This document shows positions 1-64,000 of a stretch of 64,000 nt of DNA, piece by piece. The position numbers and the translations under genes are program-made. The notes beneath the pieces are model-generated. The model ran no database searches, was not told the origin of the DNA, and was given only the letters and a program-made list of their open reading frames with translations. Positions within the stretch are counted from its first letter, which is position 1. Every line of letters begins with the position of its first letter. Where the stretch lies: the IMG/VR virus record IMGVR_UViG_3300050821_006280, positions 45,559 to 109,558 of that record, one strand, 5' to 3'. The DNA comes from a virus.

Positions 1-1001
1 AACGAGGCGTCATCGGGATGGATGCCATGTTGCCCAAAATGCTCTCCACGCACGTAGGAGTGTAGTTGAGCTTGGACCTCGGGAGGGAAATTCGTCCCCC
101 ACTGCATCCCGTTCTTGTCATACGCCAGCTTTCCCCCTGGCAAGAAGTGAGAACGGACGCTCTCCTTGCCATGCATCTCTCTCCACGCACGCTGCGCATG
201 CGATTCGCCGCCGATATCGTTGTCGAAGAGAACTGGGTGCACCTTCCCATTCTGTCCGCGGGACAAACGAATATTCCCACCGTGACCATCTGTCTGACTG
301 TGAAGAACATGAGCGACGGCGCCGATCATTCGATGCTGATCATCAACCGCATCAATATCCCCCTGGCTCGAATGAGAGAGATTTTCGCCTGGAGAAAATT
401 CGACAACATGCGCCGGCTGGCCTGCATGCGACCTTGCCATCTTCAACTGCTTTTCAGGCGTATCACTCTCGTCGGGATATGGGTGGCGCTTCGTCAACTG
501 TCCGTGACCATGAAACGTACCGACGAAATTCGGCGTACCCATGTGATGAGCACCGACCGCAGATAGGAAGTCATAGAGATGGGCGTTCTTAGCCCCGATT
601 CTCTCGGGCTGATGAGTTGGATCAATCGTGGCCAACGGCTTCAAGATGGCCTGGTGACCGTTGCTCATTCGGGAATGAAAAACAGCATTCCGTGAGTCAC
701 CGAGATGTCGGACATTTTCAGCACTGGCTTGCTGATCGTTATATCGCTCCATGTGCTGCTGCTGGCGGATATGGCCATGCGGCAAATCTGGGCGCGTCTG
801 CTGTGCAAGCGTCGGCTGCCCCGTGTCATGAGCCATAAATGGCTGTCGGACAGGCTGAATAGGTGATGCCATAGGCTCAACAGCAGGCGCTCCTCCCGGA
901 ACTCCCGTCGCAATTGCCTTCTTCCTAGCCTTTGGAGCCGCGGCATTTGTTCTAAAATCCGCCATTGGCGGTGCTGGCGCCTTTGGCTCTTTCCTTGGCA
1001 T
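1..1001 (-). CDS. PI3/4-kinase/HipA-like kinase-fold protein (runs off window edge; not in ORF track)
   Basis: Hand-translated from ATG at 1001 (MPRKEPKAP...), open to the edge; has AILKP, QTDGHGGNIRL and HPVLFDNDIG, matching the catalytic-loop/metal-loop pattern D-x-H-x-x-N...D-N/H. Confidence 0.65.
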   Translation of the reverse strand, partial: MPRKEPKAPAPPMADFRTNAAAPKARKKAIATGVPGGAPAVEPMASPIQPVRQPFMAHDTGQPTLAQQTRPDLPHGHIRQQQHMERYNDQQASAENVRHLGDSRNAVFHSRMSNGHQAILKPLATIDPTHQPERIGAKNAHLYDFLSAVGAHHMGTPNFVGTFHGHGQLTKRHPYPDESDTPEKQLKMARSHAGQPAHVVEFSPGENLSHSSQGDIDAVDDQHRMIGAVAHVLHSQTDGHGGNIRLSRGQNGKVHPVLFDNDIGGESHAQRAWREMHGKESVRSHFLPGGKLAYDKNGMQWGTNFPPEVQAQLHSYVRGEHFGQHGIHPDDAS

Positions 1002-1065
1002 GTCCCGCAAATAGGAGAGATCTGGTGTTTCCTCGAACAATGCCGATACAGGCATTAGCGGCAAC

Positions 1066-1338
1066 TTAGGCGCGCGCATACCCCATAACCTCGACGGACA
1101 CACCAGGGCAGCAAGCCAGTTTTTGGCGTAGTAGCTCTAGTGGGGAGACAAGCATCTCCCTGGCCTTAATCTCTAGATCTTCTTGCGAAGGTACCAGCAA
1201 CCCTTCCCAGACGCTGGATACAGCAATCTTGCCATCGAGCGTCTGCCAAGCATCGCAACCTTGATCCAGTATCATCTCGCCTCTGACGAGCTTCGCCCTG
1301 AATATACGAAGGCGTCTCGTATCACTGATCGCTGGCAT
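1066..1338 (-). CDS. small protein, paralog of the C-terminal domain of 2988..3458
   Basis: Shares DAWQxxxGxI...SPLxxLxxxLA; overlaps the stop of the upstream kinase gene. Confidence 0.7.
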   Translation of the reverse strand: MPAISDTRRLRIFRAKLVRGEMILDQGCDAWQTLDGKIAVSSVWEGLLVPSQEDLEIKAREMLVSPLELLRQKLACCPGVSVEVMGYARA

Positions 1339-3001
1339 CTTCTTCCTTGTCTTCCGCACGCATTTCAGCTGAGAAGTCGAACGTTCGGCCTACCACGTTC
1401 GACATCACCTCGTTCACATAGTCCTCAACTTCCATGAACTCAGCTTCAATCGGCGTTGGATCTATGCTTTCTGCCAGGGCGGTAAAGTAGTCGAGCACCA
1501 AGAATGGATTCCTCGCGAGCTGCTGGTGATGAGTCCACAGCATCCCGACACGAGCAAGCATGCCAGCAATGCTCAGCAATGGAATCTGATGTTCCATAAG
1601 CGACCGCACAAGCTCTGGCGATCGGTCATTACGGAGGTGACGGACAGCTGTTACAGCGATCTCCTCATAGTCACGAAGCTCTTGGTCACCACCACGAGTA
1701 GCAACCATCATCACCGGATCGCTCCATAAGAGCGGAAACGCATTGGCCTCCACTGGTGGATCAAGATAGGTCTGACCATACTTCGATCGCAGAAGCACAA
1801 GACCATGCGGATTGGGCAGCGACAGCTCGTTGTCTCTCAAGACAATGGCATGTCGATTATTGATCCCACCTCCCCACCCAATGCTGCCGAATGTTCGATC
1901 TCCAGTCCAAAGGATGAAATCGAATACAGCAGCCCGCAAAATCGCCATGCGTCGTTCTGTCGGCATCACTTCAAAAAGACGATTCAGAGCGTCGTTTTCT
2001 ACCCCTTCTGGCTCCTCGAATAATTCATGGAACCACTTTTCTCCATCTATGCCATGAATTCCATCTACATAGAACTGCACAGCGGCATAGCCCTGGAGAT
2101 GGCGGCGAATCTTGTCAGGCTGATCGCCAACCACACGAGAAATTGACTCCTCGAAGCGTTGCTTCCTCTCGATCAGCTCGTCAGACATAATGGCATCGAG
2201 ACCACCGAACTCATCATGACGGAGCACTGTCGGTGGCACGATATCGTCAAATCCAGATGCCTTGGCGATCTCATACGCTGCTGCGGCCCGACGAGCAAAA
2301 CCACCTTCTTTTTGCTCAGCGTCATACAGGTCACCCCAGACATCATAAAGGTACGGGTCGTTGAGACCTTCGATCTTCAGATATCCTTTATGGATGTACC
2401 CATCACCACCTTCGATCTTGACGAGCATACAACCCGTTGAGCTGCCAGCCACCCGGAACTGAGTCATCCTTCCCGTACGTAGCCGTCCAACTAATTCTGG
2501 CTCTGTAACGCCCCACAGCATCTGCTCGCCAGCAGTTACAGTGTTTGCAGGGACGTACATCGACAGCGGATTCGTTGCCCGCGCCGTCTTGTTATTTACA
2601 TCGTAGCGACGACGGACCTCCGGCGGGACTGGGTCTTCTGCGTCTTTGCCGTCACCAAGCTCCCAGGCTAGGTCCAAAACCTTCACGCTCACGCGAGATG
2701 GTAGAGGCGCTTGAATCTGCTCCTGAGGAGACTGCGCAGCTGCTTGGTCAGAGGCAATCTGATCTGCCGGCTGTGGTTCCTCGTCAGGAACCTGTGACTG
2801 TTGAGTTGCTGGCCCACTCGCCGCCGGAAGCTCATGTTCCTTCCGTTGAGCATAACGATCGCCGGGAGCAGCCTTCTTCACGTGGAATGACTGCTCATAC
2901 TCATACGTCTTGCCGTCAGGTCCCTTGCGCTTCAGCTTGCGAATGACACGGTGAAGCCCTGCGGCCAGATCCTCAGACACCACCTTCTCACTCTGGCTCA
3001 T
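1322..3001 (-). CDS. PI3/4-kinase-like (SCO1664/HipA superfamily) protein
   Basis: RRAAAAYEIAKASGFDDIVPPTVLR, AAVFDFILWTGDRTFGS, VLRDNELSL; start moved to MSQSEK. Confidence 0.7.
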   Translation of the reverse strand: MSQSEKVVSEDLAAGLHRVIRKLKRKGPDGKTYEYEQSFHVKKAAPGDRYAQRKEHELPAASGPATQQSQVPDEEPQPADQIASDQAAAQSPQEQIQAPLPSRVSVKVLDLAWELGDGKDAEDPVPPEVRRRYDVNNKTARATNPLSMYVPANTVTAGEQMLWGVTEPELVGRLRTGRMTQFRVAGSSTGCMLVKIEGGDGYIHKGYLKIEGLNDPYLYDVWGDLYDAEQKEGGFARRAAAAYEIAKASGFDDIVPPTVLRHDEFGGLDAIMSDELIERKQRFEESISRVVGDQPDKIRRHLQGYAAVQFYVDGIHGIDGEKWFHELFEEPEGVENDALNRLFEVMPTERRMAILRAAVFDFILWTGDRTFGSIGWGGGINNRHAIVLRDNELSLPNPHGLVLLRSKYGQTYLDPPVEANAFPLLWSDPVMMVATRGGDQELRDYEEIAVTAVRHLRNDRSPELVRSLMEHQIPLLSIAGMLARVGMLWTHHQQLARNPFLVLDYFTALAESIDPTPIEAEFMEVEDYVNEVMSNVVGRTFDFSAEMRAEDKEEDASDQ

Positions 3002-3458
3002 TTTCGCCTTCCAGAAGTTCCGTCCTGAACCAGCTTGCACGAGCCAATCGCTTCTCCAAGATTGCCAATGGAGAAAGATCCCTGGCCAGTGACGCATTCA
3101 AATATCGCTGCTTTGCTTGGGGCTCAAATAGCATCACAGCAACCATCCCAGAGCCCTGGATCTGGCCAGCGTCATCCTGCCATGCGTCACCAAGGGGTGC
3201 TTCACCGGGCTCGTAATCTGGCCGGAGAGCGTAGACCATCAGGTGTCGACTATCGCCTACTGCCTGATCTTCTGTTGGTCCCGAATATTCATCCGGCTCT
3301 TGTTCCTCATCGGGCACGCTTTGCGGCTCTTGAGGCTGTTCCGATTGGTCTTGATCCTCTGGAGGCAAATCCTCAGGACCAGGCTCTTGCGGCGTGTCTG
3401 CCATTGCAGGATCCTGAGCTTCCCCCGAAGAATCAGCCGGCGCATCCATGTTAGCCAT
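2988..3458 (-). CDS. acidic N-tail plus small DAWQ/SPL domain protein
   Basis: Abuts ParB gene, overlaps the kinase start; paralog of 1066..1338. Confidence 0.75.
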   Translation of the reverse strand: MANMDAPADSSGEAQDPAMADTPQEPGPEDLPPEDQDQSEQPQEPQSVPDEEQEPDEYSGPTEDQAVGDSRHLMVYALRPDYEPGEAPLGDAWQDDAGQIQGSGMVAVMLFEPQAKQRYLNASLARDLSPLAILEKRLARASWFRTELLEGENEPE

Positions 3459-4313
3459 TTACGCCCTCGCTGCGCCTGTCTTTCCGTTCGCCTTCTTCTC
3501 ATCGAACGAATCAGCTGCCTTCTGAATCGCTTCTCCAATCAATTCATTGATATCGACATTCGCCGTTCGGCACTTAGTCATGATCTTCTTCATTGCATCA
3601 TGAACTTTCTTGGACATGGCGATATAGGTGTGTTCCTTGCCGCCCCATGCAAAGACCATGAAGTTGAACCTGATTGAATCCCCATGCTCCTGGAAGAGGT
3701 GCTGAATGATACGCTCCAGGTCATTGATGGTACGGGCTTCCTTGGCTTGTGCCTCAAACTGCTGAGCCATCTCAGGGGGAAGCGTCGCCTTCATCTCTTT
3801 CGAGATTTGCTTGATGATCTTCTTCAGCGGCGCATCGCTGGTATATCCCATCATTCCAGCGACTTTATCCTTCCCGTACTTGTCCGCCATCTCTGTGTAG
3901 AGTTTGGCCATTTTTTCCGGGTTCATCTCGCCATGGATGATATTGAGACGCAGGTTCTGGAGTTTTTGATAGTCGAGATCCTTCCACTTCGCGTTCTTGG
4001 GGACATCGACTGGAATCTTTTTTAGACCCAGCTCCTTAGCAGCCTGCCAACGATGATGTCCGCCGATGATGATGTGATGTTCCCCATCCTCGTGAGGGAC
4101 AGCGATAACTGGATCGATGAAACCGCATTCTGCGATGTTATCTTTGAGCTTCGCATACTTATCTGGCTTCATTTCATTTGGGTTATATTCCGTAGGGATC
4201 AGCTCATCTGGAGAGAGAATGATCCTGTAAGTATCCAGAAGATCCTCTGCCTTGATCTCTGCTTCCCCGTTCTCGTCTCCCGCGGCGCGCTTTTGGTCAT
4301 CCTGCTTATTCAT
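3459..4313 (-). CDS. ParB/Srx N-terminal domain protein
   Basis: YNPNEM...GFIDPVIA...IIGGHHRWQAAKELG. Confidence 0.88.
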   Translation of the reverse strand: MNKQDDQKRAAGDENGEAEIKAEDLLDTYRIILSPDELIPTEYNPNEMKPDKYAKLKDNIAECGFIDPVIAVPHEDGEHHIIIGGHHRWQAAKELGLKKIPVDVPKNAKWKDLDYQKLQNLRLNIIHGEMNPEKMAKLYTEMADKYGKDKVAGMMGYTSDAPLKKIIKQISKEMKATLPPEMAQQFEAQAKEARTINDLERIIQHLFQEHGDSIRFNFMVFAWGGKEHTYIAMSKKVHDAMKKIMTKCRTANVDINELIGEAIQKAADSFDEKKANGKTGAARA

Positions 4314-4530
4314 CCAACACCTCGACGATCGATGTAAGACGATTCGCCGCTAGCATCAGCTCGCCGCGCAGCTGCATCTCGAAGACCTCCGCATCCAAGT
4401 CATTGGCCGGAAGATCTTCGCCGGGGATTCCCTCTTCAAGTCTCTCTTTCCATTTGGAAATGATGTCAAGGATCTGTGACATCTCTGATCGAAGGGTCTC
4501 CGCCCGCAGCTTCATCGCCATGACGGCCAT
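4306..4530 (-). CDS. hypothetical protein
   Basis: Operon-packed ORF. Confidence 0.6.
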   Translation of the reverse strand: MAVMAMKLRAETLRSEMSQILDIISKWKERLEEGIPGEDLPANDLDAEVFEMQLRGELMLAANRLTSIVEVLDE

Positions 4531-4580
4531 CCTATCCCAAAATCTGATCGCTGTTGTCCAGTAAAGAGAAATCGTCGGTA

Positions 4581-5420
4581 TTACTTGGCGATTTCTCCCA
4601 CGCTAACAAACAAGATCGGTTCTTCGATGTGGATTTCTACGACTTCAGAAGTATCCGAAGATATCGTTCTCCAGATATCCTCGGTCAAAAGCACTGGTCG
4701 ATTTTTGGAAAATGCAGCAACGATCCAAGACCTGGTATGACGACGACGATCCCAACAGCGCTTGCACAGCCCATCTCCAGAATGCCGCTCGCGCTCGCCA
4801 GTGCCACTAGCACTGCACTGAATGCACCTGTCGATGTCGTATTGGCGAGACCACTTCCTCTTCTCGTTCTTTAGATACTCGATGATTTCATGAACCTGGT
4901 CATCGGTAATCATGTACTTCCGTAGGCCATAGCGTTTCCAGGTCTGACCTATCGCATCGCGCGCCCGACGAATCTGACGCCAGTCATAACCAGTTTCTCG
5001 CTCGATACGACCACGTGTAAATGTCCCCTGCGTCGGTGAGAACCCAAGTTCATAACAACGACGTTCGATTGCTACGCGGTTCCGCCGAGGAAGAAGATCC
5101 ATCAATTCAAAAATCGACAGATGCCCAACATTCTTGACAAGTACTAGATCTTCCTCTCGGCTCCACGGATAGGTTACACGCCCTGGCCTACAACCGGCGC
5201 GACGACCCTTTTCCTCTCTCAGCTTGAGAACACTTGCTTTGAACCGAACCACGGACACGGTCTTGTTCAACGCCTTGGCCACGTCGGCATCACGCATCGT
5301 GCCCCATAGCTCTCTAAGCTTGGTCAGCTCATCCTCCGTCCAGGTGCTGCGCCTACCAGAAGCCCGGAGTTTGAATCTCATCTTGTCGCCGATCCTATAC
5401 CAGCATATCGGTGAGCGCAA
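4581..5420 (-). CDS. Myb/SANT-like repeat DNA-binding protein with C-terminal Cys/His motif
   Basis: WTEDELTKLREL and WSREEDLVLVKN repeats; CIQC...H...CKRC. Confidence 0.65.
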   Translation of the reverse strand: MRSPICWYRIGDKMRFKLRASGRRSTWTEDELTKLRELWGTMRDADVAKALNKTVSVVRFKASVLKLREEKGRRAGCRPGRVTYPWSREEDLVLVKNVGHLSIFELMDLLPRRNRVAIERRCYELGFSPTQGTFTRGRIERETGYDWRQIRRARDAIGQTWKRYGLRKYMITDDQVHEIIEYLKNEKRKWSRQYDIDRCIQCSASGTGERERHSGDGLCKRCWDRRRHTRSWIVAAFSKNRPVLLTEDIWRTISSDTSEVVEIHIEEPILFVSVGEIAK

Positions 5421-5498
5421 ATACTAGCGTATCGCCGTTAAACTACCACGGACGAACTTCTGATCGTTTTATCTGTAAAAGAGGAAGGGTTGTGGTGA

Positions 5499-6074
5499 TT
5501 AAGGAAGCTGATCTTGATACGAGTCGAGAAGATCTTTTGTTGATAATGGCTCGCCAGCCATGACCGCAAGACAAGCCTTCCATGCCCATTCAGCCTGAAA
5601 AGCTAGAGGCGCAAATTGGACATGCCAGAAATCGGCAACCTCCCTCTCCTGGTCCGTGGCGAATGCCAGGAGCGCTGCATCTTCCGTAGTCGGCCAGTGG
5701 TCGCCCATTATCTTCAGCGCCTCAAGTGCCATCAGATTGCACTGAGCAATGAATGGCGCCTTATTTGGCTTTGCCGTGATTTTCGGATCGCCTAGCTCAT
5801 AGGCTTCGATTCCGTTCAGGCAGCGTCCATCCTTCTGTTCTGAGAAGTAGACCTTCTTCCAGAATTGGATAGCTCGATCGACCTTATCCCACGGCGTCGG
5901 GACTCGTTGAGCGATGACCTTACGGGTCTCAGAGTCTTTTTGACGTTGGATGTTTTCGAGGATCTTGGCGACATCATCAGGCGTCTGTACGTCGACCTTG
6001 TATTGCGGCTTTAACTTCTCCAGTCGCTGAGCAATCTTCTCCTGGGTGAGCGAATCTGTTTCCTGATCCTTCAT
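5499..6074 (-). CDS. hypothetical protein
   Basis: ATGA-coupled ORF. Confidence 0.7.
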   Translation of the reverse strand: MKDQETDSLTQEKIAQRLEKLKPQYKVDVQTPDDVAKILENIQRQKDSETRKVIAQRVPTPWDKVDRAIQFWKKVYFSEQKDGRCLNGIEAYELGDPKITAKPNKAPFIAQCNLMALEALKIMGDHWPTTEDAALLAFATDQEREVADFWHVQFAPLAFQAEWAWKACLAVMAGEPLSTKDLLDSYQDQLP

Positions 6075-6565
6075 GACGTTCGTTTCTCCTCTTGCTCAGG
6101 CGCCTGCGATTCGCCATGAAGTGAGCACGGAGCAGCCGGCGCCACGCCGTCAAGGCCGTTTTGGATGTTCTCGAACTGCCCGCAGACGTAGTGATCGACC
6201 ATATCTGCAATCCGAAGCTTCTTTAGCGTGCGCCTGATCTCAGCGGTGCCAGGAATCTGCCGACTCTCAGCAATCTGCATCGCGACCCCGACTGATCGAA
6301 CAACCGGCCGACCCAGCTTGTCAGCTACCTGAGCAGCCTGATGAACTACATGGGCGACAGCTGGGAACCGAGAATCCATCCGGCCATGGTGAGTCTTCCT
6401 GCATTCTTGCGACTTCTGGCAGATATCGAGACAGACAGACCTATTATGGAGTGGCTTTTCGGTGAATTCACGGATGGCACGTCCATGCCCATAGCCAAAA
6501 TATCCGTTGCACTGCCAGCTCGGAATCTTATCCTTGATCCGATTCCGCTCCTTGCCGAAGCCCAT
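6071..6565 (-). CDS. hypothetical Cys-containing protein
   Basis: Packed ORF with RBS. Confidence 0.65.
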   Translation of the reverse strand: MGFGKERNRIKDKIPSWQCNGYFGYGHGRAIREFTEKPLHNRSVCLDICQKSQECRKTHHGRMDSRFPAVAHVVHQAAQVADKLGRPVVRSVGVAMQIAESRQIPGTAEIRRTLKKLRIADMVDHYVCGQFENIQNGLDGVAPAAPCSLHGESQAPEQEEKRTS

Positions 6566-6568
6566 CGT

Positions 6569-7756
6569 CTACTCCTCGTCGTTGTCCTCTGGAGCCTCGA
6601 CAAACCCGGGATCTTCGACCAGCTCTACATCGCCGTGAGCTTCTAGGATCTCGTCCGCTTTAGCTTCCAGGACATTTTCCTTCTTCTTTCGCTTCTTGCC
6701 GCGGATCGGAGTGACATTGCTCGGTTCCTCAGCAATCTCACCGGCACCATTTTTCTCTGCCATCACTCGCTCCTGGACTAACTTCCAGAGCAGATCTCCG
6801 CCGTATACCGGCTTGCCAGCCTTGAGGTCTACCGCCACCAGCTTGAGACCCAGCAGCTTCTCCATCTTGTGGATGTACTGCTTGAGATCTGTTTCTGGCT
6901 TCTTACCAAACTCATTGTTCGACAAGAAATCAGTGCAGATCATCTCCAGATTGTGACCGATCTTGTCGGAGTGAGACATCCCTTTGGCGCGGTCGAGCGC
7001 TGCCTGAACCGTATCCCACTGGCCTTTGTAGAGACTCGTATGGAACTGGTGCATCTCCTCTGGCTTTGGCGGTGCATTGGGCTCGTCGTCATTGCCATCG
7101 CTCCCACCCGTGGCACTTCCGCCAGGGCGCGTCCCGCCCGCAAGAGCAAGGTCGGTATCACCCTCCATCTCATTGCGATCTGCTTTCGCAGCCTTGGCAA
7201 CCCTGATCGCCTTCTTCAGCTCGTCATGCGTCATCTCCTGGGCCTTCTCTAGCCACGACATAACATCGTCTTCGCCGACGAACCCAGAAAGGAGGTAACA
7301 CTTCGAGCGACCTAGAGCCTTGATCCGCTCTTTGACTTCCTTCGGCAAGTGCAACTTGATCTCGAACCAGTAGTAGGCATAGCGCATATTCTCTGCCGAA
7401 CGCTTCAGGATGCCGATCTCCTGTTCGCAATACTCGGCAAACGACTTGAATCCCCACTTGTCGAACAGCGCCTTCCTTGTCGCCCGCGCACCTTCGCCAT
7501 TCATGAGAGCACGATAGCCACCGGGCACGCCGTCAAACACATCGTAGAGACACTGGCCCAAATCCCAGTAGCTCTCCTCGATATCCTTGAACAGCTTCTT
7601 GGCCTTGGCCCTTAGCTCGTTCTCCGCTCGCTCTAGCTCCTCGACGGAGACTTCTCGCTTGGGAACAACGACGATCGAGCCATTCATAGCCTTCGGCTTG
7701 TTCTTGTCGTCATCGTCGCCAGTGAGAATTGCCAGACCCGTTGTGTCCGTGCTCAT
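6569..7756 (-). CDS. hypothetical helical, probably DNA-binding protein
   Basis: 395 aa, GGAG RBS; YWDLGQCL...GFKSFAEYCEQEIG segment. Confidence 0.7.
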   Translation of the reverse strand: MSTDTTGLAILTGDDDDKNKPKAMNGSIVVVPKREVSVEELERAENELRAKAKKLFKDIEESYWDLGQCLYDVFDGVPGGYRALMNGEGARATRKALFDKWGFKSFAEYCEQEIGILKRSAENMRYAYYWFEIKLHLPKEVKERIKALGRSKCYLLSGFVGEDDVMSWLEKAQEMTHDELKKAIRVAKAAKADRNEMEGDTDLALAGGTRPGGSATGGSDGNDDEPNAPPKPEEMHQFHTSLYKGQWDTVQAALDRAKGMSHSDKIGHNLEMICTDFLSNNEFGKKPETDLKQYIHKMEKLLGLKLVAVDLKAGKPVYGGDLLWKLVQERVMAEKNGAGEIAEEPSNVTPIRGKKRKKKENVLEAKADEILEAHGDVELVEDPGFVEAPEDNDEE

Positions 7757-7806
7757 CGAATTGATCTCCTATTAGGAAGAAGCGTTGCTGGCTACCAGGC
7801 GATTGT

Positions 7807-8004
7807 CTACTTCTCTTCAGGCTTTTTTTCGATCGGAAGCAGACTGTCGCGTCGACCATGAACGATGAAGTCCGCCTGTTCGATGCTATGGCCCTGCGCC
7901 TTCAAAAGCTCGATAAACTTCTTAGTCGCGAGATCCGCATCGATATCCTCACGACTGTTGTGATGGCAGCCCTGTCCATTGATCAAAATTGTCCAGTTTC
8001 CCAT
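7807..8004 (-). CDS. hypothetical protein
   Basis: MGNWTIL start after AAGGAG RBS. Confidence 0.6.
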   Translation of the reverse strand: MGNWTILINGQGCHHNSREDIDADLATKKFIELLKAQGHSIEQADFIVHGRRDSLLPIEKKPEEK

Positions 8005-8011
8005 GTTCGGA

Positions 8012-8170
8012 TTACTCCTTGGCTGGAAGGACGAAGTCCTCAGGTTCGGAAAGCGGATTGCACTTGGTGCTGCCGCAGCCCGCACAGCGCTTCGGCGCAT
8101 TCATGTCCTCGGTCAGCATCTCCTGCTCTGATCCGCACTTTGTGCATTTACGTGTCCGCTGGTCCATCAT
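8012..8170 (-). CDS. 52-aa zinc-ribbon protein (not in ORF track)
   Basis: GGAGG RBS; MMDQRTRKCTKCGS...KRCAGCGSTKC. Confidence 0.65.
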   Translation of the reverse strand: MMDQRTRKCTKCGSEQEMLTEDMNAPKRCAGCGSTKCNPLSEPEDFVLPAKE

Positions 8171-8483
8171 TTGCCTCCTTTGAATCTGAGGATAGGGTCG
8201 GAAAAAAGAGAATATCTCTTGCCCGAACCTCGGTCAGCTCGCCATGTTTCCCCTGCCTGTTCATCAACTCGCCGATGATCGATACGTAGAGACCCTTGGA
8301 GACATTTTGCTGACACTTCTGCGCAAGCGCTCCATAGACATTGATGCGGACCCACGTTGTACCTCGCCCCAGCTCCTCAGCAGCAAGAGAGAACGAACAC
8401 GCAGGGTTATTGTCTCGCGTCTGACCAGCAACGATCGGCCCACCAACATTCCCGCTTACGAGGACGATATTGTGTCCTCTCAC
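8148..8483 (-). CDS. ssb: single-stranded DNA-binding protein (bacterial OB fold, short)
   Basis: NIVLVSGNVG...FSLA...TTWVRINVYGALAQ...KGLYVSIIGEL. Confidence 0.85.
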   Translation of the reverse strand: MRGHNIVLVSGNVGGPIVAGQTRDNNPACSFSLAAEELGRGTTWVRINVYGALAQKCQQNVSKGLYVSIIGELMNRQGKHGELTEVRARDILFFPTLSSDSKEANDGPADT

Positions 8484-9055
8484 GATCCACCTGCTAGCTG
8501 ATCCCAGCCGAAACGAGCACAGACATACGCATCCATTTCATCCTGGCTTTGAAAGGTAAGGCCTTGATCCTTTAACCTCATCCCGATCACATCTTTCACG
8601 GTAGCCGGTCGCATCTTTCCATTCTTCCCGGCAATCTTCCCGTAATCCCTCTTCTTCTTCGCTTTGCCCTTCGCGTCCAACACCTGATCGACCTTGAACG
8701 AGATCGAACCTACCACATGACTTCGCAGTTTTGTGGCCTGCTCAACCGACGGGACGATGCCACATGCCAGATATAGCTGCATCCTTACGCAGTAATGGAG
8801 GCCTCCTATCCTTGCCATTTGCCATACTTGGTTCATGGCTGGCGCCTCGATTACAACTAGATTTGGTGGATGATCTTTTACAACGCGAATGATCCTTGAG
8901 CAGATCGAGACAAGCCGATCTAGCTCCGCCTTCTCTCCCTTGACCTGCACTTGTTCAACGAGGAAGGTGTTGACCACCGGCGAAGCATTACTATCACCTT
9001 GAAGAATACAGATCCCGGTCGAAAGCAGACTGAGATCAATACCAATGACAATCAT
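8480..9055 (-). CDS. RuvC-like Holliday junction resolvase
   Basis: VIGIDLSLLSTG, VVIEAP, DEMDAY. Confidence 0.82.
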   Translation of the reverse strand: MIVIGIDLSLLSTGICILQGDSNASPVVNTFLVEQVQVKGEKAELDRLVSICSRIIRVVKDHPPNLVVIEAPAMNQVWQMARIGGLHYCVRMQLYLACGIVPSVEQATKLRSHVVGSISFKVDQVLDAKGKAKKKRDYGKIAGKNGKMRPATVKDVIGMRLKDQGLTFQSQDEMDAYVCARFGWDQLAGGS

Positions 9056-9056
9056 T

Positions 9057-9401
9057 TCAGCGATTACGTAGCTTCTCGAAAACTATCTTGGCAGCGGAAG
9101 TCTGTCTGATTGCCACCAGAATACGATCAGCTTCCTCCTCTAAAACGAGTCCGTCCTCATCAGAGATTTTTCGGCCAAGCTCCTGCTCAACCGCAGCCAC
9201 AAGCTTCATGATCGAGAATTTGTTCTGCCGTCCCCATTCAGTCTTCCTGAGGATGCAAAATGAGCACTCGGTCTGGATATACGGACCATCCTGACCCACT
9301 CGCCACCGCGCTCTCTTTTGAAGACAGCGCATGCAGATCTCCGGCTCTTTGCCTTCTAGCGGAGTTAAATGCCTAGGATCAATAAACAAAACCATGGTCA
9401 C
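9057..9401 (-). CDS. hypothetical CxxC protein
   Basis: Two CxxC pairs; packed ORF. Confidence 0.6.
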   Translation of the reverse strand: MTMVLFIDPRHLTPLEGKEPEICMRCLQKRARWRVGQDGPYIQTECSFCILRKTEWGRQNKFSIMKLVAAVEQELGRKISDEDGLVLEEEADRILVAIRQTSAAKIVFEKLRNR

Positions 9402-10273
9402 GTCTTGATCTCAAAGCAATAATCCCGCGCCTTGCAGCCGATCGCACGCGGGCAGCTGTAATCAGCGCAGACCATCCGCTCGGGAGCTATCCCGCCGACA
9501 ATACCCCCTCTGATCTGCTTAATCGCCTGGTGAACACGCTCGATCACCTCTGGATCGAAATTCATATCGTGCTCAACGATGAAGGTCCCCTTCGCGCCGT
9601 TTTTGTTGAAGTAGACGATCTTCGCCTTCTTCAGACCCGTCAGCCACAGATAACACTGAGCTTGGATCACATGTACGAAGTCTGGAGAATCTTTGTACTT
9701 ATAGAAATTCCTGTCATTGGCGCTCTTGAACTCCAAGAGCCACACGTCCTCGCCGACCGCAAGGTATCCATCTGGGTGACCGCCGATCTTCCACTCGTCA
9801 TTGCCAACAAATTCTTCGACATACAAGAAGGCGTTCGGATGTGATCCTTGCTCAGGACGGCCATTGACCCGAGGCGCATCTCCAGCAACGGCACCACAGC
9901 GGATGCATCGCGTTGGCATCGCCACTAGGCCACGTTCTCTTCCCCCGTAGATCTCGCCGCACCATGTGCACCGCCAAGCCCCCACGAGCAGCCCGGTTGG
10001 TCCTACGGCGCGATTCTGCATCATCCAATGGACTGCATGGCCGAGAGCGAAGTTGATCCCCTGATCGCCAGTGATGTCTTCCTCGCGCATGATGTCGTGC
10101 TTAGCCACGAGCACTTCTTCGCGAGGACACATAGAACCGATTCCCGAGACGCGTATCCAGTCATCTTCCCGAAGCGGATGTTTGACCCGGTGCTCAGCCA
10201 ACGCCCCATGGATCAGAGCTACAAGGCTGACATCCGTTTCGTTCTTCCGACGAATAACCGTGACAAGCGCCAT
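9398..10273 (-). CDS. Cas4-like PD-(D/E)xK exonuclease
   Basis: GHPDG, LLEFKS, QAQCY, terminal Cys cluster. Confidence 0.82.
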   Translation of the reverse strand: MALVTVIRRKNETDVSLVALIHGALAEHRVKHPLREDDWIRVSGIGSMCPREEVLVAKHDIMREEDITGDQGINFALGHAVHWMMQNRAVGPTGLLVGAWRCTWCGEIYGGRERGLVAMPTRCIRCGAVAGDAPRVNGRPEQGSHPNAFLYVEEFVGNDEWKIGGHPDGYLAVGEDVWLLEFKSANDRNFYKYKDSPDFVHVIQAQCYLWLTGLKKAKIVYFNKNGAKGTFIVEHDMNFDPEVIERVHQAIKQIRGGIVGGIAPERMVCADYSCPRAIGCKARDYCFEIKT

Positions 10274-10572
10274 AGGAACCCTCTCTTTTTCCTCGTGATC
10301 GAAGCAAGTGTCTGGACACTTCGGATCGTGTCATCGCAGAGGATCGTCGCCTCCTCTGCGGTCAGCTGGTATCCACAGCTCAGGCACTCAAAGAATCGCT
10401 CGCTCTCTCGCCACTCCAGCCGATCAGCACATGTCACGCACTGGTACCATGGCGCAAGGCCAGGATTACCCTCCTCGGGTGGCAAATAGGTCACACGGAT
10501 CTCGACAGCCGCGTGCGGCTTGACCATGAATCTCTCTCGGTACTTCACGAGATCAGCCACTGACGGCTCCAT
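10219..10572 (-). CDS. zinc-ribbon protein
   Basis: CVTC...CLSC. Confidence 0.6.
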   Translation of the reverse strand: MEPSVADLVKYRERFMVKPHAAVEIRVTYLPPEEGNPGLAPWYQCVTCADRLEWRESERFFECLSCGYQLTAEEATILCDDTIRSVQTLASITRKKRGFLWRLSRLFVGRTKRMSAL

Positions 10573-11410
10573 TGAACAACCCGAGCTGTCGACGATCCTG
10601 CATTGGTGGGATCGCGGTGATAATCACCTCGTCAACATCTTTTCGACTCTCTGCGGTTTTCCCGATCTTATGTCTGACCTTGATGATATCGATCTGAGAC
10701 CAGCTGCTATACAGGCCACGGATACTCTCGCAGTCGATGTTGGATGAGAACACGCTCACGCCTCTCTTCACGGCGGACTGAAGACGACGTGCTAGCTGAC
10801 GCTGATCTTTCTCCGTAAAGCTACGACCAGCGTATCTGTCATACGTCCCCCAGTATGGAGGATCAGCAAAAACCACATCGCCCTTGTGCGTTGCACGGAG
10901 TACTAAGCTGTACCCGTTGGAATACAGCGAAGCGCGCCCGAGCAAATCAGAAGCCCGACGTAGCTCCTCGCGAGGAGGAAACGTCGGCATCTTCTCCATC
11001 TTGCCCCAGGCGGCGTTGAACCACAGCTCCTCGTTCAACCGGAACAAGCCGTTGAAACAAGTGCGATTAAGATACAGCAGTCGAGCCGCAAACTTCACTC
11101 CGTAGTCGTGACCGTTCCACTCCTTCTTGAGAGCGTCATAGGTCTCTTTACAGAAAGGCAACTCCTGTAAGCGATCTAGCTCGTCACTTACCGCGTCTGG
11201 CTCACGACGAAGCGCCTCATAAAACGCCATAAGAGGCTTGCAGATATCAACCAAGACTGCCTTCTTAGGTTCCAGGTGAAAGAAGACAGCTGCCCCGCCA
11301 GCAAAGCACTCGACATATCGTCCCCTGTCGTCCATATAGGGACGAATACGTTGTGCAATATTCTCAGCAATTCGGCGCTTACCGCCAGGCCATTTCAACA
11401 GCGGATTCAT
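10553..11410 (-). CDS. dam: Dam-family DNA adenine methyltransferase
   Basis: LLKWPGGK, ECFAGGAAV, YLNRTCFNGL, DPPY. Confidence 0.9.
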   Translation of the reverse strand: MNPLLKWPGGKRRIAENIAQRIRPYMDDRGRYVECFAGGAAVFFHLEPKKAVLVDICKPLMAFYEALRREPDAVSDELDRLQELPFCKETYDALKKEWNGHDYGVKFAARLLYLNRTCFNGLFRLNEELWFNAAWGKMEKMPTFPPREELRRASDLLGRASLYSNGYSLVLRATHKGDVVFADPPYWGTYDRYAGRSFTEKDQRQLARRLQSAVKRGVSVFSSNIDCESIRGLYSSWSQIDIIKVRHKIGKTAESRKDVDEVIITAIPPMQDRRQLGLFNGAVSG

Positions 11411-11688
11411 CGTTTGATCCCCATCATCGTGAACTGAGTCGGTGCAGACTCGGCTCCATCTGGATAAACGAAACACATGCCTGACCACACACTGGCGCGA
11501 ATGTGATCCCCGGCGAGATTTGTCAGTTGCTCGATGAAATACTGGATATCGTCGGCCGTTCCGATCATCTCAACGGGTACTCCGAATCCTTCTCCGGCCT
11601 GAAGCGCGATCAGAGCTTCCTGTTGAAGACGCTTGAGAATACGAAGCTTCTTCCCTGCTGCCCACCATCGCTTCAGACCGGAGAACAT
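11407..11688 (-). CDS. hypothetical protein
   Basis: Coupled to neighbours. Confidence 0.6.
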   Translation of the reverse strand: MFSGLKRWWAAGKKLRILKRLQQEALIALQAGEGFGVPVEMIGTADDIQYFIEQLTNLAGDHIRASVWSGMCFVYPDGAESAPTQFTMMGIKR

Positions 11689-11927
11689 TAGCCAGCCTTG
11701 ATCCTTCCTGTAGGGCCAATGGGAATCACGAACAGCGTCTGCCACATCTCGCTGGAATTGAAATGCACCGCGATCTGGCTCACCGTGTACGCGATCACTT
11801 CCCCGTTCTCGCTCGTCTCATCGAGAACGCGCGTCCCAGGATTGTCAACGAGCGGCAGATCTCCGCTCCATATTACCTTGCCCTCTTCTCCATAGCTCCC
11901 GCCAGCAACTCTGATCTTTGTCTTCAT
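11688..11927 (-). CDS. hypothetical protein
   Basis: Coupled to neighbours. Confidence 0.6.
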   Translation of the reverse strand: MKTKIRVAGGSYGEEGKVIWSGDLPLVDNPGTRVLDETSENGEVIAYTVSQIAVHFNSSEMWQTLFVIPIGPTGRIKAG

Positions 11928-12295
11928 TCGCCTTGTTCCTTGTACCAGTCGATCAGCTCTTTGAGAAATGGAGCTGGAACAGCAACCCAGTCCTTCTCAA
12001 TCAGCGGCGGCATGGCATTAAATTCTAGAGACAATGCCGGAACACGACCAGAACCCATAGCCTCACGGCTGATCTTGATCAGCCACTTCTTGTCTACTCG
12101 AATAGTCTCTTGTTCCGTTCTCTTGCACTCAGTCAGCAGCTCAGTCGTCTTCACATCGCCCTTATGGAAGACAAGCGCACCCGAGCCTTTTTGGACCTTG
12201 CCTCCCAGTTTCTTCGCGACCCGCTTTTCCTGAAACTTTGATTTCTTTCGTTTCTGGTAGTTCGGATCATCCTTCATGTATGTCGGCAAGCCCAT
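11924..12295 (-). CDS. Hjc-like PD-(D/E)xK resolvase/nuclease
   Basis: QEKRVAK...GSGA...KGDV...TECK. Confidence 0.75.
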   Translation of the reverse strand: MGLPTYMKDDPNYQKRKKSKFQEKRVAKKLGGKVQKGSGALVFHKGDVKTTELLTECKRTEQETIRVDKKWLIKISREAMGSGRVPALSLEFNAMPPLIEKDWVAVPAPFLKELIDWYKEQGE

Positions 12296-12296
12296 G

Positions 12297-13448
12297 TTAA
12301 ACTGCCAACAGCACGGGCATCAGCTCATTGCGAAACTCTTCGTAGGCTCCACGATTCTGCATGAAGTGCTTCGCGAGCGCAGATCCACCTCGATAGGGCT
12401 CTCCCTTCCACGACCTCATGGAACCATTGACATCGACGAGACCAGCCTTCTCGCCCATATCAATTGCCCACTCTTCGTCAAGGACATCACCAACGTTCTT
12501 TACCTCTGTCTTCGACAGGACGAGCTTGTATTCGCCTTCCATCTTGGCTGGCGCTGTCTTGTTCTTTTCGATCTTGAAGCGCATCTCAGCAGAAAGCGGC
12601 TTCCCTGTGATCTCATCCATCACGTACTTGCCAGATGAGCAGCGCACCTCAACAGACGTGGCGAAGCCTTGGGCCATTCCGCCAGGCACCGTCTCCGGGT
12701 TCCCAAACATAACGCCCACCTTCATGCGTAGCTGATTCGTCAGCCAGATCGTTGGGCGACGCCCTTCCTGTTGGGCAATCAGGTTTACACCACTGACAAA
12801 CTTGCGGAACATGACGCCATTCAATCGAGCCTGTGTTCCGACGGTCTGCTCGGTCGACGACTTCTCCGTCTCGACGAACGGTGTCATAAAAGCAATGGAA
12901 TCAATCACGATGATATCGACCTCGCCAGTACGCAGCATTGAATCAGCTGTGTCGATCGTCTGCTCAGCCGTCGATGGCTGTGTGAGGATCACATCTTCGG
13001 CCTTGAGAAATTTTGCCGCCCATTGGTGATCCCACACTCCTTCGACATCGAGCCAGCCGATGACAACCTTTCGATTATCGCCGCACTTGCACTTCGGCTT
13101 GCCACCTTCGACATCGGCTTTGGGGAACGTCCAGCACAGCGAACACAGCCGCTGGGCGATCCCTCCTGCGCGAAGATACTTCGTGCTCTTGGATGAGGAT
13201 TTCGGACCAAAAAGAAGGCTGACGCGGCCAACAGGTAGGCCACCGCCGAGCGCATAGTCGACCTGAAAGATGCCGGTCGGGATCCGCGCCAGCTCCTTCA
13301 CGTCGAAATCATTGGCCTGGTAGATGGCGCGCTCACCGAACTTCTTGGTAGTTGCTTTGATCAGCTCCGAGAGCTTCGCCTCTCGTGCCTTGATCGGGTC
13401 AAGCGCCTCTGTTCCCTGGTCTACTTCTGCCGCCTTCTTCTTCGCCAT
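12297..13448 (-). CDS. recA: RecA/UvsX recombinase
   Basis: RIPTG..VDYALGGGLPVGR, IVIDSIA, NQLRMKVGVMFGNPETVPGG, EKNK. Confidence 0.93.
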   Translation of the reverse strand: MAKKKAAEVDQGTEALDPIKAREAKLSELIKATTKKFGERAIYQANDFDVKELARIPTGIFQVDYALGGGLPVGRVSLLFGPKSSSKSTKYLRAGGIAQRLCSLCWTFPKADVEGGKPKCKCGDNRKVVIGWLDVEGVWDHQWAAKFLKAEDVILTQPSTAEQTIDTADSMLRTGEVDIIVIDSIAFMTPFVETEKSSTEQTVGTQARLNGVMFRKFVSGVNLIAQQEGRRPTIWLTNQLRMKVGVMFGNPETVPGGMAQGFATSVEVRCSSGKYVMDEITGKPLSAEMRFKIEKNKTAPAKMEGEYKLVLSKTEVKNVGDVLDEEWAIDMGEKAGLVDVNGSMRSWKGEPYRGGSALAKHFMQNRGAYEEFRNELMPVLLAV

Positions 13449-13457
13449 ACTATCCCC

Positions 13458-13829
13458 TTACAGAGGGTTGACTTTCTTGGACTTGTCCTGAAATGTCCTG
13501 ATGAGCGACTTCTCGTGCTCGATCTTTTTCTCAACCCAGGACTGCACAAATTTCGCAGTCTCTTCCACCTCTTCTTTGTAACAAGGCATCGTGAGCTGAA
13601 TGTTGATCTTCGCTGACTCCCAATTACCCAGGTTGATGGTCAGCCCAACAGCAACACTGACCTTCGCCGGCTCAGTGACGAACCTATGGACCGCCAGCAT
13701 TTCCTCTTCGGCTGTGGATTCTGGATCGGCAGCTTTGTCTCCATTTCGAGAGACAGTCCTATTGACAATAGCCGTCGAAGCACGAGCGATTAGCTCATCC
13801 ATTGGCGACTTTTCCATCGTTCTCTCCAA
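13458..13829 (-). CDS. hypothetical phage protein
   Basis: GLTINLGNWES motif; RBS. Confidence 0.7.
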   Translation of the reverse strand: MERTMEKSPMDELIARASTAIVNRTVSRNGDKAADPESTAEEEMLAVHRFVTEPAKVSVAVGLTINLGNWESAKINIQLTMPCYKEEVEETAKFVQSWVEKKIEHEKSLIRTFQDKSKKVNPL

Positions 13830-14382
13830 TCTCTAAAGTTGCGTCGATATCAACGCCTATACCCTTCCATCCATTTACGATCTCTTCGTGGAAGGTACGG
13901 TCGGAGATCGAAATGGTGCCACTCCTTGCTTCCATCGCAGATCGGACCACTGCGATCATTTCAGACGTATAGAGGCGCTCCTGCTTGTTCCTTCCAACCA
14001 GCGTAAACGGTGTCCTTGGCAGAACCCCTGATCTTTCCCATTGATGTACAGTTGGAACGCTTCTGCTGATTGCACGAGCAAAATAGCCCACGTGCACGAG
14101 TTGCTTTAGCGTTAGTACACCGTTGATCGGCACATTGATAGCGACTGGCTTCCGATGGCGTGGGATACGCACCCTCGGCTTAGGGATCTTCTTGGCCTCA
14201 GCCGACTTCTTCTCGCGATAAGCACGATTTTGTTCGAGAACTTTCTGTTTGTATTCAGGATCGTTCTCATACCGCTGACGACGCTTCTCGGCCAACTCGG
14301 CGGCATGCTTTGCATACCAATCCTTGTAACTCCAAGTCGTCTGATCGTCCTTACCGTTTTTCATCACATACTCCGCGATCAA
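13795..14382 (-). CDS. MerR-like HTH DNA-binding protein
   Basis: VGYFARAISRSVPTVHQWERSGVLP...RLYT. Confidence 0.7.
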   Translation of the reverse strand: MIAEYVMKNGKDDQTTWSYKDWYAKHAAELAEKRRQRYENDPEYKQKVLEQNRAYREKKSAEAKKIPKPRVRIPRHRKPVAINVPINGVLTLKQLVHVGYFARAISRSVPTVHQWERSGVLPRTPFTLVGRNKQERLYTSEMIAVVRSAMEARSGTISISDRTFHEEIVNGWKGIGVDIDATLEIGENDGKVANG

Positions 14383-14429
14383 CCTTTGCGGGGCGCTCTC
14401 CTGTTGTCAAGAAAGACTCCGTATCCACT

Positions 14430-15776
14430 TCACCCATTAACAGCCACTGCTTGCTGAGGATAGAACCTCGCATATGCGCGATCTCTACACTCGGCATATT
14501 CCTTACAGAGCGGGATCTGGTCTGCTCGGATATCAACGATCACTGGGTCCTTCTTGCCTGGATAGGCCGTCAGTGCCCAGCCGACAGGAGCTTCTGGAGT
14601 CTTTATTGGAGACGCCAGCACAACTGTGTCAATCGCCGGGATGTCGAGAGTCTTCGCCGAAGTCTTGTAGGACGCAAAGATCACATCTGCCACTGAAGCT
14701 GCCTCAATGTCAGAGTCAAGCATGTCTTCAGTGATATGATCCGTTTTGATAATCCGATCCTTAAACTGCGTCTCTACCTCAGTCCTGAGACGCTTCAGAT
14801 GATCGAACGTCTCCGAAAACACGACAATCTTCCGACGGGCTGCTAGTGCCTGAACAATCTGATTTGTAACCTCTTGGTTGTAATTAGTGTTCTTAGAGAC
14901 CACTTCAACCACAAGCTCACGCGACGCCAGCTGCGGATTGAAGTATGGATGCGTGATCCTAAACGACGTGAAAACCCTTCTGATTTTCGGCGTCAGTCGC
15001 TGCACTTGGCTCGTATATAGACGACGGCCAAGGTGATACTCAAAGACCTTGTCTGCCTTGTCATCGCGTGCAGGCTTGGAAGATAAGCCCAGGCGCTTCC
15101 CCGCGTGGAAGAAGCCAATAGCCCTTGAAAAGTTGGCTGGGTCTACGGAGTGACACTGGTCGACCACGACTAATCCAAAGCTTCGCTCTATCGACTCGGG
15201 CATCGTTTCCTTGACGACTTGCGACGCCACGCCATCAATCGGCGCCACGACCACATGACATCCATCAATCTCCCACTTACGATTTGCGAGCTGGCCGACC
15301 TTCATTGTTGGGCAACGCTCGTTCAATCGCTTTTTCCACAACGCAAGTCGCTGAGTGCTATTGACCAGAATCACCGTCGTTGTCTTCAGGCGTGTGATTG
15401 CTTCGATGGTGGTGTTAATCTTCCCCCAGCCCGGCGGGGCGTAGACGATTCCTCCCGTGACCTCACGAGATGCAAGCGACGCAATCAGCATTCGCAAAGC
15501 AGTCTCGTTCTCATCTACAACCTTTAGTGCCGGCTCTACATCAGCGAACTCGGTTCCGGTGCTATGAGCCAATCGGATCTCGTGCTTGCGCGTGAGCTTA
15601 CTGTAGAAGAATTCACGAGCGATCCCGAGTCGACCTTCCTGTTCAAGGAAGCAGTTGACGAGAGAGCAATCCTGCCCGACGCGGGGTACGGCCAGTTGAC
15701 TCTTGAGCCAGCCAAGCTGAACAGGCTCAAGCTCCGATGTCGAGATCCATGCATATCCAGCGATGACGACTTCCAT
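14430..15776 (-). CDS. SF2 helicase-like protein with degenerate motifs
   Basis: APPGWGKI, VVVDQCH, LGLSSKP, LDIPAIDTVVL. Confidence 0.8.
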   Translation of the reverse strand: MEVVIAGYAWISTSELEPVQLGWLKSQLAVPRVGQDCSLVNCFLEQEGRLGIAREFFYSKLTRKHEIRLAHSTGTEFADVEPALKVVDENETALRMLIASLASREVTGGIVYAPPGWGKINTTIEAITRLKTTTVILVNSTQRLALWKKRLNERCPTMKVGQLANRKWEIDGCHVVVAPIDGVASQVVKETMPESIERSFGLVVVDQCHSVDPANFSRAIGFFHAGKRLGLSSKPARDDKADKVFEYHLGRRLYTSQVQRLTPKIRRVFTSFRITHPYFNPQLASRELVVEVVSKNTNYNQEVTNQIVQALAARRKIVVFSETFDHLKRLRTEVETQFKDRIIKTDHITEDMLDSDIEAASVADVIFASYKTSAKTLDIPAIDTVVLASPIKTPEAPVGWALTAYPGKKDPVIVDIRADQIPLCKEYAECRDRAYARFYPQQAVAVNG

Positions 15777-15890
15777 AGCCTGAGGCCTCACCAAAAAGGA
15801 ACAAGGCCTCAGGCCTCTGGCGGCAACGCAAAGCCTTGACTCGACCAATCCGCTCAGAAGGCCTGAGGCCCAGTTTCAGCCCAACAGGGC

Positions 15891-16691
15891 CTAGAACGGA
15901 ACGTCGTCCGTCTGCGTGCCGCCCGAGCTGCCGCCGGACGAGCCATTTGCCTGGAACCCACGGGCGCCAGACATAGCTGCCCTCATTGCAGCCGGCTCCA
16001 TCGGGGCATGAACGTTGGCATAGTTGAATGGCGGAACGGAAGCTGGGATCTCTCCCGTCTCTGGGATCTGGAAGTGATGAGCAAGATAGCGGCGAACTCG
16101 TGCCGAGGTTGGGTCCGACGGGTTGTTCGCTGCGTCGATCATGTCCTTCAGCTTCTTGCCCTTGTACGAAACGACTTCGTAGAGCTTGACCATATCGACT
16201 TCACGCTTGTGCTCGAAGTCATCGCCGGTGCTCGCCGAGTTGTCGTCCGTACGAAGAACCTGGAACAGCTGTCCGACCAAGCTTCCTTTTGCTTCCTTCT
16301 TGGCCTTGAGCTTGTTCAAGACCTTGGTCTTCGGCGACAGCTCGACCAGCTCGTACTTGTGTTCCTTGCCGTCCTTCGAGACGTATCCGGTCACGTCCAC
16401 GATCGTGTAGTGACCGATATACTCAGCCTTTTGAACACCCTTGGCGGCATCGCCTGGACAACCTTCGGGATTGATCTTGGAGATGCAGGTCGCGTATTGG
16501 AAGTTCTTGTCATCACCAACGCGCCAGCTGTGCTCCCAGATGCAGAACGGAGAATCGTCGATGAATACGATCTCCTTGGAGGCACCAACCTTCAACCAGA
16601 AGCGACGCGGAGCGGCACCAAGATCTCTTCGCTCCTGTTCCTTCTCTGCGCCGGCATATCCGGTTTCGTACCACGACTTGTTTGCACTCAT
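15891..16691 (-). CDS. phage-type ssDNA-binding protein
   Basis: Lies between primase and helicase genes; Gly/Ser linker and DDVPF tail. Confidence 0.65.
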   Translation of the reverse strand: MSANKSWYETGYAGAEKEQERRDLGAAPRRFWLKVGASKEIVFIDDSPFCIWEHSWRVGDDKNFQYATCISKINPEGCPGDAAKGVQKAEYIGHYTIVDVTGYVSKDGKEHKYELVELSPKTKVLNKLKAKKEAKGSLVGQLFQVLRTDDNSASTGDDFEHKREVDMVKLYEVVSYKGKKLKDMIDAANNPSDPTSARVRRYLAHHFQIPETGEIPASVPPFNYANVHAPMEPAAMRAAMSGARGFQANGSSGGSSGGTQTDDVPF

Positions 16692-16797
16692 ATGCGCCCT
16701 CCGCGCTGTAGGGGGTCCCTTATGGTGACCCGTGGTAAAGCCCAAGATCAGATCTTAGGCGAAACGAATTCCATTAAGCGCGTATGACGATCGAATG

Positions 16798-17910
16798 TCA
16801 ACCGACAAACTTAGATCGGATCTCGTCTAGATGATGGTCACTTAGCTGATCTGGATCGAGCCCATCAGGTGTCGGAAAAATCTGGGTGTTTATTCGTTTT
16901 CCTAACGAATCCGCGATCTGATTTGCGACCTTCCTGCCAGCTGCGTCTCCGTCGGGAATTATCACCAGACGATCAAACCATCGTACTATCTTCTCACGCT
17001 GGTACCTACCAAGGTCTGATCCGAGCATTCCGGTTACATTCTGTATCCCTCGGTCATCGAGCCAAATCACATCGAACATCCCCTCCACCAAAAACACTGT
17101 TCCACGACCTGAGCCATCATACGTGAGATGGTCCTCACCGAAGAGATACACCTCCTTCTTGAAGCCGGTAGCGTGCATCCATGGCGGTGGCTCCCAGTTA
17201 TCAAGGGAACACGGCAGAAATCGTCCGCCAATATTCACCAGCCTCCCGTTACGATCATACTGCGGGATCGCTATGCGTTTAGCGACTGGATGCCAACCAA
17301 GCTTCCATTTCTGTATCGCAGCGAGAGAGAGATTTCGGCCCTTCTCCAAATATAGAAGAGGGTCCACTCCAGTTGCTTCGACCCAGCTACGATCAACGAG
17401 CATCGCACGCATATCATCCATGGCTTTGACATGCGTATCTGGTAAGCTCGGCAATGCATCAGCTACTGAAAGAACGTCACCGTAGTCGCGCCCCTGCGTG
17501 TAGAGCTTTGAAATGCTATCATTCGGATCTGGCATCGCGTAGATACCGGATCCGTGTTTCAAACGTTCCAGCTGTGGAAGTGGATTGCGCTGGTCCCCGT
17601 CCTGAAGTTCATTGATGAGACGATCAATCTTATCTTTCGATTTCCTTTCAGTGTGCTGTCGTTTGATTCGATAAAGCAGGTCTTTCATCGTCCCGCGGAA
17701 CATGCATGTTCCCGACAGGCACTTGCATTTGCTCTCATCGTTATCGACGGCAAATACAGCGAACGACGGCCTCTTGTCCCGCCCCATCTTATGAGTCCAT
17801 GGTGCCAAAGGACAAGACGAACGAACGATCTGCCCCGTTGCCGTGGCTGTCGTGGTGATCCGATCCACATGCAGAGCACGTAGAATTCGTTCGATTTTAT
17901 CAGCCTTCAC
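16798..17910 (-). CDS. DnaG-type primase
   Basis: Zn finger (CPL..H...C....C), RIAIP, LVEGMFD, DGDAAG, DPD. Confidence 0.9.
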   Translation of the reverse strand: MKADKIERILRALHVDRITTTATATGQIVRSSCPLAPWTHKMGRDKRPSFAVFAVDNDESKCKCLSGTCMFRGTMKDLLYRIKRQHTERKSKDKIDRLINELQDGDQRNPLPQLERLKHGSGIYAMPDPNDSISKLYTQGRDYGDVLSVADALPSLPDTHVKAMDDMRAMLVDRSWVEATGVDPLLYLEKGRNLSLAAIQKWKLGWHPVAKRIAIPQYDRNGRLVNIGGRFLPCSLDNWEPPPWMHATGFKKEVYLFGEDHLTYDGSGRGTVFLVEGMFDVIWLDDRGIQNVTGMLGSDLGRYQREKIVRWFDRLVIIPDGDAAGRKVANQIADSLGKRINTQIFPTPDGLDPDQLSDHHLDEIRSKFVG

Positions 17911-17944
17911 CGACGATCAGTGTCGCGTTCGTCGACGAGATTGT

Positions 17945-18442
17945 CTACTTCTTAGAAGGTGATTGTGGCTGCGGCGCGGCTGGATTGATCCCCGCTCGTT
18001 CTTGATCTTGACTGTCCTTGGCGTTGGCTGGCTTTGGTGGCTGCCGTCCACCAGGCCCATCCAGCTCATAAAGCTTGGGCTCGATCATTTTGAACAAGCG
18101 CTCAAACTGGAGATCTTTATTCGAGCCCTGAAAGCCTTCACGAATATGCTGCTGGTTCCGGGTCCAGCCTTTGCCAGTAAGCCTGATACCTTCAAGAACC
18201 TCTTGCCCGGCGGCCGGATAGAGGTATCCCTGCTTACCCAGCTGAGCACGAGCAATTTTCATTGCCCGGACTACCCCGTCGGCCCCACCGCCGGTGACAC
18301 CTTTGTTGAAGATCGCTACGACGCAATGCCGAAAGAGAGGAGGGATGTCACGCCAGCCCGGCATGACTCGATCGTAGCACGAGTAACAGCTAGCTGGCCG
18401 CGGAGGCGCTCTTTTCTTTCTTCGGGTTCGCCTTCTTGGCAT
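17945..18442 (-). CDS. hypothetical protein (start uncertain, possibly MPGWRD)
   Basis: ORF between primase and 18390. Confidence 0.55.
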   Translation of the reverse strand: MPRRRTRRKKRAPPRPASCYSCYDRVMPGWRDIPPLFRHCVVAIFNKGVTGGGADGVVRAMKIARAQLGKQGYLYPAAGQEVLEGIRLTGKGWTRNQQHIREGFQGSNKDLQFERLFKMIEPKLYELDGPGGRQPPKPANAKDSQDQERAGINPAAPQPQSPSKK

Positions 18443-18788
18443 TGGCCTTCTTCGTGCTCTCCTTCTTCACACCGGGGTTCCACTTGCCACCCGGCTGTCT
18501 CGCGCGATCCCGCAAGACCAACTTCTGCTCGTGGGTATAGGACCCGTCGTGAGCCGCGCAGCACATGCCATAGCGAGGAGCCCCAGGCTCCTTGCAGTCC
18601 GGCGCAATGCACGGCTTGCGCGGCCTCGGCTTCCGGGCCAACGGGACGCTGCCCACGCCCTGGGCGAGCCTGGAGAGGCGCTTCTGCACCTCCACAGCGA
18701 CCACCGAGTCCACGACTTCCGTGAACATCTTGGCCACGCTGTCCGCGAGCTGCTTGGCTGCCTGCTTCCGATCCATCTCGTCCTCCAT
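18390..18788 (-). CDS. basic Cys/His-motif protein with Lys/Ala tail
   Basis: CIAPDC...MCCAAH; KKANAKKANPKK tail. Confidence 0.65.
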   Translation of the reverse strand: MEDEMDRKQAAKQLADSVAKMFTEVVDSVVAVEVQKRLSRLAQGVGSVPLARKPRPRKPCIAPDCKEPGAPRYGMCCAAHDGSYTHEQKLVLRDRARQPGGKWNPGVKKESTKKANAKKANPKKEKSASAAS

Positions 18789-18891
18789 CTCGCCGGATAG
18801 TCCGGCCGTTGTCTCACCCAGTTCTACGAATGAATTAGGCAGACATTACAAAACAATCTGGAGATTATTTAGAGATGAACCAAGTGTCAAG

Positions 18892-19146
18892 CTAGACGTA
18901 ATCTAGAAACTCGGTATCTACTTCGTCAGATAACCCTAAAGATTTAAGCAGTTGCAACCTAAACCCGGACACTTCCTTGCCGCATTGCGGATCTCCGTTG
19001 AGATGAATTACGTAGATATCCGCTTGGGCTTTCGCAGCTCTCTCGATCCTGTATTCGAGCTTGCCAGCACGTTTGTCGAGCAATGCGATGTAGGCACTCT
19101 CGTTAGGATTGATCTTTTGCCTGCACCTAACACATCTGCCCATCAT
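18892..19146 (-). CDS. hypothetical protein
   Basis: GGAG RBS; CxxC. Confidence 0.55.
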   Translation of the reverse strand: MMGRCVRCRQKINPNESAYIALLDKRAGKLEYRIERAAKAQADIYVIHLNGDPQCGKEVSGFRLQLLKSLGLSDEVDTEFLDYV

Positions 19147-19157
19147 CCGTACTCCTG

Positions 19158-20507
19158 TCAGAAAGGAAGATCGTCTAGCTTATCTGGATCGTTCTGCACA
19201 GCGGTTGGCGCCACATCGTCATCGGCTCCTGGCTCGCGCGGCTCAAAACTTCCACTGGGTGAAACCGCCCCACCGCTAGACGAGCTGACATCCATGCCAG
19301 ATTCATCGACCTCGGAAAAGTCCATACGATCAAGATCCCAACGGATTCTGATATTTCCTGGCTTCCCCTCACGGATTTTCATCGAGACGATTTCCATCTT
19401 TGCATCGGTACGCATCTCGTCAGACTGATGGATTCCGTACATGATGTCCGAGTTCCAGCCTGCTACGTCGGTGATTCCAACGTTATCCGCGGTGATAGTC
19501 GAGGACTCCCCCTTCTTCGCAGAACGGTTGAATTGCGTGTTTGCGACAGTTGTCAACTTCCCACGCTTCGCTATTCTCTTGAGGTCATCGAACGTATTCG
19601 ACACCCTCTCGTGGCGATCCTTCCCGGTATTCTTGATCAGGTAGGCACCGTCGACGGCTGCAAGTTGACACTCTGAGTCCTCAATTGCAGTTCCAACGTT
19701 GTCGATAGAGAAATCGAAATCGCCACCGACGATGTAGATCCCCTGCTCGTTGAGTATAGACGCAATACCTGAGCGCAGTTTCTGCTCTGCAAATTCGCCA
19801 AGCTTCCCCCTGCGAACATCATCGTACGGAAGCCGGAAGTGCAATGCAAAAAAGCGCATTGCCATCTTGATCTTGTTCATTTCTGTCGAGACGATCATGA
19901 CTCTCGCCCCGTCCTTCCAAGCTGCATGCGTCACAACAAGCAGTGTCCAGGTCTTTCCGGTTCCAAGTCTACCGGCGAACAAGACGAGATCTTCGGGCCA
20001 CCACCCCATGGTCTGGTCGTCCATGGTCGGCCATGGAGTTGCAATCCCCCGTTTTCCAGCTTTGATGTTGTCGTATTGCTGGAGCACTTCCTTGCCAAGT
20101 GCGAAGAGTGATTCGATCTTCGAGACCGAGTTGCACTCACGCATAATCTTTCGGTTGATCTCTCGCCAGACCTCTGCTGCCGCCTGAGGATCACGTCCCT
20201 CTAGCTTCTCTGTGACCTTGGCAGCACCTTCACGTAAACCCTGAAATAGCCGTCTGCTGATAACTTCGTTGATCCAGAATACTGGCGTCTCGCTTGTAAT
20301 GACAGGCAAGTCGACACCCGTCTTCTGCAAGATCACATCTGGCGTCGGCAGAGACCCATATTCCTTGCGATGGAGCAGCAAATACTCGAACGCGTTGCGC
20401 CCATCCCCAAACAAATGATCTGGGGTAATGCCCTTATCAAGCGCCTGCGACAGCGCTTTGGCTCCGCCCAATGAAACGGAGAGAACAAATTCCTTATCCA
20501 GATCCAC
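19158..20507 (-). CDS. dnaB: DnaB-family replicative helicase
   Basis: AGRLGTGKT, STEM, VDG, TQFNR, KIREG. Confidence 0.92.
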   Translation of the reverse strand: MDLDKEFVLSVSLGGAKALSQALDKGITPDHLFGDGRNAFEYLLLHRKEYGSLPTPDVILQKTGVDLPVITSETPVFWINEVISRRLFQGLREGAAKVTEKLEGRDPQAAAEVWREINRKIMRECNSVSKIESLFALGKEVLQQYDNIKAGKRGIATPWPTMDDQTMGWWPEDLVLFAGRLGTGKTWTLLVVTHAAWKDGARVMIVSTEMNKIKMAMRFFALHFRLPYDDVRRGKLGEFAEQKLRSGIASILNEQGIYIVGGDFDFSIDNVGTAIEDSECQLAAVDGAYLIKNTGKDRHERVSNTFDDLKRIAKRGKLTTVANTQFNRSAKKGESSTITADNVGITDVAGWNSDIMYGIHQSDEMRTDAKMEIVSMKIREGKPGNIRIRWDLDRMDFSEVDESGMDVSSSSGGAVSPSGSFEPREPGADDDVAPTAVQNDPDKLDDLPF

Positions 20508-20513
20508 GGCTGC

Positions 20514-20864
20514 TTACCGAATCCCGCCCCGGATAACCTTCAGGTGCAGATGAGACCGACGATCAATTTTCTTCTTAGAAGAAGCTTCGCGACGCGCTTC
20601 CTCTCCGATATCTCGTAGCTCCTCCAGCAGAGCGCGGGCTTCCCAGATGTACGGCACATCATCCATGAGAGGATCGCCTTCTGCCGCCTCAAGGCACGAG
20701 CAATGAAATGACGCGAAGATCAAAACCTTGTTCTGGATCAGGGAGTTGTATTCAGCCGGCCCGTTAGCGATCATGGCATCAGCAACAACCCGAATCTGCG
20801 GAACGCCAAAGACAATCTCTTCCTGGCAGATCTCGCAGATATCCCTGACCTCCTCGCCAACCAT
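20514..20864 (-). CDS. hypothetical zinc-binding protein
   Basis: CEIC...HCSC. Confidence 0.6.
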   Translation of the reverse strand: MVGEEVRDICEICQEEIVFGVPQIRVVADAMIANGPAEYNSLIQNKVLIFASFHCSCLEAAEGDPLMDDVPYIWEARALLEELRDIGEEARREASSKKKIDRRSHLHLKVIRGGIR

Positions 20865-21566
20865 CTACTTGTTCTCCCTTGATTTGATCCGAGCCTGAAA
20901 TGCGTCCGATGATTTCTGTCTGAGATTCTCTCCCTCGATCGTGACGCCAATATTCGTTCCCTGGAAGACTCCCCACAGGCTCTTGAGCCGCCGATCGTTC
21001 CCCCATGATGATCCCGGGATTCTTGTGGTGAGCATCGTGACCTTCCCGTCCGCCTGGCGTCGAGTGACCAGCTTCTCCATATGCTTCGGACCGAACCGAT
21101 TGTCTTCGATAAAGTCCTCGTTGAAGTTGTCGAGAACGAGCAAGTCTACGGCGCGGATGCGTTCCATCATCGACATGGAGTCATCGAACGGACGATCATT
21201 GAATTGAAGCTCTTGCAGCTCCTCGTGGAAGGTGACGCGAACAGTGAAGGTCCACCGCCGCGCTTCCATTGCGATGATCGCAGCAGCAGCTGATTTTCCT
21301 ACGCCAGGCTCACCCGTGAAGACGAAACCATTTCCACTTTGCACATACTTGACGATATCGTGACAGTAATTGATGACAGTATTCCTAGCGTCTTCGTCCT
21401 GTATGCCCTTCGCCTTTACTCCCCGATAGAGCCTGCCGAGGTTCATTAGCTTGAAATCGAACTCGACAAGCTGATCCCGCCTCTGCCATCTCGACACGAC
21501 AGCTTGCGTGACTGGCTGGGTGTCTGGGTCATCGCGGGAAATCAGCGGCTTTTTCTCATCACTCAT
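20865..21566 (-). CDS. DnaC/IstB-like helicase-loader ATPase
   Basis: GEPGVGKS, LLVLDN, MLTT; adjacent to initiator and DnaB. Confidence 0.82.
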   Translation of the reverse strand: MSDEKKPLISRDDPDTQPVTQAVVSRWQRRDQLVEFDFKLMNLGRLYRGVKAKGIQDEDARNTVINYCHDIVKYVQSGNGFVFTGEPGVGKSAAAAIIAMEARRWTFTVRVTFHEELQELQFNDRPFDDSMSMMERIRAVDLLVLDNFNEDFIEDNRFGPKHMEKLVTRRQADGKVTMLTTRIPGSSWGNDRRLKSLWGVFQGTNIGVTIEGENLRQKSSDAFQARIKSRENK

Positions 21567-21594
21567 CGATCAACGCAGACGCTTGCGCGGCTCC

Positions 21595-22863
21595 TCAGAA
21601 GAACTTCGGCTCTGGCTTCTTATTGGCCGGCGAGGAATCGTTGCGCGAGATCTTGCCGAGCACCTCGGAGCGCTTGTAGTAGAGCAACGAGATCTCCGGC
21701 AAGCCCTCCGCCTTATACTTGCGGCTCCACTTGCTTTCCCAGCTTGAGATGAAATCCCGAACCCCTTCCTCAACAAGCTCCGGCCCAAAATCCTCCAGCA
21801 TACGCTTGACTAGGACCATCTCCTGCTTCGTCCAACGTGGATTCGGACGCCCATTGAACGAGTCGCGATAGGCCTCATCCCACCAGCTGCGCACGTTGCC
21901 AGCATTGACCACGCCAGCAGCGTCCTTCTGCTCCTGGTAGCTCGAACGGCGCTCAACGGACCCGCCAGCCTCTTCACGGCGGCGGCGCTTCTCCTCAGCC
22001 TTGGCAGCCTTCGCGCGCGATTTGGCATCGGTCTGCTCCATCGTCTGGCGTGACAGGTTTCTTAGCCGTTCAGCTCTCTCGTCGACCAGTTTCTTCTTCT
22101 GATCAACGACGCTAGTCCCTTCCCCTTGTGTTTCGCTGGGATTTATAGAATCCCTAGTGTTTTCGTCTACCTTTGTCATCTGCTCTTGTACTAGAACATC
22201 GTCGATCCGATCCTGATTGTCATCTGCAATCTTCTGATCTTGAGTTGGTAAATCACCTGTAGGGGCAGCTGCCGGCGAAGCCGGACAATCCTTTATTTCT
22301 TTTTCATTAAATTCTTTTCTTTCTTTTCTTTTCATTTGTCCGAAATTCGCCACGGGTCGACCCGAAGCTTGTTTCGGTCCGACCCGAAATTTCTCACGGA
22401 TCGACCCGTCGTTTATTTCGGTAGGAGGAATCTCGGTCCTCAGTATTTTCAAGTCGAGGTCATCACGATCAGCTTCGAGTAGCTTCCATCCGAATAGCTG
22501 AGCATGTCCGTATACATCAGACGCTGCGACAACCCACTTTTTGTCTGCTTTCAAAGCCTTATCAGCCTCGGTCCTGACCAGTCCCAATCTTATAAGTCGA
22601 GCTGCAAGCTGCTCTACCCGTCGGAGCGACTTGCCCATGTCAGCGGCAATTGTCGCCCACGAGGCGAAGGTATAGCCATGCTTGACAGACCGCACAGAAA
22701 TGACGGCCAGCAGCACCTTCTCCGAGTCGCCGAGACGGCTGTCAGTCATATGGAGCAGACTTATGGGAGCCCAAGGCCCTGGAATAACCTCGGCAGCCCG
22801 CTGCGGAGCAGCAGGCCATTGCAAGACCTTGTGTTCGTCCTCTAGGCTGTCAGGCGGCATCAA
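21595..22863 (-). CDS. replication initiator (N-terminal winged HTH)
   Basis: DSRLGDSEKVLL...FASWATIAADMGKSLRRVEQLAARL; precedes the loader. Confidence 0.72.
   Translation of the reverse strand: MMPPDSLEDEHKVLQWPAAPQRAAEVIPGPWAPISLLHMTDSRLGDSEKVLLAVISVRSVKHGYTFASWATIAADMGKSLRRVEQLAARLIRLGLVRTEADKALKADKKWVVAASDVYGHAQLFGWKLLEADRDDLDLKILRTEIPPTEINDGSIREKFRVGPKQASGRPVANFGQMKRKERKEFNEKEIKDCPASPAAAPTGDLPTQDQKIADDNQDRIDDVLVQEQMTKVDENTRDSINPSETQGEGTSVVDQKKKLVDERAERLRNLSRQTMEQTDAKSRAKAAKAEEKRRRREEAGGSVERRSSYQEQKDAAGVVNAGNVRSWWDEAYRDSFNGRPNPRWTKQEMVLVKRMLEDFGPELVEEGVRDFISSWESKWSRKYKAEGLPEISLLYYKRSEVLGKISRNDSSPANKKPEPKFF
22290..22422. repeat. putative replication origin: AT-rich tract plus two 39-bp imperfect direct repeats
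   Basis: Repeats start at 22340 and 22384 (period 44) beside a T-rich tract at 22291-22338. Confidence 0.6.
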
Positions 22864-23135
22864 TCTGTCTCCATCTTGCTGCGAACTTCCAAAACGAACT
22901 TCATCAGCTTTTCGTCATCCTTGAACCATTCCCCGAACATCCTGTTCATACCGAAGCGACGGTGGATCTCGCGTTCCTGAACACGACCACCAGGCATGAT
23001 CGCGAGGATCATCAGCTCGCGAGGATAGCCAGTTTGGATCTCGGAAAGACGTTTTTGGGGATCTTTGGAAAAGCCGATCTTGATCGGGCCGCCGGCTTTT
23101 TCTTGAATGAAATATACGTACGTCGTCGTCGCCAT
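22860..23135 (-). CDS. GIY-YIG/T5orf172-family protein
   Basis: YVYFIQ...IKIGFS.DP.KRL..IQTG...EREIH...GEWF. Confidence 0.85.
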   Translation of the reverse strand: MATTTYVYFIQEKAGGPIKIGFSKDPQKRLSEIQTGYPRELMILAIMPGGRVQEREIHRRFGMNRMFGEWFKDDEKLMKFVLEVRSKMETD

Positions 23136-23183
23136 GAGGGACGATCAAACGCTAGAAGCTAGATACCTGATTGTCTAGGAGAT

Positions 23184-23795
23184 CTACTTTTTGAAGCGAG
23201 GACCGAAGTCGCGTATCATCGATCGGACGAGATGTGGATGTGGATTTGCCTGTGGCCTTCCCTTGCGGATCAATCCGAGAGCTTCGACGAAGCCCATCCC
23301 TTCGTACAGCATGAGGTACGAAATCGTCGCGGCAACCGAGCGCGAAATACCAGCTGCGCAGTGAACGATCAGATTGAGCCCCTTCTTCTTCGCTAGATGG
23401 ATCTCCAGAGCCGCCTTCTCGAAGGCTCCGACGGGAGATAGCTCGCCATCCTCGATACCCACCTTGGCAAGAAAGATACCTGGCCAAGGCTCATAATCGA
23501 TCTCCTTGGCCATATTCAAAATCGATTTGACCTCGTCATCGACGAAGAAGATGGGCATGAAGACCGCCGCGTGTTCTCCTACCCAGATCCCTGGAAAGAC
23601 CAGATTTGCTACCTGCTCTGTACGCATCCCATTCTTCCTGTGAGCCTCGAAGTCCGAATGCACCTTATCGAGGAATGCACGAAGCCCTGGAGGCAGTGCC
23701 CTTGCAGTCTGCTGCTTGTACTCCGTTAGCTTGTCAGTGTGGTCGCGGAAGTTCAAGGTGCCTCGTTCTACGCCAGAACGTCTCCGACCTTTCAC
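23184..23795 (-). CDS. dual-specificity (Cx5R) phosphatase
   Basis: VHCAAGISRS...YLM...IRKGRP. Confidence 0.9.
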   Translation of the reverse strand: MKGRRRSGVERGTLNFRDHTDKLTEYKQQTARALPPGLRAFLDKVHSDFEAHRKNGMRTEQVANLVFPGIWVGEHAAVFMPIFFVDDEVKSILNMAKEIDYEPWPGIFLAKVGIEDGELSPVGAFEKAALEIHLAKKKGLNLIVHCAAGISRSVAATISYLMLYEGMGFVEALGLIRKGRPQANPHPHLVRSMIRDFGPRFKK

Positions 23796-24139
23796 GAGAG
23801 GATGACGTACCAGGTCTGTGAATTACAAGTTGCACAGGAGATGACATAGTACGGCGGCGCTGGAGGCGTCGGCGGCAATGCGTCAGACAGGTCAGATGTA
23901 GTGGCTGAAATATCTGACTCGACGACCATGATCTTGTCAGCTGGCGCAGTGCAGGTCGGACAGGAAATAGCAAGCTCTGGATCTAGGCTGACGATATCTT
24001 CCTGGATAAGCTGTACGCGTTTTACTGGAGAAAATATATCCAGAACACGCAGTCTCTTCTTTGAGAAGGGATGCTTCGTATACTCAGTACGCTTTACTTG
24101 CTTAGTCGCCAATTCTATCAATTCCAATTTCGGCATCAT
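23792..24139 (-). CDS. hypothetical zinc-ribbon protein
   Basis: CPTC...CATC. Confidence 0.6.
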   Translation of the reverse strand: MMPKLELIELATKQVKRTEYTKHPFSKKRLRVLDIFSPVKRVQLIQEDIVSLDPELAISCPTCTAPADKIMVVESDISATTSDLSDALPPTPPAPPYYVISCATCNSQTWYVILS

Positions 24140-24513
24140 CCTTTCCGTATCGCCTTCTTGACTTTGTCGGAGACTGCTTCCTCTCCAATCTGGAGGGCCA
24201 GCGTCTCGATCTCCGAGCAGAAGACATCGACGTAAAGTTTGATCCGATTGTCAATACCTAGCTTACTCAGAACCCTTTCAGCAAGCAATTGCGATTCCTT
24301 ATCGGAGAGGATCTCTCCGGGATCTCCATCATTAACCTTTCCTGCTGCGTACTTGGTGAGAGCCGTGGTGATGATGGTTGTAACATTATCCCGGATCGGG
24401 CTCTTGTCCACTAATGCTCCGTCCATCGATCGAAAGGATTTACGGGTTCTGGGGCTTGCATGGCCAGCGGGTGGTTCGACTCCCATTGATGATGGCAGAG
24501 CCTGCATTTGCAC
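24136..24513 (-). CDS. hypothetical protein (start uncertain)
   Basis: Packed ORF. Confidence 0.5.
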   Translation of the reverse strand: MQMQALPSSMGVEPPAGHASPRTRKSFRSMDGALVDKSPIRDNVTTIITTALTKYAAGKVNDGDPGEILSDKESQLLAERVLSKLGIDNRIKLYVDVFCSEIETLALQIGEEAVSDKVKKAIRKG

Positions 24514-24632
24514 TCACGTCGCTCGCGTGCAACAGCGCCGCGGAGATGCTCAGGAAGAAACGTGCTGAAGTTGTACATCGTCCCGACGCGGATGTTGCGA
24601 GACTTGCACTTCGGGCAAACGAATGCCTTCAT
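24411..24632 (-). CDS. zinc-ribbon protein
   Basis: GGAGG RBS; CPKC...CRLC. Confidence 0.65.
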   Translation of the reverse strand: MKAFVCPKCKSRNIRVGTMYNFSTFLPEHLRGAVARERRECKCRLCHHQWESNHPLAMQAPEPVNPFDRWTEH

Positions 24633-24642
24633 CGCGTGCCTC

Positions 24643-25002
24643 CTACGGCATGAGATTGGCCAAGGTCTCCAGCGCTCGAATAGCAGCTTCGACCCAGGCT
24701 CGGTCGGACATCCCGTCCACCGCGGCGCCTGTCCTTACTTGCTGGGCAACTTTACGAAGTCCATCAGCTGTCGGTCGTCGAGCGCCAATTAAACAAGCTT
24801 TCACTGCCAGAATGCGGTCTGCGACCACTTCCCAAACCGTCGAGCCCTGCTTGGCTTCGTTGATCATTTGGAGCAGAATTGCCTGGTGCTGTTCAGGCGC
24901 TAATCCGCCGACGGCGAAGATTGCCTTGATTCGTTCGTCGTTGATTTCCCATTGACCGGAGTAACTGTTGAGCATTCGCGCGAGGACTTCAGATGGGGTC
25001 AT
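24643..25002 (-). CDS. hypothetical protein
   Basis: ATGA coupling. Confidence 0.6.
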   Translation of the reverse strand: MTPSEVLARMLNSYSGQWEINDERIKAIFAVGGLAPEQHQAILLQMINEAKQGSTVWEVVADRILAVKACLIGARRPTADGLRKVAQQVRTGAAVDGMSDRAWVEAAIRALETLANLMP

Positions 25003-25232
25003 GGCTCTTCATCGTATCCCTGGTTGTGCCGCATGACGCGCTTCACCAGCTCGCAGAAATCAAACACCTCGCAGTCCGAGCAAACTGGATGACCCCGCAT
25101 CTCGCGGCATTTGATGACTTTCAGCTGGTCGAGACGATGTTGGAACTGCGGAGATGAAGGATCATGGCCTTCTTGAGTGACCGAGGCTTCTAACTGACTA
25201 AGCAGGGAGGCTGGTTCTTCTTCGTCGGCCAT
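24999..25232 (-). CDS. Cys-rich hypothetical protein
   Basis: C...CSDC....C. Confidence 0.6.
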   Translation of the reverse strand: MADEEEPASLLSQLEASVTQEGHDPSSPQFQHRLDQLKVIKCREMRGHPVCSDCEVFDFCELVKRVMRHNQGYDEEP

Positions 25233-25498
25233 CAGGATTCCAAGATAGATTCTAGATCTTCGAGTAGATCAATACCACCAATAGCTCGACGAAAACACGA
25301 GAGATGCATCCTACCCCAAACACGGCGCTTGTGGAATGGAGCCTTCTCTTTGCCTTCATCGGGCATGAGCAAACCTATTTGGATCTCGACGACTTCATCT
25401 CCAGGCTTCCTACGAGATGACGATCGGATAATCGGCTTCGGACAGCCGAGGCATTGCGTCGGATCATTTTTCTTTTGATTGGCCATATCTTGATCCAC
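25232..25498 (-). CDS. hypothetical protein
   Basis: CLGC...HLSC; follows a promoter. Confidence 0.6.
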   Translation of the reverse strand: MDQDMANQKKNDPTQCLGCPKPIIRSSSRRKPGDEVVEIQIGLLMPDEGKEKAPFHKRRVWGRMHLSCFRRAIGGIDLLEDLESILES

Positions 25499-25521
25499 GC
25501 AAGCGTCTGCGCGGTAAAATC

Positions 25522-25550
25522 AGACTATCGGCCGATCACTTGATTGTCAA
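25522..25550 (-). promoter_or_regulatory. sigma70-type promoter
   Basis: TTGACA-N17-TAGTCT. Confidence 0.6.
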
Positions 25551-25617
25551 ACGATGGCGCAATAACATGCCAAATCCCATAGAGAATGGGACAGAGACGA
25601 AAGCTGGCGGCTAAGAC

Positions 25618-25860
25618 CTAAGAGACGGCGAGCCGTTTCGCGGTGGCTACTACGTGAGCAGCCTCCAGGGCGCGACGTGCAGCGTCCCGAAACTTATTCT
25701 TCATCTCCTCTGGAATGGCTTCCCACGGGCTCTCCCTCTTTGGGAATTGCCACTCGACGATAGCCCGTGCTGCGGCTTCGATTTCATCGTCGCATGGCTC
25801 ATGGCGATGCGTTGCCATTTGGGCCTTCCTTTCACGTCTCATGAATCTCGGCAGTACCAT
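25618..25860 (-). CDS. hypothetical protein
   Basis: IEAAARAI...W...FRDAARRALEAA. Confidence 0.55.
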   Translation of the reverse strand: MVLPRFMRRERKAQMATHRHEPCDDEIEAAARAIVEWQFPKRESPWEAIPEEMKNKFRDAARRALEAAHVVATAKRLAVS

Positions 25861-25865
25861 CGTTG

Positions 25866-26285
25866 CTAGTCGTCTCCCATCGTCGGATCGTGTTCAACTT
25901 CGTGATCTTCGGCCTCAGCCAGAATTCTGGTGATTAAGGCTTCCCGCTCCTCAACAGTCTGATTCTTGGCAAAGAGCAAGAAGTCCTCGGTCCGACGAGA
26001 ACCAGTAACGGTCCGGCTGCCAAGCTGGATCGTGTAGTGCTGCTCGAATACGTAGGACACCTTCTCAAGCGGACCGTGGTTCTGGCAGACGAACACATCG
26101 AAATCGTCCACTGCTCTCAAGGTCTGATCTTTCGGCTGCGATGACTCCACGCATTGTACGCAGCCAGCAGGCATCCATATCCATAGCCGGCCGTTGTGCA
26201 TGAGGTGCGCGTTGCGGTCGAGACCCTCCCACTGACTGGGATCTTCGGCCAGCTCAATGATTCTCTTCGGTCCACCCATTGCCAT
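25866..26285 (-). CDS. hypothetical protein
   Basis: 139-aa ORF. Confidence 0.6.
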   Translation of the reverse strand: MAMGGPKRIIELAEDPSQWEGLDRNAHLMHNGRLWIWMPAGCVQCVESSQPKDQTLRAVDDFDVFVCQNHGPLEKVSYVFEQHYTIQLGSRTVTGSRRTEDFLLFAKNQTVEEREALITRILAEAEDHEVEHDPTMGDD

Positions 26286-26610
26286 GTCCTGTTGTACGAA
26301 GCATTAAGCAGGCGATTACCGCTGCCATAGCTACTGGACTAACAGTTAGCTACCAGATTGTAAACACGTTGAATGTACGATTTTTCTTACATGAAAACCA
26401 TGGCCATGGCATGACTTAGCCCACATTCGACTGACTGTACGGAAAGCTTAGGACTATTCAGGACGTGGAGCGGTGAGATCTTCGGCACGAACGCAATCGA
26501 TACGAGCTTTGATGACAGCCATGGCTGTTTCCACGCCAGCGATTCCATGCTCTGCCTCCAGGATCTCCAGGAAGCGCAGAGTCATCTTCTCCGCGGGCAG
26601 CTCCTTTTGC

Positions 26611-26928
26611 TCAGATGGAGTCATTCAGGATGCTCTTGAGTACGTCCGATGGTTTGAACTTCAGAACTCGTCGAGCCGAGATATGGACGGGTTCGCCAGT
26701 CTGTGGGTTACGCCCGACACGCGCGTTCTTGGCTTTCACGACGAACTTCCCGAAGCCTGAGATCTTGACCTCCTCGCCCTTGGCCAAGGTATCTCGCATG
26801 GTGTCGATGATGCTGTCGACCACAGCATTGGCATCCTTCTGTGTCAGTCCCGGAAGCTGATCTAGAAGACGCTTGGTGATGTCCTGTCTCGTGATGTTCT
26901 GGTCGTCGGTGGTTGCTTCCGTCGTCAT
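26611..26928 (-). CDS. ihfA: integration host factor alpha-like (HU family)
   Basis: GEEVKISGFGKF..K..RVGRNPQTGE...ARRVLKFKPS. Confidence 0.85.
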   Translation of the reverse strand: MTTEATTDDQNITRQDITKRLLDQLPGLTQKDANAVVDSIIDTMRDTLAKGEEVKISGFGKFVVKAKNARVGRNPQTGEPVHISARRVLKFKPSDVLKSILNDSI

Positions 26929-27212
26929 GGAGTTACTCCGTCGTTGAGAGCTTTCTTGGCTTCCTTGCCTGGCTTGAAGAACGGAAGACGCTTGGGCGCG
27001 ATAGGCACGTTCTCGCCAGTGCGCGGATTCCGTCCCATGTATCCATCGTAGTCCCGAATCTGAAAGCTTCCGAACCCGCGCAGCTCGACGCGGCGACCAG
27101 ATTTCAGACCAAGCGACAAGGTCTCGAAGAAGCCGTTTACCGCGGCCTCCGCCTTGTCGATCGCCAACCCATTCTTCACCGAAATGACGCGAATCAAATC
27201 CGACTTCGTCAT
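26925..27212 (-). CDS. ihfB: integration host factor beta-like (HU family)
   Basis: MTKSDLI...RVELRGFGSF...GRNPRTGE...PFFKPGKE. Confidence 0.85.
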   Translation of the reverse strand: MTKSDLIRVISVKNGLAIDKAEAAVNGFFETLSLGLKSGRRVELRGFGSFQIRDYDGYMGRNPRTGENVPIAPKRLPFFKPGKEAKKALNDGVTP

Positions 27213-27225
27213 GCTGTCCCCTTTC

Positions 27226-27852
27226 TTATATGAGTATCGACACTTGTCCGTTTTCAATGAAATCAAGAACCGGCTTTGGGATTTGATGAACAGCGCGCTT
27301 CGCGCTCGCCACTAGCTTGTCCAAAGCCACGCGATCCTTGATCTTTAGCTTCGTGATGTCAGTCTGCGCGTCATCTGTTGCAACCAGTTTCCCATCAGCG
27401 AAGATCAGTCTGGATGGTGATATTGACTCACCGGATAGGTACTTCAGTGCCTTGCCGGTGAGATGGAACGCTCTATGGCGACCATCTTGTACAACCTGTA
27501 GCAGCCCAGCATTCACAGCGTAGTCGATGGAGAGCGGATCTAACTCAACACATCGGGGATGCTCGTGCTCGATGATCGATGAGAGAGGCGTCTTCGAGTT
27601 GTAGAGGAGGACCGAACGGGTGATTTTCATCGTCTCGGCAATAGCCACGAGCTTCTCGACTAGCTTCCCCGAGATCGGTAATGCCTTCTCTTCGGAGAAT
27701 GGTTTCAAGCAAGCTGGACATTTACCCAGACGCTGCCGTTCCTCGCGGTCTAGATTCACTACCTGGAGATAGCTCCGCTTCCCGAGCGCGGAGATCAGCT
27801 CGTCTGCCCGGTTCTCCTCGACATTAATGACAATGAATCGGCGACCAGACAT
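27226..27852 (-). CDS. hypothetical protein
   Basis: 208-aa ORF. Confidence 0.65.
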   Translation of the reverse strand: MSGRRFIVINVEENRADELISALGKRSYLQVVNLDREERQRLGKCPACLKPFSEEKALPISGKLVEKLVAIAETMKITRSVLLYNSKTPLSSIIEHEHPRCVELDPLSIDYAVNAGLLQVVQDGRHRAFHLTGKALKYLSGESISPSRLIFADGKLVATDDAQTDITKLKIKDRVALDKLVASAKRAVHQIPKPVLDFIENGQVSILI

Positions 27853-27962
27853 AAGACCAGCTGTTTCCTCGTGTTATGAGGAACCGTACGCGTGTTGATC
27901 CTGATTGTCTAGGGACGCTTGAAGTTTTTGAGAAAGCGAAGATCTGATCGTATGTTAGACGA

Positions 27963-28277
27963 TCAGGATAGCGAGATCAAACCGTTGTCTTCTGTAGAGG
28001 GAAGATGGAAGATGGTGAATCCGATTTCAGAGCAGCGCCGACATGAACGTAGGTGCTCATCTTCTTCGTCGGACACGACGGGAGCCTCGGCGGATCGGAG
28101 AAGATCTTCCTTCGACATGCAGAATGGACCGGCGACGGCGGTAGCGGCCTCGGTCAATTTCTGGATCTTCTCCCGACAGCCCACGCACGTCAGAGCGTGA
28201 GCACGCACCCTGGACACTTCGTCCTGGGAGGCGATACCGAGAGCCACACGGGCTGTAATGATCTTACTGAAGCACAT
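27963..28277 (-). CDS. protein with two HxxxCxxC (anti-sigma zf-HC2-like) motifs
   Basis: HALTCVGC and HLRSCRRC. Confidence 0.6.
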   Translation of the reverse strand: MCFSKIITARVALGIASQDEVSRVRAHALTCVGCREKIQKLTEAATAVAGPFCMSKEDLLRSAEAPVVSDEEDEHLRSCRRCSEIGFTIFHLPSTEDNGLISLS

Positions 28278-28292
28278 AGATGATGTGCTCTG

Positions 28293-28321
28293 ATCCTAAG
28301 GGCGACGACCACGCTTGTCAA
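28293..28321 (-). promoter_or_regulatory. sigma70-type promoter, leftward
   Basis: TTGACA-N17-TAGGAT at the strand switch. Confidence 0.6.
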
Positions 28322-28414
28322 GCATGACTATCGCAAGAGATCGAATGAGTACGCCGATCTACGATCTTTATCACCTGGTGACATTGTCGTAACCAGTGCG
28401 TGTCTCTCCCGTCT

Positions 28415-28443
28415 TTGACACCATAAACTTTGATCGGTAAACT
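28415..28443 (+). promoter_or_regulatory. sigma70-type promoter, rightward
   Basis: TTGACA-N17-TAAACT. Confidence 0.65.
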
Positions 28444-28479
28444 CAAATATCGAAATAAGTATATGCGGTCAAAGACGAA

Positions 28480-29001
28480 ATGGCATGCATAATCACTGAC
28501 TTGGTATTCAACTTCAATTCGTTGAATGCCCCGATCCCGGTCCCTCTGGTAACGGTATTTGCCGAACCAGCGACGACTCCTTTGTTTTTGTCTTCGTCTA
28601 GCTTGTTTCACGAGCAAAGCTTTACGAAGCGGGCCACGTCCACTGATCAGACGGGTCAGTGGTCTTTCACTTTGCCGTGGCCAAGCGAGCAAGATCCGGC
28701 GTTGACTCAGTGGATCATCACTCTGCCCGACAACTCAAGATGGATGGGGCTGATTCCACAGGGGGTAAATGGACCGCTGTCACTTCATACGCTGAAGAAT
28801 ACATATGGCTGGGGCCTGATCTCGGCGACTAACCTCAACTTGCTCCCCGTCGCAGTCCAAGGGCCTCCTGGTCCACTCGGCCCTTATACGCCATCGGCTC
28901 CTTTGCAATGGCAGTCGCCTGTGCCGTCGACACCACAAGAAGCACTTGATCGGCTTGCTGCTGCTGTTTATGCGCTCCGCGGCAATACTCCGATTCCGTA
29001 A
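28480..29001 (+). CDS. putative virion protein; N-domain paralogous to next gene
   Basis: LPWPSEQDPAL..WIITLPD.SRWMGL shared; QGPPGPLGP. Confidence 0.75.
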   Translation: MACIITDLVFNFNSLNAPIPVPLVTVFAEPATTPLFLSSSSLFHEQSFTKRATSTDQTGQWSFTLPWPSEQDPALTQWIITLPDNSRWMGLIPQGVNGPLSLHTLKNTYGWGLISATNLNLLPVAVQGPPGPLGPYTPSAPLQWQSPVPSTPQEALDRLAAAVYALRGNTPIP

Positions 29002-29029
29002 CTGATCTTCGATTCCCTAGAGGGCAGCG

Positions 29030-30337
29030 ATGGCATGTCAAATTGTGGATCTGGTTGCGAAGTTTGATCCTGGCAATATTCCGCAGCCAATTCCTTATGT
29101 TTCGGTCTTTGCCGAGCCATCGGTAATTCCTGTCTTCATCCTAAGCAGCAGCATTTTTCGCGAACCCTTCATGGGTCGACGTGTTGCTTCGACGGACGTG
29201 AATGGACAATTCACATTCCTTCTTCCATGGCCAAGCGAGCAGGACCCTGCGCTAGCTAATTGGATCATCACTCTTCCAGATGGTTCTCGGTGGATGGGTC
29301 TTGTTCCTCAGGGAGTCAGCGGCCCTCTAACGATCCACGATCTAAAAATTCATTATGGCTGGGGGCTGATCGACAACAACGGTGTAATTCCCGTTGCCAT
29401 TGAAGGAGATCCAGGCCTCAACTGGGTTGGAACTTGGTCGTCCAGTGTCCCATACGAGGCAAACGATGCAGTCTCATTCCTAGATCCGACCGGCGGCGGC
29501 ATTCCGCTTATATCGAGCTTCCGTTGCCTTATTGCCAATCTGAATGTTCCTCCCATTACAGGAGGCGTCCTTTCTCCAGATTGGGCTTATATCGCACAGC
29601 ATGGCGGATCGCCTGTTCCTGATTTTAGTTCTAGTCCCGATCAGTTTCTGAGAGTAAATGACGCAGCAACCGCTCTGAACTGGGTCACTCTCACAGCGGA
29701 TATGATCGCAGCGGCGTTCATCCCAACTCTGAGCGGGCCGGCTTCTCCTGTCGAAGTCGGATCGACGGTCGTCAATCCAGCGTTCACAGCCTCATACAAT
29801 CGTCCGGCAGCGGCAGCAACGTTAAACGATGGGACTGGAGCTATTGGCCTTACGTCGCCATTCACGGCATTTGCGTATGGATCTGGAACGCTACCGCCGC
29901 GGAGTTACACCAGAACAGGGATCAATGCCGTTGTTACTTGGACGCTAACCGCAAACGAGACGGGTGGTCCCAGCAAAACCTCGTCAGCTAGTGTCCAATG
30001 GGAAGCCCGAGCATATTGGGATACCGCAGTTGATCCAGGCATTGGAGGATATACAGCAGCCTTCATTACCTCGCTGACAGGAAACGCATTAGAGCCTGGC
30101 TTCGCCCGAACGATTGCTTTTGGAGCTGGCGGTGGCACCAAGAAGATGTACTACGCGTTTCCTACGTCCTTTGGAACACCTGCACGCTTTTTGAACATCG
30201 ATACGGGCTTCGCGATCCCGTTCTCCAAAGTGGGGTCAGCTGTTTCTGTCACTAGTACCTTTGGCGTCACGATCAATTACGATTTGTGGGGCAGTGACTT
30301 TGCCGTTGTCGGCGCAGTCAACGCGGGAGTTTCATAA
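29030..30337 (+). CDS. putative tail fibre/virion protein
   Basis: Shared N-domain, WVGTWSSSVPYEANDAV motif, beta-rich C-terminus. Confidence 0.7.
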   Translation: MACQIVDLVAKFDPGNIPQPIPYVSVFAEPSVIPVFILSSSIFREPFMGRRVASTDVNGQFTFLLPWPSEQDPALANWIITLPDGSRWMGLVPQGVSGPLTIHDLKIHYGWGLIDNNGVIPVAIEGDPGLNWVGTWSSSVPYEANDAVSFLDPTGGGIPLISSFRCLIANLNVPPITGGVLSPDWAYIAQHGGSPVPDFSSSPDQFLRVNDAATALNWVTLTADMIAAAFIPTLSGPASPVEVGSTVVNPAFTASYNRPAAAATLNDGTGAIGLTSPFTAFAYGSGTLPPRSYTRTGINAVVTWTLTANETGGPSKTSSASVQWEARAYWDTAVDPGIGGYTAAFITSLTGNALEPGFARTIAFGAGGGTKKMYYAFPTSFGTPARFLNIDTGFAIPFSKVGSAVSVTSTFGVTINYDLWGSDFAVVGAVNAGVS

Positions 30338-33300
30338 TGAACGGCAAGATCCCTATTCAGGGTACGCTCACTGCTGACGGAACCTTTCCGATCGCCAACG
30401 GAGCTATTCAGGTTCCTTCTCAGGCTGGATCACGCCAAGTCATCTACGTCCGCCCCACTGGAAATGACACCACTGGAGATGGCAAAACACCAGGAACCGC
30501 CTTCCGCACTGTACAATTTGCGCTCGACACGATCCCCGTTCTCCAACGTAGCGTTAGCTACGTCGTTGATATCACCGGAATCAATGACGCGAACCAGGCG
30601 ATCAAGGTTCCCCCTTATGCATCTGATAAGCAGATCTCCTTCAATTTCTCGCCTCCGTCACCAATGCAGCTATATGAGGGATACGTCACCCTCTTAGCTC
30701 AGCCAACGGTTGCTGCGACGCTTAATACTGGGACAACCACGATCTCCAGCGATCCTATTACTGGGATGAGTATCGTCACCGATACATCGCAGTCATGGAC
30801 TGTAGATCAATGGAAGAATTCGCTCGTTGCTGGAGGTAGCCTTTTCGAGGGCGGCATCGTTGAGCACAATACGGCTACCCAGCTCTTTATAGCTGGGTCT
30901 GTGTTCTCAACTCCGGTACACCTCTTGACTCCAGGAGCGACGCTTACCGGAGCAAGCAATGTTCCGACGATATCAATCACCAATGTCCATGCACCATTCG
31001 TCATTAGCGGCATAAGTGTACAGAACGCAAACGCCAACACTGGAGCCATTCAAGCAAACAGCTGTGACTTCGTTGTTCTAGACGCATGCATCACCAACGA
31101 ACTGATCATTGGCTTGAACGGCGCCTGTGACAGTATTCTCATATTTGGATCATTCATTCTTGGGGCAAGCGGCACCAGCCTCACGGATATGATCATTACG
31201 TCTGGAACTATCGATATTCAACGGAGCTATATTCGGAACTCGACTCCATCGTTTACGTGTCAATCAGTAAATTTCACATTTTGCGGCCTAGAGAATGTCC
31301 GGTTCGCTGACGCAACAACAAGCTCGCCGCCATTCGTCGACATTTTTGGTCTTCATATGGTCGGACAGGGCCTGTTGGTTATGGGCCAATGTTCGATCGC
31401 TGATATCAAAGTCGACAATGCGACTAATGGCGGGTCTCCGCACCAAAATCCAAACGGAAGCGGAATCATAGTCTTTGGCGGCGGCGTTCTTGATATTGCA
31501 GGCGATGGCGGCAACGTTGGTGGCAGTGGCAATCAGGGTTATGGACTCGAAATCCAGGCGGGTGGTTCTGCCTTTTTTCAATCCGGTCATGTTCCAACCA
31601 CTGGGACCCTGACGATCACTGGAACACTTGGAGATTGGGCTGTAGGCCGGCGCGCTGGAACCTGGACCACCCTTGCTGCCAATCACCCGGTTTGGACTGT
31701 TTTCGATCCATCAACTAGATCATCTATGGCGCCCAATGCTGGTGCCGAGATTACTCCTCTGTTCGAGTCGTATGCGACTTCTGGCCGACCCGCAGCTACT
31801 ACAGTTGCAATCGGCGTCGTCATTCGTGATACGACAAAGAATACTTTCAGCTTTTCGGACGGAACCGGCTGGAACGATCTCGCTGTAAGTCCTGCTGGAG
31901 GATATTTGCCGCTTGCAGGCGGCACGATGACTGGTGCGATCGATTCAGCCTCTAATCTCCAGCTCGGTACCACCACTGCTACAAACATTTCAATCGGTAA
32001 CTCTTCGTCCTCGACGACGCTCAGTGGAGTGATCGCAAGCGACCTCTCTTTCGTCAAGGAGACTGCACGCAATCTCGGAATTGCCACATCAACCACGATC
32101 GGCGCCGCCGGCCCGACGCTATCAATCAATGGCGCTACTTCAGCCGCTGCTAGCGCAGGAGCCGCAGCTGGACAAGCTGGCTTGCTCGCGCTGGTTGGTG
32201 GCGTCGGCGGCACTTCAAGTTCAACGCAGGCTGCGGGTTCTGGTGGTGACATCAGCATTATTGCGGGCGCAGCCGGATTGAACGCGCTCGGAGGTGGTGC
32301 TGCGGCCCGAGGCGGAAATCTCGTACTCGACTCGGGTGCTGGTGGGACTGTCAATGGCAGTATAACGATAGGTGCAACCAACGCCCTCTCTATTGGTGTT
32401 GGGCGCAGTGGTAGTACCACGACCTTCTCTGGTGCCATCACTTTTCCTGCGGGGTCGATTGCGATTGCTGCTCTGACAGCAGATACAATCGTCATTGCAG
32501 CTGGAACAGGATTGTCAGGTGGTGGGTCAGGTACTTTGGGCGGCAGCGCTCCAGCTCTTAGTGTTGTTTACGGCACTGCAACTAATACAGCGACACAAGG
32601 TAACGACTCACGTCTCCCACCTGCTCCTTCTCAGCTTGGAAATTTGATCTACGATACGGGATCTGCATACGCAACCGTTGCCCGCGGCGCTGCAAACACT
32701 GTCCTATTAGGTCAGGGTGCTGCTTCGCCGTCTTTTGGCGCAGTGCCTAACGCTGCACTTCAAAATAGCTCTATCACCGTTTCTGGTAGCACTGGACTAT
32801 CTGTAACAGGATCTCCAGTCTCCCTTGGCGGAACGCTCACGCTCACTAACTCGGGCGTGACGTCCAATGTTGCCGGTGCGGGCATTGCTGTCTCTGGTGC
32901 AACAGGTGCAGTGACGATCTCGATTCCGAGCGGCGCTGTCACTACAGGGATGCTCGCTAACGGTGCCTACGTCCAGCTCAGTCCAGGATCACAGCAGACC
33001 GGCAGTAGCAACATCAGTTCAACGAGCGAGGCCGATGGAGGGTTCCTCGGGCCATCGCTGACCGCTTTGTCTGGCAGCAACTTGACGATGTCGAGCGCAG
33101 GTGCACAGACCACAACAGTACAAGGCGGTGCAGCTGGCGGAATATTGGATCTGTTTTCACCGACTGGGACGATCAATATAGGCACTGGAACCGAAGCAAC
33201 AATTAACGTAGGCAACGCTGCCGCAAAGCTGTCGATACTTGGAACTAATACCCAGGGCGCTGCCCTTAGAATTGGAACCTACGATGCCGATGGAACCGGC

Positions 33301-36300
33301 ACGTCGATGGCGTCGGTACAACCAACAGAAGTCGGGTCATCTCAGTGGGTCGAGTATTTCAGAGGGTTTGCCAACTCATTAACGTCTCGCTTAGATCAAG
33401 TATACGCGATGGGTTGGAACATCAACTCCAACGGGTACAATCTCAATAGCGGTGATACTGCTCTCCAGGATATCTGGGAAGCCTACTATGAACCTGGTCA
33501 GGTCGGCGCCTCCCAGATGGAGCGCCATCTTCAGTTTGTCAATCTAGCCGGAACCGCTTTTAGGCCTTTCTCGTTTTTGATGAGACGGGATATCGATTTC
33601 ATTACGTCCCTCTCGCAGGTCTCGTCAGCTACGTGGTCCGATCTGTTCGGGAACACTCTCTTGAGCGTTGTTGGGCAAGGCCTTGCTGCAACGAATGCAG
33701 CGCCTGGACAGTCAGGCGGAGCTGCCCTTCTTAATGGTGGCCCAGGCGGTGCTGGATCGGCCACTCAGCTTGGCGGAAACGGCGGCACTGTTACCATCAC
33801 AGGCGGCCCCGCAGGTGCAAATTCTGGCGCCGGTACGAACGCACCTGGTTATATCCTGATCGTGCCCGGTGCGGGCACCGGGGCGGTTGGCAGTAATAGC
33901 CTCGGAGTCAATGCAGGTCAGGTCCAGATAAGGGGTATCGCTGGCGGTGCGGGGACAGCGACTGCTCCAGGAGGACAGGGCAGTGGAGTCTTCGTCAATG
34001 GTGGTAATGCCGGCACAAACAATGGTGGCGGATCATCCCTCGGTGGGCAGATCCAGCTTCAAACAGGACCGGGCGCGGCTGCTAACGGCTCCAGCGGTGG
34101 CACACAAGGCGGAGCGCTTGGTCTAACTGGTGGCGCAGGCGGTGCGGGCTCCGCGACAGGAAGCGCTTCTGTTGGTGCTTATCTAACATTTACTGGAGGG
34201 GTGGGCGGTGCGTCTGGTGGCTTTTCAGCTGGTGGTCAGGGTGGTGCCGTTATTAGCAAAGGCGGCGCGGGTGGACTTGCGTCTGGATCACAGTCTGGAG
34301 GTCGAGGTGGTGAAGTTGATCTAATCGCTGGCACCGGTGGCGCAGCAGCGATAGGGGCTGGCGCTGGAGGTACGGGAGGTCCAGCCTTCGCCGAAGGTGG
34401 AGTTGGTGGAGCTGGCACAGCAAGCGGTGCGGCAGGAAGTGGCGGCGCCATCACCGTTCTCGGTGGTTCGGCTGGGGCGAATGGCGGAGCAGGTGGTGCA
34501 AACGGAGGGAATGCAACTTTCGATGCAGGTGCTGGATCTGGTGCTGGAATTGGCGGGGTTGTCCAGATAGCTAATGCCAACGCAAGTAGCTTTACTATCG
34601 GCGGTACCAATGTAACAGCTAGTTCGACCGTCAGCACTGGAAGTACATCTACTCTGACGATTCAAGGCGGGGTTTCTGGAGGCATACTCGATCTCCGTGC
34701 TCCGCTCGGTACCGTTAATGTTGGTGATATCTCAGCAACGACCCTGAATCTAGGAAACGGCACAACCACCGTTTCTCAAAATGGCGCGACTTACACAGGA
34801 ACGCTGACTGCCCCTTCAACGGTTGGGACTGTTGGTGGAGCATGGGCGGAAACTGCTGCAACAGGAGGAGCTGGATCTAGCGTCACAGCTGGCGGTACTG
34901 GTGGCACATGGACTGCTACGTCTGGCGCGGGTGGTGCTGGAGGCACTTCTGGAAATGGTGGCAACGCTGGAAACGCGACTGTTACGGGAGGAACTGGTGG
35001 TGCGGCCGGGACAGTCTCTGGTACGGGCGGAGCTGGCGGGCAAGTCTCTCTTCTTAGTGGTGTTGGAGGTGCCGCATCTACTGGTACAGGTGCGGGTGGT
35101 GCGGGTGGTCTTGTTCAACTTATTGCCAACACCGGTGGAGCCTCTTCAGCGACCGGAAACGGTGGGGCGGGCGGTGGAGTTACGATTCTGTCTGGTTCTG
35201 GTGCCAACGCTACAGCGAATGGTGGAACTGGCGGAGGTGCGGGAAGTATCACGCTGACAGCGGGAACAGCGGGAACTGGCAACGCGACCGGCAATGTTTC
35301 AGGTGGCAACGCCGGCAATATCAACTTCAACGCCTCGGCAGCAGCTAATGCCGCTGGCAGCGCGAACGCAACCATTGCGGGATCTGTATTCGCTACAGCC
35401 GGCGCGGGTGGAAATGCAGCAGCCAGTGGTGGTGCCGCAACTGGCGGAGGATCATTTACTGGGACTGCTGGCGCTGGTGGCACTGGCGCTGTTTCAGTCA
35501 ATGCTGGTGTCGGTGGAGTAGCCTCTGTCATTGGTGGTGTTGGTGGTAACTCTGGCAGCTCTGCGTCGTCGCCTGGTACGGGAGGAAATGCCAACGTCAC
35601 TGGTGGCAACGGTGGGAGTGCCAATACCGGCGGCGGTGCCGTCGGTGGTACGGGAGGGACGATCAACGTCACGGCCGGTATTGGTGGACTTGGCGATGCT
35701 GCAAACAACACAGCGGCTGGAGTTGGTGGTCCAGCAAATGTTAAGTCTGGTGCAGGTGGAGCGGCTGGAACTGGAACTGGCGCCGCTGGCGCTGGTGGTC
35801 TTCTAACTGTTCAAGGTGGTATTGGTGGGGCCTCTTCAGCGACTGGTGCTGGCGGTGCTGGTGGTGGTGTAGTCGTACAAGGCGGCACTGGTGCCAATGC
35901 AACAGCAAGCGGTGGAGCTGGAGGAGCCGCAGGCTCCGTCACAATTACAGCCGGAAATCCCGGTAACGGAAATGCGACGGGCAATGTCGCTGGTGGTGTC
36001 GGCGGAAATCTAAATCTAAAAAGCAGCCCCGGAGCAAATGCAGCTGGCGCTGCCAACGCTACTGCTCCTGGTGCGCTTTCAGCTACGGCAGGAGCTGGCG
36101 GTAACGCGTCGACGACTAGTGGAACGGCGTCGATCGGAGGAACTTTCTCTGCCACAGGTGGAGCTGGTGGCGCTGGCTCAACAGCACTTATTGGCGCAGC
36201 CGGTGGTACTGCTTCTGTTACAGCAGGAGCTGGCGGAGCTTCTGGCGCTTCGGGTGGTTTTGGATCTGGTGCTGGTGGTGCTGTCTCACTGGTGAGTGGA

Positions 36301-39300
36301 GCTGGAGGCACGAACACCTCTGGTCCTGGCGGGGCCGGTGGTGCCGTCAACATTACTGGTGGTGCGCCAGCAGCTGGTGACGCTTCGAGTGCTGCTGGTG
36401 CAACTGGGACGATCACCATTCAGAGCGCTAGTGGTGGAACCAACAACGGTGGCGGTGGCTCTGCTGGTGGTGCAATCAATATCCTTTCAGGGAACGGTTC
36501 TGCGGCAAACGGAGCAAGTGTTGCTCAAGCCGCCGGCACAATCCAAATCTTGCCAGGTGTCGGCGGTGCAGGTTCTGCGAGTGTCGGCGGAGGTACTGGC
36601 GGCAATGGTCTGCTTAAAGGCGGCGCTGGTGGTGTGGCTTCAAGTGGTGGTGTCGGCGGAACAGGTGGTCAAGCAAACGTCCAAGCTGGCGCAGGTGGTG
36701 CCGCTGGAACTAGTAATGGTGGTGTTGGTGGTCAGGTAAGTATCAATTCTGGTGCGGGTGGCGCTGCATCAGCAAGTGGTGGTGTTGGTGGTGCGGGGGG
36801 AATCGTACTTATCCAATCGGGTGCTGGCGGCGCCGGAGTTGCTGGCTCCAACATCGCCGGTGGACTCGGTGGAAACCTAACCGTTGTTGGTGGTACTGGC
36901 GCTGCTGTTGCTGGAAGCGCTGCTGCTAAGAATGGTGGCTCATTCCAAGCACAGGGTGGAACTGGCGGCGCCGGTAACACAGGAAGCGCCGCAGCTGGAA
37001 CAGGTGGTCCCGCTACACTTCTTGGCGGTGCGGGCGGCGTATCAAGTGCGACCAGTGCCGGAGGTTCAGGAGGAGGCACATTCGTCACTGGTGGCCCTGG
37101 CGCGAATGCGACTGCGTCTGGCGGTGGGGCAGGTAATGGTGGTGGTGTAGCCATAGTAGGTGGCGGATCCGGTGCAGGAAACGCCACCGGCAACGTCGGC
37201 GGCGGGGCAGGCGGTGTCGTTACGATCAACGGCGGAGCCAGTGCTGCTGCGGCTGGTAGCGCTAATGCGATAACTGGATCCACTGTATCTTTGACGGGCG
37301 GTACCGGTGGAGCTGCTGGTGCTGGCACGGGCACTGGTGCACCTGGTGGTGGAACAACCGTTGCTTCAGGCGCGGGTGGCGCAGGCAGCGCGACGGCCAC
37401 TGGTGGTGCGGGTGGTGAGCTTCTTCTCAATTCGGCAGCAGGAGGTACTAACAGTGGATCAGGAGGCGGTGCAGCTGGGCAAGTAACAATCAGTGCGTCA
37501 AACGGTACAGCCGCTAGCAGTGCCTCTGCTGCGACAGCCGGTGGTGCTATCGTCTTCAATTCCAGCCTGCACGCGGCACTACAGGGAACGGGCGGGGCCG
37601 GAGGGACCACTACTGGCGGCGGAGCTGGTGGTGCTGTCACCGTCAATACTGGTGTCGGTGGCGTAGCAGGATCGACCTCTGGTAACGCGGGAGCTGGTGG
37701 CGCCTTCAGTGTCGTCTCGGGCAATGGCGGCGCCGCTGCGGCTGGAACAGGAACGAGCGGAGCTGGCGGTATCATCTCTCTCAATGCCGGCAACGCAGGC
37801 GCTGCTTCTTCAACTGGCGCTGGTGGTCTTGGTGGATCTATCACGATCCAGTCTGGTGCTGGTGCTGCGGCAAGTGGGACCAGCAACGGCAGTGCCGCGG
37901 GTGGAATCTCCATCCAAGCGAATAACAGCGGCGCTGCGGCATCTGGTGGAGGTACCGCTGGTGCTGGTCCCACACTGACTGTTCAGTCCGGCAATGGCGG
38001 TGCCGGCGCTGGTGCTGTTGGCGGCGGTAACGGCGGCGTCGTTGCAATCACTGGCGGCAACGGCGGTGCTGGTGGCACTACCGTTGCTGGCGCTCCTGGT
38101 GGTGCAGTTCAATCAATCGGCGGTATCGGTGGAACCGCGGGAACCACGTCGGGTACTGGCGGTCTTGGTGGCACAGGTCTAGTCAGAGGTGGTGTTGGCG
38201 GGGCGGCTGCTGCTGGCAGCGGGGCGGCAGGCAATGGCGGTCCTGCGAACATTCAAGGCGGAGCCGGCGGAGCTTCCTCGACAACAGGAGCTGGAGGCAA
38301 TGGCGGCGCTGCAACGCTCACTGGCGGTGCTGGCGCAGCGGGTACATCAGGAAGCAACATTTCTGGAGGTATCGGCGGAGACATCACTCTTACGACCGGT
38401 GCAGGTGCTGCGGCAGCCGGTACTGCCGTCGGTACCTCTTCTGGAAACGTAAACGTCAGCATCGGAACAGCAGGAGCTGCTGGCGCAAGTGCTGGTGGCG
38501 GAGCTGCCGGTACGATCACTCTGACAGCTGGCACTGGTGCCGCGGCTGGCAGTGGATCATCTAACGCAACAGCTGGTGGTGTTGCTCAAATGTTTGGTGG
38601 TTCGGGCGGGGCTGCATCAACAGGAACTGGTGTAGGTGCTATTGGAGGTACAGCTTCACTTATAGGCGGCGCTGGTGGCGCTGCATCAACAGGAACTGGA
38701 GCGGCTGGCACCGGCGGCCAAGCAAGAGTAACCGGCGGTGCTGGTGGTGCATCAACTTCAACTGGTTCTGGTGGTTCTGGTGGTTCTGTCTTAATAAGCG
38801 GCGGCGCTGGCGCAGCAGGTAGTGCTGGAACTAATATTTCTGGCGGTGTAGGCGGTGGCGTAACTATTCAAACAGGAGCTGGAGCTGCCGCAGCTGGTAC
38901 TGCTGTAGGTACAGCGCCTGGATCTGTTACGATTGCAATTGGAACTGCCGGTGCTTCAGGTGCCAGTGCTGCTGGTGGTGCAGCCGGAACGGTCTCGATC
39001 ACCGCTGGGACTGGTGCAGCAGCTGGGACAGGATCAAGCAACGCCACTGCGGGCGGTACACTAACAGAGGCAGCCGGCGCAGGTGGAGCAGCGAACGCGA
39101 CAGGAACTGGTACGGCAGCAGCAGGTGGTGCCTGGTCTGCGAGTGGTGGAGCTGGAGGCGCAGGAGCTGCTGGAAATACTGCTGGCGCAACAGGTGGCGC
39201 TGCATCTGTCATTGGCGGGGCTGGTGGCGCTGGGTCTGGAGCTGGCAATCCAGGTGGCGGCGGTCAAGTAAACATTACTGGCGGCGCTGCCGGGACTGGC

Positions 39301-39771
39301 GGCAGTGGCAATGCGAGCGGTGCCAATGTTGTGATCCGTGGTGGTCTCAAGGCTGGGACTGGTGCCAATGGCACCGTGACCATCGGTGACACGAATACTG
39401 CTGCCGTGAATATTGGTGCCACTGGCATCACGGCCACGATTCTCGGTGCTCTAAAAGTCAATCAGGGCTTTGGCGGAAATCTTCGCACTGCTGCCTCGAC
39501 GGTCTCTATCGCCAACACCGATGGCTTTGTCGGAGTAACAGGAAGCGGGGCTCGCACCGTCAATTTGCCAGCCGCGAACACCGTCATTGTTGGCTTTGAA
39601 CTTATTATCCAGGAAGTCGGGAATAGCTCTGGTACAATTACGATCAATCCATCCGGGGCTGATAATATCAATGGTGCAAATGCGGCCATCACCATTGCGG
39701 CTGCGTTCGGGAGAAAGACGTTGGTCAGCGACGGTGCTTCCAACTGGTATGTGAATACTGGAGTTGCATGA
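30337..39771 (+). CDS. giant glycine-rich repeat protein, fibre/adhesin-like (3144 aa)
   Basis: IYVRPTGNDTTGDG...AFRTVQ N-terminus, beta-helix-like region, ~1900 aa of GGxGG/xxGxGG repeats. Confidence 0.8.
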   Translation: MNGKIPIQGTLTADGTFPIANGAIQVPSQAGSRQVIYVRPTGNDTTGDGKTPGTAFRTVQFALDTIPVLQRSVSYVVDITGINDANQAIKVPPYASDKQISFNFSPPSPMQLYEGYVTLLAQPTVAATLNTGTTTISSDPITGMSIVTDTSQSWTVDQWKNSLVAGGSLFEGGIVEHNTATQLFIAGSVFSTPVHLLTPGATLTGASNVPTISITNVHAPFVISGISVQNANANTGAIQANSCDFVVLDACITNELIIGLNGACDSILIFGSFILGASGTSLTDMIITSGTIDIQRSYIRNSTPSFTCQSVNFTFCGLENVRFADATTSSPPFVDIFGLHMVGQGLLVMGQCSIADIKVDNATNGGSPHQNPNGSGIIVFGGGVLDIAGDGGNVGGSGNQGYGLEIQAGGSAFFQSGHVPTTGTLTITGTLGDWAVGRRAGTWTTLAANHPVWTVFDPSTRSSMAPNAGAEITPLFESYATSGRPAATTVAIGVVIRDTTKNTFSFSDGTGWNDLAVSPAGGYLPLAGGTMTGAIDSASNLQLGTTTATNISIGNSSSSTTLSGVIASDLSFVKETARNLGIATSTTIGAAGPTLSINGATSAAASAGAAAGQAGLLALVGGVGGTSSSTQAAGSGGDISIIAGAAGLNALGGGAAARGGNLVLDSGAGGTVNGSITIGATNALSIGVGRSGSTTTFSGAITFPAGSIAIAALTADTIVIAAGTGLSGGGSGTLGGSAPALSVVYGTATNTATQGNDSRLPPAPSQLGNLIYDTGSAYATVARGAANTVLLGQGAASPSFGAVPNAALQNSSITVSGSTGLSVTGSPVSLGGTLTLTNSGVTSNVAGAGIAVSGATGAVTISIPSGAVTTGMLANGAYVQLSPGSQQTGSSNISSTSEADGGFLGPSLTALSGSNLTMSSAGAQTTTVQGGAAGGILDLFSPTGTINIGTGTEATINVGNAAAKLSILGTNTQGAALRIGTYDADGTGTSMASVQPTEVGSSQWVEYFRGFANSLTSRLDQVYAMGWNINSNGYNLNSGDTALQDIWEAYYEPGQVGASQMERHLQFVNLAGTAFRPFSFLMRRDIDFITSLSQVSSATWSDLFGNTLLSVVGQGLAATNAAPGQSGGAALLNGGPGGAGSATQLGGNGGTVTITGGPAGANSGAGTNAPGYILIVPGAGTGAVGSNSLGVNAGQVQIRGIAGGAGTATAPGGQGSGVFVNGGNAGTNNGGGSSLGGQIQLQTGPGAAANGSSGGTQGGALGLTGGAGGAGSATGSASVGAYLTFTGGVGGASGGFSAGGQGGAVISKGGAGGLASGSQSGGRGGEVDLIAGTGGAAAIGAGAGGTGGPAFAEGGVGGAGTASGAAGSGGAITVLGGSAGANGGAGGANGGNATFDAGAGSGAGIGGVVQIANANASSFTIGGTNVTASSTVSTGSTSTLTIQGGVSGGILDLRAPLGTVNVGDISATTLNLGNGTTTVSQNGATYTGTLTAPSTVGTVGGAWAETAATGGAGSSVTAGGTGGTWTATSGAGGAGGTSGNGGNAGNATVTGGTGGAAGTVSGTGGAGGQVSLLSGVGGAASTGTGAGGAGGLVQLIANTGGASSATGNGGAGGGVTILSGSGANATANGGTGGGAGSITLTAGTAGTGNATGNVSGGNAGNINFNASAAANAAGSANATIAGSVFATAGAGGNAAASGGAATGGGSFTGTAGAGGTGAVSVNAGVGGVASVIGGVGGNSGSSASSPGTGGNANVTGGNGGSANTGGGAVGGTGGTINVTAGIGGLGDAANNTAAGVGGPANVKSGAGGAAGTGTGAAGAGGLLTVQGGIGGASSATGAGGAGGGVVVQGGTGANATASGGAGGAAGSVTITAGNPGNGNATGNVAGGVGGNLNLKSSPGANAAGAANATAPGALSATAGAGGNASTTSGTASIGGTFSATGGAGGAGSTALIGAAGGTASVTAGAGGASGASGGFGSGAGGAVSLVSGAGGTNTSGPGGAGGAVNITGGAPAAGDASSAAGATGTITIQSASGGTNNGGGGSAGGAINILSGNGSAANGASVAQAAGTIQILPGVGGAGSASVGGGTGGNGLLKGGAGGVASSGGVGGTGGQANVQAGAGGAAGTSNGGVGGQVSINSGAGGAASASGGVGGAGGIVLIQSGAGGAGVAGSNIAGGLGGNLTVVGGTGAAVAGSAAAKNGGSFQAQGGTGGAGNTGSAAAGTGGPATLLGGAGGVSSATSAGGSGGGTFVTGGPGANATASGGGAGNGGGVAIVGGGSGAGNATGNVGGGAGGVVTINGGASAAAAGSANAITGSTVSLTGGTGGAAGAGTGTGAPGGGTTVASGAGGAGSATATGGAGGELLLNSAAGGTNSGSGGGAAGQVTISASNGTAASSASAATAGGAIVFNSSLHAALQGTGGAGGTTTGGGAGGAVTVNTGVGGVAGSTSGNAGAGGAFSVVSGNGGAAAAGTGTSGAGGIISLNAGNAGAASSTGAGGLGGSITIQSGAGAAASGTSNGSAAGGISIQANNSGAAASGGGTAGAGPTLTVQSGNGGAGAGAVGGGNGGVVAITGGNGGAGGTTVAGAPGGAVQSIGGIGGTAGTTSGTGGLGGTGLVRGGVGGAAAAGSGAAGNGGPANIQGGAGGASSTTGAGGNGGAATLTGGAGAAGTSGSNISGGIGGDITLTTGAGAAAAGTAVGTSSGNVNVSIGTAGAAGASAGGGAAGTITLTAGTGAAAGSGSSNATAGGVAQMFGGSGGAASTGTGVGAIGGTASLIGGAGGAASTGTGAAGTGGQARVTGGAGGASTSTGSGGSGGSVLISGGAGAAGSAGTNISGGVGGGVTIQTGAGAAAAGTAVGTAPGSVTIAIGTAGASGASAAGGAAGTVSITAGTGAAAGTGSSNATAGGTLTEAAGAGGAANATGTGTAAAGGAWSASGGAGGAGAAGNTAGATGGAASVIGGAGGAGSGAGNPGGGGQVNITGGAAGTGGSGNASGANVVIRGGLKAGTGANGTVTIGDTNTAAVNIGATGITATILGALKVNQGFGGNLRTAASTVSIANTDGFVGVTGSGARTVNLPAANTVIVGFELIIQEVGNSSGTITINPSGADNINGANAAITIAAAFGRKTLVSDGASNWYVNTGVA

Positions 39772-39821
39772 TCCCACGTCATCAATTTGCATTCAGGCTG
39801 ATCACCCTCAGGAGAGCCTTC

Positions 39822-41579
39822 ATGATGAAGTTTCTTTATACCTCTTTCGTCTTCGTGGTCTTTGGATGCACCTCTGGTTACGCGCCAAGTAACAATCCGC
39901 GATTATTGAATATCGATGTCACGAAGAGTCCGTATCTTGCTGTTGCAGATGGAATGACCCACGACTCGGCCGCCATCCAGGCTGCTATCAACGCAGCGTG
40001 TGCCACACCGCCCCTTGGCAATCTCTTAACTCCGCCGCCAATCGATTTCCCGGAAGGTGAATATTTAGAGGATATGCCACTGATCGTTCCTTGTGACAAC
40101 ATGACCCTTCAGGGTACTGGTGGAGCTAATAACTCCCATATACGAGATGTCTTTGGATGGGGTCCGATGATTGCGGTTCTACCTCATAACTACCCCGGAG
40201 TGCCAACAGTTCCAAGTTTTCTCCCAGACGGTGGCAATTCTCTCGCACTTCCGGCCGATGATACTATGTGGTTCAACTTGCGCGCCGATATGATGCCTGT
40301 AGCCATCGAGACAAATGGGCTACCCAGCCTGACTGTCGAGGCGTACATCAAGCCGAAGGCGCTGCCTGGCGGTCCGGCCAGCATCATCACATCAAGCGGG
40401 CGTTCAGCACTATCTAAGCCAGTCTCCTTCGCCTTCTCGCTTTACACGTCGGGGGCATTCATCGGTGCGCTCATGACTGTCGGTGGCCACCAGTATCAGC
40501 TCATGGGCCCAACAAGCAATCTTGTTGTTGGCGTTCCTGCCCACGTGGCTGTCGACTACGACGGCGCGATGATCCGCCTCTACGCGAATGGTGTGGTGGT
40601 CGCAAGCCAGGCCGCGACTGGCACCATCACGCAGGGACCGTTCGAGGACGTTACCCTCGGTCCCGCTATGCAGGACAGTGAGACGACCTTCCTTTGGGAA
40701 GCCTTTCAGGGCTACATCGACTCGGTCCGCATCAGCAACACCGCGCTCTACGCGGGTACATGCGCGCCCACTTTTCACAAACTCGGCGCCAGTTCCAGCA
40801 CGATGGTGCTCTTGAATTGGGGGAATCAGGTTGGCGCTCTGGCGCAGGGTCTCAGCGCGCTCGGCGGCTGGGGCTGGCTCCAGATGCGCGCGAACGGAAA
40901 TTACGCGCAGTCATCGGTTACGATCCAGCACCTGAAGATAGATGGCGTGACCTACGGAACCCCCTTGTTTATGTCGTTCAATCACAACTACACCCTCTCG
41001 GATCTCGAGTTGGATTGCGGTGGAGAGGACTGTTTGGTCCTCGCGAACAACGACTATGAGGGGAAAATAGATAACGTGAGGATCTTAGGTGGTCCGCGAA
41101 TTGGCTTGCTGGCGGCCATCGCGGCGGGAGTGATCCAAATCGATGCGCTTCGATTTGTCGGCGGCATGTATCAGCTGGTCATCACAAATGGGTCAGTACT
41201 GTTGAATCAGCCGTACTTCGGTGGTTCCGCGAATACACAGATCAGTGCCGTTTTGAAGAGCATCAACATCAGCGTGCAGATGGATCAACCACTATTCGAT
41301 GCTGAGTCTGCTGGCGGTCCGACCTATCGACCGATGTTGCTGTCAGGCACCGCAGGTGCTGAGCTGAACATGATTACCTCTGATATGACATCCCACAACA
41401 ATCTGCCGCCGATCGAAGTCGATATGTGGGACAACGCAACCTTCATCGGTAGCGCTTTCACTCTGTCTGGCCAGGAGCCAGAAGTCTTTCAGCTGGACTC
41501 GCCACATGCGCTCTCGATGCCCCTGACTCTGATAAGCACATGGCAAAAGAATGGAATGCATGTTCCCTGGACCAACTAA
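39822..41579 (+). CDS. lipoprotein-like glycoside-hydrolase/pectate-lyase beta-helix protein with LamG domain
   Basis: VFVVFGC signal; AVADGMTHDSAAIQAAINAA...FPEGEY; LTVEAYIK, HVAVDYDGAMIRLYANG, FQGYIDSVRIS. Confidence 0.75.
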   Translation: MMKFLYTSFVFVVFGCTSGYAPSNNPRLLNIDVTKSPYLAVADGMTHDSAAIQAAINAACATPPLGNLLTPPPIDFPEGEYLEDMPLIVPCDNMTLQGTGGANNSHIRDVFGWGPMIAVLPHNYPGVPTVPSFLPDGGNSLALPADDTMWFNLRADMMPVAIETNGLPSLTVEAYIKPKALPGGPASIITSSGRSALSKPVSFAFSLYTSGAFIGALMTVGGHQYQLMGPTSNLVVGVPAHVAVDYDGAMIRLYANGVVVASQAATGTITQGPFEDVTLGPAMQDSETTFLWEAFQGYIDSVRISNTALYAGTCAPTFHKLGASSSTMVLLNWGNQVGALAQGLSALGGWGWLQMRANGNYAQSSVTIQHLKIDGVTYGTPLFMSFNHNYTLSDLELDCGGEDCLVLANNDYEGKIDNVRILGGPRIGLLAAIAAGVIQIDALRFVGGMYQLVITNGSVLLNQPYFGGSANTQISAVLKSINISVQMDQPLFDAESAGGPTYRPMLLSGTAGAELNMITSDMTSHNNLPPIEVDMWDNATFIGSAFTLSGQEPEVFQLDSPHALSMPLTLISTWQKNGMHVPWTN

Positions 41580-41589
41580 AGGCGAAACC

Positions 41590-41964
41590 ATGAAACGCGC
41601 ACTATTAGCCGTATTGATTTTCTCGGCATGTTCGAGTAACCGACCAAATACGATCACTCAGCCATGGGTATGTGGCTCTTATACGATGCGTGCCGAATGG
41701 GCAAAACACGGCGTCTGTTTATCTGCGTGTAAGATCATGTACAGGCAACGCGGAGCGCCCCTCTTCAATGATCCAGTGGCATTCCGTAAGGAGGGAACCG
41801 AGAGAGACAGGTGCACGTGTATGTCAATGTTTGCTTCCGATCCGATCGCCAAGGCAGTCTACGGAGGCTCTCCGCCGTCAGGCTGGATCGACGGAGCGTC
41901 TCTGACTATCGCTCACGTTGATACTCCTCCGACACCGCCTCGTTCACCCGAATGCGCCTTCTAG
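41590..41964 (+). CDS. Cys-rich lipoprotein
   Basis: MKRALLAVLIFSAC. Confidence 0.6.
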   Translation: MKRALLAVLIFSACSSNRPNTITQPWVCGSYTMRAEWAKHGVCLSACKIMYRQRGAPLFNDPVAFRKEGTERDRCTCMSMFASDPIAKAVYGGSPPSGWIDGASLTIAHVDTPPTPPRSPECAF

Positions 41965-42347
41965 CCCTGATCTTTCTCCTAGGATGTACGCAGGCGTTTG
42001 CGCCACAGCACGCCGCTGAAGCGGTTTCAATAGTATGGACTTCATATAAGGCCGTCGGAGAACCACCGTCGATCAACTGGCTCTTGCCGGAATGCGTGGC
42101 TCCAAAGGGCCAACATGGAATTCCATTACCTGGCACTGACGAATGCGTGGCGAGCTATTATGAGTTCCCGCCGGAAGAATTAGCTGTCATCGCGTGGGTT
42201 GGTCAATTTCACAATACAGGTCTAGCTCATGAGCTGATGAATTCGGTCGATTGCAGGTCGAATCCAAACTGTCTCGATGAGCAATTTATGATGAGGCAGT
42301 ATCTCGTAGATAAAGCCAACGCTTCCTTGGCCGCTGCCGGGTACTGA
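41952..42347 (+). CDS. putative lipoprotein
   Basis: MRLLALIFLLGC. Confidence 0.6.
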   Translation: MRLLALIFLLGCTQAFAPQHAAEAVSIVWTSYKAVGEPPSINWLLPECVAPKGQHGIPLPGTDECVASYYEFPPEELAVIAWVGQFHNTGLAHELMNSVDCRSNPNCLDEQFMMRQYLVDKANASLAAAGY

Positions 42348-42464
42348 TCTCTTTCGAGATTTCTGATCGTTTCCTTGTAAATTAAACATACGCGGTGCTA
42401 GCATGCCGTCGTGTCCACCCGTCGAAAACGTCGACGACCAGATTACTGGCAAAGGAGAGGAAAG

Positions 42465-42875
42465 ATGAAGTACGTGATGATTCCAAGTCCGGTCAAGCTC
42501 GTAGAGCCAAGGACTGGAAAACCCATCAAGCAGCAGAACGAAGCCGGCGTGCTCGAAGATATTCCACCAGTGACAATGCCTGGTTGGAACAACGATTTCA
42601 TCATTTCCAACCAGATGATCGGAAAGGGCGGTGACGGCATTCGTCGTGTGATCCGCCTGGAGAAAGCCTTCAAGGAAGAGAATCTGAAGGTAGCCAACGG
42701 CGTCAAGTATGCCGCGGTTGAATCTGACGATCATAAGATGGTGATGAACATCGTCAACGAGCTGACATGGCAGAATATGCTCGTTGGCAAGCAGTACTTC
42801 GTGTTCATGGAGGCCTGGGAGAAGGCGCTCGATGAGCTTCCAAAGGAAGAAGCCAAGCCAGCTGCCCAGGCCTGA
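42465..42875 (+). CDS. hypothetical protein
   Basis: AGGAGAGG RBS. Confidence 0.7.
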   Translation: MKYVMIPSPVKLVEPRTGKPIKQQNEAGVLEDIPPVTMPGWNNDFIISNQMIGKGGDGIRRVIRLEKAFKEENLKVANGVKYAAVESDDHKMVMNIVNELTWQNMLVGKQYFVFMEAWEKALDELPKEEAKPAAQA

Positions 42876-42934
42876 AGAAACGCCCATATATAATGGGCCG
42901 AGAGCACCTCCCGAAGTTTTGTCAAGAACCAACC

Positions 42935-42964
42935 TTGACAAACACCCCCAGCCGACCGTAGACT
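42935..42964 (+). promoter_or_regulatory. sigma70-type promoter heading the tRNA array
   Basis: TTGACA-N18-TAGACT. Confidence 0.6.
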
Positions 42965-42970
42965 CTCTTT

Positions 42971-43044
42971 TGCGGACAAGAGAAACGGCAACTCACTTGG
43001 CTCATAACCAAGAGAATCAGGTTCAATTCCTGGGTCCGCAACCA
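42971..43044 (+). tRNA. tRNA with CAT anticodon (Met/fMet/Ile2)
   Basis: cttgg-ctCATaa-ccaag; encoded CCA. Confidence 0.8.
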
Positions 43045-43085
43045 AGGTAGTTTACAAGAGGAGTCTCGCTAGAGAGCTGAACATC

Positions 43086-43277
43086 ATGTTGACCCTGAAT
43101 TTACATAGGACCATAGGCGAAGCTGCCCTAGCCTCCGGTATCCAAACCGGACGGTCATGGTCCATCGTGGGTTCGGGATCGCTCTTTAGCTCGGATTGCG
43201 TCATGGGCCTGGAGCGCGGTCATAAGTATATCCAGACCCCGGCGACGACCACAAATCCCGGAGGCCCTTTCAGATAA
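43086..43277 (+). CDS. putative attenuator leader peptide (63 aa)
   Basis: Last codons form the 5' arm of a hairpin that competes with the downstream terminator. Confidence 0.5.
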   Translation: MLTLNLHRTIGEAALASGIQTGRSWSIVGSGSLFSSDCVMGLERGHKYIQTPATTTNPGGPFR

Positions 43278-43301
43278 ACCTGCACCAAGGGAACTGAAAG
43301 G

Positions 43302-43337
43302 GCCGCCAGGAGAGATCCTAGGCGGCTTTTTTATTTT
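43302..43337 (+). terminator. intrinsic terminator overlapped by an alternative hairpin
   Basis: gccgccagga-gaga-tcctaggcggc plus TTTTTTATTTT. Confidence 0.8.
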
Positions 43338-43361
43338 CCGGGGTCAAAAAGGATCAAATAT

Positions 43362-43446
43362 GCGGGCGTTGAGCAGCGTGGTGGGCTCACCTGACTGTAA
43401 ATCAGGCGCTTCGGCCGTGAAGGTTCGATTCCTTCCGTCCGCACCA
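43362..43446 (+). tRNA. tRNA-Tyr(GTA)
   Basis: cctga-ctGTAaa-tcagg; variable arm; CCA. Confidence 0.88.
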
Positions 43447-43507
43447 GGAGAAGTAAATGGATCTGATCTACGAGCGAAAACGCGGGCGAACGGAAGGGCA
43501 TACCTAC

Positions 43508-43582
43508 GCCTCCGTAGCCAAGCGGATAAGGCAGCGAACTTTTAATTCGTTGATCGCAGGTTCAAATCCTGCCGGGGGCACC
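43508..43582 (+). tRNA. tRNA-Lys(TTT)
   Basis: gcgaa-ctTTTaa-ttcgt. Confidence 0.88.
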
Positions 43583-43597
43583 TGAAGGAGAGAAGTC

Positions 43598-43828
43598 ATG
43601 AAGGTCTACATGATGCACGCAGGCGGCATGAAGGAAGTCGAGATGGAGTTCAAGAGCGCAGAGGGCGCTCTGGATCGTCTCGGTGTCCTCGGGCGTGGCG
43701 TGGAGACCATCAAGGATGACACGGGCACGGTGTTCCGTGTCGACCTTGGACGTGGCTTCTCGACAAAAAAGGGAGAAGTGATCCGTAAGACCTCGCTGGC
43801 CGCTTCTTTGTATCGGCAGGCGGGGTAG
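43598..43828 (+). CDS. hypothetical protein
   Basis: AAGGAG RBS. Confidence 0.65.
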   Translation: MKVYMMHAGGMKEVEMEFKSAEGALDRLGVLGRGVETIKDDTGTVFRVDLGRGFSTKKGEVIRKTSLAASLYRQAG

Positions 43829-43870
43829 ATAGAAATAACCGATCCCCCTCCTAACGGCCGGGGATCGTAT

Positions 43871-43942
43871 TCGGGGATAGGTCAATGGTAGACCAGCAGC
43901 CTCTGGAGCTGCGTGTTGGGGGTTCGAGTCCCTCTCCCCGAA
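43871..43942 (+). tRNA. tRNA-Gln(CTG)
   Basis: gcagc-ctCTGga-gctgc. Confidence 0.88.
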
Positions 43943-44088
43943 CTAGGGTTGTCGTGACTGTGCTGTACGCGACGTGAGTGTCTGATCTTCGGATCCAGGC
44001 CAGGGCGAGCGACAGGACGGCGAAACGTCGACAACCTATTGATAATTTAATAGTTGACGACGCGGGGGCGCACCATCGCCCCCAATAT

Positions 44089-44162
44089 GTCCCCTTAGCT
44101 TAATTGGTAGAGCGCTGCGCTGAAGACGCGGAGACCTCGGTTCGATCCCGAGGGGGGACACA
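44089..44162 (+). tRNA. tRNA-Phe(GAA)
   Basis: ctgcg-ctGAAga-cgcgg. Confidence 0.9.
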
Positions 44163-44166
44163 ATAT

Positions 44167-44298
44167 GCACCTGATGGTCAACGGTAGACCACCATCCTGA
44201 ACAGATGGCAAATCAAATACCAGGATTGCACCTCGGCTCCTTACGGAGCCAACTAGTGATCCTCACAAGCAGAGAAGGTTCGACTCCTTCCAGGTGCG
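44167..44298 (+). ncRNA. tRNA-like RNA (GAA loop) with 65-nt variable-region domain
   Basis: Acceptor gcacctg/caggtgc, D, anticodon and T arms intact; conserved insert. Confidence 0.8.
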
Positions 44299-44304
44299 CA
44301 ACAT

Positions 44305-44434
44305 GGCGCGTATGGGGATGGTCCCCAGCTCTCTTCCAAAGAGTGCAATATCCAGGATGGCACCTCGGCTTGAATAACAAGCCAACCAGCGATCCTCACA
44401 AGCTTTGTCGGTTCGATTCCGGCACGCGCCTCCA
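44305..44434 (+). ncRNA. tRNA-like RNA (TCC loop) with 62-nt variable-region domain
   Basis: Acceptor ggcgcgt/acgcgcc-TCCA; same insert. Confidence 0.8.
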
Positions 44435-44446
44435 CAGTAGCAACAT

Positions 44447-44582
44447 GGGTGAACACAGAGGGAGGGTCCCTCGCCAGCCTTGATAGCTGGAGCCAAAAGC
44501 TCCCAGAATCACACCTCGATCTCAGCAATGGGATCAACTCGTGGTTCTTACACGCCATCCGGTTCGACTCCGGGTTCATCCA
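44447..44582 (+). ncRNA. tRNA-like RNA (TGA loop) with 67-nt variable-region domain
   Basis: Acceptor gggtgaa/ttcatcc; same insert with compensatory changes. Confidence 0.8.
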
Positions 44583-44595
44583 CTGATTTGTTTTT

Positions 44596-44667
44596 GGGTG
44601 CGTAGCACAATGGAAGTGCAGTTGATTCTTAATCAATTGGTTCCGAGTTCGAGTCTCGGCGCACCCA
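44596..44667 (+). tRNA. tRNA-Lys(CTT)
   Basis: gttga-ttCTTaa-tcaat. Confidence 0.88.
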
Positions 44668-44790
44668 CTATTGAACGGGTTCGATTCCCTCCCTGGGCAC
44701 TATCCTGTGGTAAGATCAAATGGAGCGCAGATGCAGGTAATCGCCTCGACGTTCTCCAGTCTGATCTTTACCCCAGGGCTTTCTTCCGAT

Positions 44791-44879
44791 GGAAGGGTTT
44801 GCACATTGGCAAGTCAGCACCGCTCGAAACGGTGTGGGCCGGGTAACTGGCTCTGGGAGTTCGACTCTCTCCCCTTCCG
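44791..44879 (+). tRNA. tRNA-Ser(CGA), atypical D arm
   Basis: caccg-ctCGAaa-cggtg; long variable arm. Confidence 0.8.
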
Positions 44880-44905
44880 CTCTCAATACCAGCAAGGAGT
44901 ACTGC

Positions 44906-45124
44906 ATGCGGACGTGCCCCGAGTGCGCGACATGGCGTGGCGCTACGAGCGAGATCAACGTTCATAAGCGCGGGACGTACTGTCCGACATGCGGTGCTAC
45001 CAGGGCATTTGACGATCCTCTCTCAGAAGAGGATAACGAGATCCAGCACCACACCATGAAGCGGAAGTTGCGCAAGGTGGACTCTTTGAGTGAGGGAGCG
45101 CGCAAGCGTTTGCGCCTCGCATGA
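44906..45124 (+). CDS. zinc-ribbon protein
   Basis: CPEC...CPTC; AAGGAG RBS. Confidence 0.6.
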   Translation: MRTCPECATWRGATSEINVHKRGTYCPTCGATRAFDDPLSEEDNEIQHHTMKRKLRKVDSLSEGARKRLRLA

Positions 45125-45255
45125 CCAGCTGGTGGATCTTGCGCAATATCGTAATCATGTGCAAGATCCACGTTCCAACGCTGTTTCGGTGGATCGGTCC
45201 GTTTTTGTTGTAACCGGATTGATCGACCTCCGTATGGATGATACTGTGCTCTGTA

Positions 45256-45690
45256 ATGCGAGAGCTTAGTCACCACACGAAGGATAAAGGCGATCAAGGA
45301 GTCGGGTTCGTGATCGCTTCGCTTCTTTCCCACAATATCAAGATTGCTCTTCCGCTAAGTGAACATCTTCCGTTTGATCTGATTGCAATTTCTACTTCAG
45401 GACAAATGCGAAAGGTGTCAGTTAAGTATCGTGCGGAAAGAGATAGCAAAATTGAGGTAAGACCAGAAAGTAATTGGTCGAACGCAAAACAGTTCTGCAC
45501 TCGCAAATACGAGCCAGGCGAAGTCGATGCATATGCCATCTACTGTCCTAATACAAAGACGTGCTATTTTGTTCGGGAGTCAGATGCACTTCATGGAATC
45601 ATTCTTCGCATGGAACCGCCAGGCAACGGCCAGACAAAGGGCATACGAATGGCGAAGGATTTCGTAGATCCAAATTCGATATTTGTATAG
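45256..45690 (+). CDS. group I intron-associated-type PD-(D/E)xK endonuclease
   Basis: TKDKGD...PFDLIA...VSVKY...Y...VDAYAIYCP. Confidence 0.8.
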   Translation: MRELSHHTKDKGDQGVGFVIASLLSHNIKIALPLSEHLPFDLIAISTSGQMRKVSVKYRAERDSKIEVRPESNWSNAKQFCTRKYEPGEVDAYAIYCPNTKTCYFVRESDALHGIILRMEPPGNGQTKGIRMAKDFVDPNSIFV

Positions 45691-45697
45691 ATTTCAC

Positions 45698-45788
45698 GGA
45701 AGGATGGCAGAGAGGCTTAATGCGGCGGCTTGCTAAGCCGTTGTGCTGGGTAACCGGTACCGCGGGTTCAAATCCCGCTCCTTCCGCC
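45698..45788 (+). tRNA. tRNA-Ser(GCT)
   Basis: gcggc-ttGCTaa-gccgt. Confidence 0.9.
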
Positions 45789-45899
45789 GGTCAGTGAAAG
45801 GCCTAGTAGCTGACCAAATAAAACGCTCGCACCCAACGTGAGTTCCTCGGCATCGGCCGAAGCGTAAAAAGGAATCCCTGCGAAGGGTCTGGGTGTTTT

Positions 45900-45973
45900 C
45901 CGGGTGTAGCTCAGTTTGGAAGAGCATCCGCTTTGGGAGCGGAGGGTCACTGGTTCAAATCCAGTCTCCCGGA
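45900..45973 (+). tRNA. tRNA-Pro(TGG)
   Basis: tccgc-ttTGGga-gcgga. Confidence 0.9.
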
Positions 45974-45992
45974 CTACTGTAGTATTCGAGCC

Positions 45993-46214
45993 ATGAGCCG
46001 GCTTCTCTCCGTCGAAATGGCACTGACCATCTTCGTCATGAGCGCCGCCGGTTGCTATGTCGCTCTCACGCTTCGTGATCTATGGCGTCAGTACAGGCGC
46101 TATCGACGATTGAAAAAAGAAGGACCTTCCCCTGGTACCCCGGTGTACTTCGTCTCGAAGCAGGATAGAGCCAAAGACGATACCCCAGTCACGAAGAAGA
46201 CGATCAAACACTAA
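45993..46214 (+). CDS. small membrane protein
   Basis: One hydrophobic segment then basic tail. Confidence 0.5.
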   Translation: MSRLLSVEMALTIFVMSAAGCYVALTLRDLWRQYRRYRRLKKEGPSPGTPVYFVSKQDRAKDDTPVTKKTIKH

Positions 46215-46216
46215 AT

Positions 46217-46291
<75 letters not shown>

Positions 46292-46337
46292 GCTTGCAAT
46301 TCAGGACATGTAACAGTACGCTGTTTAAGATCCAAAT

Positions 46338-46413
46338 GCGGGTGTAGCTCAATTGGTAGAGCGCTAGCCTTCCAAGCTGGATGCTGTCGGTTCGAGTCCG
46401 ATCGCCCGCTCCA
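46338..46413 (+). tRNA. tRNA-Gly(TCC)
   Basis: ctagc-ctTCCaa-gctgg; TCCA. Confidence 0.92.
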
Positions 46414-46655
46414 TGAGAATCACGAGAGTAATTATCGAAGCTGAAGGCGATATTTCTGGATCAGCTTATCCGCCAACAGAAATACCGGGCTGCGGCCATG
46501 GATATCATGCCAAAGTCACGTATTCAGTCGACATGGAAACTGGCAAATGCGAAGCGGATGTTGACCTTCCAGGACTTGCAATGATTTCGAGTGACAAGTG
46601 GGAGCTTCATCTTCAAGAGGTCGCTGAACGCTGCAAGCGACTCATCAATCAGTAA
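46413..46655 (+). CDS. hypothetical protein
   Basis: Fills a tRNA spacer. Confidence 0.5.
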   Translation: MRITRVIIEAEGDISGSAYPPTEIPGCGHGYHAKVTYSVDMETGKCEADVDLPGLAMISSDKWELHLQEVAERCKRLINQ

Positions 46656-46656
46656 T

Positions 46657-46731
46657 GCCCTCATAGCTCATTTGGTAGAGCACCGCTTTCGTAAAGCGGG
46701 GGTGGTCAGTTCGATCCTGACTGGGGGCTCC
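46657..46731 (+). tRNA. tRNA-Thr(CGT)
   Basis: ccgct-ttCGTaa-agcgg. Confidence 0.9.
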
Positions 46732-46733
46732 GT

Positions 46734-46806
46734 GCCGGTGTAGCTCAATTGGCAGAGCGCCTCCCCTGTAAGGAGGATGTTGCGGGTTCGATGCCTGTCG
46801 CCGGCT
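46734..46806 (+). tRNA. tRNA-Thr(TGT)
   Basis: cctcc-ccTGTaa-ggagg. Confidence 0.88.
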
Positions 46807-46986
46807 CTAAGGAGAGAAACGATGCCGTGTTGGCCATGCGCAAAAGAGATCGAAGTTGGCAGTCTATGCGCTAGCTGCGAGCGCGGCGGAGATGATGACT
46901 GCGTACGAAAGCAGTCCATTTTCATCAAAAAACGTCGAAGCAATAAGAAGAAACCTCGGTCTCCAGTCACCGGAAAGTGATCTTAT

Positions 46987-47007
46987 TCCAGTGTAGCTCA
47001 GTCTGGA
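46987..47007 (+). pseudogene. displaced 5' fragment of tRNA-Asn
   Basis: tccagtgtagctcagtctgga vs tccagcgtaactcagttggca at 47446. Confidence 0.6.
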
Positions 47008-47038
47008 CAATTACCCAACTGTCTCGTAGTTTTGCTGC

Positions 47039-47455
47039 ATGAAAAACGATCCAAAAGCCAAAGGGGAGCGATCGGAGGCTATGGTTCTAGCGGCACTTCT
47101 GCGAAGTGGCAAGTCCGTTCTGCGACCGTTCGGTGATAACGAGCGATACGATCTAGTCATTGACGACGGCGAAAAATTCTCCAGAGTTCAATGCAAAACA
47201 GCACGTCGGGTTGGAAACGTCCTTAAATTCGACACGTGTTCATCGTATTCGCACCGCGGTGGGAAGAAAAAAGACTACCGCGGCCAGGTTGAGTTCTTTG
47301 GCATCTACAGTCCAGATGTCGATCGTGTATTCCTTGTTCCAGTCAGTCATGTTGGTACCACGAGCGCATCGCTTAGACTTACTCCGACTGTTAATGGCCA
47401 GCATGTCAACGTTAGGCTTGCTAGCGATTATGAATTGTCTTTCATTCCAGCGTAA
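47039..47455 (+). CDS. group I intron-associated-type PD-(D/E)xK endonuclease
   Basis: KAKGERSE...PFGDNERYDLVID...RVQCKTA. Confidence 0.88.
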   Translation: MKNDPKAKGERSEAMVLAALLRSGKSVLRPFGDNERYDLVIDDGEKFSRVQCKTARRVGNVLKFDTCSSYSHRGGKKKDYRGQVEFFGIYSPDVDRVFLVPVSHVGTTSASLRLTPTVNGQHVNVRLASDYELSFIPA

Positions 47456-47518
47456 CTCAGTTGGCAGAGTGCCTCACTGTTAATGAGGAGGTCACAGGTT
47501 CGAGTCCTGTCGCTGGAG
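47446..47518 (+). tRNA. tRNA-Asn(GTT)
   Basis: cctca-ctGTTaa-tgagg. Confidence 0.9.
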
Positions 47519-47650
47519 CTGTCATTCCTGAGATCGTCACCAGACGACGCCAGGCGGACGTGGTGAAAGTCCACGTGATCTCACAGCCGCTACGGGGCCG
47601 GCAGAAGCACCATCTCCCGCCGCCGTTTGCTCGGTCTTTGGGATGACAAT

Positions 47651-47724
47651 GAACCGCGCGCCGGACTGGGATGGCACTGGCCTGTTAAGCCAGGATAAGC
47701 AGGGTTCGATTCCCTGGCGGTTCG
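47651..47724 (+). tRNA. tRNA-Asn(GTT), atypical
   Basis: ctggc-ctGTTaa-gccag; no U8, short D stem. Confidence 0.7.
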
Positions 47725-47735
47725 CAGACTAGATT

Positions 47736-47810
47736 GCGAGAGTAGCTCAGCTGGTAGAGCGCATCCTTCCCAAGGATGATGTCGTGGGTTCAAATCCCAT
47801 CTCTTGCTCC
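47736..47810 (+). tRNA. tRNA-Gly(CCC)
   Basis: catcc-ttCCCaa-ggatg. Confidence 0.9.
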
Positions 47811-47907
47811 GACGGCAGTTGGTGTTTGGAGCTTCCCCCGAGCGGAGACGTTCGGAGGATGACGAGCTAGCGGAAGCAGTTCGTCGCCACCTGCCGTCCA
47901 TTTCCAC

Positions 47908-47983
47908 GGCGCCATCGTCTACTGGTTAGGACCCGGGCCTTTCACGTCCGAGAAGTGGGGTTCAATTCCCCCTGGCGCCACCA
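47908..47983 (+). tRNA. tRNA-Glu(TTC)
   Basis: cgggc-ctTTCac-gtccg; CCA. Confidence 0.9.
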
Positions 47984-47986
47984 TCT

Positions 47987-48061
47987 GGTCCCATAGTCTA
48001 ATGGTTAGGACGCCGGCCTCTCACGTCGGAATTCCGAGTTCAAATCTCGGTGGGATCACCA
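47987..48061 (+). tRNA. tRNA-Glu(CTC)
   Basis: ccggc-ctCTCac-gtcgg; CCA. Confidence 0.9.
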
Positions 48062-48066
48062 TGCAC

Positions 48067-48144
48067 GTCCCATTCGTCTAGCTGGCCTAGGACGCTGCCC
48101 TCTCAAGGCGGAAACGGCGAGTTCAAATCTCCCATGGGACACCA
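48067..48144 (+). tRNA. tRNA-Glu(CTC), second copy
   Basis: ctgcc-ctCTCaa-ggcgg; CCA. Confidence 0.85.
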
Positions 48145-48195
48145 CTTCCAAATTGATCAATGGACGGGTAGATTGCTCGATCAAAGGAGATCCAA

Positions 48196-48576
48196 ATGAT
48201 CAAACCTTCTACCCTGTTCATGATCTTGTTTCCCGTCCTGCTTTCTGGCTGCCCTGCCCACACCGATATCAAGGCAACGTTGAAGGATTTCGGTATCGGT
48301 GAGCTGGACTGTGGCAAGGCTGCTGTGGCGAATGAAATGCCGACCATCACTCCCGCAGTTGGGGCTCTCCTCGGTGGCTCCTCGCCAAATGGTCAGTCGC
48401 TTCTCGATGCACTGTTTCGCCAGGCGCCAGAGCTGATTGCGTGTTCGGTGAAGAACTTGATCGCCACCGCTGAGCACCCTGTCATCGGTCAAGAGGTCAA
48501 TCGCATGATGGCTGAGAAGAGTGCAGTCGTCGTGAAGAATGGAAAGGACGCACTTTCTCGTTGGGGTGCGCAATAG
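48196..48576 (+). CDS. putative lipoprotein
   Basis: LFMILFPVLLSGC lipobox; AAGGAG RBS. Confidence 0.7.
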   Translation: MIKPSTLFMILFPVLLSGCPAHTDIKATLKDFGIGELDCGKAAVANEMPTITPAVGALLGGSSPNGQSLLDALFRQAPELIACSVKNLIATAEHPVIGQEVNRMMAEKSAVVVKNGKDALSRWGAQ

Positions 48577-48580
48577 GCTG

Positions 48581-48817
48581 ATGTCGAAGAAAGCTCATAT
48601 ACCAGTGATTGAACGGTTGTTGTCTGGCTGGACTCATCCGCAAGGCCCGGACATGGCGTTCAATGATGCCCTTGCCGAATGGCACTCTGACAAGGTGTTC
48701 ACTGGTTCGATCTATGAGTATATGGGCTTGACCTGGGAAGAGTATCGTCGGTGGGCCGGTGATGCGAAGGCAGCCGCGGTCATCCTTCAAGAGAGACGGA
48801 GCCTACGGGCTCAATGA
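48581..48817 (+). CDS. hypothetical phage protein
   Basis: WH...IYEYMGLTWEEYRRW. Confidence 0.6.
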   Translation: MSKKAHIPVIERLLSGWTHPQGPDMAFNDALAEWHSDKVFTGSIYEYMGLTWEEYRRWAGDAKAAAVILQERRSLRAQ

Positions 48818-48856
48818 AACCTCCCCTGGGCTCTGCGAAAGCAACCTGGGGTTTTT

Positions 48857-48931
48857 GAGACCATAGCTCAGCTGGTAGAGCGTCGCCTCGACACGGCGAA
48901 GGTCGCAGGTTCGATCCCTGTTGGTCTCACC
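48857..48931 (+). tRNA. tRNA-Val(GAC)
   Basis: tcgcc-tcGACac-ggcga. Confidence 0.88.
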
Positions 48932-49101
48932 GCTCCCGTTGTCTCAATAGGTAGACCCTATGGGTTCCTGAGAGGGAATGCGTGGGTCGCGCCGAAGTAA
49001 GCAGTGGCCTATTCGCGGTAAGCCACTGACGAACGGCATCCGTAAAGACAGCCATCCTTACGCATGGTGGATGCAGGTACCCAATCCTGCCGGGAGCGCC
49101 A
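48932..49101 (+). ncRNA. 170-nt tRNA-like RNA with large internal domain
   Basis: Acceptor gctcccg/cgggagc-GCCA, D-like and T-like arms. Confidence 0.65.
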
Positions 49102-49221
49102 ATTCCGCTCGCGGAGCGTGTTAAACCGGGTTGATCACCGGCGAAGACCTAGATCCGCCCGCTACGGCAGGAGGCATCCTGCCAGGGATCAGACACGAAA
49201 GAACGTGCTGGCGAGCCAAAT

Positions 49222-49297
<76 letters not shown>

Positions 49298-49346
49298 GGA
49301 ACATAAAAGTCGATTCTGGTATTGTTGATCGCATAGGAGGTCAACG

Positions 49347-49571
49347 ATGACGACCCGAACGACCAAAGAAATGGCCGAGGAAGTCCTTGAATCGTTGAAG
49401 TCTGCTCACGAGGACAAGCCTTGGTTCAAAAAGGCAGTACTCGAAACGAGTGACTTGGGCTATGGCGTTGACCTTTGGGTTGATCGCGAGAAGTTCAGGG
49501 CTCGGACCGACAAGTTCATGCCGCCCGGTGCCATCAATCATGTCGTTGTATGCGTAATGGTGCAGGGCTAA
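49347..49571 (+). CDS. hypothetical protein
   Basis: AGGAGG RBS. Confidence 0.65.
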   Translation: MTTRTTKEMAEEVLESLKSAHEDKPWFKKAVLETSDLGYGVDLWVDREKFRARTDKFMPPGAINHVVVCVMVQG

Positions 49572-49575
49572 TCGC

Positions 49576-49651
49576 GCCCGTGTAGCTCAGCCTGGACAGA
49601 GCACCGGTTTACGAAGCCGGGTTTGCGGGGGTTCAAATCCCTCCTCGGGCA
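49576..49651 (+). tRNA. tRNA-Arg(ACG)
   Basis: ccggt-ttACGaa-gccgg. Confidence 0.88.
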
Positions 49652-49792
49652 CTTCGCCTCTAGCAATTTGAATGACAGTAGATCAGGATTGGTGTCGTGC
49701 ACCGGAGTGCTGGACCCGTAATGCGCGTTGGTGGCCACCGACGAGTCAAGCCAGCCGGGGATTGATCACGCCCGTTATCACAGTGATCATTT

Positions 49793-49867
49793 GGGCTGGT
49801 AGCTCAACGGGAGAGCAGCGGCTTTGCAAGCCGAAGGTTGTGGGTTCGATCCCCATCCGGTCCACCA
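49793..49867 (+). tRNA. tRNA-Ala(TGC)
   Basis: cggc-ttTGCaa-gccg; G3.U70; CCA. Confidence 0.9.
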
Positions 49868-49877
49868 CGAGGTCTAG

Positions 49878-50144
49878 ATGTTCGAGATGATCATCGATGG
49901 CGTGTATTGTATCTCGGGGCGAGGAATTGTTGTAACAGGCCACCCGAACCGAGAATCAATCCGTGTTGGAGAATCCGTCGAAATTTGGAATCCAGATGGA
50001 TCTGCACTCGACACGGTAATCACGGGGGTGGAGATGGTTTCCCCTCGTCGGCCGAATGACAATATCGGTCTTCTTCTGCGAACGACAGAAACCTTGAAAA
50101 CCAAGGACAACATCCACCCCGGCGCAGTCATGCGGCGCAAGTAA
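49878..50144 (+). CDS. stand-alone EF-Tu domain II-like protein
   Basis: IDGVYCISGRGIVVTG...IRVGESVEI...VITGVEM...DNIGLLLR. Confidence 0.82.
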   Translation: MFEMIIDGVYCISGRGIVVTGHPNRESIRVGESVEIWNPDGSALDTVITGVEMVSPRRPNDNIGLLLRTTETLKTKDNIHPGAVMRRK

Positions 50145-50152
50145 GGTGACCC

Positions 50153-50335
50153 ATGGAACGCAAGCTGACGATGATCCAAGTCGACCTGGAGCAGTGCCGT
50201 TGTGGTGTCGGTGCCCATGGTGATGGCAATGGACCAACCGTGTTCATCACCATGTTCCACAACGAGTTCGACGAACCGATCGTTGACGACGAAGCACGCC
50301 GTCAGATCAAGACAATCTTCCCGCAATTCGAGTAG
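50153..50335 (+). CDS. hypothetical protein
   Basis: Short ORF with RBS. Confidence 0.45.
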   Translation: MERKLTMIQVDLEQCRCGVGAHGDGNGPTVFITMFHNEFDEPIVDDEARRQIKTIFPQFE

Positions 50336-50342
50336 TTCAAAT

Positions 50343-50412
50343 GGGCAGCGGTCTGGGACCAAGCGAGTCTCCAAAACTTGCTAGCGCATGGGTTCGATCC
50401 CCCGGCGGCCCG
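50343..50412 (+). tRNA. tRNA-Trp(CCA), atypical (minimal D arm, irregular T stem)
   Basis: gcgagt-ctCCAaa-acttgc. Confidence 0.6.
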
Positions 50413-50431
50413 CTAATGGATGGAGCAGTAG

Positions 50432-50833
50432 ATGAGCGATCCATATAAGACTAAGCAAGTCATCGTGATGCGTAAAGATCTCAACATGAACCGTGGGAAA
50501 GAGATCGCCCAAGGCGCACACGCCTCAATGGCGTGGTTGTCTAATCGCATCCGCACGTCGAAGCGAGAAAATGGCCGTTATCTCGTTGAGCTTAGCGAGG
50601 CCGAAAGAGTCTGGCTCGAAGGTCAATTTGCTAAGGTGACATGCCAGGTTGACTCTGCCGCAGAACTTGAAGATCTCGTCGCCGCTGGCAAACGGCTGTA
50701 CATCGGAGCTGAGCTGATCGTCGATTCCGGTAAAACCTATTTTAAGGGTGTCAGCACGCCGACTTGCTGCGCAATCGGCCCAGGCACATCGGATCTCATC
50801 GACAGGATCACCGGGAAGCTAAAACTGTATTGA
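50432..50833 (+). CDS. pth2: peptidyl-tRNA hydrolase, Pth2 family
   Basis: KQVIVMRKDL.M.RGK.IAQ.AHA...IVDSGKT...IGP...IDRITGKLKL. Confidence 0.93.
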   Translation: MSDPYKTKQVIVMRKDLNMNRGKEIAQGAHASMAWLSNRIRTSKRENGRYLVELSEAERVWLEGQFAKVTCQVDSAAELEDLVAAGKRLYIGAELIVDSGKTYFKGVSTPTCCAIGPGTSDLIDRITGKLKLY

Positions 50834-50850
50834 TCGTGTAAGCTTGGCTT

Positions 50851-51042
50851 ATGGCCGAGTTGAACTTCATCGAGCTGCTAAAAAAGCACCTTGACGATCA
50901 TGGTCTCTCCGTAGAGGCTGCATCAGTGAAGTCTGGAATCCCACGGCTCCACATCGAAAAAGTTATCAATGGTCATGTGACATTGACCGCTTCACAGGAG
51001 GAAGAGATGGCCGCTCGAATAGGTCTGACGATCAAGTTCTAA
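50851..51042 (+). CDS. XRE-like HTH protein
   Basis: GLSVEAASVKSGIPRLHIEKVING. Confidence 0.6.
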   Translation: MAELNFIELLKKHLDDHGLSVEAASVKSGIPRLHIEKVINGHVTLTASQEEEMAARIGLTIKF

Positions 51043-51043
51043 T

Positions 51044-51118
51044 CCGCCTGTCGCCTAAGGGTTAAGGCCCGTGCCTTATAAGCGCGTGAACCGAGTTCGA
51101 GTCTCGGCGGGCGGACCA
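51044..51118 (+). tRNA. tRNA-Ile(TAT)
   Basis: cgtgc-ctTATaa-gcgcg; ACCA. Confidence 0.85.
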
Positions 51119-51158
51119 TGCTATAACACTGTCATTCGATCCGATCAGGGAGGATCCA

Positions 51159-51437
51159 ATGGCAGGCCCCATTCTGATTCTTGAAGTAGGTCATACCCGA
51201 AAGCTCATCGGCATTAACGCTGATGCCTCTGGATTTCTAGCTCCAGGACCACCAATCACCTGGGCTACAAGCAATGCTGCCGTCGCTACCGTCGACGCCA
51301 ACGGCAATGTTACCGGAGTCGGTGCTGGAACGTGCAACATCACGGCGACCAACGGTTCCCAGAGCACTGTGACAGCCACGACGGTTGCTGCGCGCAGCAC
51401 CTCACAGATCACGGTTGCTGTGGGAGACCGAACGTAG
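51159..51437 (+). CDS. Ig-like (Big_2) domain protein
   Basis: ITWATSNAAVATVDANGNVTGVGAGTCNITAT. Confidence 0.85.
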   Translation: MAGPILILEVGHTRKLIGINADASGFLAPGPPITWATSNAAVATVDANGNVTGVGAGTCNITATNGSQSTVTATTVAARSTSQITVAVGDRT

Positions 51438-51440
51438 CGC

Positions 51441-51641
51441 ATGGGTGACACTCTCAAGCTGTCGCAGCTTGACGCGCCTGACGATGGTCTTTCGGTCGAG
51501 CAGCTGGTTCATCTTGTCATCGACCCTCATGACGGTCCCCTGTGCGATCCAACAGAGCCAGTGACATCAACCAATGACCCTCACAAGATGACCTGTGAGC
51601 GATGCCGTCGAATTTGGATGACAGGTACCGCCGACGGGTAA
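51441..51641 (+). CDS. hypothetical protein
   Basis: VH...LC...TCERC. Confidence 0.5.
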   Translation: MGDTLKLSQLDAPDDGLSVEQLVHLVIDPHDGPLCDPTEPVTSTNDPHKMTCERCRRIWMTGTADG

Positions 51642-51653
51642 ACTATAGCTGCC

Positions 51654-52115
51654 ATGTCGCTCAATCTTCGTGACAAGACAGACGTGGAAGCCTGGGCCGC
51701 GTTTTGGATGCTGGCAGCAAAGATGGACATCGAGCGCAGCGGAGCATTGCTTCCTGTTGCCACGATTGTAGTTACCAGGAACATTCAGGAGATGCAGCCC
51801 GGTGGCTTCGTTCTCATCAAGGCGGATGCGCCGCTGGATGCTGATTCCAAGTTTCGCTGGGTCTCCAAGATCAAGGAGATTGTCCAAGCCGGCGCCGCTC
51901 TGGCAGTGATGACAGCTGGCGAGGCAATCCTAGCTGCTGCGGATGGTCCCGAGGCTGGCCTTGAACAGGAAGTTGTAGTTGTTGATCTTGAGCATGCGAC
52001 GCTTGGAGATCACTCATGGGTTGCCAATATCATCCGTGGCGACACGGGCGTGAAGCTGACTCCGTTCAAAACACGTCGACTTGAAGCAAGGTTTGGTAAG
52101 TTTCTGAAGCGATAA
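51654..52115 (+). CDS. hypothetical protein
   Basis: 153-aa ORF. Confidence 0.65.
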   Translation: MSLNLRDKTDVEAWAAFWMLAAKMDIERSGALLPVATIVVTRNIQEMQPGGFVLIKADAPLDADSKFRWVSKIKEIVQAGAALAVMTAGEAILAAADGPEAGLEQEVVVVDLEHATLGDHSWVANIIRGDTGVKLTPFKTRRLEARFGKFLKR

Positions 52116-52117
52116 AT

Positions 52118-52192
52118 GGCTCCTTAGCTCAACTGGCAGAGCGACCGCTTCATACGCGGTAGGTTCGGGGTTCGACTCCCCGAGGAGCCACC
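52118..52192 (+). tRNA. tRNA-Met(CAT)
   Basis: accgc-ttCATac-gcggt. Confidence 0.88.
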
Positions 52193-52286
52193 GACGCGCG
52201 GGGCAGGACCGCAGGGGGTTCCTCGCCGGGCGAAAGCCCGTAAATGTCGAGCATTCCCTCCAGCCGTGCAAGGCTGGCGTCTTCTC

Positions 52287-52359
52287 CGGGGTGTGGCGCA
52301 GTTGGTAGCGCGTTCGGTTCGGGACCGAAAGGTCGCTGGTTCAAATCCAGTCACCCCGA
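52287..52359 (+). tRNA. tRNA-Pro(CGG)
   Basis: ttcgg-ttCGGga-ccgaa. Confidence 0.92.
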
Positions 52360-52377
52360 CTAAATTGACAATCATAT

Positions 52378-52453
52378 AGTCCCTTAGCTCAGCTGGTAGA
52401 GCGCCTGTATCACACACAGGAGGTCACCCGTTCAATCCGGGTAGGGACTACCA
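52378..52453 (+). tRNA. tRNA-Val(CAC)
   Basis: cctgt-atCACac-acagg; CCA. Confidence 0.88.
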
Positions 52454-52455
52454 AT

Positions 52456-52528
52456 CGGCACCAGTCCACCCGGTGGTGAGTCGATCCCTACAAGGTCGAC
52501 GTGGCGGGTTCGATTCCCGCGGTGCCGA
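52456..52528 (+). tRNA. tRNA-Val(TAC), atypical (7-bp anticodon stem, tiny D loop)
   Basis: gtcgatc-ccTACaa-ggtcgac. Confidence 0.6.
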
Positions 52529-52534
52529 CAACAC

Positions 52535-52607
52535 GCGCATATAGCTCAACAGGTAGAGCAGCTGCCCGATTAGCGGAAGGTTGGGGGTTCGATTCCCTCT
52601 ATGCGCA
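52535..52607 (+). tRNA. tRNA-Ile(GAT)-like, atypical loop
   Basis: ctgc-ccGATta-gcgg. Confidence 0.65.
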
Positions 52608-52609
52608 CT

Positions 52610-52691
52610 GTGACGATAGGTTAAGGCTCCCGGTGGAGCCGCTGGTTTGTGGAACCAGCATCAGCGAGTTCAACTCTCGGTCGTCACCCCA
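52610..52691 (+). tRNA. tRNA-His(GTG), atypical (long acceptor-D linker)
   Basis: gctggt-ttGTGga-accagc; CCCA end. Confidence 0.65.
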
Positions 52692-52801
52692 ATACGATTT
52701 GGCAGTAGGCGAGTAAAGACGCGCTGAGGGGCGGGTACTCCCCCGCTTGGAGGACTTCAGAGATACCGGGGGCGGTCCCGGTACTGCCAATCAATTTTGC
52801 T

Positions 52802-53017
52802 TCATCTGATCATGTGGACAAAGTGCGGGTGTCCAAATACGCCGAGAAGATTGAGAAGCCAGAGCAGCATGACTACAGCCATGATGATCTTTGCTATCTG
52901 CATCATCGGCGGCGGAAGCCCAAGCATCGTGATTATCCAGTACACGACTGCTATCACAGCAAACATGAGCAGCAGTGAAATCAGGAGCGACAGCAACATT
53001 GGATCACCTCCGATCAA
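52802..53017 (-). CDS. small two-TM membrane protein
   Basis: Two hydrophobic helices joined by LPPP. Confidence 0.7.
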   Translation of the reverse strand: MIGGDPMLLSLLISLLLMFAVIAVVYWIITMLGLPPPMMQIAKIIMAVVMLLWLLNLLGVFGHPHFVHMIR

Positions 53018-53087
53018 ATGATTATCGGCACAATCATTCTATGTTTCAATGTAATTAGAATCTGACGTGTGACGCAGGGTGTAAAAC

Positions 53088-53190
53088 GGATCTGTAGCTC
53101 AGTTGGTCAGAGCGGCGAATTCTGGAAGAGATAGAAAAGTGTGACCTGGTGTGCGCCAACTGCCATCGCGAACGCACCTTCTCTAGGCAG
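53088..53190 (+). pseudogene. tRNA 5' half fused to an HNH endonuclease remnant
   Basis: ggatctgtagctcagttggtcagagcggc, then a frame reading RILEEIEKCDLVCANCHRERT. Confidence 0.65.
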
Positions 53191-53194
53191 TTCT

Positions 53195-53267
53195 CCGCTC
53201 ATAGCTCAAAGGCAGAGCAATCGGCTGATAACCGATAGACGCAAGTTCGATCCTTGCTGGGCGGACC
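53195..53267 (+). tRNA. tRNA-Ile(GAT)
   Basis: atcgg-ctGATaa-ccgat. Confidence 0.9.
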
Positions 53268-53317
53268 GCTAGTTCAAGTCTAGCCAGATCCACTACAATA
53301 TCGGTTGGTGCTGGGGC

Positions 53318-53764
53318 TTAGACGCCGGTGGTTGCAGGCTGATCGTGGGTGTCGACAGGAGCGGCTGGCTGCTCTGCGGCTGCGGCTGGGGCGGCAGGAG
53401 CAGCCGTCGCAACAGGAGCAGCGGGAGCAGGCGCTGGTGCTGGTGCTGGCGGCGCAACAGGCTGAGCGACTGGCGAATCGAACGAGAGATCCAGCTCCGA
53501 ATCATCGCTCACAGTCACGTGCACATGGATCACGTGGGTGAGCGGACCGCAGACGACAGTGACATCTGCATTCCCAGGGTTCCCAGCCACCATGGTGCAG
53601 GCGCGCTTCGTGGTGTCCGCAGAATCGCAGCTGATCGCGACGATGGCAGAATCCGACGTGCTCCAGGTGGCGACAGTTGTTGTATCCACGACTCCCTTCG
53701 CATCCTTGGCAAGGATGCGGACGATCTGTTGCTGTTCGTCACTGAGAACTGTATTGAATTCCAT
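53318..53764 (-). CDS. Ig-like domain protein with Pro/Ala-rich tail
   Basis: GGAGGAG RBS; ATWSTSDSAIVAI...GNADVTV. Confidence 0.65.
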   Translation of the reverse strand: MEFNTVLSDEQQQIVRILAKDAKGVVDTTTVATWSTSDSAIVAISCDSADTTKRACTMVAGNPGNADVTVVCGPLTHVIHVHVTVSDDSELDLSFDSPVAQPVAPPAPAPAPAPAAPVATAAPAAPAAAAEQPAAPVDTHDQPATTGV

Positions 53765-53961
53765 GACTCCTCCTGTTCCGTTGATAGGTGATCCGACCCA
53801 GACTTCGAGCTGGGATGGGACTTGATGGTGCCGGTGCCTGAACATCGACATGATCTTGATCCAGCACATTTGATCGGATCAGAAATATACCTGGATTATC
53901 AAAGAACGTCTTGCAAAAGGATCGATACGAGAATTACCGCGCAGACGCTTGCGTGGGATAT

Positions 53962-54039
53962 GGTGGGTGTAGCTCAATTGGTTAGAGCACCGGATTGTGG
54001 ATCCGGGGGTTGCGGGTTCAAGTCCCGTCACTCACCCCA
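53962..54039 (+). tRNA. tRNA-His(GTG)
   Basis: ccgga-ttGTGga-tccgg; G-1, CCCA. Confidence 0.93.
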
Positions 54040-54076
54040 TATGAAAGCTTGGTTACCGTCGTGGTAAGATCAAAGC

Positions 54077-54634
54077 ATGAAGAACGACGAAGTAACTGAT
54101 CAAGTTAAAAGGCCGAAGCAACCATCCCCTCAGTGGCTTGTCACTGCGGTGTTCGGGCTTCTCTCTGCTGTTGCGGCGAGTCTGCCTGCGGCATATTTCA
54201 GCTACCGATCAGCAAAGGTCGAAGCCGAATCAAAGACTTCGCAAGTAAAGGCCGAGGCTGATATCGGGTATCAGACCCTGGTCAAAGCTGTTGCGAAGCA
54301 TGAAGAACACGATGCTCAGCAAGACCATTGGATCTCTCGGATCGAAGGTCATGTTGCTGCCATTGAGCAGGCGCTGACGCGAGTAACGATTGTGAGCAGC
54401 CACAGGACAATTCCGGCTGAAAGCGAGGATGGAGCTTCCGAGGTCGAAGGTGGCTCTCCGCCGCCTCCCAAGAAGAAGCCGAAGGCGATGAAATTGAAGT
54501 TTAATTACACTCCACCTGCCCCCATCGCTGCACAAGGCCATGAATACAAACCGGAGGTTCTGCCCTCGACGCTGGACAAAGCCGTTACGAATTTCGGTGA
54601 TTCGAGCATTAAGCGGGCAGCGACCGCGAAGTAA
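54077..54634 (+). CDS. membrane-anchored coiled-coil protein
   Basis: N-terminal TM segment then helical region. Confidence 0.65.
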   Translation: MKNDEVTDQVKRPKQPSPQWLVTAVFGLLSAVAASLPAAYFSYRSAKVEAESKTSQVKAEADIGYQTLVKAVAKHEEHDAQQDHWISRIEGHVAAIEQALTRVTIVSSHRTIPAESEDGASEVEGGSPPPPKKKPKAMKLKFNYTPPAPIAAQGHEYKPEVLPSTLDKAVTNFGDSSIKRAATAK

Positions 54635-54638
54635 TACC

Positions 54639-54719
54639 GCCCGGGTGGCGTAATGGTAGCCGCAGCCCACTTAAAACGGGCCGTCGCAAGACGTGCGAGT
54701 TCGATTCTCGCCCTGGGCA
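54639..54719 (+). tRNA. tRNA-Leu(TAA)
   Basis: ctTAAaa loop; variable arm. Confidence 0.88.
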
Positions 54720-54777
54720 CAGTTTCCTCTTTCAGCTTGTTTTCCTGATCAAGAAAATGGTCGATTTTAGGAAACAC

Positions 54778-54852
54778 CGGCGTGTGGCGCAGCCTGGTTA
54801 GCGCACCAGTCTGGGGGACTGGGGGTCGGAGGTTCAAATCCTTCCACGCCGA
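54778..54852 (+). tRNA. tRNA-Pro(GGG)
   Basis: ccagt-ctGGGgg-actgg. Confidence 0.92.
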
Positions 54853-54901
54853 CGGAGGAGCACCGATACTTACTCCGACCAATTTGATATGATGGCTTCC
54901 A

Positions 54902-55432
54902 ATGGAAGCGAATCCGATCAAGTGCGGCTGTGGTGAAACCGACGAAAGACAGTTCTACGTTCGGATGGTAAATGGCAGCAAAGCAATCAAATCGATATGC
55001 AAGTTATGTGAAAACAAACGTCGATGGCCACGGCAGAAGAAACGTGGAGAAACCTACACCAAGTATAATAAGGCATACGATCATAAGGTTTCTGAGTGGC
55101 GGCGGAGCGGTGTAGATCAAGACCGATGGATATGGCGGGATACGAGGGGATGGGACCGTAAGCACGGATTTGAACCGGAGCTGACAAGGGAAGAGATCCG
55201 CGAGCTAATCGCTTCGGGATGTCTCTACTGCGGCGAAACGAATCTGCGCATGACGCTTGATCGTATCGACAACAGCAAGGGACACTGTCGAGGAAACGTG
55301 AACCCGGCTTGCATAAGGTGCAATTACGCGCGTAGGGCAATGCCGTATGAAGCATGGCTTTGCCTTCTGCCGGGGCTAAAGGAGGCGCGAGAAAAAAGAC
55401 TGTTCGGGGATTGGACAGGACGCTGTAGATGA
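54902..55432 (+). CDS. HNH-like (His-Me finger) endonuclease
   Basis: CLYCG...TLDRIDNSKGH..GNV.PAC.RCN. Confidence 0.8.
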   Translation: MEANPIKCGCGETDERQFYVRMVNGSKAIKSICKLCENKRRWPRQKKRGETYTKYNKAYDHKVSEWRRSGVDQDRWIWRDTRGWDRKHGFEPELTREEIRELIASGCLYCGETNLRMTLDRIDNSKGHCRGNVNPACIRCNYARRAMPYEAWLCLLPGLKEAREKRLFGDWTGRCR

Positions 55433-55495
55433 CAAATCCTCTCACGCCGACCTGGACAATCACGGATTGCGATAGGACGATGATCATCGTAATGA

Positions 55496-55577
55496 GGTCC
55501 CCTGGCGGAACTGGCAGACGCGCTGGACTTAGGATCCAGTGCCGAAAGGCGTGGGGGTTCGATTCCCCCGGGGACTA
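55496..55577 (+). tRNA. tRNA-Leu(TAG)
   Basis: ctgga-ctTAGga-tccag. Confidence 0.92.
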
Positions 55578-55580
55578 CTA

Positions 55581-55868
55581 ATGGATCAATCGGAAGACGA
55601 TTCGGTCGATCTGTCTTCAAAGGAAGGACGCTTTCGATACTGCACCAGCAAAATCGAAGTAGCTGTCCGCGAGCTTGGCCAGGAAGGGCTAGAAGCCACG
55701 GATATTTTCGATGCCTTAGCTGGGCTGGTCGTCTCATCGTTTGTGATGAACGATGTACCGAAAGAACAATCACTCCAATATATCAGCGAGATGTTTGATC
55801 GTGCATGGGATCAGGCCGATACAGCTGAGCTGATCATGCATGACCGCGACAGAAACGAGGAATCATAG
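55581..55868 (+). CDS. hypothetical protein
   Basis: ORF after the tRNA. Confidence 0.55.
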   Translation: MDQSEDDSVDLSSKEGRFRYCTSKIEVAVRELGQEGLEATDIFDALAGLVVSSFVMNDVPKEQSLQYISEMFDRAWDQADTAELIMHDRDRNEES

Positions 55869-55957
55869 TGATCTTTGATCTCGTAGACTTCATTGTTGAG
55901 CTTCTTGGAGATGTGGTTCTCATGCTTTTTGGTGTTGATTCAGACGATTAGTAATAT

Positions 55958-55991
55958 GCGGGTGTGGCGGATCTGGTAGACGCGCTAGCTT
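55958..55991 (+). pseudogene. displaced 5' half of tRNA-Leu
   Basis: gcgggtgtggcggatctggtagacgcgctagctt ends at the anticodon loop. Confidence 0.7.
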
Positions 55992-56004
55992 TGTTGGGAT
56001 ACGG

Positions 56005-56412
56005 ATGAAGACAGAACGACACAGAACGCCTTGGTTTCAAAAGGACGGATACTGGGCGTGCACTGCGTATTATGTCGACGGCACTCGCACCACGATTTAT
56101 CAGCACCGAGAAGTGCTTGAGCATAAGCTTGGCAGAACTATTCGAGATGGCTATGTTGCTCATCACAAAGATGAAAACAGATCAAACAACAATCCAGATA
56201 ATCTCGAAGAGAAATTCGAGCCCGATCATTGTAGGGATCATCGTCCGCCAGCCGAAATAATTGAGATTATCTGTCCTGAGTGCGGACAAACGAAGAAAAA
56301 GATCGCTCGCCTCGTTAGGCATAACCAGAAACAGGGAAAGGAAGGACCGTTCTGCGATAGGCGTTGCGCCGGAAGATGGAATGCGAAGAAACAACATGCT
56401 CGGGTGGCGTAA
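56005..56412 (+). CDS. HNH homing endonuclease
   Basis: YQHREVLE..LGR...VAHHKDENRSNNNPDNL; CPEC...FCDRRC. Confidence 0.85.
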   Translation: MKTERHRTPWFQKDGYWACTAYYVDGTRTTIYQHREVLEHKLGRTIRDGYVAHHKDENRSNNNPDNLEEKFEPDHCRDHRPPAEIIEIICPECGQTKKKIARLVRHNQKQGKEGPFCDRRCAGRWNAKKQHARVA

Positions 56413-56480
56413 TTGGTAGCCGCGCTAGATCGAGGGTCTAGTGGTCTCTGACCGTGCGGGTTCGACTCCCGCCCCGAGTA
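56398..56480 (+). tRNA. tRNA-Leu(GAG)
   Basis: ctaga-tcGAGgg-tctag. Confidence 0.88.
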
Positions 56481-56482
56481 CT

Positions 56483-57067
56483 ATGAGCAACGAGAAATGG
56501 AAACGGATCGGAAGGCCTGGCTACTTTGGACGACGCCGTGACGAGAAGATCAAGCAGCTGAATGAGGACTTTGGCAAGGACGAGTGGAAGCTGGTCTGGG
56601 TGATCGACGTGGATTTCTTGGGCGGAGAAGTCCACTACGACTTCGAGCAGGCCTGCAAGAAGCTCTACGAGGCCAGCTATCTCAAATGGTTCCAGGAGAA
56701 CCCATTGGAGATCGACCTCGTCTGCTCCTACGGCGAGTGTATCGATAACGCGCCGACGAACGTGGATTCCGGGCTCGACTATATGAAGCAGGAAGCATTC
56801 TCCACCCACATCCAGGACATTGCCGTGCGCAACGTCCTGGCTAAGATGGGCAGGAAGTTCGAGGGTCCCAAGGACAAAATCCTCGTGATCCGGTCGCAGG
56901 ACTCCAACGGCTTCAAGTACGGGCCGGGCAATATTCCTTTTTCGGAGCCGTGGCTGATCGCTCAGCCGTCGAAGTGCCCGAAGTGGGCTAATGCTGGATC
57001 TGTTGAGGATTTTTGGCAGTCAAATAAGTGGATCATGATCCGCGAGACACAGCCAGCTCTCTTCTAG
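56483..57067 (+). CDS. hypothetical protein
   Basis: 194-aa ORF with strong codon bias. Confidence 0.75.
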   Translation: MSNEKWKRIGRPGYFGRRRDEKIKQLNEDFGKDEWKLVWVIDVDFLGGEVHYDFEQACKKLYEASYLKWFQENPLEIDLVCSYGECIDNAPTNVDSGLDYMKQEAFSTHIQDIAVRNVLAKMGRKFEGPKDKILVIRSQDSNGFKYGPGNIPFSEPWLIAQPSKCPKWANAGSVEDFWQSNKWIMIRETQPALF

Positions 57068-57083
57068 TACACTCTTCTAACAA

Positions 57084-57171
57084 GCCGACGTGGTGGATTC
57101 TGGTAGACACGCCGTATTCAGAGTGCGGTGAGCGAAAGCTCGGGCAGGTTCGATTCCTGTCGTCGGCACCA
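57084..57171 (+). tRNA. tRNA-Leu(CAG)
   Basis: ccgta-ttCAGag-tgcgg; CCA. Confidence 0.9.
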
Positions 57172-57199
57172 CTGACCCAATAGGTCAGGCAGTGAGCAG

Positions 57200-57907
57200 A
57201 TGATCAAGGCTCGGTTGATCCACGAGAATGGTCGAATGGCTTGGCTTCGGGTCTACTGGAACTCCGTCAAGATCATCGGCAAGTGTGAAAAGGGTTGCTG
57301 CGATCGGACAGAATCGCTCAACGACTGTCCTAACTGCTACGGCAGTGGAAAACCCGGATGCCACAACGCTCAGATCAAGCTTGGTGAGAGCGATGATCTA
57401 GAGAAGCATGATCAATGGGGGAAGCCAGAAGACTACCCTGACGATCGTTGGCCAACGAAATGCGACCACTGCCCAGCAATCATCCCAGCTGGTGGTCCAT
57501 ATAAGGGTGAGACGCGCAAGCCGGAGCTAGTCCAAGTCCATCGCCAGGTATTCACCCAGCGTCGCTACTCCACTCCAAGCGGTAGCCCAGAGCCTGGTGA
57601 TGTTTTTTGGGCGAAATGGCACCACTGGAAGGGCGACGATGGGAAAGAACAGTGCATCTGGTGGGATAACTGCGATGGTAAGCATCTCATCGCGATCCTT
57701 CCTAATGGAACGCAGTGGGACATCATGTCGAGAGCCTCGAATTGCGCCTTGAAGGACGACAAGGTTCATCGTTGTTGGATCCTTCACGGCTCTCCAGAAG
57801 CTGGAAACCTTCACGTTGACAAGAATGGACTAACTTGCGCAGCGGGGGCAGGATCGATCGCCGTCGAGGGTTACCACGGATTTTTGCAAAACGGTCACTT
57901 CACCTAG
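57200..57907 (+). CDS. Cys/His/Trp-rich hypothetical protein
   Basis: 235-aa ORF. Confidence 0.7.
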   Translation: MIKARLIHENGRMAWLRVYWNSVKIIGKCEKGCCDRTESLNDCPNCYGSGKPGCHNAQIKLGESDDLEKHDQWGKPEDYPDDRWPTKCDHCPAIIPAGGPYKGETRKPELVQVHRQVFTQRRYSTPSGSPEPGDVFWAKWHHWKGDDGKEQCIWWDNCDGKHLIAILPNGTQWDIMSRASNCALKDDKVHRCWILHGSPEAGNLHVDKNGLTCAAGAGSIAVEGYHGFLQNGHFT

Positions 57908-58081
57908 GTGATGATTGGAAAAGACCGAAATCGAACAGGCCTTTGAAGAGATGATCAATAAGATCGACCTCGAAAAGGAGCTGAGATTCATCTTCTTCGG
58001 CGGGTTTGAGACGTATGAAGACTACGAGAAGTACGGAGACAGTTTCATAGAAATCGCAACAGATAGTGGACCAAGACAACT

Positions 58082-58167
58082 GCCCTGGTGGCGTAATAGG
58101 TAGCCGCAGCAGGCTCAAACCCTGCCGCTCCTTAGTGGGCGTGCCGGTTCGACTCCGGCCCAGGGCA
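58082..58167 (+). tRNA. tRNA-Leu(CAA)
   Basis: gcagg-ctCAAac-cctgc. Confidence 0.88.
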
Positions 58168-58218
58168 CAACCTGTCAGAAATGAGGGCTAGGTGCGTCCT
58201 AGCAGAAAGGAGGCGGTC

Positions 58219-58836
58219 ATGAGTATGGCCCTTCAAAGTACACGGACACTGCTTCTCTCCAATGCCTACGAGCCGATTCAGGCCATCTCCTTGAAGAGGG
58301 CAATGACCCTGCTGTTCAATGGCAAGGTCGAGGTCATCGAGGAGTACGACTGGAACATCGTACCTGTCCCTTCCGAGATTCAGACGGATGTGCAGGTAAC
58401 GCATGGCAATGAGCGTAGGACGGTCAAGCGTACGATGATCGTCTTCAAGGCTCCTGCCGTCGTTCGTCTGCTTACCGCCTTCATCCGCCGCCGTAGGCCG
58501 ATAAAGTTCTCGCGCGTGAACATCTATGCTCGTGACCGTTACACGTGCCAGTACTGCGGTACCAAGAGGACATTGGCGGAGCTGACGTTCGACCACGTCA
58601 TCCCGAGAAAGCTTGGGGGCAAGACGACGTGGACGAATATCGCAACGTCGTGTGGTACTTGCAATCTGAAGAAGGGTGGTCGTACGCCGGAGCAGGCCGG
58701 CATGAAGCTGCTGAAGCAGCCTGTGCAACCAACCTGGCAGTCCGCCATCGCCGTCACCGTCAGCAGTACATCGGTGCCGGATGCATGGAGGGATTACCTG
58801 TACTGGACTGGCGAGCTAGAGAACGACAACTCGTAG
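58219..58836 (+). CDS. HNH endonuclease
   Basis: FSRVNIYARDRYTCQYCG...LTFDHVIPRKLGG...WTNIATSC..CN..KG. Confidence 0.92.
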   Translation: MSMALQSTRTLLLSNAYEPIQAISLKRAMTLLFNGKVEVIEEYDWNIVPVPSEIQTDVQVTHGNERRTVKRTMIVFKAPAVVRLLTAFIRRRRPIKFSRVNIYARDRYTCQYCGTKRTLAELTFDHVIPRKLGGKTTWTNIATSCGTCNLKKGGRTPEQAGMKLLKQPVQPTWQSAIAVTVSSTSVPDAWRDYLYWTGELENDNS

Positions 58837-58931
58837 TCAATCATAGTCGTGCCACGGGATGGCCACCTGGAAGCATGACGCCTTAGCCGTGTGGCCCCTA
58901 CGTAAAAAGGGGCTCCCTTCATGGGGATTTT

Positions 58932-59020
58932 GGAGGAATGGCAGAGCCTGGTTTATTGCGCCGGTCTTGAAAACCGGAGTGGGTAAGACCACCGGGGGTT
59001 CAAATCCCTCTTCCTCCGCC
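58932..59020 (+). tRNA. tRNA-Ser(TGA)
   Basis: ccggt-ctTGAaa-accgg. Confidence 0.92.
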
Positions 59021-59181
59021 CAGTCTGTCACACAAGAATCAAAGATCTCGTTACATCATTGGACGCCTGTCTGGGGTAAGTAGACCCTGTGACCGCAAGT
59101 AAACGCGTTTCTGGGCCAGGAGCCCAGGTAGCGGTAGCGATTTAAGCAGAGCGGCTCAGCGCCAGCGAAAGCGTCCATTTT

Positions 59182-59288
59182 GCTAGGGTTCTTGGTAGGA
59201 GCTGCGGGTCCCGCTCGATCGGCGATGTAGACTCGGGAGTCGAAATCTGATCGGTGCCGCAGTGCTGGTTCGATTCCAGCCTCTAGCT
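59182..59288 (+). ncRNA. tRNA-like RNA with an extended arm replacing the anticodon arm
   Basis: Acceptor gctaggg/ctctagc; T arm gctgg-ttcgatt-ccagc. Confidence 0.6.
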
Positions 59289-59331
59289 GTCCTTCCAATT
59301 ATCGATCGGATCAATCACAATCGTAGTCAAG

Positions 59332-59619
59332 ATGCTCTACGATCATGATTGTCACCTTCCATCACGCGACAGGAATGACGATCTGCCCTGGAATTGTCGG
59401 CCAGTTGACGACTCGCTCATTGCGCGGGTCATGGCTAGCCTGCGGCGGCGGGTGGAGTTCGCGCGAACCTGCTTCCCGATGTTACGGCAAGTATTCCCTG
59501 CTCTGATCGCTAGTGAGATCGTGTCGGTTCAGCCAATGACCGCGCCTACGAGTCTCTTATTTTTCATGGATCCATCGTATGTCTGGAATCCTGCTGATCG
59601 TACTAGTTCGGGGATATAG
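59332..59619 (+). CDS. short protein containing the T4 gp23 (major capsid) Gol-region motif
   Basis: FPMLRQVFPALIASEIVSVQPMTAPTSLLFFMD. Confidence 0.75.
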   Translation: MLYDHDCHLPSRDRNDDLPWNCRPVDDSLIARVMASLRRRVEFARTCFPMLRQVFPALIASEIVSVQPMTAPTSLLFFMDPSYVWNPADRTSSGI

Positions 59620-59685
59620 CTCAACTGGATAGAGCATTCGGCTACGAACCGAAAGGCTAGGGGTTCGAGTCCCTTTATCCCCACC
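59610..59685 (+). tRNA. tRNA-Arg(ACG), second copy
   Basis: ttcgg-ctACGaa-ccgaa. Confidence 0.92.
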
Positions 59686-59771
59686 GCTGTCTTGGCCTGA
59701 GGGAATTGCGGTGAACCTCAGGAGGAAGCAAAAGAGCACCCGGTTGAAGTCCGAGGGGCAGCACCGCGCTT

Positions 59772-59861
59772 GGAAGGATTGGCACATTGGCAAGTCCACG
59801 CGCCTGGAAAGCGCCGGGCTGGGGAAACCTGGCTCTGGGGGTTCGACTCCCCCTCCTTCCG
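59772..59861 (+). tRNA. tRNA-Ser(GGA), atypical D arm
   Basis: gcgc-ctGGAaa-gcgc; body paralogous to tRNA-Ser(CGA). Confidence 0.8.
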
Positions 59862-59868
59862 CTGCTAT

Positions 59869-59982
59869 GGTGGCGGTTCAAGTGGTCTTGGGCGGGTAGC
59901 TCCCGCAACTTGAGAGTTCGATTCTCTCAGCCCGGAAGGGTTCCTGGCTGGAGGATTGGGTTCGATTCCCACCGTCACCCCC
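59869..59982 (+). ncRNA. tRNA-like RNA with two TTCGATT loops
   Basis: ggtggcggt/accgtcacc terminal stem and multiple hairpins. Confidence 0.6.
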
Positions 59983-60031
59983 TAGAGGAGCAATGGAAAG
60001 GTACCCTGAAGATCTAGTCAAGGAGCGCTCC

Positions 60032-60280
60032 ATGAGTAAACACCAGCAGCTATATCGTCAGTGCCGTATGGAAAAGAAGACTGAAACGGGAAAGCTGGTC
60101 CACACGGCCTGGATCCCGACGCAGTTTGCGCATGTCGGCAAGAACATTTCGATCAAGAACAGCGACGATGAGTGGGTTGGAGGCTGGCAGGTTGTAGAAG
60201 CAAGCTCTGGTACCCGCACGCATGATGACATGGAGACCCAGCGTGACGCTCACAAGCGCTGGGAAGAAGTACTTGCCTAG
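60032..60280 (+). CDS. hypothetical protein
   Basis: AAGGAG RBS. Confidence 0.65.
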   Translation: MSKHQQLYRQCRMEKKTETGKLVHTAWIPTQFAHVGKNISIKNSDDEWVGGWQVVEASSGTRTHDDMETQRDAHKRWEEVLA

Positions 60281-60286
60281 TTTCAA

Positions 60287-60359
60287 GCGTTGCGACTCAG
60301 CTGGTGACGAGGGCCGCCTGTCCAGCGGTAACTGACGGGTTCGATTCCCGTGCGACGCG
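60287..60359 (+). tRNA. tRNA-Asp(GTC), atypical
   Basis: gccgc-ctGTCca-gcggt. Confidence 0.7.
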
Positions 60360-60557
60360 CTCTTGTAATTCGTCCCTTCTTCCTGAAGTATGCGATGTAT
60401 GACCTGGTTCTAGAGCTGGGTCTAGGTGATGAAGATCGGTAGCTCGCGCAGTGCGAAGACACTCCCTGAGGACCCCCACCTCTCTCAGGCCCGTCTTCGT
60501 GAGTCGCAGGAGGCGTGTCGTGGGCACCTCGTTCCTCCCCGATCAACATCACCGCTT

Positions 60558-60631
60558 GGGGTGGTAGTTCAGCTGGTTAGAACGCCGGCCTGTCACGCCG
60601 GAGGCCACGGGTTCAAGTCCCGTCCATCCCG
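60558..60631 (+). tRNA. tRNA-Asp(GTC)
   Basis: ccggc-ctGTCac-gccgg. Confidence 0.93.
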
Positions 60632-60635
60632 CTTC

Positions 60636-60664
60636 TTGACAATCGAATAAAGTCCACTTAGCGT
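60636..60664 (+). promoter_or_regulatory. putative promoter of tmRNA
   Basis: TTGACA-N17-TAGCGT. Confidence 0.5.
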
Positions 60665-60679
60665 CATGTTCAGTTACAC

Positions 60680-61076
60680 GGGGGTGTAACGGTTTCGACG
60701 GAGAACGCGCAGACTAGCAGGGCGAGCCGTGGGTTCTGGTCACCACGACAAAAGATCAGAACGAAACAAAAGCCAACGACAACATGTACCCGGCTGCTTC
60801 CCTCCGCGCTGCGGCCTAATCAGCCAAGGCTCTCAGAGTAAGAAGCCATCGACACCGTAGATGGGTCAGTAGCGGTGAAGATGTAAAAACGACGACCCCT
60901 ACCACTGAGAAGTGTCGCGACGATCTCAGTAGCGAGGTCTAGACGGCCTCAACAGCGGCTATGAAGACGGAGTAAGGCGTACCGACCGGCTTCGAGAACT
61001 AATGGCATGCCAAACGCTCGTAATTCTCTATAGTAAGCGAATTTTTCGGACCCGAGTTCGACTCTCGGCACCTCCA
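60680..61076 (+). ncRNA. ssrA: tmRNA; tag (A)ANDNMYPAASLRAAA*
   Basis: GGGGGTGTAACGGTTTCGAC 5' end, G3.U70 acceptor, GGAC plus T arm; tag frame from 60772. Confidence 0.95.
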
Positions 61077-61176
61077 CAAATTTCAGCTACTTAATCGTGA
61101 AAGACACACCATTCCCTGTCGTACAACTGCACCAATAGACCGATGGCTCAGCCACCGGTCACTTCAAGCGAATGGT

Positions 61177-62112
61177 GTGACCATGGACTTTGATTGGCGT
61201 CCCCGTCCCTCGTACGAGCCTGAGCCGGAACAGCCGCAGCAGGAACAGTCAACATGGCACATGGATCCCTCCGTGTCCGCCCTTTTCGATGGTGTTCAGT
61301 CTACCGACGAAGAGTTGGGAACCGCCGACAAGGACATCGCAGCCCAAGCTGAATCCTGCCTAGTTGGATTCAATGGTTTTTTCAACGAGTTTCGGGCCAC
61401 GAGCAAAGTAGCGGATAACATTGCGCTCGGGGAGACATCTGGGCTTGGTCAAGTCAAAAAGACGCCAGATATCACGGATAAGCTCTGCCAGATTGCAGCC
61501 TTTGGGGCGAAGATGCTCTGGGAACACTTTGGCGGCGCGGCCGAGATGGAGGCAGTCTTCGGCATTTTGAAGGAAGAGGTTCTCGGACCTGCTGAGAAAT
61601 ATGCCGAGACAGCCTACGACAAGATCAAAGAGCACATCGAAAAACACCAAACGGAATTCAGTCTCAAAAACTGCATCTTGGAAATAGTTACCGCAGTCAA
61701 CGACGCAACCGACGAACTGTGCGATAAGGCCAGTCGGCGTATCGCCTCTATGCCGAAAGAGAGTCTTGCTTCCACCTGGCGCTTGATCAGCGGCACCCGC
61801 AATGACATGACAGTTCACGGTGACAAGCTCGACACCGAGGGAAAGCAAACGGTGACTACCGAGATGTTTTCTCTGCTTACCGGAATCGAGGTGGGTGGCA
61901 AGGCAGCCGAAGAACTGGCTAATACCATCCGTCAGCAGGCGCTGTTGAATTACGCTGGCATGCTAAACACCGTTGGCGAACGCAATGAGGCCTACAAGCG
62001 AGCAGCAAGCGGCGAGATCCTCAGAACGACCCCGGACATCGAAAAAGATCTCCATGAGGACAACTGGATCCACGAGGATGAAGCGAAGCGCGCTCGCGTG
62101 CGTGAAGACTGA
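61177..62112 (+). CDS. hypothetical helical protein
   Basis: 311-aa ORF. Confidence 0.7.
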   Translation: MTMDFDWRPRPSYEPEPEQPQQEQSTWHMDPSVSALFDGVQSTDEELGTADKDIAAQAESCLVGFNGFFNEFRATSKVADNIALGETSGLGQVKKTPDITDKLCQIAAFGAKMLWEHFGGAAEMEAVFGILKEEVLGPAEKYAETAYDKIKEHIEKHQTEFSLKNCILEIVTAVNDATDELCDKASRRIASMPKESLASTWRLISGTRNDMTVHGDKLDTEGKQTVTTEMFSLLTGIEVGGKAAEELANTIRQQALLNYAGMLNTVGERNEAYKRAASGEILRTTPDIEKDLHEDNWIHEDEAKRARVRED

Positions 62113-62348
62113 TGCGCCGACTCATCCTGCTTGTTGTGATTGTGGCGGCTTGCACGAAATCTGCACCGATTCCTGTGGCGGACGATCGAGCCGGTTACAT
62201 CCACAAGATCAAAATCGAGCTGGACACTCACCAGCGGATATTCGATTCGGAGAATCAGCTGGCGCGTAAGTACTGTGATCAGCACAAGGACATCAGCGAG
62301 TGCGGAGAGGTCATCAGTAAGCTCCCGCCGCTGCCGCCACAACCATAG
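62112..62348 (+). CDS. putative lipoprotein
   Basis: MRRLILLVVIVAAC. Confidence 0.65.
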   Translation: MRRLILLVVIVAACTKSAPIPVADDRAGYIHKIKIELDTHQRIFDSENQLARKYCDQHKDISECGEVISKLPPLPPQP

Positions 62349-62439
62349 GCGCAACACAAGGAAGGTCGACAATGGTCAAGTTCACGGCTGTGATGGAGAT
62401 AGTTGGCTCAAAGATTCCTCACGCCCGTGGAGGTACCAC

Positions 62440-62724
62440 TTGGCTAAAGTCAACCGGATGTTCAACCGCAAGCGGCGGGGACATCGGATAACCTTCCTGA
62501 TGTCGCGCGACGGAGCTAATTGCTCCATCTGCCATGACCTTCTAGATCGCCACATCCATGATTACCACGATCCTCGCTACATTACCTTCGACCATGTTGT
62601 ACCCCGGTCAGATGGGGGTCTGGATCATCTAACCAATCTCAGGCTCGCCCACCAGCAGTGCAACAATGAGCGTGGCAATGATCCAATCCACGTTTTCGAC
62701 GAAGGAATCGAGCTGGAGGACTGA
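62440..62724 (+). CDS. HNH endonuclease
   Basis: RDGANCSIC...TFDHVVPRSDGG...NLRLAH..CN..RG. Confidence 0.85.
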   Translation: MAKVNRMFNRKRRGHRITFLMSRDGANCSICHDLLDRHIHDYHDPRYITFDHVVPRSDGGLDHLTNLRLAHQQCNNERGNDPIHVFDEGIELED

Positions 62725-62922
62725 TTACTCGATCCCGATACCCGCAAAAATCCCGTTAAACCACTTCAGGGCCTTTTGGAGCAGCCTTTTTTCATCCTTC
62801 GACTAGTTGGGGTAACCAATTTCGTTCTCCAGTGAGTTCCGATAGCGGTTCGCCTTCTCTGCGCAATCACAATTGTTTTTATTCATGTCCTACATCATAC
62901 TACACCTGGATACATATGTCAA

Positions 62923-62995
62923 GGGTCGGTAGCTCATCTGGGAGAGCGCCTGCTTCGCAAGCAGGAGGCAGAGGGTTCGAGTCCCTTCCGATCCA
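62923..62995 (+). tRNA. tRNA-Ala(CGC)
   Basis: cctgc-ttCGCaa-gcagg; G3.U70. Confidence 0.9.
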
Positions 62996-63034
62996 CTGGT
63001 AGACATTCGCTGCTAAGCCTGATGAAACAAGATC

Positions 63035-63265
63035 ATGATCGATTTTGATAACTGGACAGAAGTGACTGAATGGATCGTTCACCGCGGTCCATTCACGCTA
63101 AAAGTTGAGTCGATGATCGTTAATTTCCAGCGATGGGAGTATCGACCGTCTGTTCGCATCGGAGATAAGTCGATCCGGGATGGAGGCCTCTTCAAAACGG
63201 TTGAAGAGGCGAAGCGAGTGGCCGAAGACCTGGCTCGCGACCTTGCCAACGAGCTGTGTACTTGA
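63035..63265 (+). CDS. hypothetical protein
   Basis: 76-aa ORF. Confidence 0.55.
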   Translation: MIDFDNWTEVTEWIVHRGPFTLKVESMIVNFQRWEYRPSVRIGDKSIRDGGLFKTVEEAKRVAEDLARDLANELCT

Positions 63266-63411
63266 CAATTTTCCGTCGGTGCAATGCCGCGCAGTCGTTC
63301 TGATCTTAGTTCCCGTCACTAGGGTAGACAATGTTTTCTCCACGTGAGTAGATGTGGATCAAAGCTGATCCACGGGCCATAGAGCCCAACTGACTCCGAA
63401 GGAGAATTACA

Positions 63412-64000
63412 ATGCCGACCAAATCCACCAGAAGTACCCGTGCATCGAAGACCAAGGCCGAAGTGAAGGATGATTTTGAGACGGTCGCCGAGAAGGTTCG
63501 GTCGACCGAGGCTCTGCCTGCGAAGGAAGCCGAGCTGAAGGCAGCTCGCGAGTCTGCTGTCCGCAAGGCTGTCGAGGACATTTCGCCCGAGGCAATCACG
63601 CAGAAGGTCACCGCGGCGCAATTCGCCATCAACCGCACGCTGGCATCTGTTCAAGAGCAACTTGTCCAGCAGACCCAGGAGCTTGAGACAATCAAGCAAG
63701 CCAAGGATCTACTCCAAGCTGATCTCGAACGGCTCCATGGGGCTGACAAGGTGCTTTCAGCTTTGGATGTCCTCGTCCAGGAGTATAAGGACAAGGAAGC
63801 GGAGCTGGAAGGCACGCACGACCAGCGGATGGAGAATCTCGAAGCCGAATTCACCAGGGCGCGTCAGGCCTGGACAGAGGAGCAAACGCTGCATACGAAG
63901 CAGATCGGCGAGAGGAACGCCGAGCTTCAGAAGACGCGTACTCGCGAGCAGACCGATCACGAGTACCAGACGCAGCAGGCGCGCAAGCTCGATCTGGACA
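63412..64000 (+). CDS. coiled-coil protein (runs off window; not in ORF track)
   Basis: AAGGAG RBS; MPTKSTRSTR... open to the edge, E/K/Q/A-rich. Confidence 0.75.
   Translation, partial: MPTKSTRSTRASKTKAEVKDDFETVAEKVRSTEALPAKEAELKAARESAVRKAVEDISPEAITQKVTAAQFAINRTLASVQEQLVQQTQELETIKQAKDLLQADLERLHGADKVLSALDVLVQEYKDKEAELEGTHDQRMENLEAEFTRARQAWTEEQTLHTKQIGERNAELQKTRTREQTDHEYQTQQARKLDLD

Follow-up and report, generated by a model that had tools for sequence, protein, structure and literature searches.

A candidate ribosome-mediated attenuator between the promoter and the tRNA/tmRNA/Pth2 block of an uncultivated soil phage

The window analysed here is the right-hand 64 kb of an uncultivated viral contig of 109,558 bp, which was recovered from soil metagenomes and is 68% complete (CheckV). 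The left part carries replication genes on the minus strand (RecA-like, DnaB-like, Toprim primase and Dam methylase). A structural operon, including a gene for a protein of 3,144 aa, follows on the plus strand from about 28.4 kb, and 43 tRNA genes, a tmRNA, Pth2, and several PD-(D/E)XK and HNH endonucleases are encoded on the same strand from 42971 onwards. Small ORFs are common in the tRNA array (e.g. 43598-43828, with a good ribosome-binding site). A first-pass annotation, made from the letters of the DNA, had proposed that a codon-sampling leader peptide and an attenuator stand after the first tRNA and control the remaining ones. The elements that it named, i.e. an ORF of 63 codons (ORF63 in the following), a perfect pairing of 11 bp and a terminator, are all present at the positions summarized in Table 1, and the order of genes after the promoter is also as it had described (tRNA-Met, then 41 tRNAs, the tmRNA and Pth2).

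Table 1. Predicted features of the locus (positions in the window)
Feature	Position	Strand	Basis
Sigma70-type promoter, TTGACA-18-TAGACT, 10/12	42935..42964	+	Consensus scan
tRNA-Met (CAU), begins about 7 nt past the -10 box	42971..43044	+	ARAGORN; Rfam tRNA model, 54.6 bits
AGAGAG, a weak Shine-Dalgarno-like sequence 9 nt upstream of the ATG	43071..43076	+	Sequence inspection
ORF63, candidate leader ORF, 63 codons, TAA stop	43086..43277	+	ORF call; homologues in protein searches
Possible anti-antiterminator, CCCCGG (43237-43242) / CCGGaGG (43258-43264)	43237..43264	+	Local fold 43230-43326 only; weak prediction
Hairpin A, candidate antiterminator, ORF63 stop (43275-43277) in the loop	43256..43311	+	Complementarity and folding
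Intrinsic terminator, stem 43302-43326, T-tract 43327-43337	43302..43337	+	Terminator scan, -17.5 kcal/mol
Downstream block: 41 tRNAs, tmRNA (60680-61077), Pth2 (50432-50833), homing endonucleases	43362..62996	+	

Only two plus-strand matches to a sigma70-type promoter at 10 or more of 12 positions were found in the 109.6-kb contig, namely the one at 42935 and one at 28415, at the head of the structural operon. Between 43337 and 62000 no sigma70-type promoter of at least 10/12 is predicted on the plus strand, in a scan that phage-specific promoters may escape, and the repeated motifs of the array are tRNA segments only, with no repeated non-tRNA motif among them. The terminator, whose stem is followed by TTTTTTATTT, is by far the strongest on the plus strand of the array in a scan of both strands (the others range from -9 to -12 kcal/mol). 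It lies about 365-370 nt from the promoter and is followed by 19 kb with 41 tRNAs. Either polymerase reads through this terminator, or the phage uses promoters that were not recognised here; the position of ORF63 and the terminator, between the only strong promoter and a 19-kb array without an evident promoter, would fit a gate.

Field data for the locus comprise a 335-nt contig of a soil metatranscriptome library (X3), which matches 42986-43320 exactly and ends inside the terminator, and a DNA contig of another run (X2) that spans the terminator (43164-43554); the depth of these contigs is 3-6.5, there is one low-depth RNA run, RNA ends cannot be read from contigs, and no control for carry-over of DNA was available. 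The RNA contig is a weak hint, consistent with termination as the common outcome in the field. Run X2, at depth 3, yielded no contig over 42969-43163, from which no inference was drawn, and runs X5 and X7 yielded only short tRNA-like pieces of other organisms and no diverged copy of the leader.

The PR'-6S RNA-tR' region of lambda, with its factor Q, has the same layout: its strong promoter yields a short transcript that is terminated, and the long operon behind it depends on read-through. The lambda gate consists of the DNA-binding protein Q and a promoter-proximal pause, without a leader ORF. By analogy, the terminator could be a timing gate that is opened by a trans-acting phage factor (of the lambda Q type, or by processive antitermination of the N/put type), with ORF63 uninvolved, and the promoterless operon downstream would be as expected for it. 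The initially transcribed region is a tRNA in this phage, and there is no Q-family match in the 68%-complete contig, in which PF06530, PF03589 and PF06323 were unmatched (PF06323 matched no control genome). A factor acting in trans would also leave unexplained the conservation of ORF63 and the position of its stop codon in a competing hairpin (see below), and we consider this explanation improbable.

The last four codons of ORF63 form the left arm of the hairpin that encloses its stop codon (hairpin A). In the core of hairpin A, GGCCCTTTCAG (43263-43273) pairs without a mismatch with CTGAAAGGGCC (43294-43304), which gives 11 bp with -22.8 kcal/mol; in an extended form (43256-43273 with 43294-43311), 16 of 18 positions are paired with -30.9 kcal/mol. 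An overlap of only 3-4 nt between hairpin and terminator had been noted in the first-pass annotation as a caveat, which is correct for the perfect stem (3 nt, 43302-43304) and too low for the imperfect extension, which overlaps by up to 10 nt (43302-43311), i.e. by the entire left arm of the terminator. Perfect stems of at least 11 bp with a loop of 3-30 nt occur at only six loci in the 109.6-kb contig; these correspond to 12 windows of 11 bases, versus 1.3 +/- 1.8 in Markov resamples, and hairpin A is more than a chance feature.

Three alternative states of the two hairpins are predicted within 1 kcal/mol of one another: the extended hairpin A alone (-30.9 kcal/mol), the core of hairpin A (-22.8) together with a 7-bp truncated terminator (-8.4) that stops 3 nt before the U-tract (in total -31.2 kcal/mol), and a truncated hairpin A (-12.8) together with the full terminator (-17.5; in total -30.3 kcal/mol). 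Folds of the nascent RNA ended with the last base of the terminator stem, and their readout was the probability that the three G-C pairs adjoining the U-tract form. These basal pairs are predicted with P = 0.02-0.17 if the whole ORF is free or if a ribosome covers it up to 43262, and with P = 0.23-0.69 in the local context 43230-43326, in which CCCCGG (43237-43242) pairs with 43258-43264; the latter pairing is absent from the folds of the whole ORF. With 43260-43288 masked, as a mimic of a ribosome on the TAA codon, the basal pairs are predicted with P = 0.88-1.0. In these models, the response to masking is the behaviour of a 2:3/3:4 attenuator; its weak point is that both hairpins coexist in the simplest fold, i.e. 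that the minimum-energy local fold keeps hairpin A and a terminator cut to 7 bp. The attenuator geometry of the first-pass annotation is real and stronger than it had described, with an extended antiterminator and with basal pairs that form when the stop codon is masked.

We propose, with a probability of about 0.4, that the tRNA/tmRNA/Pth2 block has at its head a ribosome-mediated attenuator of transcription like bmrB and trpL. In classical attenuators, segment 2 is masked once a ribosome stands on the stop codon, which allows the terminator to form. Here, transcription from the promoter at 42935 would produce the tRNA-Met and then the ORF63 leader, in which the strand 43302-43311 would be contested by hairpin A (43256-43311) and the terminator (43302-43326). 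If the ribosome follows RNA polymerase closely enough to arrive at the TAA codon in the loop, it would cover the left arm of hairpin A; the full terminator would then form, and the transcript would end at about 365 nt. With slow or stalled translation of the 63 codons, hairpin A would form first, and the terminator would lose its three basal G-C pairs, which adjoin the U-tract, or its whole left arm; with the terminator disabled, polymerase would continue into the tRNA genes. This scheme presumes that ORF63 is translated, that the coupling of ribosome and polymerase decides the outcome, and that slow translation (e.g. with depleted or cleaved tRNAs) is the signal, and we infer that a stall at any codon could open the gate.

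The features of an attenuator that are found at the locus are a terminator between promoter and genes, an ORF that ends within the alternative structures, and a strand that is shared by terminator and antiterminator. A run of codons for a sensed amino acid is not among them; there are only four Thr codons, within TPATTT. The missing codon run, the weak Shine-Dalgarno sequence, the low coding score, the conserved motifs of the peptide and the coexistence of both hairpins all count against an attenuator.

The case for ORF63 as a real gene that can be made from its own sequence is weak. No GGAG, GAGG or AGGA motif occurs 3-12 nt before its ATG, motifs that are common before the genes of this phage, and the caveat of a weak ribosome-binding site in the first-pass annotation was justified: AGAGAG is the only candidate, and in the fold of the whole spacer it is predicted to pair with 43182-43191. 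The coding score is 0.03 bits/codon, for which real genes have 0.27 +/- 0.13 (3% of them below ORF63) and spurious frames -0.11 +/- 0.15 (19% of them above ORF63), and the GC content by codon position is atypical.

Protein searches (word-based, exhaustive profile and second profile search) yielded six further sequences from four further lineages. The resulting family has seven sequences of 63-65 aa in five lineages, with 47-66% identity, and comprises, besides ORF63, a 63-aa protein with 64% identity (P0002), three proteins of 64-65 aa with about 60-65% identity, encoded by eight contigs of which the longest has 116.5 kb (P0010, P0011 and P0012), a 65-aa protein on a 14.7-kb contig (P0006) and a 65-aa protein with 47% identity (P0008). 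Encoding contigs measure 902 bp for P0002, 2,348 bp for P0008, 14,682 bp for P0006, 3,688 bp for P0011, 59,191 bp for P0012 and 116,506 bp for P0010. Two other sequences from the profile search (P0007 and P0009) were discarded as repetitive, unrelated proteins. No family member was detected in scans of the viral_contigs and genome_contigs collections or by tblastn against INPHARED, and blastn of 42400-44200 against phages matched tRNA genes only. For the 154-aa protein encoded upstream, no relative was found in the phage collection or in viral_contigs; a locus obtained from a metagenome scan with the family of this upstream neighbour was rejected as non-syntenic and without tRNAs (L002).

All members of the ORF63 family share a common start column (M.T) and end within about one codon of each other, and all of the several indels between them are in frame; no truncated or fragmentary match appeared in the protein searches. 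The open frame is kept in five lineages, which supports the interpretation of the first-pass annotation. Retention of the frame through indels is hard to obtain without translation, and because start column, ends and in-frame indels are kept across lineages we regard ORF63 as probably translated; protein databases show open frames only, which introduces some ascertainment bias into this conservation.

The spacer between tRNA-Met and the array (43045-43340) folds at -123.9 kcal/mol (z = -5.44), and this fold, together with the low coding score, would also suit a non-coding structured RNA, i.e. a small RNA, or a leader that binds a protein or ligand, with its own terminator, in which the frame is incidental. 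Furthermore, the codons of two conserved motifs, MGLE and IQ(T/A)P, form the arms of a predicted stem of 8-9 bp, whose one mismatch would be repaired by a common T-to-A change. The z signal of the spacer, however, comes from the hairpins at its 3' end. The ORF body gives z = -1.9 to -2.9, versus a mean of -0.74 (sd 1.11, minimum -2.7) for 25 coding windows; with z in the range of coding windows, the ORF body as a structured RNA was dismissed as unsupported. A cmscan of 42800-43700 found no Rfam family at E <= 10 besides tRNAs and matches far below threshold (RcsR1 and ctRNA, both rejected). Frame and start are moreover kept through several indels, which is unlikely without translation, with the reservation made above on databases of open frames. 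A non-coding RNA with an incidental frame appears very improbable to us.

A T-box riboswitch would serve a related purpose, as it senses the state of a tRNA and controls a terminator. Each T-box riboswitch recognises a particular tRNA, and an ORF is not required. This candidate was rejected, as neither the Rfam T-box model nor any other cis-regulatory family matched 42800-43700 at E <= 10.

The ORF63 peptide family has no match in Pfam, PHROG, PDB or the ESM Atlas, and no fold was predicted for it (ESM pLDDT 0.31; AF2 pLDDT 49-51 with two or seven sequences); according to these models, the peptide looks dispensable as a fold. Conserved motifs are GRSWS.V, LF..D, MGL..ER, IQ.PAT and GGPF. At the C-terminus, P0012 ends in HPGGPFR and its siblings P0010 and P0011 (>90% identical, on five contigs) end in HPRRPV. 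By back-translation, PGGP and PRRP would be two readings of CCCGGAGGCCC, one base apart, and the same letters form the left arm of hairpin A in the ORF63 locus. The comparison argues that the C-terminal motif is kept as RNA rather than as protein.

ORF63 contains 43 distinct codons and all 20 amino acids, a count of the first-pass annotation that was confirmed. Its estimate of about 40 codons for random sequence was also close, as random stop-free frames of the same composition have 39.2 +/- 2.4 distinct codons (P(>=43) = 0.083). The codon-sampling claim built on this count did not survive: with the peptide fixed, 39.9 +/- 2.2 distinct codons are expected under the codon usage of the phage (P(>=43) = 0.12), and P(>=43) is 0.29 under uniform codon usage, so that 43 codons are ordinary given the peptide and codon sampling at the synonymous level was rejected. 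The codon choice is ordinary for the phage as well (3 rare codons; mean ln RSCU at the 12th percentile). The codon diversity of ORF63 stems from its amino-acid composition. The joint probability of at least 43 codons and all 20 amino acids is 0.014, a value that is post hoc for ORF63.

All 20 amino acids are present in each of the seven family sequences (63-65 residues each). As a null, residues identical to ORF63 were kept and the others were redrawn from a generic composition or from that of the variable columns of the family. The chance of retaining all 20 amino acids is then 0.36-0.40 for P0002, 0.24-0.26 for P0012, 0.08-0.17 for P0006 and 0.26 for P0008, and the joint probability is 0.002-0.005 for a star tree and 0.0002-0.001 for a chain. 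We regard the retention as suggestive, at about 10^-3 to 10^-2, with a simple null and with shared ancestry making the product optimistic. The single Cys is found at three columns, within SDC in three lineages, within VCA in P0002 and within SCL in P0010-P0012, and the columns of His, Tyr and Trp also shift across the family. Conserved diversity with a divergent peptide, as the first-pass annotation had it, was not supported, as the peptide has conserved motifs. The retention of all 20 amino acids in the relatives had been set beforehand as a prediction, which could have failed.

Motifs that are recognisable in five lineages, together with a synonymous codon use that is ordinary for the phage, are what an ordinary small early gene would have, and the main rival of the attenuator, in our view only somewhat less probable, is that ORF63 is such a gene, perhaps for a disordered protein, on a short transcript from a host-type promoter that it shares with tRNA-Met. 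Hairpin A and the terminator would then simply end and stabilise the transcript, and expression of the array would depend on phage promoters that escaped recognition or on constitutive read-through; the coexistence of both hairpins in the local minimum-energy fold and the RNA-library contig of X3 that ends at the terminator are in line with this, and small ORFs are common in the array. An early gene has to be reconciled, however, with a peptide for which neither a family nor a fold was found and whose C-terminus tolerates a frameshift in five of the eight contigs of one lineage, with hairpins that share a strand at nearly equal energy rather than being separate, and with the region downstream, in which there is no promoter of at least 10/12 and no repeated non-tRNA motif. 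It also leaves the retention of all 20 amino acids unexplained. If it were true, the locus would hold a small orphan gene and a terminator, an ordinary finding.

Within the proposal of a ribosome-mediated attenuator, the retention of all 20 amino acids allows a more specific version, which we consider doubtful: the ORF63 family might be a translation-speed meter in which selection maintains the full set of 20 amino acids. Whenever nearly any tRNA of the host is in short supply or cut, the ribosome would then be delayed and the terminator would fail, and the phage tRNAs, the tmRNA and Pth2 would be switched on only when needed. Possible triggers would be anticodon nucleases, PARIS, retron or Schlafen-type defences, or starvation. 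A speed meter of this type would be an inducible counter-defence.

The closest counterpart of such an attenuator is bmrB of the bmrBCD operon of Bacillus subtilis, a leader ORF of 53 codons with a terminator, an antiterminator and an anti-antiterminator, for which slower translation (antibiotics, rare codons) favours read-through and codon optimisation lowers it (PMC4191407). The two elements are alike in their long leader ORF (53 versus 63 codons) and in the alternative terminator and antiterminator stems at its 3' end, and bmrB uses the ribosome to sense the speed of translation in general (PMC4191407). In contrast to the ORF63 element, bmrB gates a bacterial drug-efflux pump and answers ribosome-targeting antibiotics, and there is no sequence similarity between them; the ORF63 element, whose response is predicted from the sequence, is found in a phage, after a tRNA and before a tRNA/tmRNA/Pth2 block.

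With the amino-acid leaders trpL, hisL, thrL, leuL and pheL (pheL: PMC3082878), the ORF63 element shares a promoter-proximal terminator, a leader ORF and the 2:3 versus 3:4 logic. These classical leaders have 14-32 codons with a run of the sensed codon, whereas the members of the ORF63 family are longer (63-65 codons), contain all 20 amino acids and lack such a run. In addition, a 1:2 anti-antiterminator is doubtful in the ORF63 leader, so that read-through, and not termination, may result when the leader is not translated. In Sinorhizobium, the terminated attenuator transcript rnTrpL and the leader peptide peTrpL act in trans (PMC6614838, PMC7968998). They have no homology to ORF63; by analogy, the short ORF63 transcript could likewise act in trans.

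In the current view, phage tRNA arrays counter host defences that act by cleaving or depleting tRNAs (PMC10264068, PMC11464382, PMC11555353). In the literature searched, no phage tRNA array was found to be under the control of a leader peptide. Ribosome-mediated attenuation as such is known logic; its setting before a phage tRNA block would be new. If the proposed attenuator is correct, this would be the first phage that senses the state of host translation in cis and answers with its own translation kit, and leader-peptide attenuation would be widened from one amino acid or drug to overall decoding speed.

The first-pass annotation had suggested that the same layout be sought at other phage tRNA arrays. 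No ORF63 homologue was found at 35 phage loci with a Pth2 homologue or in ten of their full records, and strong terminators inside arrays are rare among the eight arrays that have their start or bulk in the locus. A comparable layout is found in one unrelated phage (L027), a single case that we report as an anecdote: a promoter (1541-1569) is followed by a 32-codon ORF (1610-1708), a strong terminator (1737-1769) and a tRNA array from 1964, and its leader is structured (z = -3.96).

The layout of promoter, short ORF, strong terminator and then tRNA array recurs in a Pth2-bearing phage locus (L027; IMGVR_UViG_3300043399_000877, 1541-1964), which belongs to an AT-rich phage unrelated to that of the window. 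The ORF is of 32 codons there, about 195 nt separate the terminator from the tRNA array, and the leader fold has a z of -3.96; CUGGAGG, close to the end of the 32-codon ORF, could, as read from the sequence, base-pair with the left arm of the terminator.

For ORF63, the candidate leader ORF of the window, an 8-9 bp stem is predicted within 43197-43250, the arms of which (GGGCCTGGA / TCCAGACCC) are formed by the codons for MGLE and IQ[T/A]P, which show the highest conservation among the 63-65-aa homologues. The stem has one mismatch, C-A; Thr-to-Ala replacement is frequent in the family and, if by ACC to GCC, would be expected to convert this mismatch into a C-G pair. Furthermore, a perfect, G+C-rich pairing of 8 bp (43235-43242 with 43338-43345; GACCCCGG / CCGGGGTC) encloses hairpin A (the candidate antiterminator), the terminator and its T-tract, and is possible in read-through RNA only; it may represent a processing stem, or chance.

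The -10 hexamer of the sigma70-type promoter is located about 7 nt upstream of the start of tRNA-Met (42964-42971), and this spacing suggests that the 5' end of the primary transcript may coincide with, or lie 1-2 bases from, the mature 5' end of tRNA-Met; RNase P would then be left with almost no 5' leader to cut. Contigs from a DNA run of soil metagenome reads, otherwise identical to the window, end at 42968 and restart at 43164; the gap (42969-43163) could be due to low depth, or to a strain variant spanning tRNA-Met and the 5' half of ORF63.

Upstream of the array, a 154-aa protein is encoded. Its homologue in a metagenome locus (L002:3228-4700; Ga0210397_10001404) is followed by a long ORF of repeated ~60-nt units (..SETV.L.ESL..), and no tRNA array was found downstream of the homologue in this region; therefore, the junction with the array is not conserved.

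Protein genes among the tRNAs include five for endonucleases (two PD-(D/E)XK, three HNH) and, probably, a real small gene of 76 codons, the product of which has no match in Pfam or PHROG. Between the latter and tRNA-Gln, a terminator-like hairpin is oriented opposite to the array, and may stop antisense transcription from minus-strand promoters at 53049 and 62922.

Features located within the tRNA array (window coordinates)
Feature	Position	Strand	Remarks
76-aa ORF	43598-43828		good RBS (GGAGAG, 6 nt upstream of ATG)
Strong terminator-like hairpin	43831-43867	minus	-18.5 kcal/mol, then TTATTTCT
Endonuclease gene	45238-45690		
Endonuclease gene	47039-47455		
Endonuclease gene	56005-56412		
Endonuclease gene	58192-58836		
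Endonuclease gene	62140-62724

What the first reader, a model, noticed from the sequence alone, without database searches (positions are those of the whole stretch)
44167..44582. Three tandem tRNA-like RNAs carrying the same covarying domain in the variable region
Seen: three consecutive RNAs with dissimilar tRNA bodies (loops GAA, TCC, TGA) each have a 62-67 nt variable region holding one module. Copy 1 is AGGATTGC-ACCTC-GGCTCC(ttac)GGAGCC-AACTA-GTGATCCT-cacaagc. Copy 2 is AGGATGGC-ACCTC-GGCTTG(aataa)CAAGCC-AACCA-GCGATCCT-cacaagc. Copy 3 is AGAATCAC-ACCTC-GATCTCA(gcaa)TGGGATC-AACTC-GTGGTTCT-tacacgc. The stems change in a compensatory way, while the 5x5 internal loop (ACCTC/AACYM) and the 3' linker are kept. 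D stems are long (5-6 bp), two copies have a pyrimidine at position 37, and normal Phe, Gly(TCC) and Ser(TGA) tRNAs exist elsewhere in the array. Knowledge: canonical variable arms are far shorter, and this is too small for a group I intron. Inference: a dedicated RNA family in which a tRNA scaffold displays a constant protein- or RNA-binding module with a swappable anticodon arm. It could be bait for anticodon nucleases, an adaptor, or a novel removable intron. CACCTC also matches the core of the 16S anti-Shine-Dalgarno.
Basis: partly seen in the sequence, partly recalled or inferred. Interest (0 to 1): 0.92.

Follow-up and report, generated by a model that had tools for sequence, protein, structure and literature searches.

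The report
Phage tRNA-shaped RNAs with docking arm
Three neighbouring genes in a soil phage's tRNA cluster encode tRNA-shaped RNAs with a large conserved extra arm; the same RNA family occurs in dozens of huge phages, nearly always beside a gene for a Ro60-like ring protein, so it is probably an uncatalogued relative of Y RNAs.

Summary
Window 44167-44298, 44305-44431 and 44447-44582 each fold as a tRNA cloverleaf. Between the anticodon arm and the T arm sits a ~50-nt module: helix P1, an NN-CUC loop, hairpin P2, an A-N-C-rich loop, P1', then YACA[A/C]GC. ARAGORN and Rfam do not call them.

The family is real and widespread. A model built from the module finds it in more than 30 other IMG/VR phage contigs, mostly 130-530 kb. 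Covariation is strong: 14 of 14 pairs show double changes, and CUC and ACA.G are invariant in 44 sequences.

In those phages the RNAs lie 2-19 kb from, and on the same strand as, a conserved ~630-aa gene. Its predicted fold is Ro60-like (TROVE-like ring plus vWA domain).

My best reading is Y-RNA-like partner RNAs: an unpermuted tRNA body carrying a capped docking arm. They are not YrlA members, not introns and not ordinary decoding tRNAs.

Caveats: this phage's contig is 68% complete and holds no Ro60-like gene, and no RNA or binding data exist. Earlier notes of this scan reported related Ro60-like/"handle" RNA systems on other DNA.

The parts
44167..44298 (+). tRNA-like RNA copy 1. Acceptor 44167-73/44291-97; D arm 44175-91; anticodon-like arm 44192-208 (loop CUGAACA); linker ending CC 44209-21; P1 44222-29/44256-63; loop ACCUC 44230-34; P2 hairpin 44235-50; loop AACUA 44251-55; CACAAGC 44264-70; T arm 44274-90; discriminator G 44298.
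44305..44434 (+). tRNA-like RNA copy 2. Acceptor 44305-11/44424-30; D arm 44313-27; anticodon-like arm 44328-44 (loop CUUCCAA); linker 44345-53; P1 44354-61/44389-96; ACCUC 44362-66; P2 44367-83; AACCA 44384-88; CACAAGC 44397-403; T arm 44407-23; U73 44431; encoded CCA 44432-34.
44447..44582 (+). tRNA-like RNA copy 3. Acceptor 44447-53/44575-81; D arm 44458-72; anticodon-like arm 44474-90 (loop CUUGAUA); extra small hairpin GGAGC-CAAAA-GCUCC about 44489-503, whose first two bases overlap the 3' strand of the anticodon-like stem (alternative pairing); P1 44505-12/44541-48; ACCUC 44513-17; P2 44518-35; AACUC 44536-40; UACACGC 44549-55; T arm 44558-74; discriminator A 44582.
42971..62996 (+). Surrounding phage array of 43 ordinary tRNA genes plus a tmRNA, all on the + strand. 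The three RNAs sit between tRNA-Phe(GAA) 44089-44161 and tRNA-Lys(CUU) 44596-44668, separated by spacers of only 5-15 nt.

Best explanation
The three genes encode stable non-coding RNAs of a widespread, uncatalogued phage family. Each is an unpermuted tRNA-shaped body whose variable region is replaced by a capped, two-helix arm. The arm has invariant single-stranded CUC, an A-N-C-rich opposite loop and a 3' UACA[A/C]GC tail. Steps shown here: the structure, its conservation and covariation, and the genomic linkage of the family to a Ro60-like gene in other phages. Steps inferred: the RNAs are co-transcribed with the tRNA array and cut out by the tRNA-processing enzymes, because they keep an acceptor stem and T arm. 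The arm (P1 plus UACAAGC, with the CUC loop) is the docking site for a ring-shaped Ro60-like (TROVE-like plus vWA) protein. The tRNA-shaped body then acts as in bacterial Y RNAs: as a nuclease-resistant scaffold or tether that brings the ring protein to tRNA-handling enzymes or to damaged tRNAs during infection. The anticodon-like loop is not used for decoding and drifts or diversifies freely. In this phage the protein partner is not on the available 110-kb contig. It would have to lie in the missing third of the genome or come from the host.
For: Structure of the three copies. The second model (R2) gives 44 hits, all on the strand of that gene in 15 of 22 distinct loci fetched through the protein. 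In three more phages (147-412 kb) the single hit lies 4.4-5.6 kb from the gene on the same strand. Covariation: 91.5% of cells paired against 59.9% in shuffles, 14/14 pairs with changes on both sides, score 0.85 against 0.24 (0 of 500 shuffles) and 0.07-0.15 for slid partners. C-U-C is invariant or nearly so (43, 44 and 44 of 44) and A-C-A-N-G is invariant in 44/44. Protein: the full model's ten best Foldseek hits are all Ro60/TROVE chains over more than 500 columns. The N-terminal domain alone gives Ro60 from frog, Deinococcus and Thermus phage as the top 3 of 48,161 chains (Z 11.3, 9.9, 9.4; 256-289 residues aligned; next Z 6.6). There is a C-terminal vWA domain with an invariant DxSxS. Reverse, RNA-first test: of 20 new records hit by a sequence pattern, 15 are confirmed by the model. 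Twelve of those 15 carry the Ro60-like gene; the three without are 6-44% complete fragments. None of the 5 unconfirmed records carries it. RNA-to-gene distances are 2.4-4.4 kb in 8 records and 10-19 kb in 4, always on the same strand. Five Ro-negative records have no RNA hit. Precedent: tRNA-like Y RNAs are encoded beside Ro60 in more than 250 bacteria and phages (PMC4201824), and phage phiLo Ro60 binds two upstream Y-like RNAs (PMC12135203).
Against: No Ro60-like, TROVE or vWA gene is found in this phage's 109,558-bp record by tblastn, family profile or Pfam models. The record is only distantly related to the huge phages, so the partner here is unknown. The known Ro60-binding motifs (GGUCCGA, GNCGAA, CGAA) are absent from the arm. 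The Ro60-like assignment rests on predicted structure only: Pfam TROVE and PDB sequence searches are negative, and Foldseek on the N-terminal domain alone is not significant. In many huge phages the Ro60-like gene also sits next to ordinary tRNA arrays, so part of the linkage could be indirect. One phage has a five-copy cluster 232 kb from the gene. No transcript, processing or binding data exist.
Confidence: 0.6

Rival explanations
1. Same RNA family, but the conserved arm binds something other than the Ro60-like protein, or acts alone. One example is a decoy or sponge for host tRNA-cleaving defence nucleases or tRNA-modifying enzymes. The linkage to the Ro60-like gene would then reflect only shared residence in tRNA-repair or tRNA-array neighbourhoods.
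For: This phage has the RNAs but no Ro60-like gene on 110 kb. Anticodon-like loops vary even between orthologues, as expected for a bait under diversifying pressure. GAA and UCC loops recur in different phages. The Ro60-like gene is often beside normal tRNA arrays. A second conserved gene of unknown function always follows the Ro60-like gene.
Against: In a complete 192-kb phage the four RNAs abut the Ro60-like gene while its only ordinary tRNAs are 150 kb away. In 390-450-kb genomes nearly all copies lie within 5 kb of the gene on the same strand. All 7 family-positive records that are at least 85% complete have the gene.
Confidence: 0.22
2. They are working, aminoacylated tRNAs (Phe, Gly, Ser isoacceptors) that carry an extra arm, for example to mark phage tRNAs for a phage factor.
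For: The three window copies have a full cloverleaf and 7-nt loops with U33. Copy 2 has U73 plus an encoded CCA. Several huge-phage members score 36-50 bits end to end on Rfam's tRNA model.
Against: A pyrimidine sits at position 37 in two of the three copies. Position 8 is A in copies 1 and 2, and in copy 3 four bases (CACA) separate the acceptor from the D stem. The window copies are not matched by the tRNA model even in permissive mode. Many family members have 6-, 8- or 9-nt loops or lack U33. Orthologues do not keep the anticodon. Normal tRNAs with the same anticodons are present in the array.
Confidence: 0.12
3. The module is a removable insert (a new kind of tRNA intron or a small mobile element) that interrupts three tRNA genes.
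For: The insert sits at one fixed place in three different tRNA bodies. Homing-endonuclease genes (HNH, PD-(D/E)XK) lie in the array.
Against: No insert-free version of any member was seen. The flanking CC and UACAAGC are conserved with the module. Removing P1-P2 leaves about 20-30 nt that do not form a normal variable region. There is no match to any Rfam intron or ribozyme family. Covariation over more than 40 diverged copies shows selection on the folded RNA itself.
Confidence: 0.04

Closest known systems
YrlA-type bacterial and phage Y RNAs bound by Ro60/Rsr (Rfam RF02553; Chen et al. 2014, PMC4201824)
   Same: A small RNA that joins a tRNA mimic (T arm, D arm, acceptor-like stem) to a helix-loop-helix protein-docking stem. 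It is encoded in one or more copies next to a ring-shaped TROVE plus vWA protein gene, also in phages, and sometimes co-transcribed with tRNAs.
   Different: In YrlA the tRNA part is circularly permuted, and the RNA's own 5' and 3' ends form the Ro60 stem in place of the anticodon arm, with a GNCGAA motif. Here the tRNA is unpermuted with free acceptor ends and a full anticodon-like arm. The docking stem is a capped hairpin in the variable region, and the conserved letters are CUC and UACA[A/C]GC. The Rfam YrlA model does not match. The partner protein has no sequence match to TROVE.
Thermus phage phiLo Ro60 with Yrl1/Yrl2 (PMC12135203; PDB 9KOP, 9L5Y)
   Same: A phage-encoded Ro60 ring with its partner RNAs encoded just upstream. 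The phiLo protein is among the top three structural matches of the huge-phage protein's N-terminal domain.
   Different: The phiLo RNAs are classical stem-bulge-stem Y RNAs with a CGAA motif and no tRNA cloverleaf. Binding is shown experimentally there and only inferred here.
Class II tRNAs (Ser, Leu, Tyr, Sec) with long variable arms
   Same: An extra helix emerges between the anticodon arm and the T arm. Copy 3 and its orthologues even keep a short Ser-like variable hairpin before the module.
   Different: Natural variable arms are 10-24 nt with no conserved internal loop. Here the region is 62-67 nt with invariant motifs shared across different 'anticodons'.
'ACAGCAA-handle' RNAs next to DUF2828/Ro60-like genes and dictyostelid Class I RNAs
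   Same: A short clamp helix followed directly by a conserved single-stranded tail (UACAGCAA there, UACAAGC here) that travels with a Ro60-like gene and carries tRNA-like parts.
   Different: UACAGCAA is not enriched in these loci (2 occurrences on the gene's strand against 2 on the other), whereas UACAAGC is (79 against 14). Part of the 79 is a conserved codon run inside the Ro60-like gene itself. Here the clamp is capped by a hairpin and the tRNA is not permuted. Homology of the two tails is a lead and has not been shown.

Membership tests
tRNA (Rfam RF00005) | Scores at or above the family's gathering threshold (29 bits), or is called by a tRNA finder | tested here: not met
   ARAGORN and Rfam in gathering and E<=10 modes do not report the three window copies. 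Some huge-phage members reach 36-50 bits.
tRNA (Rfam RF00005) | Cloverleaf with 7-bp acceptor stem, GG in the D loop and a UUCRANY T loop | tested here: met
tRNA (Rfam RF00005) | Decoding-competent anticodon loop (7 nt, U33, purine 37) and a variable region of 4-24 nt | tested here: not met
   Position 37 is C in copy 1 and U in copy 3. The variable region is 62-67 nt. Relatives have 6-9-nt loops, often without U33.
YrlA Y RNA (Rfam RF02553) | Match to the family model (gathering score 69 bits) | tested here: not met
   The only hit scores 20.3 bits. It spans the T arm of copy 3 and the D arm of the next tRNA, the dimeric-tRNA artefact. In the huge-phage loci the best score is 28 bits.
YrlA Y RNA (Rfam RF02553) | 5' and 3' ends pair to form the Ro60 stem with a GNCGAA(N)G motif; permuted T-then-D order | tested here: not met
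   The order is acceptor-D-anticodon-module-T-acceptor, and the arm holds no GNCGAA motif. Definition taken from PMC4201824.
Ro60 / Y RNA ribonucleoprotein (functional class) | RNA genes encoded beside a Ro60 (TROVE plus vWA) gene | tested here: inconclusive
   Met for the family: more than 25 phage records, 2-19 kb apart, same strand. Not met in this window's own 110-kb, 68%-complete record.
Ro60 / Y RNA ribonucleoprotein (functional class) | Partner protein has the TROVE ring fold plus a vWA domain with MIDAS | tested here: met
   By predicted structure only. Foldseek top 10 are Ro60. The N-terminal domain gives Z 11.3, 9.9 and 9.4 to three Ro60s against 6.6 for the next chain. vWA Z 14-15. 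DxSxS invariant. The Pfam TROVE model does not match.
Ro60 / Y RNA ribonucleoprotein (functional class) | Physical binding of the RNA by the protein | not testable with these tools
   The complex predictor takes no RNA chains, and no RNA runs hold this sequence.
tRNA introns (group I; archaeal bulge-helix-bulge) | Match to an intron family, or a bulge-helix-bulge at the exon junctions and a normal tRNA after removal | tested here: not met
   No Rfam intron or ribozyme hit. The residual variable region after removal is about 20-30 nt and conserved.

The most novel reading that the evidence does not exclude
A previously undescribed class of phage Y-like RNAs. These would be full, unpermuted tRNAs that can be processed, and perhaps CCA-tailed or charged, like tRNAs, and that carry a capped docking arm for a highly divergent Ro60-like ring protein. 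Many huge phages, and at least one unrelated soil phage, would use them to steer RNA surveillance or repair toward the tRNA pool during the contest with host tRNA-cleaving defences. The free-running anticodon loops would serve as a panel of tRNA look-alikes.
Probability: 0.4. Interest if true: 0.88.

Novelty: new variant of a known kind. Interest (0 to 1): 0.76.

Why it matters
Ro60 and its Y RNAs are conserved from bacteria to humans, yet what the tRNA-like part of bacterial Y RNAs does is still open.

This family puts the docking element on an intact tRNA, in several versions per genome, in many huge phages that also carry large tRNA arrays. It offers a natural series of constructs (same arm, different tRNA bodies and loops) for testing how a Ro60-type ring is aimed at tRNA biology.

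It also adds an RNA family, and a protein family of more than 1,700 members, to phage genome annotation. At present the RNAs are missed or mis-called as tRNAs with odd anticodons, and the proteins are labelled only as 'vWA domain' proteins.

Tried and rejected
- A strict pattern scan of viral contigs built from the three copies found nothing.
- Single-protein searches for relatives of this phage (tail-fibre-like 603 aa, DnaB-like) found nothing.
- GenBank phage blastn matched only ordinary tRNAs.
- Rhizobium phage L338C has exactly the same record length (109,558 bp) but is unrelated, a coincidence.
- One of the two pattern hits (L009) and five were chance matches not confirmed by the model.
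- Sequence searches of the Ro60-like protein against PDB, Pfam and PHROGs gave only the vWA domain.
- Foldseek with the N-terminal domain alone gave only generic helical repeats; Ro60 ranked 42nd.
- The second-look structural aligner on the whole model listed only vWA domains.
- No Ro60-like, TROVE, vWA or conserved-neighbour gene was found in the phage's own record.
- No RNA holder was listed among public runs. DNA contigs from two soil metagenomes are identical over the parts they cover, so they give no variation data, and no joined form was seen.
- The UACAGCAA handle from earlier notes is not enriched in the window, nor on the gene's strand in the Ro60 loci. The window's array has no further YACA[A/C]GC-tagged RNAs beyond the three.
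- The protein atlas gave nothing usable for the conserved 324-aa neighbour.
- The anti-Shine-Dalgarno idea is rejected because only CUC is conserved.

Full report
**1. Setting**

The window is the last 64 kb of a 109,558-bp IMG/VR virus record from soil, 68% complete by CheckV. It has no close relative among GenBank phages.

From 42.9 kb to the contig end it carries 43 ordinary tRNA genes and a tmRNA, all on the + strand. These are interspersed with small ORFs, including HNH and PD-(D/E)XK endonucleases.

**2. The observation**

Between tRNA-Phe(GAA) and tRNA-Lys(CUU) lie three genes that neither ARAGORN nor Rfam reports, even at E<=10.

Read directly and folded, each has these parts, in order:
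- a perfect 7-bp acceptor stem;
- a D arm with GG in its loop;
- a 5-bp anticodon-like stem with a 7-nt loop (CUGAACA, CUUCCAA, CUUGAUA);
- a linker ending in CC;
- an 8-bp helix P1;
- the loop ACCUC;
- a 6-7-bp hairpin P2;
- the loop AACYN;
- the return strand of P1;
- YACAMGC;
- 2-3 further bases;
- a canonical T arm;
- the acceptor 3' strand.

The exact ends are 44167-44298, 44305-44431 (followed by an encoded CCA) and 44447-44582.

- The D stems are long.
- Position 37 is a pyrimidine in copies 1 and 3.
- Normal isoacceptors for all three 'anticodons' exist elsewhere in the array.

A covariance model of the module (R1) scores the three at 75-81 bits and nothing else in the window above 11 bits.

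**3. The family exists elsewhere**

A relaxed pattern scan of IMG/VR hit a complete 192-kb phage, G001. G001 has four such RNAs in tandem: the model scored three of them, and the fourth was seen by reading the sequence.
- The architecture is the same but the P1 and P2 sequences differ.
- They lie directly upstream of a 639-aa gene.
- That phage's only three ordinary tRNAs are 150 kb away.

The protein belongs to a large family. More than 1,700 proteins match at E<=0.001, and the best 120 are at least 55% identical; many of those lie on contigs of 100-536 kb.

I fetched 24 further loci through the protein and scanned them with the model:
- Module hits appear on the gene's strand in most loci.
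- A second model trained on those hits (R2) gave 44 hits, all on the + strand.
- A simple script showed that nearly every hit sits in a 107-156-nt RNA with a 7/7 acceptor stem, a D arm, an anticodon-like arm and a T arm.
- Rfam's tRNA model, in permissive mode, aligns several of them end to end at 36-50 bits with one large insertion.

**4. Conservation and covariation**

On the 44-sequence alignment:
- 91.5% of cells pair, against 59.9% in shuffles.
- All 14 pairs show changes on both sides (204 cells).
- The covariation score is 0.85, against 0.24 for shuffles (0 of 500 reach it) and 0.07-0.15 when partners are slid.
- The alignment was fitted to the model, which favours the structure. The size of the effect, and the plainly different helices seen by eye, leave little doubt.

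Invariant or nearly invariant letters:
- CC before P1;
- the second P1 pair, G:C;
- C-U-C;
- the G:C pair closing P2;
- A then C in the opposite loop;
- (U)ACA(A/C)GC after P1'.

The two bases before CUC vary. The resemblance of CACCUC to the anti-Shine-Dalgarno sequence is therefore a local accident.

**5. The neighbouring protein**

Sequence methods see only a C-terminal vWA domain, with an invariant DxSxS metal site.

Predicted structure gives more:
- The AlphaFold2 model has pLDDT 78.7. Its ten best Foldseek matches in the PDB are all Ro60/TROVE chains, aligned over more than 500 columns.
- Those matches could be driven by the vWA domain, so I folded residues 1-415 alone (pLDDT 80.0).
- Foldseek on that domain was not significant.
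- The exhaustive structural aligner placed three Ro60 proteins first of 48,161 chains: frog Ro60 (Z 11.3, 289 residues), Deinococcus Rsr (Z 9.9) and Thermus phage phiLo Ro60 (Z 9.4). The next chain scored 6.6.

A helical ring domain followed by vWA with MIDAS is the Ro60 architecture. I take the protein as Ro60-like with about 85% confidence, on predicted structure only.

**6. Linkage tested both ways**

Protein first:
- 15 of 22 distinct loci have RNAs within 4 kb.
- Three of the remaining phages (147-412 kb) have their single hit 4.4-5.6 kb from the gene on the same strand.

RNA first:
- A pattern built from conserved RNA letters hit 25 stretches.
- The model confirmed 15 new records.
- Twelve of those 15 carry the gene. 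The three that do not are 6-44% complete.
- None of the five unconfirmed records carries it, and those five have no RNA hit anywhere.

Distances and whole-genome scans:
- Distances are 2.4-4.4 kb in eight records and 10-19 kb in four, always on the same strand.
- I scanned five complete 390-450-kb genomes whole. In three, every hit lies in one cluster next to the gene. A fourth has one copy near the gene plus a five-copy cluster 232 kb away. In the fifth, the two weak locus-level hits did not reach the genome-wide threshold.

A caution: in many of these phages the gene also adjoins ordinary tRNA arrays, so some linkage could be indirect. The 192-kb phage argues against that.

**7. What the anticodon-like loop tells us**

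- Loops across the family are 6-9 nt, often without U33. GAA and UCC do recur.
- Copy 3 has about 75%-identical full-length orthologues in three huge phages.
- Their anticodon-like stems covary, and the small extra hairpin, the module and the T arm are kept.
- The loops, however, read CUUGAUA, AUUUAGGA, CCACGAA and AUUUGGA.

The loop is therefore not constrained as an anticodon.

**8. Comparison with what is known**

- Chen et al. 2014 (PMC4201824) found YrlA RNAs beside Ro60 in more than 250 bacteria and phages. Those RNAs are permuted tRNA mimics whose ends form the Ro60 stem, with a GNCGAA motif.
- Phage phiLo Ro60 binds two upstream Y-like RNAs with a CGAA motif (PMC12135203).
- Iyer et al. 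2021 note TROVE proteins in some jumbo phages.

The present RNAs fail the YrlA membership tests on model score, motif and topology. They share the logic: a tRNA mimic plus a docking helix beside a Ro60-type gene.

Seen as a circular permutation, the two designs agree. In both, a helix has a conserved single-stranded tail leaving one strand. Here the far end of that helix is capped by P2, and the tRNA's acceptor ends are left open.

My literature searches found no description of this architecture.

**9. Earlier notes of this scan**

I consulted these notes after reaching the Ro60 link. They report related 'handle' RNAs (a clamp helix plus UACAGCAA) with Ro60-like or DUF2828 genes in other phages and giant viruses.

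I tested the motif:
- UACAGCAA is not enriched in these loci.
- UACAAGC occurs 79 times on the gene's strand and 14 times on the other.
- Many of the 79 are a conserved codon run in the gene itself.

I adopt the 'handle' wording for P1 plus tail. Homology between the two tails is not shown.

**10. What remains open for this window**

- The phage's own 110-kb record has no Ro60-like, TROVE, vWA or conserved-neighbour gene.
- It shares only a few distant replication genes with the 192-kb phage.
- The array runs to the contig end, so the partner may lie in the missing third, be supplied by the host, or not exist.
- No RNA data are available.

Confidence by level:
- The family assignment is near certain.
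- The Ro60-like partnership for the family is likely.
- Its application to this phage is an inference.

**11. Verdict**

This is a real, strongly supported and uncatalogued RNA family. It is a new architectural variant of the Ro60/Y-RNA theme rather than a new kind of system.

Noticed in passing
L013:12376-13350 and homologues at about 5.9-8.7 kb of most loci L023-L046: A ~320-aa ORF of unknown family lies downstream of the Ro60-like gene on the same strand, usually within 0.1-3 kb, in 23 of 24 loci (36-61% identity in the aligned set). A profile gives only a weak hit to an RNase H chain (E 0.002, about 77 residues). It could be a third component of the system.
   Followed up: partly
L038:353, L038:638, L037:612, L043:9098, L029:2544 and 2914, L032:2529: In the Ro60-like loci, UACAAGC also occurs outside the module RNAs, directly upstream of D-arm-like sequence (for example ...GCC-UACAAGC-AAAG-UAGCUCAAUCGG...). 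This suggests a second, handle-first (possibly permuted or acceptor-less) class of tRNA-like RNAs in the same gene neighbourhoods.
   Followed up: partly
G009 (IMGVR_UViG_3300032782_000001) 99242-100091: A 436-kb phage has five tandem module RNAs 232 kb from its Ro60-like gene, besides one copy 3.6 kb from the gene. Clusters can therefore be remote.
   Followed up: no
window 45238-45690, 47039-47455, 54902-55432, 58192-58836, 62140-62724: Small ORFs inside the tRNA array have 28-51% identical relatives in the module-RNA loci of huge phages. They include a PD-(D/E)XK endonuclease, two HNH endonucleases and two ORFs of unknown function. They are probably mobile homing-endonuclease-type genes that move between phage tRNA arrays.
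   Followed up: partly
window 60680-61077: A phage-encoded one-piece tmRNA (112 bits on Rfam) with tag peptide ANDNMYPAASLRAAA, near the end of the array.
   Followed up: no
window 30337-39771: A single 3,144-aa ORF in a region of raised G+C content and GC skew (about 34-40 kb), followed by a 603-aa ORF with a Laminin_G_3 / pectate-lyase-like domain. These are probably tail or fibre proteins.
   Followed up: no
window 44162-44166, 44299-44304, 44435-44446: The spacers before the three RNAs end in the same letters (CAAUAU, CAACAU, ..GCAACAU). This suggests the units arose by tandem duplication together with their 5' leaders, or share a processing signal.
   Followed up: no
window 43947-60553 (other spacers of the array): Another first-reader note lists closed-stem 75-130-nt non-tRNA elements in many array spacers. 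None of them matches the module model or carries the YACA[A/C]GC tail next to a helix.
   Followed up: partly

Follow-up and report, generated by a model that had tools for sequence, protein, structure and literature searches.

A free-standing EF-Tu domain II encoded in a phage tRNA array: a selectively maintained gene and a tentative mimic of host EF-Tu

Introduction

In recent years, the elongation factor EF-Tu has come into view as a central point in the conflict between phages and their hosts (PMC3014915, PMC13581612). The Gol segment of the T4 protein gp23, which is the best-conserved part of this protein, attaches to EF-Tu domains II and III and thereby allows Lit to cleave domain I (PMC3014915). 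Avs7 recruits EF-Tu via domains II-III to sense capsid protein, with the contacts to domain III having mattered most, while type IV Thoeris cleaves EF-Tu (PMC13581612). In the literature searched, we found neither a phage-encoded EF-Tu mimic in the Gol/Lit or Avs7 systems nor a paper on phage-encoded copies of EF-Tu domains. The sole characterised example of a stand-alone domain II that we found is the archaeal protein Pbp11. This domain-II-like barrel has been shown to bind tRNA in gel-shift assays, depends on a flexible N-terminal tail for tRNA binding and has the proteasome activator PAN as an interaction partner (PMC9540759).

Here, we describe an 88-aa protein, referred to as D2-mini, that consists of an EF-Tu domain II and is encoded among the tRNA genes of a soil phage. 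The window, i.e. the whole stretch of 64,000 nucleotides that was analysed, comprises bases 45559-109558 of an IMG/VR viral contig of 109,558 b with a CheckV completeness of 68%.

Results

Genomic setting of the D2-mini gene

ARAGORN and Rfam detected 43 tRNA genes and a tmRNA at 42971-62996 of the window, all on the plus strand, with small ORFs and homing endonucleases sitting among the tRNA genes (Table 1). Five genes of homing-endonuclease type are scattered through this array, which suggests that mobile insertions and gene fragments tend to accumulate in it. Ahead of the array, a 3144-aa ORF at 30337-39771 (+) coincides with a jump in G+C content from ~0.53 to 0.60-0.62 and with a reversal of the GC skew.

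Table 1 Features of the D2-mini gene, its immediate neighbours and the surrounding tRNA array. Positions refer to the window.
Feature	Position	Strand	Remarks
PD-(D/E)XK_5 homing-endonuclease-type gene	45238-45690	+	
PD-(D/E)XK_5 homing-endonuclease-type gene	47039-47455	+	
tRNA-Ala(tgc)	49793-49867	+	ARAGORN; Rfam tRNA 63.6 bits; ends 10 nt 5' of the D2-mini gene
Shine-Dalgarno-like GAGG	49869-49872	+	5 nt before the D2-mini ATG, 2 nt past the CCA end of tRNA-Ala; read from the sequence
D2-mini gene (stand-alone EF-Tu domain II, 88 aa)	49878-50144	+	ATG to TAA, stop at 50142-50144; intact frame
60-aa ORF (ORF60)	50153-50335	+	begins 9 nt past the D2-mini stop; AAGGTGA ahead of its ATG
Weak tRNA-Trp(cca) candidate	50343-50413	+	ARAGORN at relaxed threshold; A.G mismatch in the acceptor stem, short D arm
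PTH2-type peptidyl-tRNA hydrolase	50432-50833	+	Pfam PF01981, E 6.5e-28; phrog_1866; two genes 3' of the D2-mini gene
HNH homing-endonuclease-type gene	56005-56412	+	
HNH homing-endonuclease-type gene	58192-58836	+	
Gol-like ORF, 95 aa	59332-59619	+	Pfam Gp23, E 2e-10, 41 bits, above cut-off, profile positions 3-44; PHROG 138
Phage tmRNA	60680-61077	+	Rfam 112 bits; tag peptide ANDNMYPAASLRAAA; at the end of the array
HNH homing-endonuclease-type gene	62140-62724	+	

The translation of the D2-mini gene contains the motifs SGRGIVVTG, TGVEM and NIGLLLR. This agrees with the preliminary description of this DNA, made from the sequence alone, which had noted an intact 88-aa ORF with the pattern SGRGxVVTG, TGVEM and NxGLLLR. 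The downstream ORF60 is a possible co-translated neighbour. It had no match in Pfam, PHROG, NCBIfam or PADLOC and is absent beside the D2-mini relative at locus L003 (see below). The tRNA-Trp candidate that follows was called neither by ARAGORN at default settings nor by Rfam, and both programs called no other tRNA-Trp in the array; the minimum free energy fold of 50336-50430 was no better than that of shuffled sequences (z 0.08). The PTH2 in this phage tRNA array is of the archaeal/eukaryotic type, and a gene for a small HTH protein comes next (50851-51042). Peptidyl-tRNA hydrolases act on acylated tRNA 3' ends.

Between 48800 and 51300, neither a sigma-70-like promoter nor a convincing terminator was detected, which suggests that the D2-mini gene may lie within a co-directional tRNA transcription unit. 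A soil metatranscriptomic library contained two contigs of 151 nt (50033-50183 and 50205-50355) that match the window without any mismatch, and the first of these bridges the D2-mini stop and the ORF60 start. As DNA can contaminate metatranscriptomic libraries, this gives a weak hint of transcription only. Soil metagenomes from at least two other studies contain the same DNA; stretches without read cover were left out here, as were the small-share runs X3 and X4 as evidence for the habitat.

D2-mini is a free-standing EF-Tu domain II

NCBIfam EF-Tu models matched D2-mini with E-values of 3e-12 to 3e-11, and exclusively over model positions 211/213-293/295 (NF009372, E 3.1e-12, positions 213-295 of 396; TIGR00485, E 2e-11, positions 211-293 of 394). 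Solved EF-Tu chains in the PDB were matched over residues ~211-284 (E 1e-8). With 43-46 bits, the protein stays below the TIGR00485 cut-off of 522 bits for a canonical EF-Tu. When the 109,558-b contig was searched in six-frame translation with the EF-Tu HMM, the D2-mini locus was the sole match (model positions 201-293), and no remnants of tuf domains I or III (model positions 1-200 and 294-394; E <= 10) were detected in the contig. The adjacent tuf remnants that, according to the preliminary description, would indicate a pseudogene are therefore found neither beside the ORF nor elsewhere in the contig.

The same description had named a hit to the GTP_EFTU_D2 profile as a check and the lack of one as grounds for rejection. 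This profile (PF03144) gave no match at E <= 1 with the protein or at E <= 10 with the DNA, and none of the D2-mini family members carries a precomputed Pfam domain. Compared to EF-Tu, D2-mini lacks 4 residues in the loop that follows TGVEM and has 4 extra ones after LLLR, which probably explains the missing match. Likewise, D2-mini had no match in Pfam, PHROGs or PADLOC as a whole, and a fold search in BFVD returned no match at E <= 0.001, with translational GTPases of giant viruses as the top rows.

The structural comparison agrees with the EF-Tu profiles. AlphaFold2 predicted from the single sequence an all-beta barrel with a pLDDT of 74, which Foldseek matched to EF-Tu with TM-scores of 0.65-0.68 and a probability of 1.00. 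VIA-align superposed the model on residues 210-296 of EF-Tu 5i4q_C with a Z-score of 10.3 and an rmsd of 3.0 A over 80 residues at 39% identity, so that the proposed check by structure prediction turned out in favour of the assignment. Formally, the lack of a PF03144 match falls under the grounds for rejection named in the preliminary description, but the full-length EF-Tu profiles and the fold carry more weight, and the homology to EF-Tu stands. Together, these data confirm that the ORF encodes a free-standing EF-Tu domain II without GTPase domain or domain III, as the preliminary description had stated. In this case, an annotation based on Pfam only overlooks such domain-II-only proteins.

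A rare family in unrelated phage contexts

A phmmer search against 1.84 billion cluster representatives returned as its best three matches short proteins that share the ends of D2-mini, namely P0002 (88 aa, 58% identity over the whole length, encoded on a 14.7-kb contig), P0003 (89 aa, 46% identity) and P0004, which is a mis-started form of the 90-aa protein P0152 (39-kb contig). P0170 (91 aa) and P0126 (75 aa) came from a profile search. With about six clusters at 90% identity among 5.8 billion, the family is very rare; it has lengths of 88-91 aa and identities of 45-58%. Its members start with MFEM or MFKM at strand 1, stop just past the last strand and share signatures that are missing from EF-Tu: an EIWNPDG loop, a P..P loop and an ETL insert. 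The divergence of these relatives excludes that they are assembly artefacts of one sequence.

At locus L003 (8001-8270), a relative is found in translational coupling, with helicase-like genes on one side and a gene for a family-A DNA polymerase on the other, i.e. in a phage-like replication module. This locus contains no tRNA and no PTH2 and has no neighbours in common with the phage of the window. The two genes share 55% amino-acid identity, with a pN of 0.34 and a pS of 0.75, the latter indicating saturated synonymous sites. Saturated synonymous sites together with a conserved protein in unrelated contexts are the mark of a protein-coding gene that selection has kept and that has passed between unrelated phages as one unit. 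As judged from these comparisons, D2-mini is a real, selectively maintained accessory gene of phages, and its family travels as one mobile gene among unrelated phage-like contigs.

Further searches did not extend the family. A word-index search with D2-mini alone recovered D2-mini only, and no relative was detected in scans of viral contigs with D2-mini and with alignment A2 or in a scan of species genomes with alignment A2. The tblastn matches in cultured phages were rejected as relatives, since they turned out to be nothing but host tuf genes, from prophage records or contaminated ones; the match in Moraxella phage Mcat7 is an unannotated stretch ahead of the integrase. Viral scans with two other domain-II minis, P0146 and P0113, returned nothing, and the nine viral loci that matched a third one, P0046, were all full-length host EF-Tu genes and were rejected as minis.

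Conserved residues and charge

To compare the potential binding surface with that of EF-Tu, the six family members were placed on the E. coli EF-Tu numbering. The residues R223-G224 of the GRG hairpin, G257, E259 and R279 do not vary in the family, an aromatic residue is kept at position 218, and hydrophobic residues are kept at 220 and 226. In EF-Tu, E259 stacks on A76. E215, D216, T228, R262, N273 and R288, the EF-Tu residues that grip the aminoacyl ester and the end of the tRNA, vary in the family. Half of the EF-Tu aminoacyl pocket is formed by domain I. Domains I and III are likewise required for the pocket and for gripping the acceptor stem (Nissen 1995, as cited in PMC9540759). With pI values of 5.0-7.9, the family proteins range from acidic to neutral, and they lack a basic tail.

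The preliminary description had proposed a protector of tRNA ends. Both the variation of most aminoacyl-tRNA pocket residues and the neutral to acidic proteins without basic tail weigh against this role, which is weakened further by the absence of the domain I half-pocket; of the domain II pocket residues, only E259 and the aromatic one at 218 are kept across the family.

Other proteins containing only EF-Tu domain II

The closest long relative of D2-mini is the canonical EF-Tu domain II with 45-51% identity. Other domain-II-only proteins of 86-110 aa were found as well (P0033, P0037, P0040, P0042, P0046, P0073, P0113, P0146 and P0150), and bacterial proteins of this small type form clusters of 59-218 members in the ESM Atlas. 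A tree of poor resolution placed the D2-mini family beside P0040, P0073, P0113 and P0150 and apart from the canonical EF-Tu clade (SH-aLRT 83-89).

Domain II also occurs in larger proteins that are not GTPases. P0005 contains three tandem copies, P0007 two copies and a cold-shock domain, and P0011 a fusion to a caspase (Peptidase_C14), in which Pfam detected one stretch of domain II and our own HMM two. The P0011 fusion looks like a sensor-effector of a conflict system and indicates that the barrel is reused as a binding module.

Capsid protein and Gol-like ORF

The gene for the major capsid protein is located upstream of the window, at 30565-32037(-) of the contig. The protein belongs to the T4-type Gp23 family (PF07068, E 7.2e-72, at 30586-31836(-)), and no capsid protein in the cultured-phage collection exceeds 37% identity to it. 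Its Gol segment aligns with residues 95-135 of T4 gp23 and is ~55% identical to that of T4 by hand count.

The Gol-like ORF lies in the same array as the D2-mini gene, 9.2 kb 3' of it, and its 3' end overlaps tRNA-Arg by 10 nt. It also aligns to T4 gp23 95-135 and shares 56% identity with the capsid protein of this phage over residues 70-120 of the latter, while the N-terminal 42 aa of the ORF product are an orphan sequence. No full-length relative was found, and the sole stand-alone relative is a partial match of 66 aa (P0172) on a contig of 186,907 b. The product of this ORF is either a candidate ligand of D2-mini, a link that we infer, or an unrelated fragment. A partnership of D2-mini with the Gol-like peptide or with tRNA-like RNAs of the array had been considered in the preliminary description. 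The relative at L003 has neither tRNAs nor a Gol-like ORF beside it, and the 16 kb of this locus gave no match to the Gp23 capsid protein or to the Gol-like ORF.

Discussion

We tentatively favour the reading that D2-mini is a mimic or decoy of EF-Tu domain II for a protein ligand, which the analysis makes possible rather than probable; an EF-Tu decoy was also among the proposals of the preliminary description. D2-mini would imitate domain II of the host EF-Tu and, by binding a ligand that normally docks there, would titrate this ligand away or shield it, while it would itself be neither switchable by GTP nor cleavable at the Lit site in domain I and would not deliver tRNA. The likeliest ligand would be a protein and not an aminoacyl-tRNA, a preference that is based on the varying pocket residues, the lack of a basic tail and the new, conserved surface elements specific to the family. 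EF-Tu rather than another barrel would be the imitated protein, because the closest long relative is EF-Tu domain II and because the model superposes on EF-Tu with a Z-score of 10.3 compared to 7.2 for Pbp11. The lead candidates for the ligand would be the Gol segment of the gp23-type capsid protein or a host defence protein that reads the EF-Tu/capsid complex, such as a Lit-type protease or an Avs7-type sensor, and the mimic would thereby blunt an EF-Tu-dependent abortive-infection response. The Gp23-type capsid protein with its Gol segment and the second Gol-like ORF in the array are circumstantial evidence for this reading, and we infer every step that leads from a copy of domain II to the binding of Gol or of a defence protein.

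Several observations argue against it. Gol and Avs7 contact domains II and III jointly, and domain II alone may bind too weakly. EF-Tu is one of the most abundant proteins of the cell, and D2-mini would have to compete with it. Furthermore, the only relative with a readable context is located in an early or replication-type module without Gp23 or Gol in 16 kb, the Gol-like ORF may be recombination scrap in an array filled with homing endonucleases, and the neighbours of D2-mini, tRNAs on either side and PTH2, also fit a role at RNA ends.

Such a role would consist in binding acylated tRNA 3' ends in the manner of Pbp11, by means of what is left of the CCA-aminoacyl pocket, and in protecting, sorting or handing over aminoacyl- or peptidyl-tRNAs together with the at least 43 phage tRNAs and PTH2. 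We consider it doubtful, although the gene is located 10 nt past tRNA-Ala within the array and two genes 5' of PTH2, E259 is invariant, and the aromatic residue at 218 and the hydrophobic ones at 220 and 226 are kept. Pbp11 (7ANU) provides a precedent for tRNA binding by such a barrel (PMC9540759), to which the model of D2-mini shows a likeness of Z 7.2; however, Pbp11 requires its N-terminal tail for this (PMC9540759), whereas D2-mini begins at the first strand. In addition, E215, D216, T228, R262, N273 and R288 all vary, the domains I and III that the EF-Tu pocket and acceptor-stem grip need are absent, the net charge is neutral to acidic, and the relative at L003 is encoded without a nearby tRNA or PTH2. 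If this explanation was true, D2-mini would represent a minimal tRNA-end binder. Alternatively, the protein might modulate the ribosome or translation factors by occupying the factor site or another partner site of EF-Tu and so retuning the translation of the host, or serve as an adaptor for a phage protein, e.g. the ORF60 product. This would suit its setting in an island of translation genes (tRNAs, tmRNA and PTH2), the short distance to ORF60, which has its own Shine-Dalgarno site and is bridged to the D2-mini gene by one RNA-library contig, and the invariance of R223-G224, G257, E259 and R279, but we regard it as unlikely. The GRG hairpin of EF-Tu touches helix 5 of the 16S rRNA on the shoulder of the 30S subunit. 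To our knowledge, this hairpin is structural in all barrels of translational GTPases, and its conservation is therefore uninformative. Moreover, a blocked factor site would hurt the translation of the phage as well, and ORF60 has no relatives and is absent beside the homologue at L003.

That the ORF is a non-functional scrap of a host tuf gene, captured with the acquisition of tRNAs or by homing-endonuclease recombination and still open by chance, is very improbable. The array is indeed rich in homing endonucleases (two PD-(D/E)XK_5 and three HNH), it has at least one other gene fragment in the Gol-like capsid piece, and the family is very rare. Against this, six clusters that are 45-58% identical all begin with MFEM or MFKM, end at a common point and carry indels particular to the family, and the gene also occurs in the unrelated phage context of L003. 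Between the two genes, synonymous sites are saturated while the protein is conserved. The ORF also has its own Shine-Dalgarno site. A tuf pseudogene fragment is thus largely refuted by the intact frame, the lack of flanking tuf remnants, the relatives with identical boundaries and a pN of 0.34 compared to a pS of 0.75.

Returning to D2-mini as a mimic for a protein ligand, a more far-reaching version may be speculated upon, although it is itself rather unlikely: D2-mini could be the first phage-encoded mimic of a translation-factor domain that is used as a counter-defence, capturing nascent capsid Gol or the EF-Tu dock of a sensor, so that Lit- or Avs7-type systems would stay untriggered, with the Gol-like ORF taking part in the same game. 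A trimmed, selectively kept domain II in a phage with a gp23-type capsid protein is in any case a testable candidate for a counter-measure by target mimicry.

Comparison with known systems

In comparison to T4 Gol/EF-Tu/e14 Lit and to Avs7, the players on the phage side are present here, as the phage has a capsid protein of the Gp23 family with a conserved Gol segment, and D2-mini reproduces part of the EF-Tu surface that is bound by Gol and Avs7. Unlike in these systems, domain III is missing.

Pbp11 of the Thermococcales (Q9UZY3, PDB 7ANU) is also a free-standing small barrel with the fold of EF-Tu domain II, in which E259 is kept. The D2-mini model superposed on Pbp11 with a Z-score of 7.2 and an rmsd of 3.0 A over 73 residues at 16% identity, which is within the range of common arrangements, and the Pbp11 model NF041207 was not among the NCBIfam matches of D2-mini at E <= 10. 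The predicted resemblance would thus be one at fold level only. Moreover, R288 is unconserved in the D2-mini family, D2-mini starts at strand 1 without a flexible N-terminal tail, and Pbp11 is an archaeal, cellular protein whereas D2-mini is borne by a phage.

With domain II of EF-Tu itself (E. coli TufA ~205-296; PF03144; within TIGR00485), D2-mini shares 36-51% identity, the seven-strand barrel, the GRG hairpin, TGVEM with E259, and LLLR. It differs from EF-Tu in lacking the G domain and domain III, in being phage-encoded and in having a proline-rich loop, 4 residues shorter, after TGVEM, the ETL insert after LLLR and the conserved EIWNPDG. Unlike in EF-Tu domain II, most residues of the aminoacyl pocket are unconserved in the family, and the protein falls below the Pfam domain threshold. 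The bacterial domain-II-only proteins of ~93-140 aa, often annotated as 'EF-Tu/IF-2/RF-3 family GTPase' or 'EF-Tu domain 2 protein', have the same one-domain architecture, but they are at most 40% identical to D2-mini, lack the NPDG, P..P and ETL signature, and in many cases pass PF03144. D2-mini adds a phage branch to this little-studied class of EF-Tu domain-II-only proteins.
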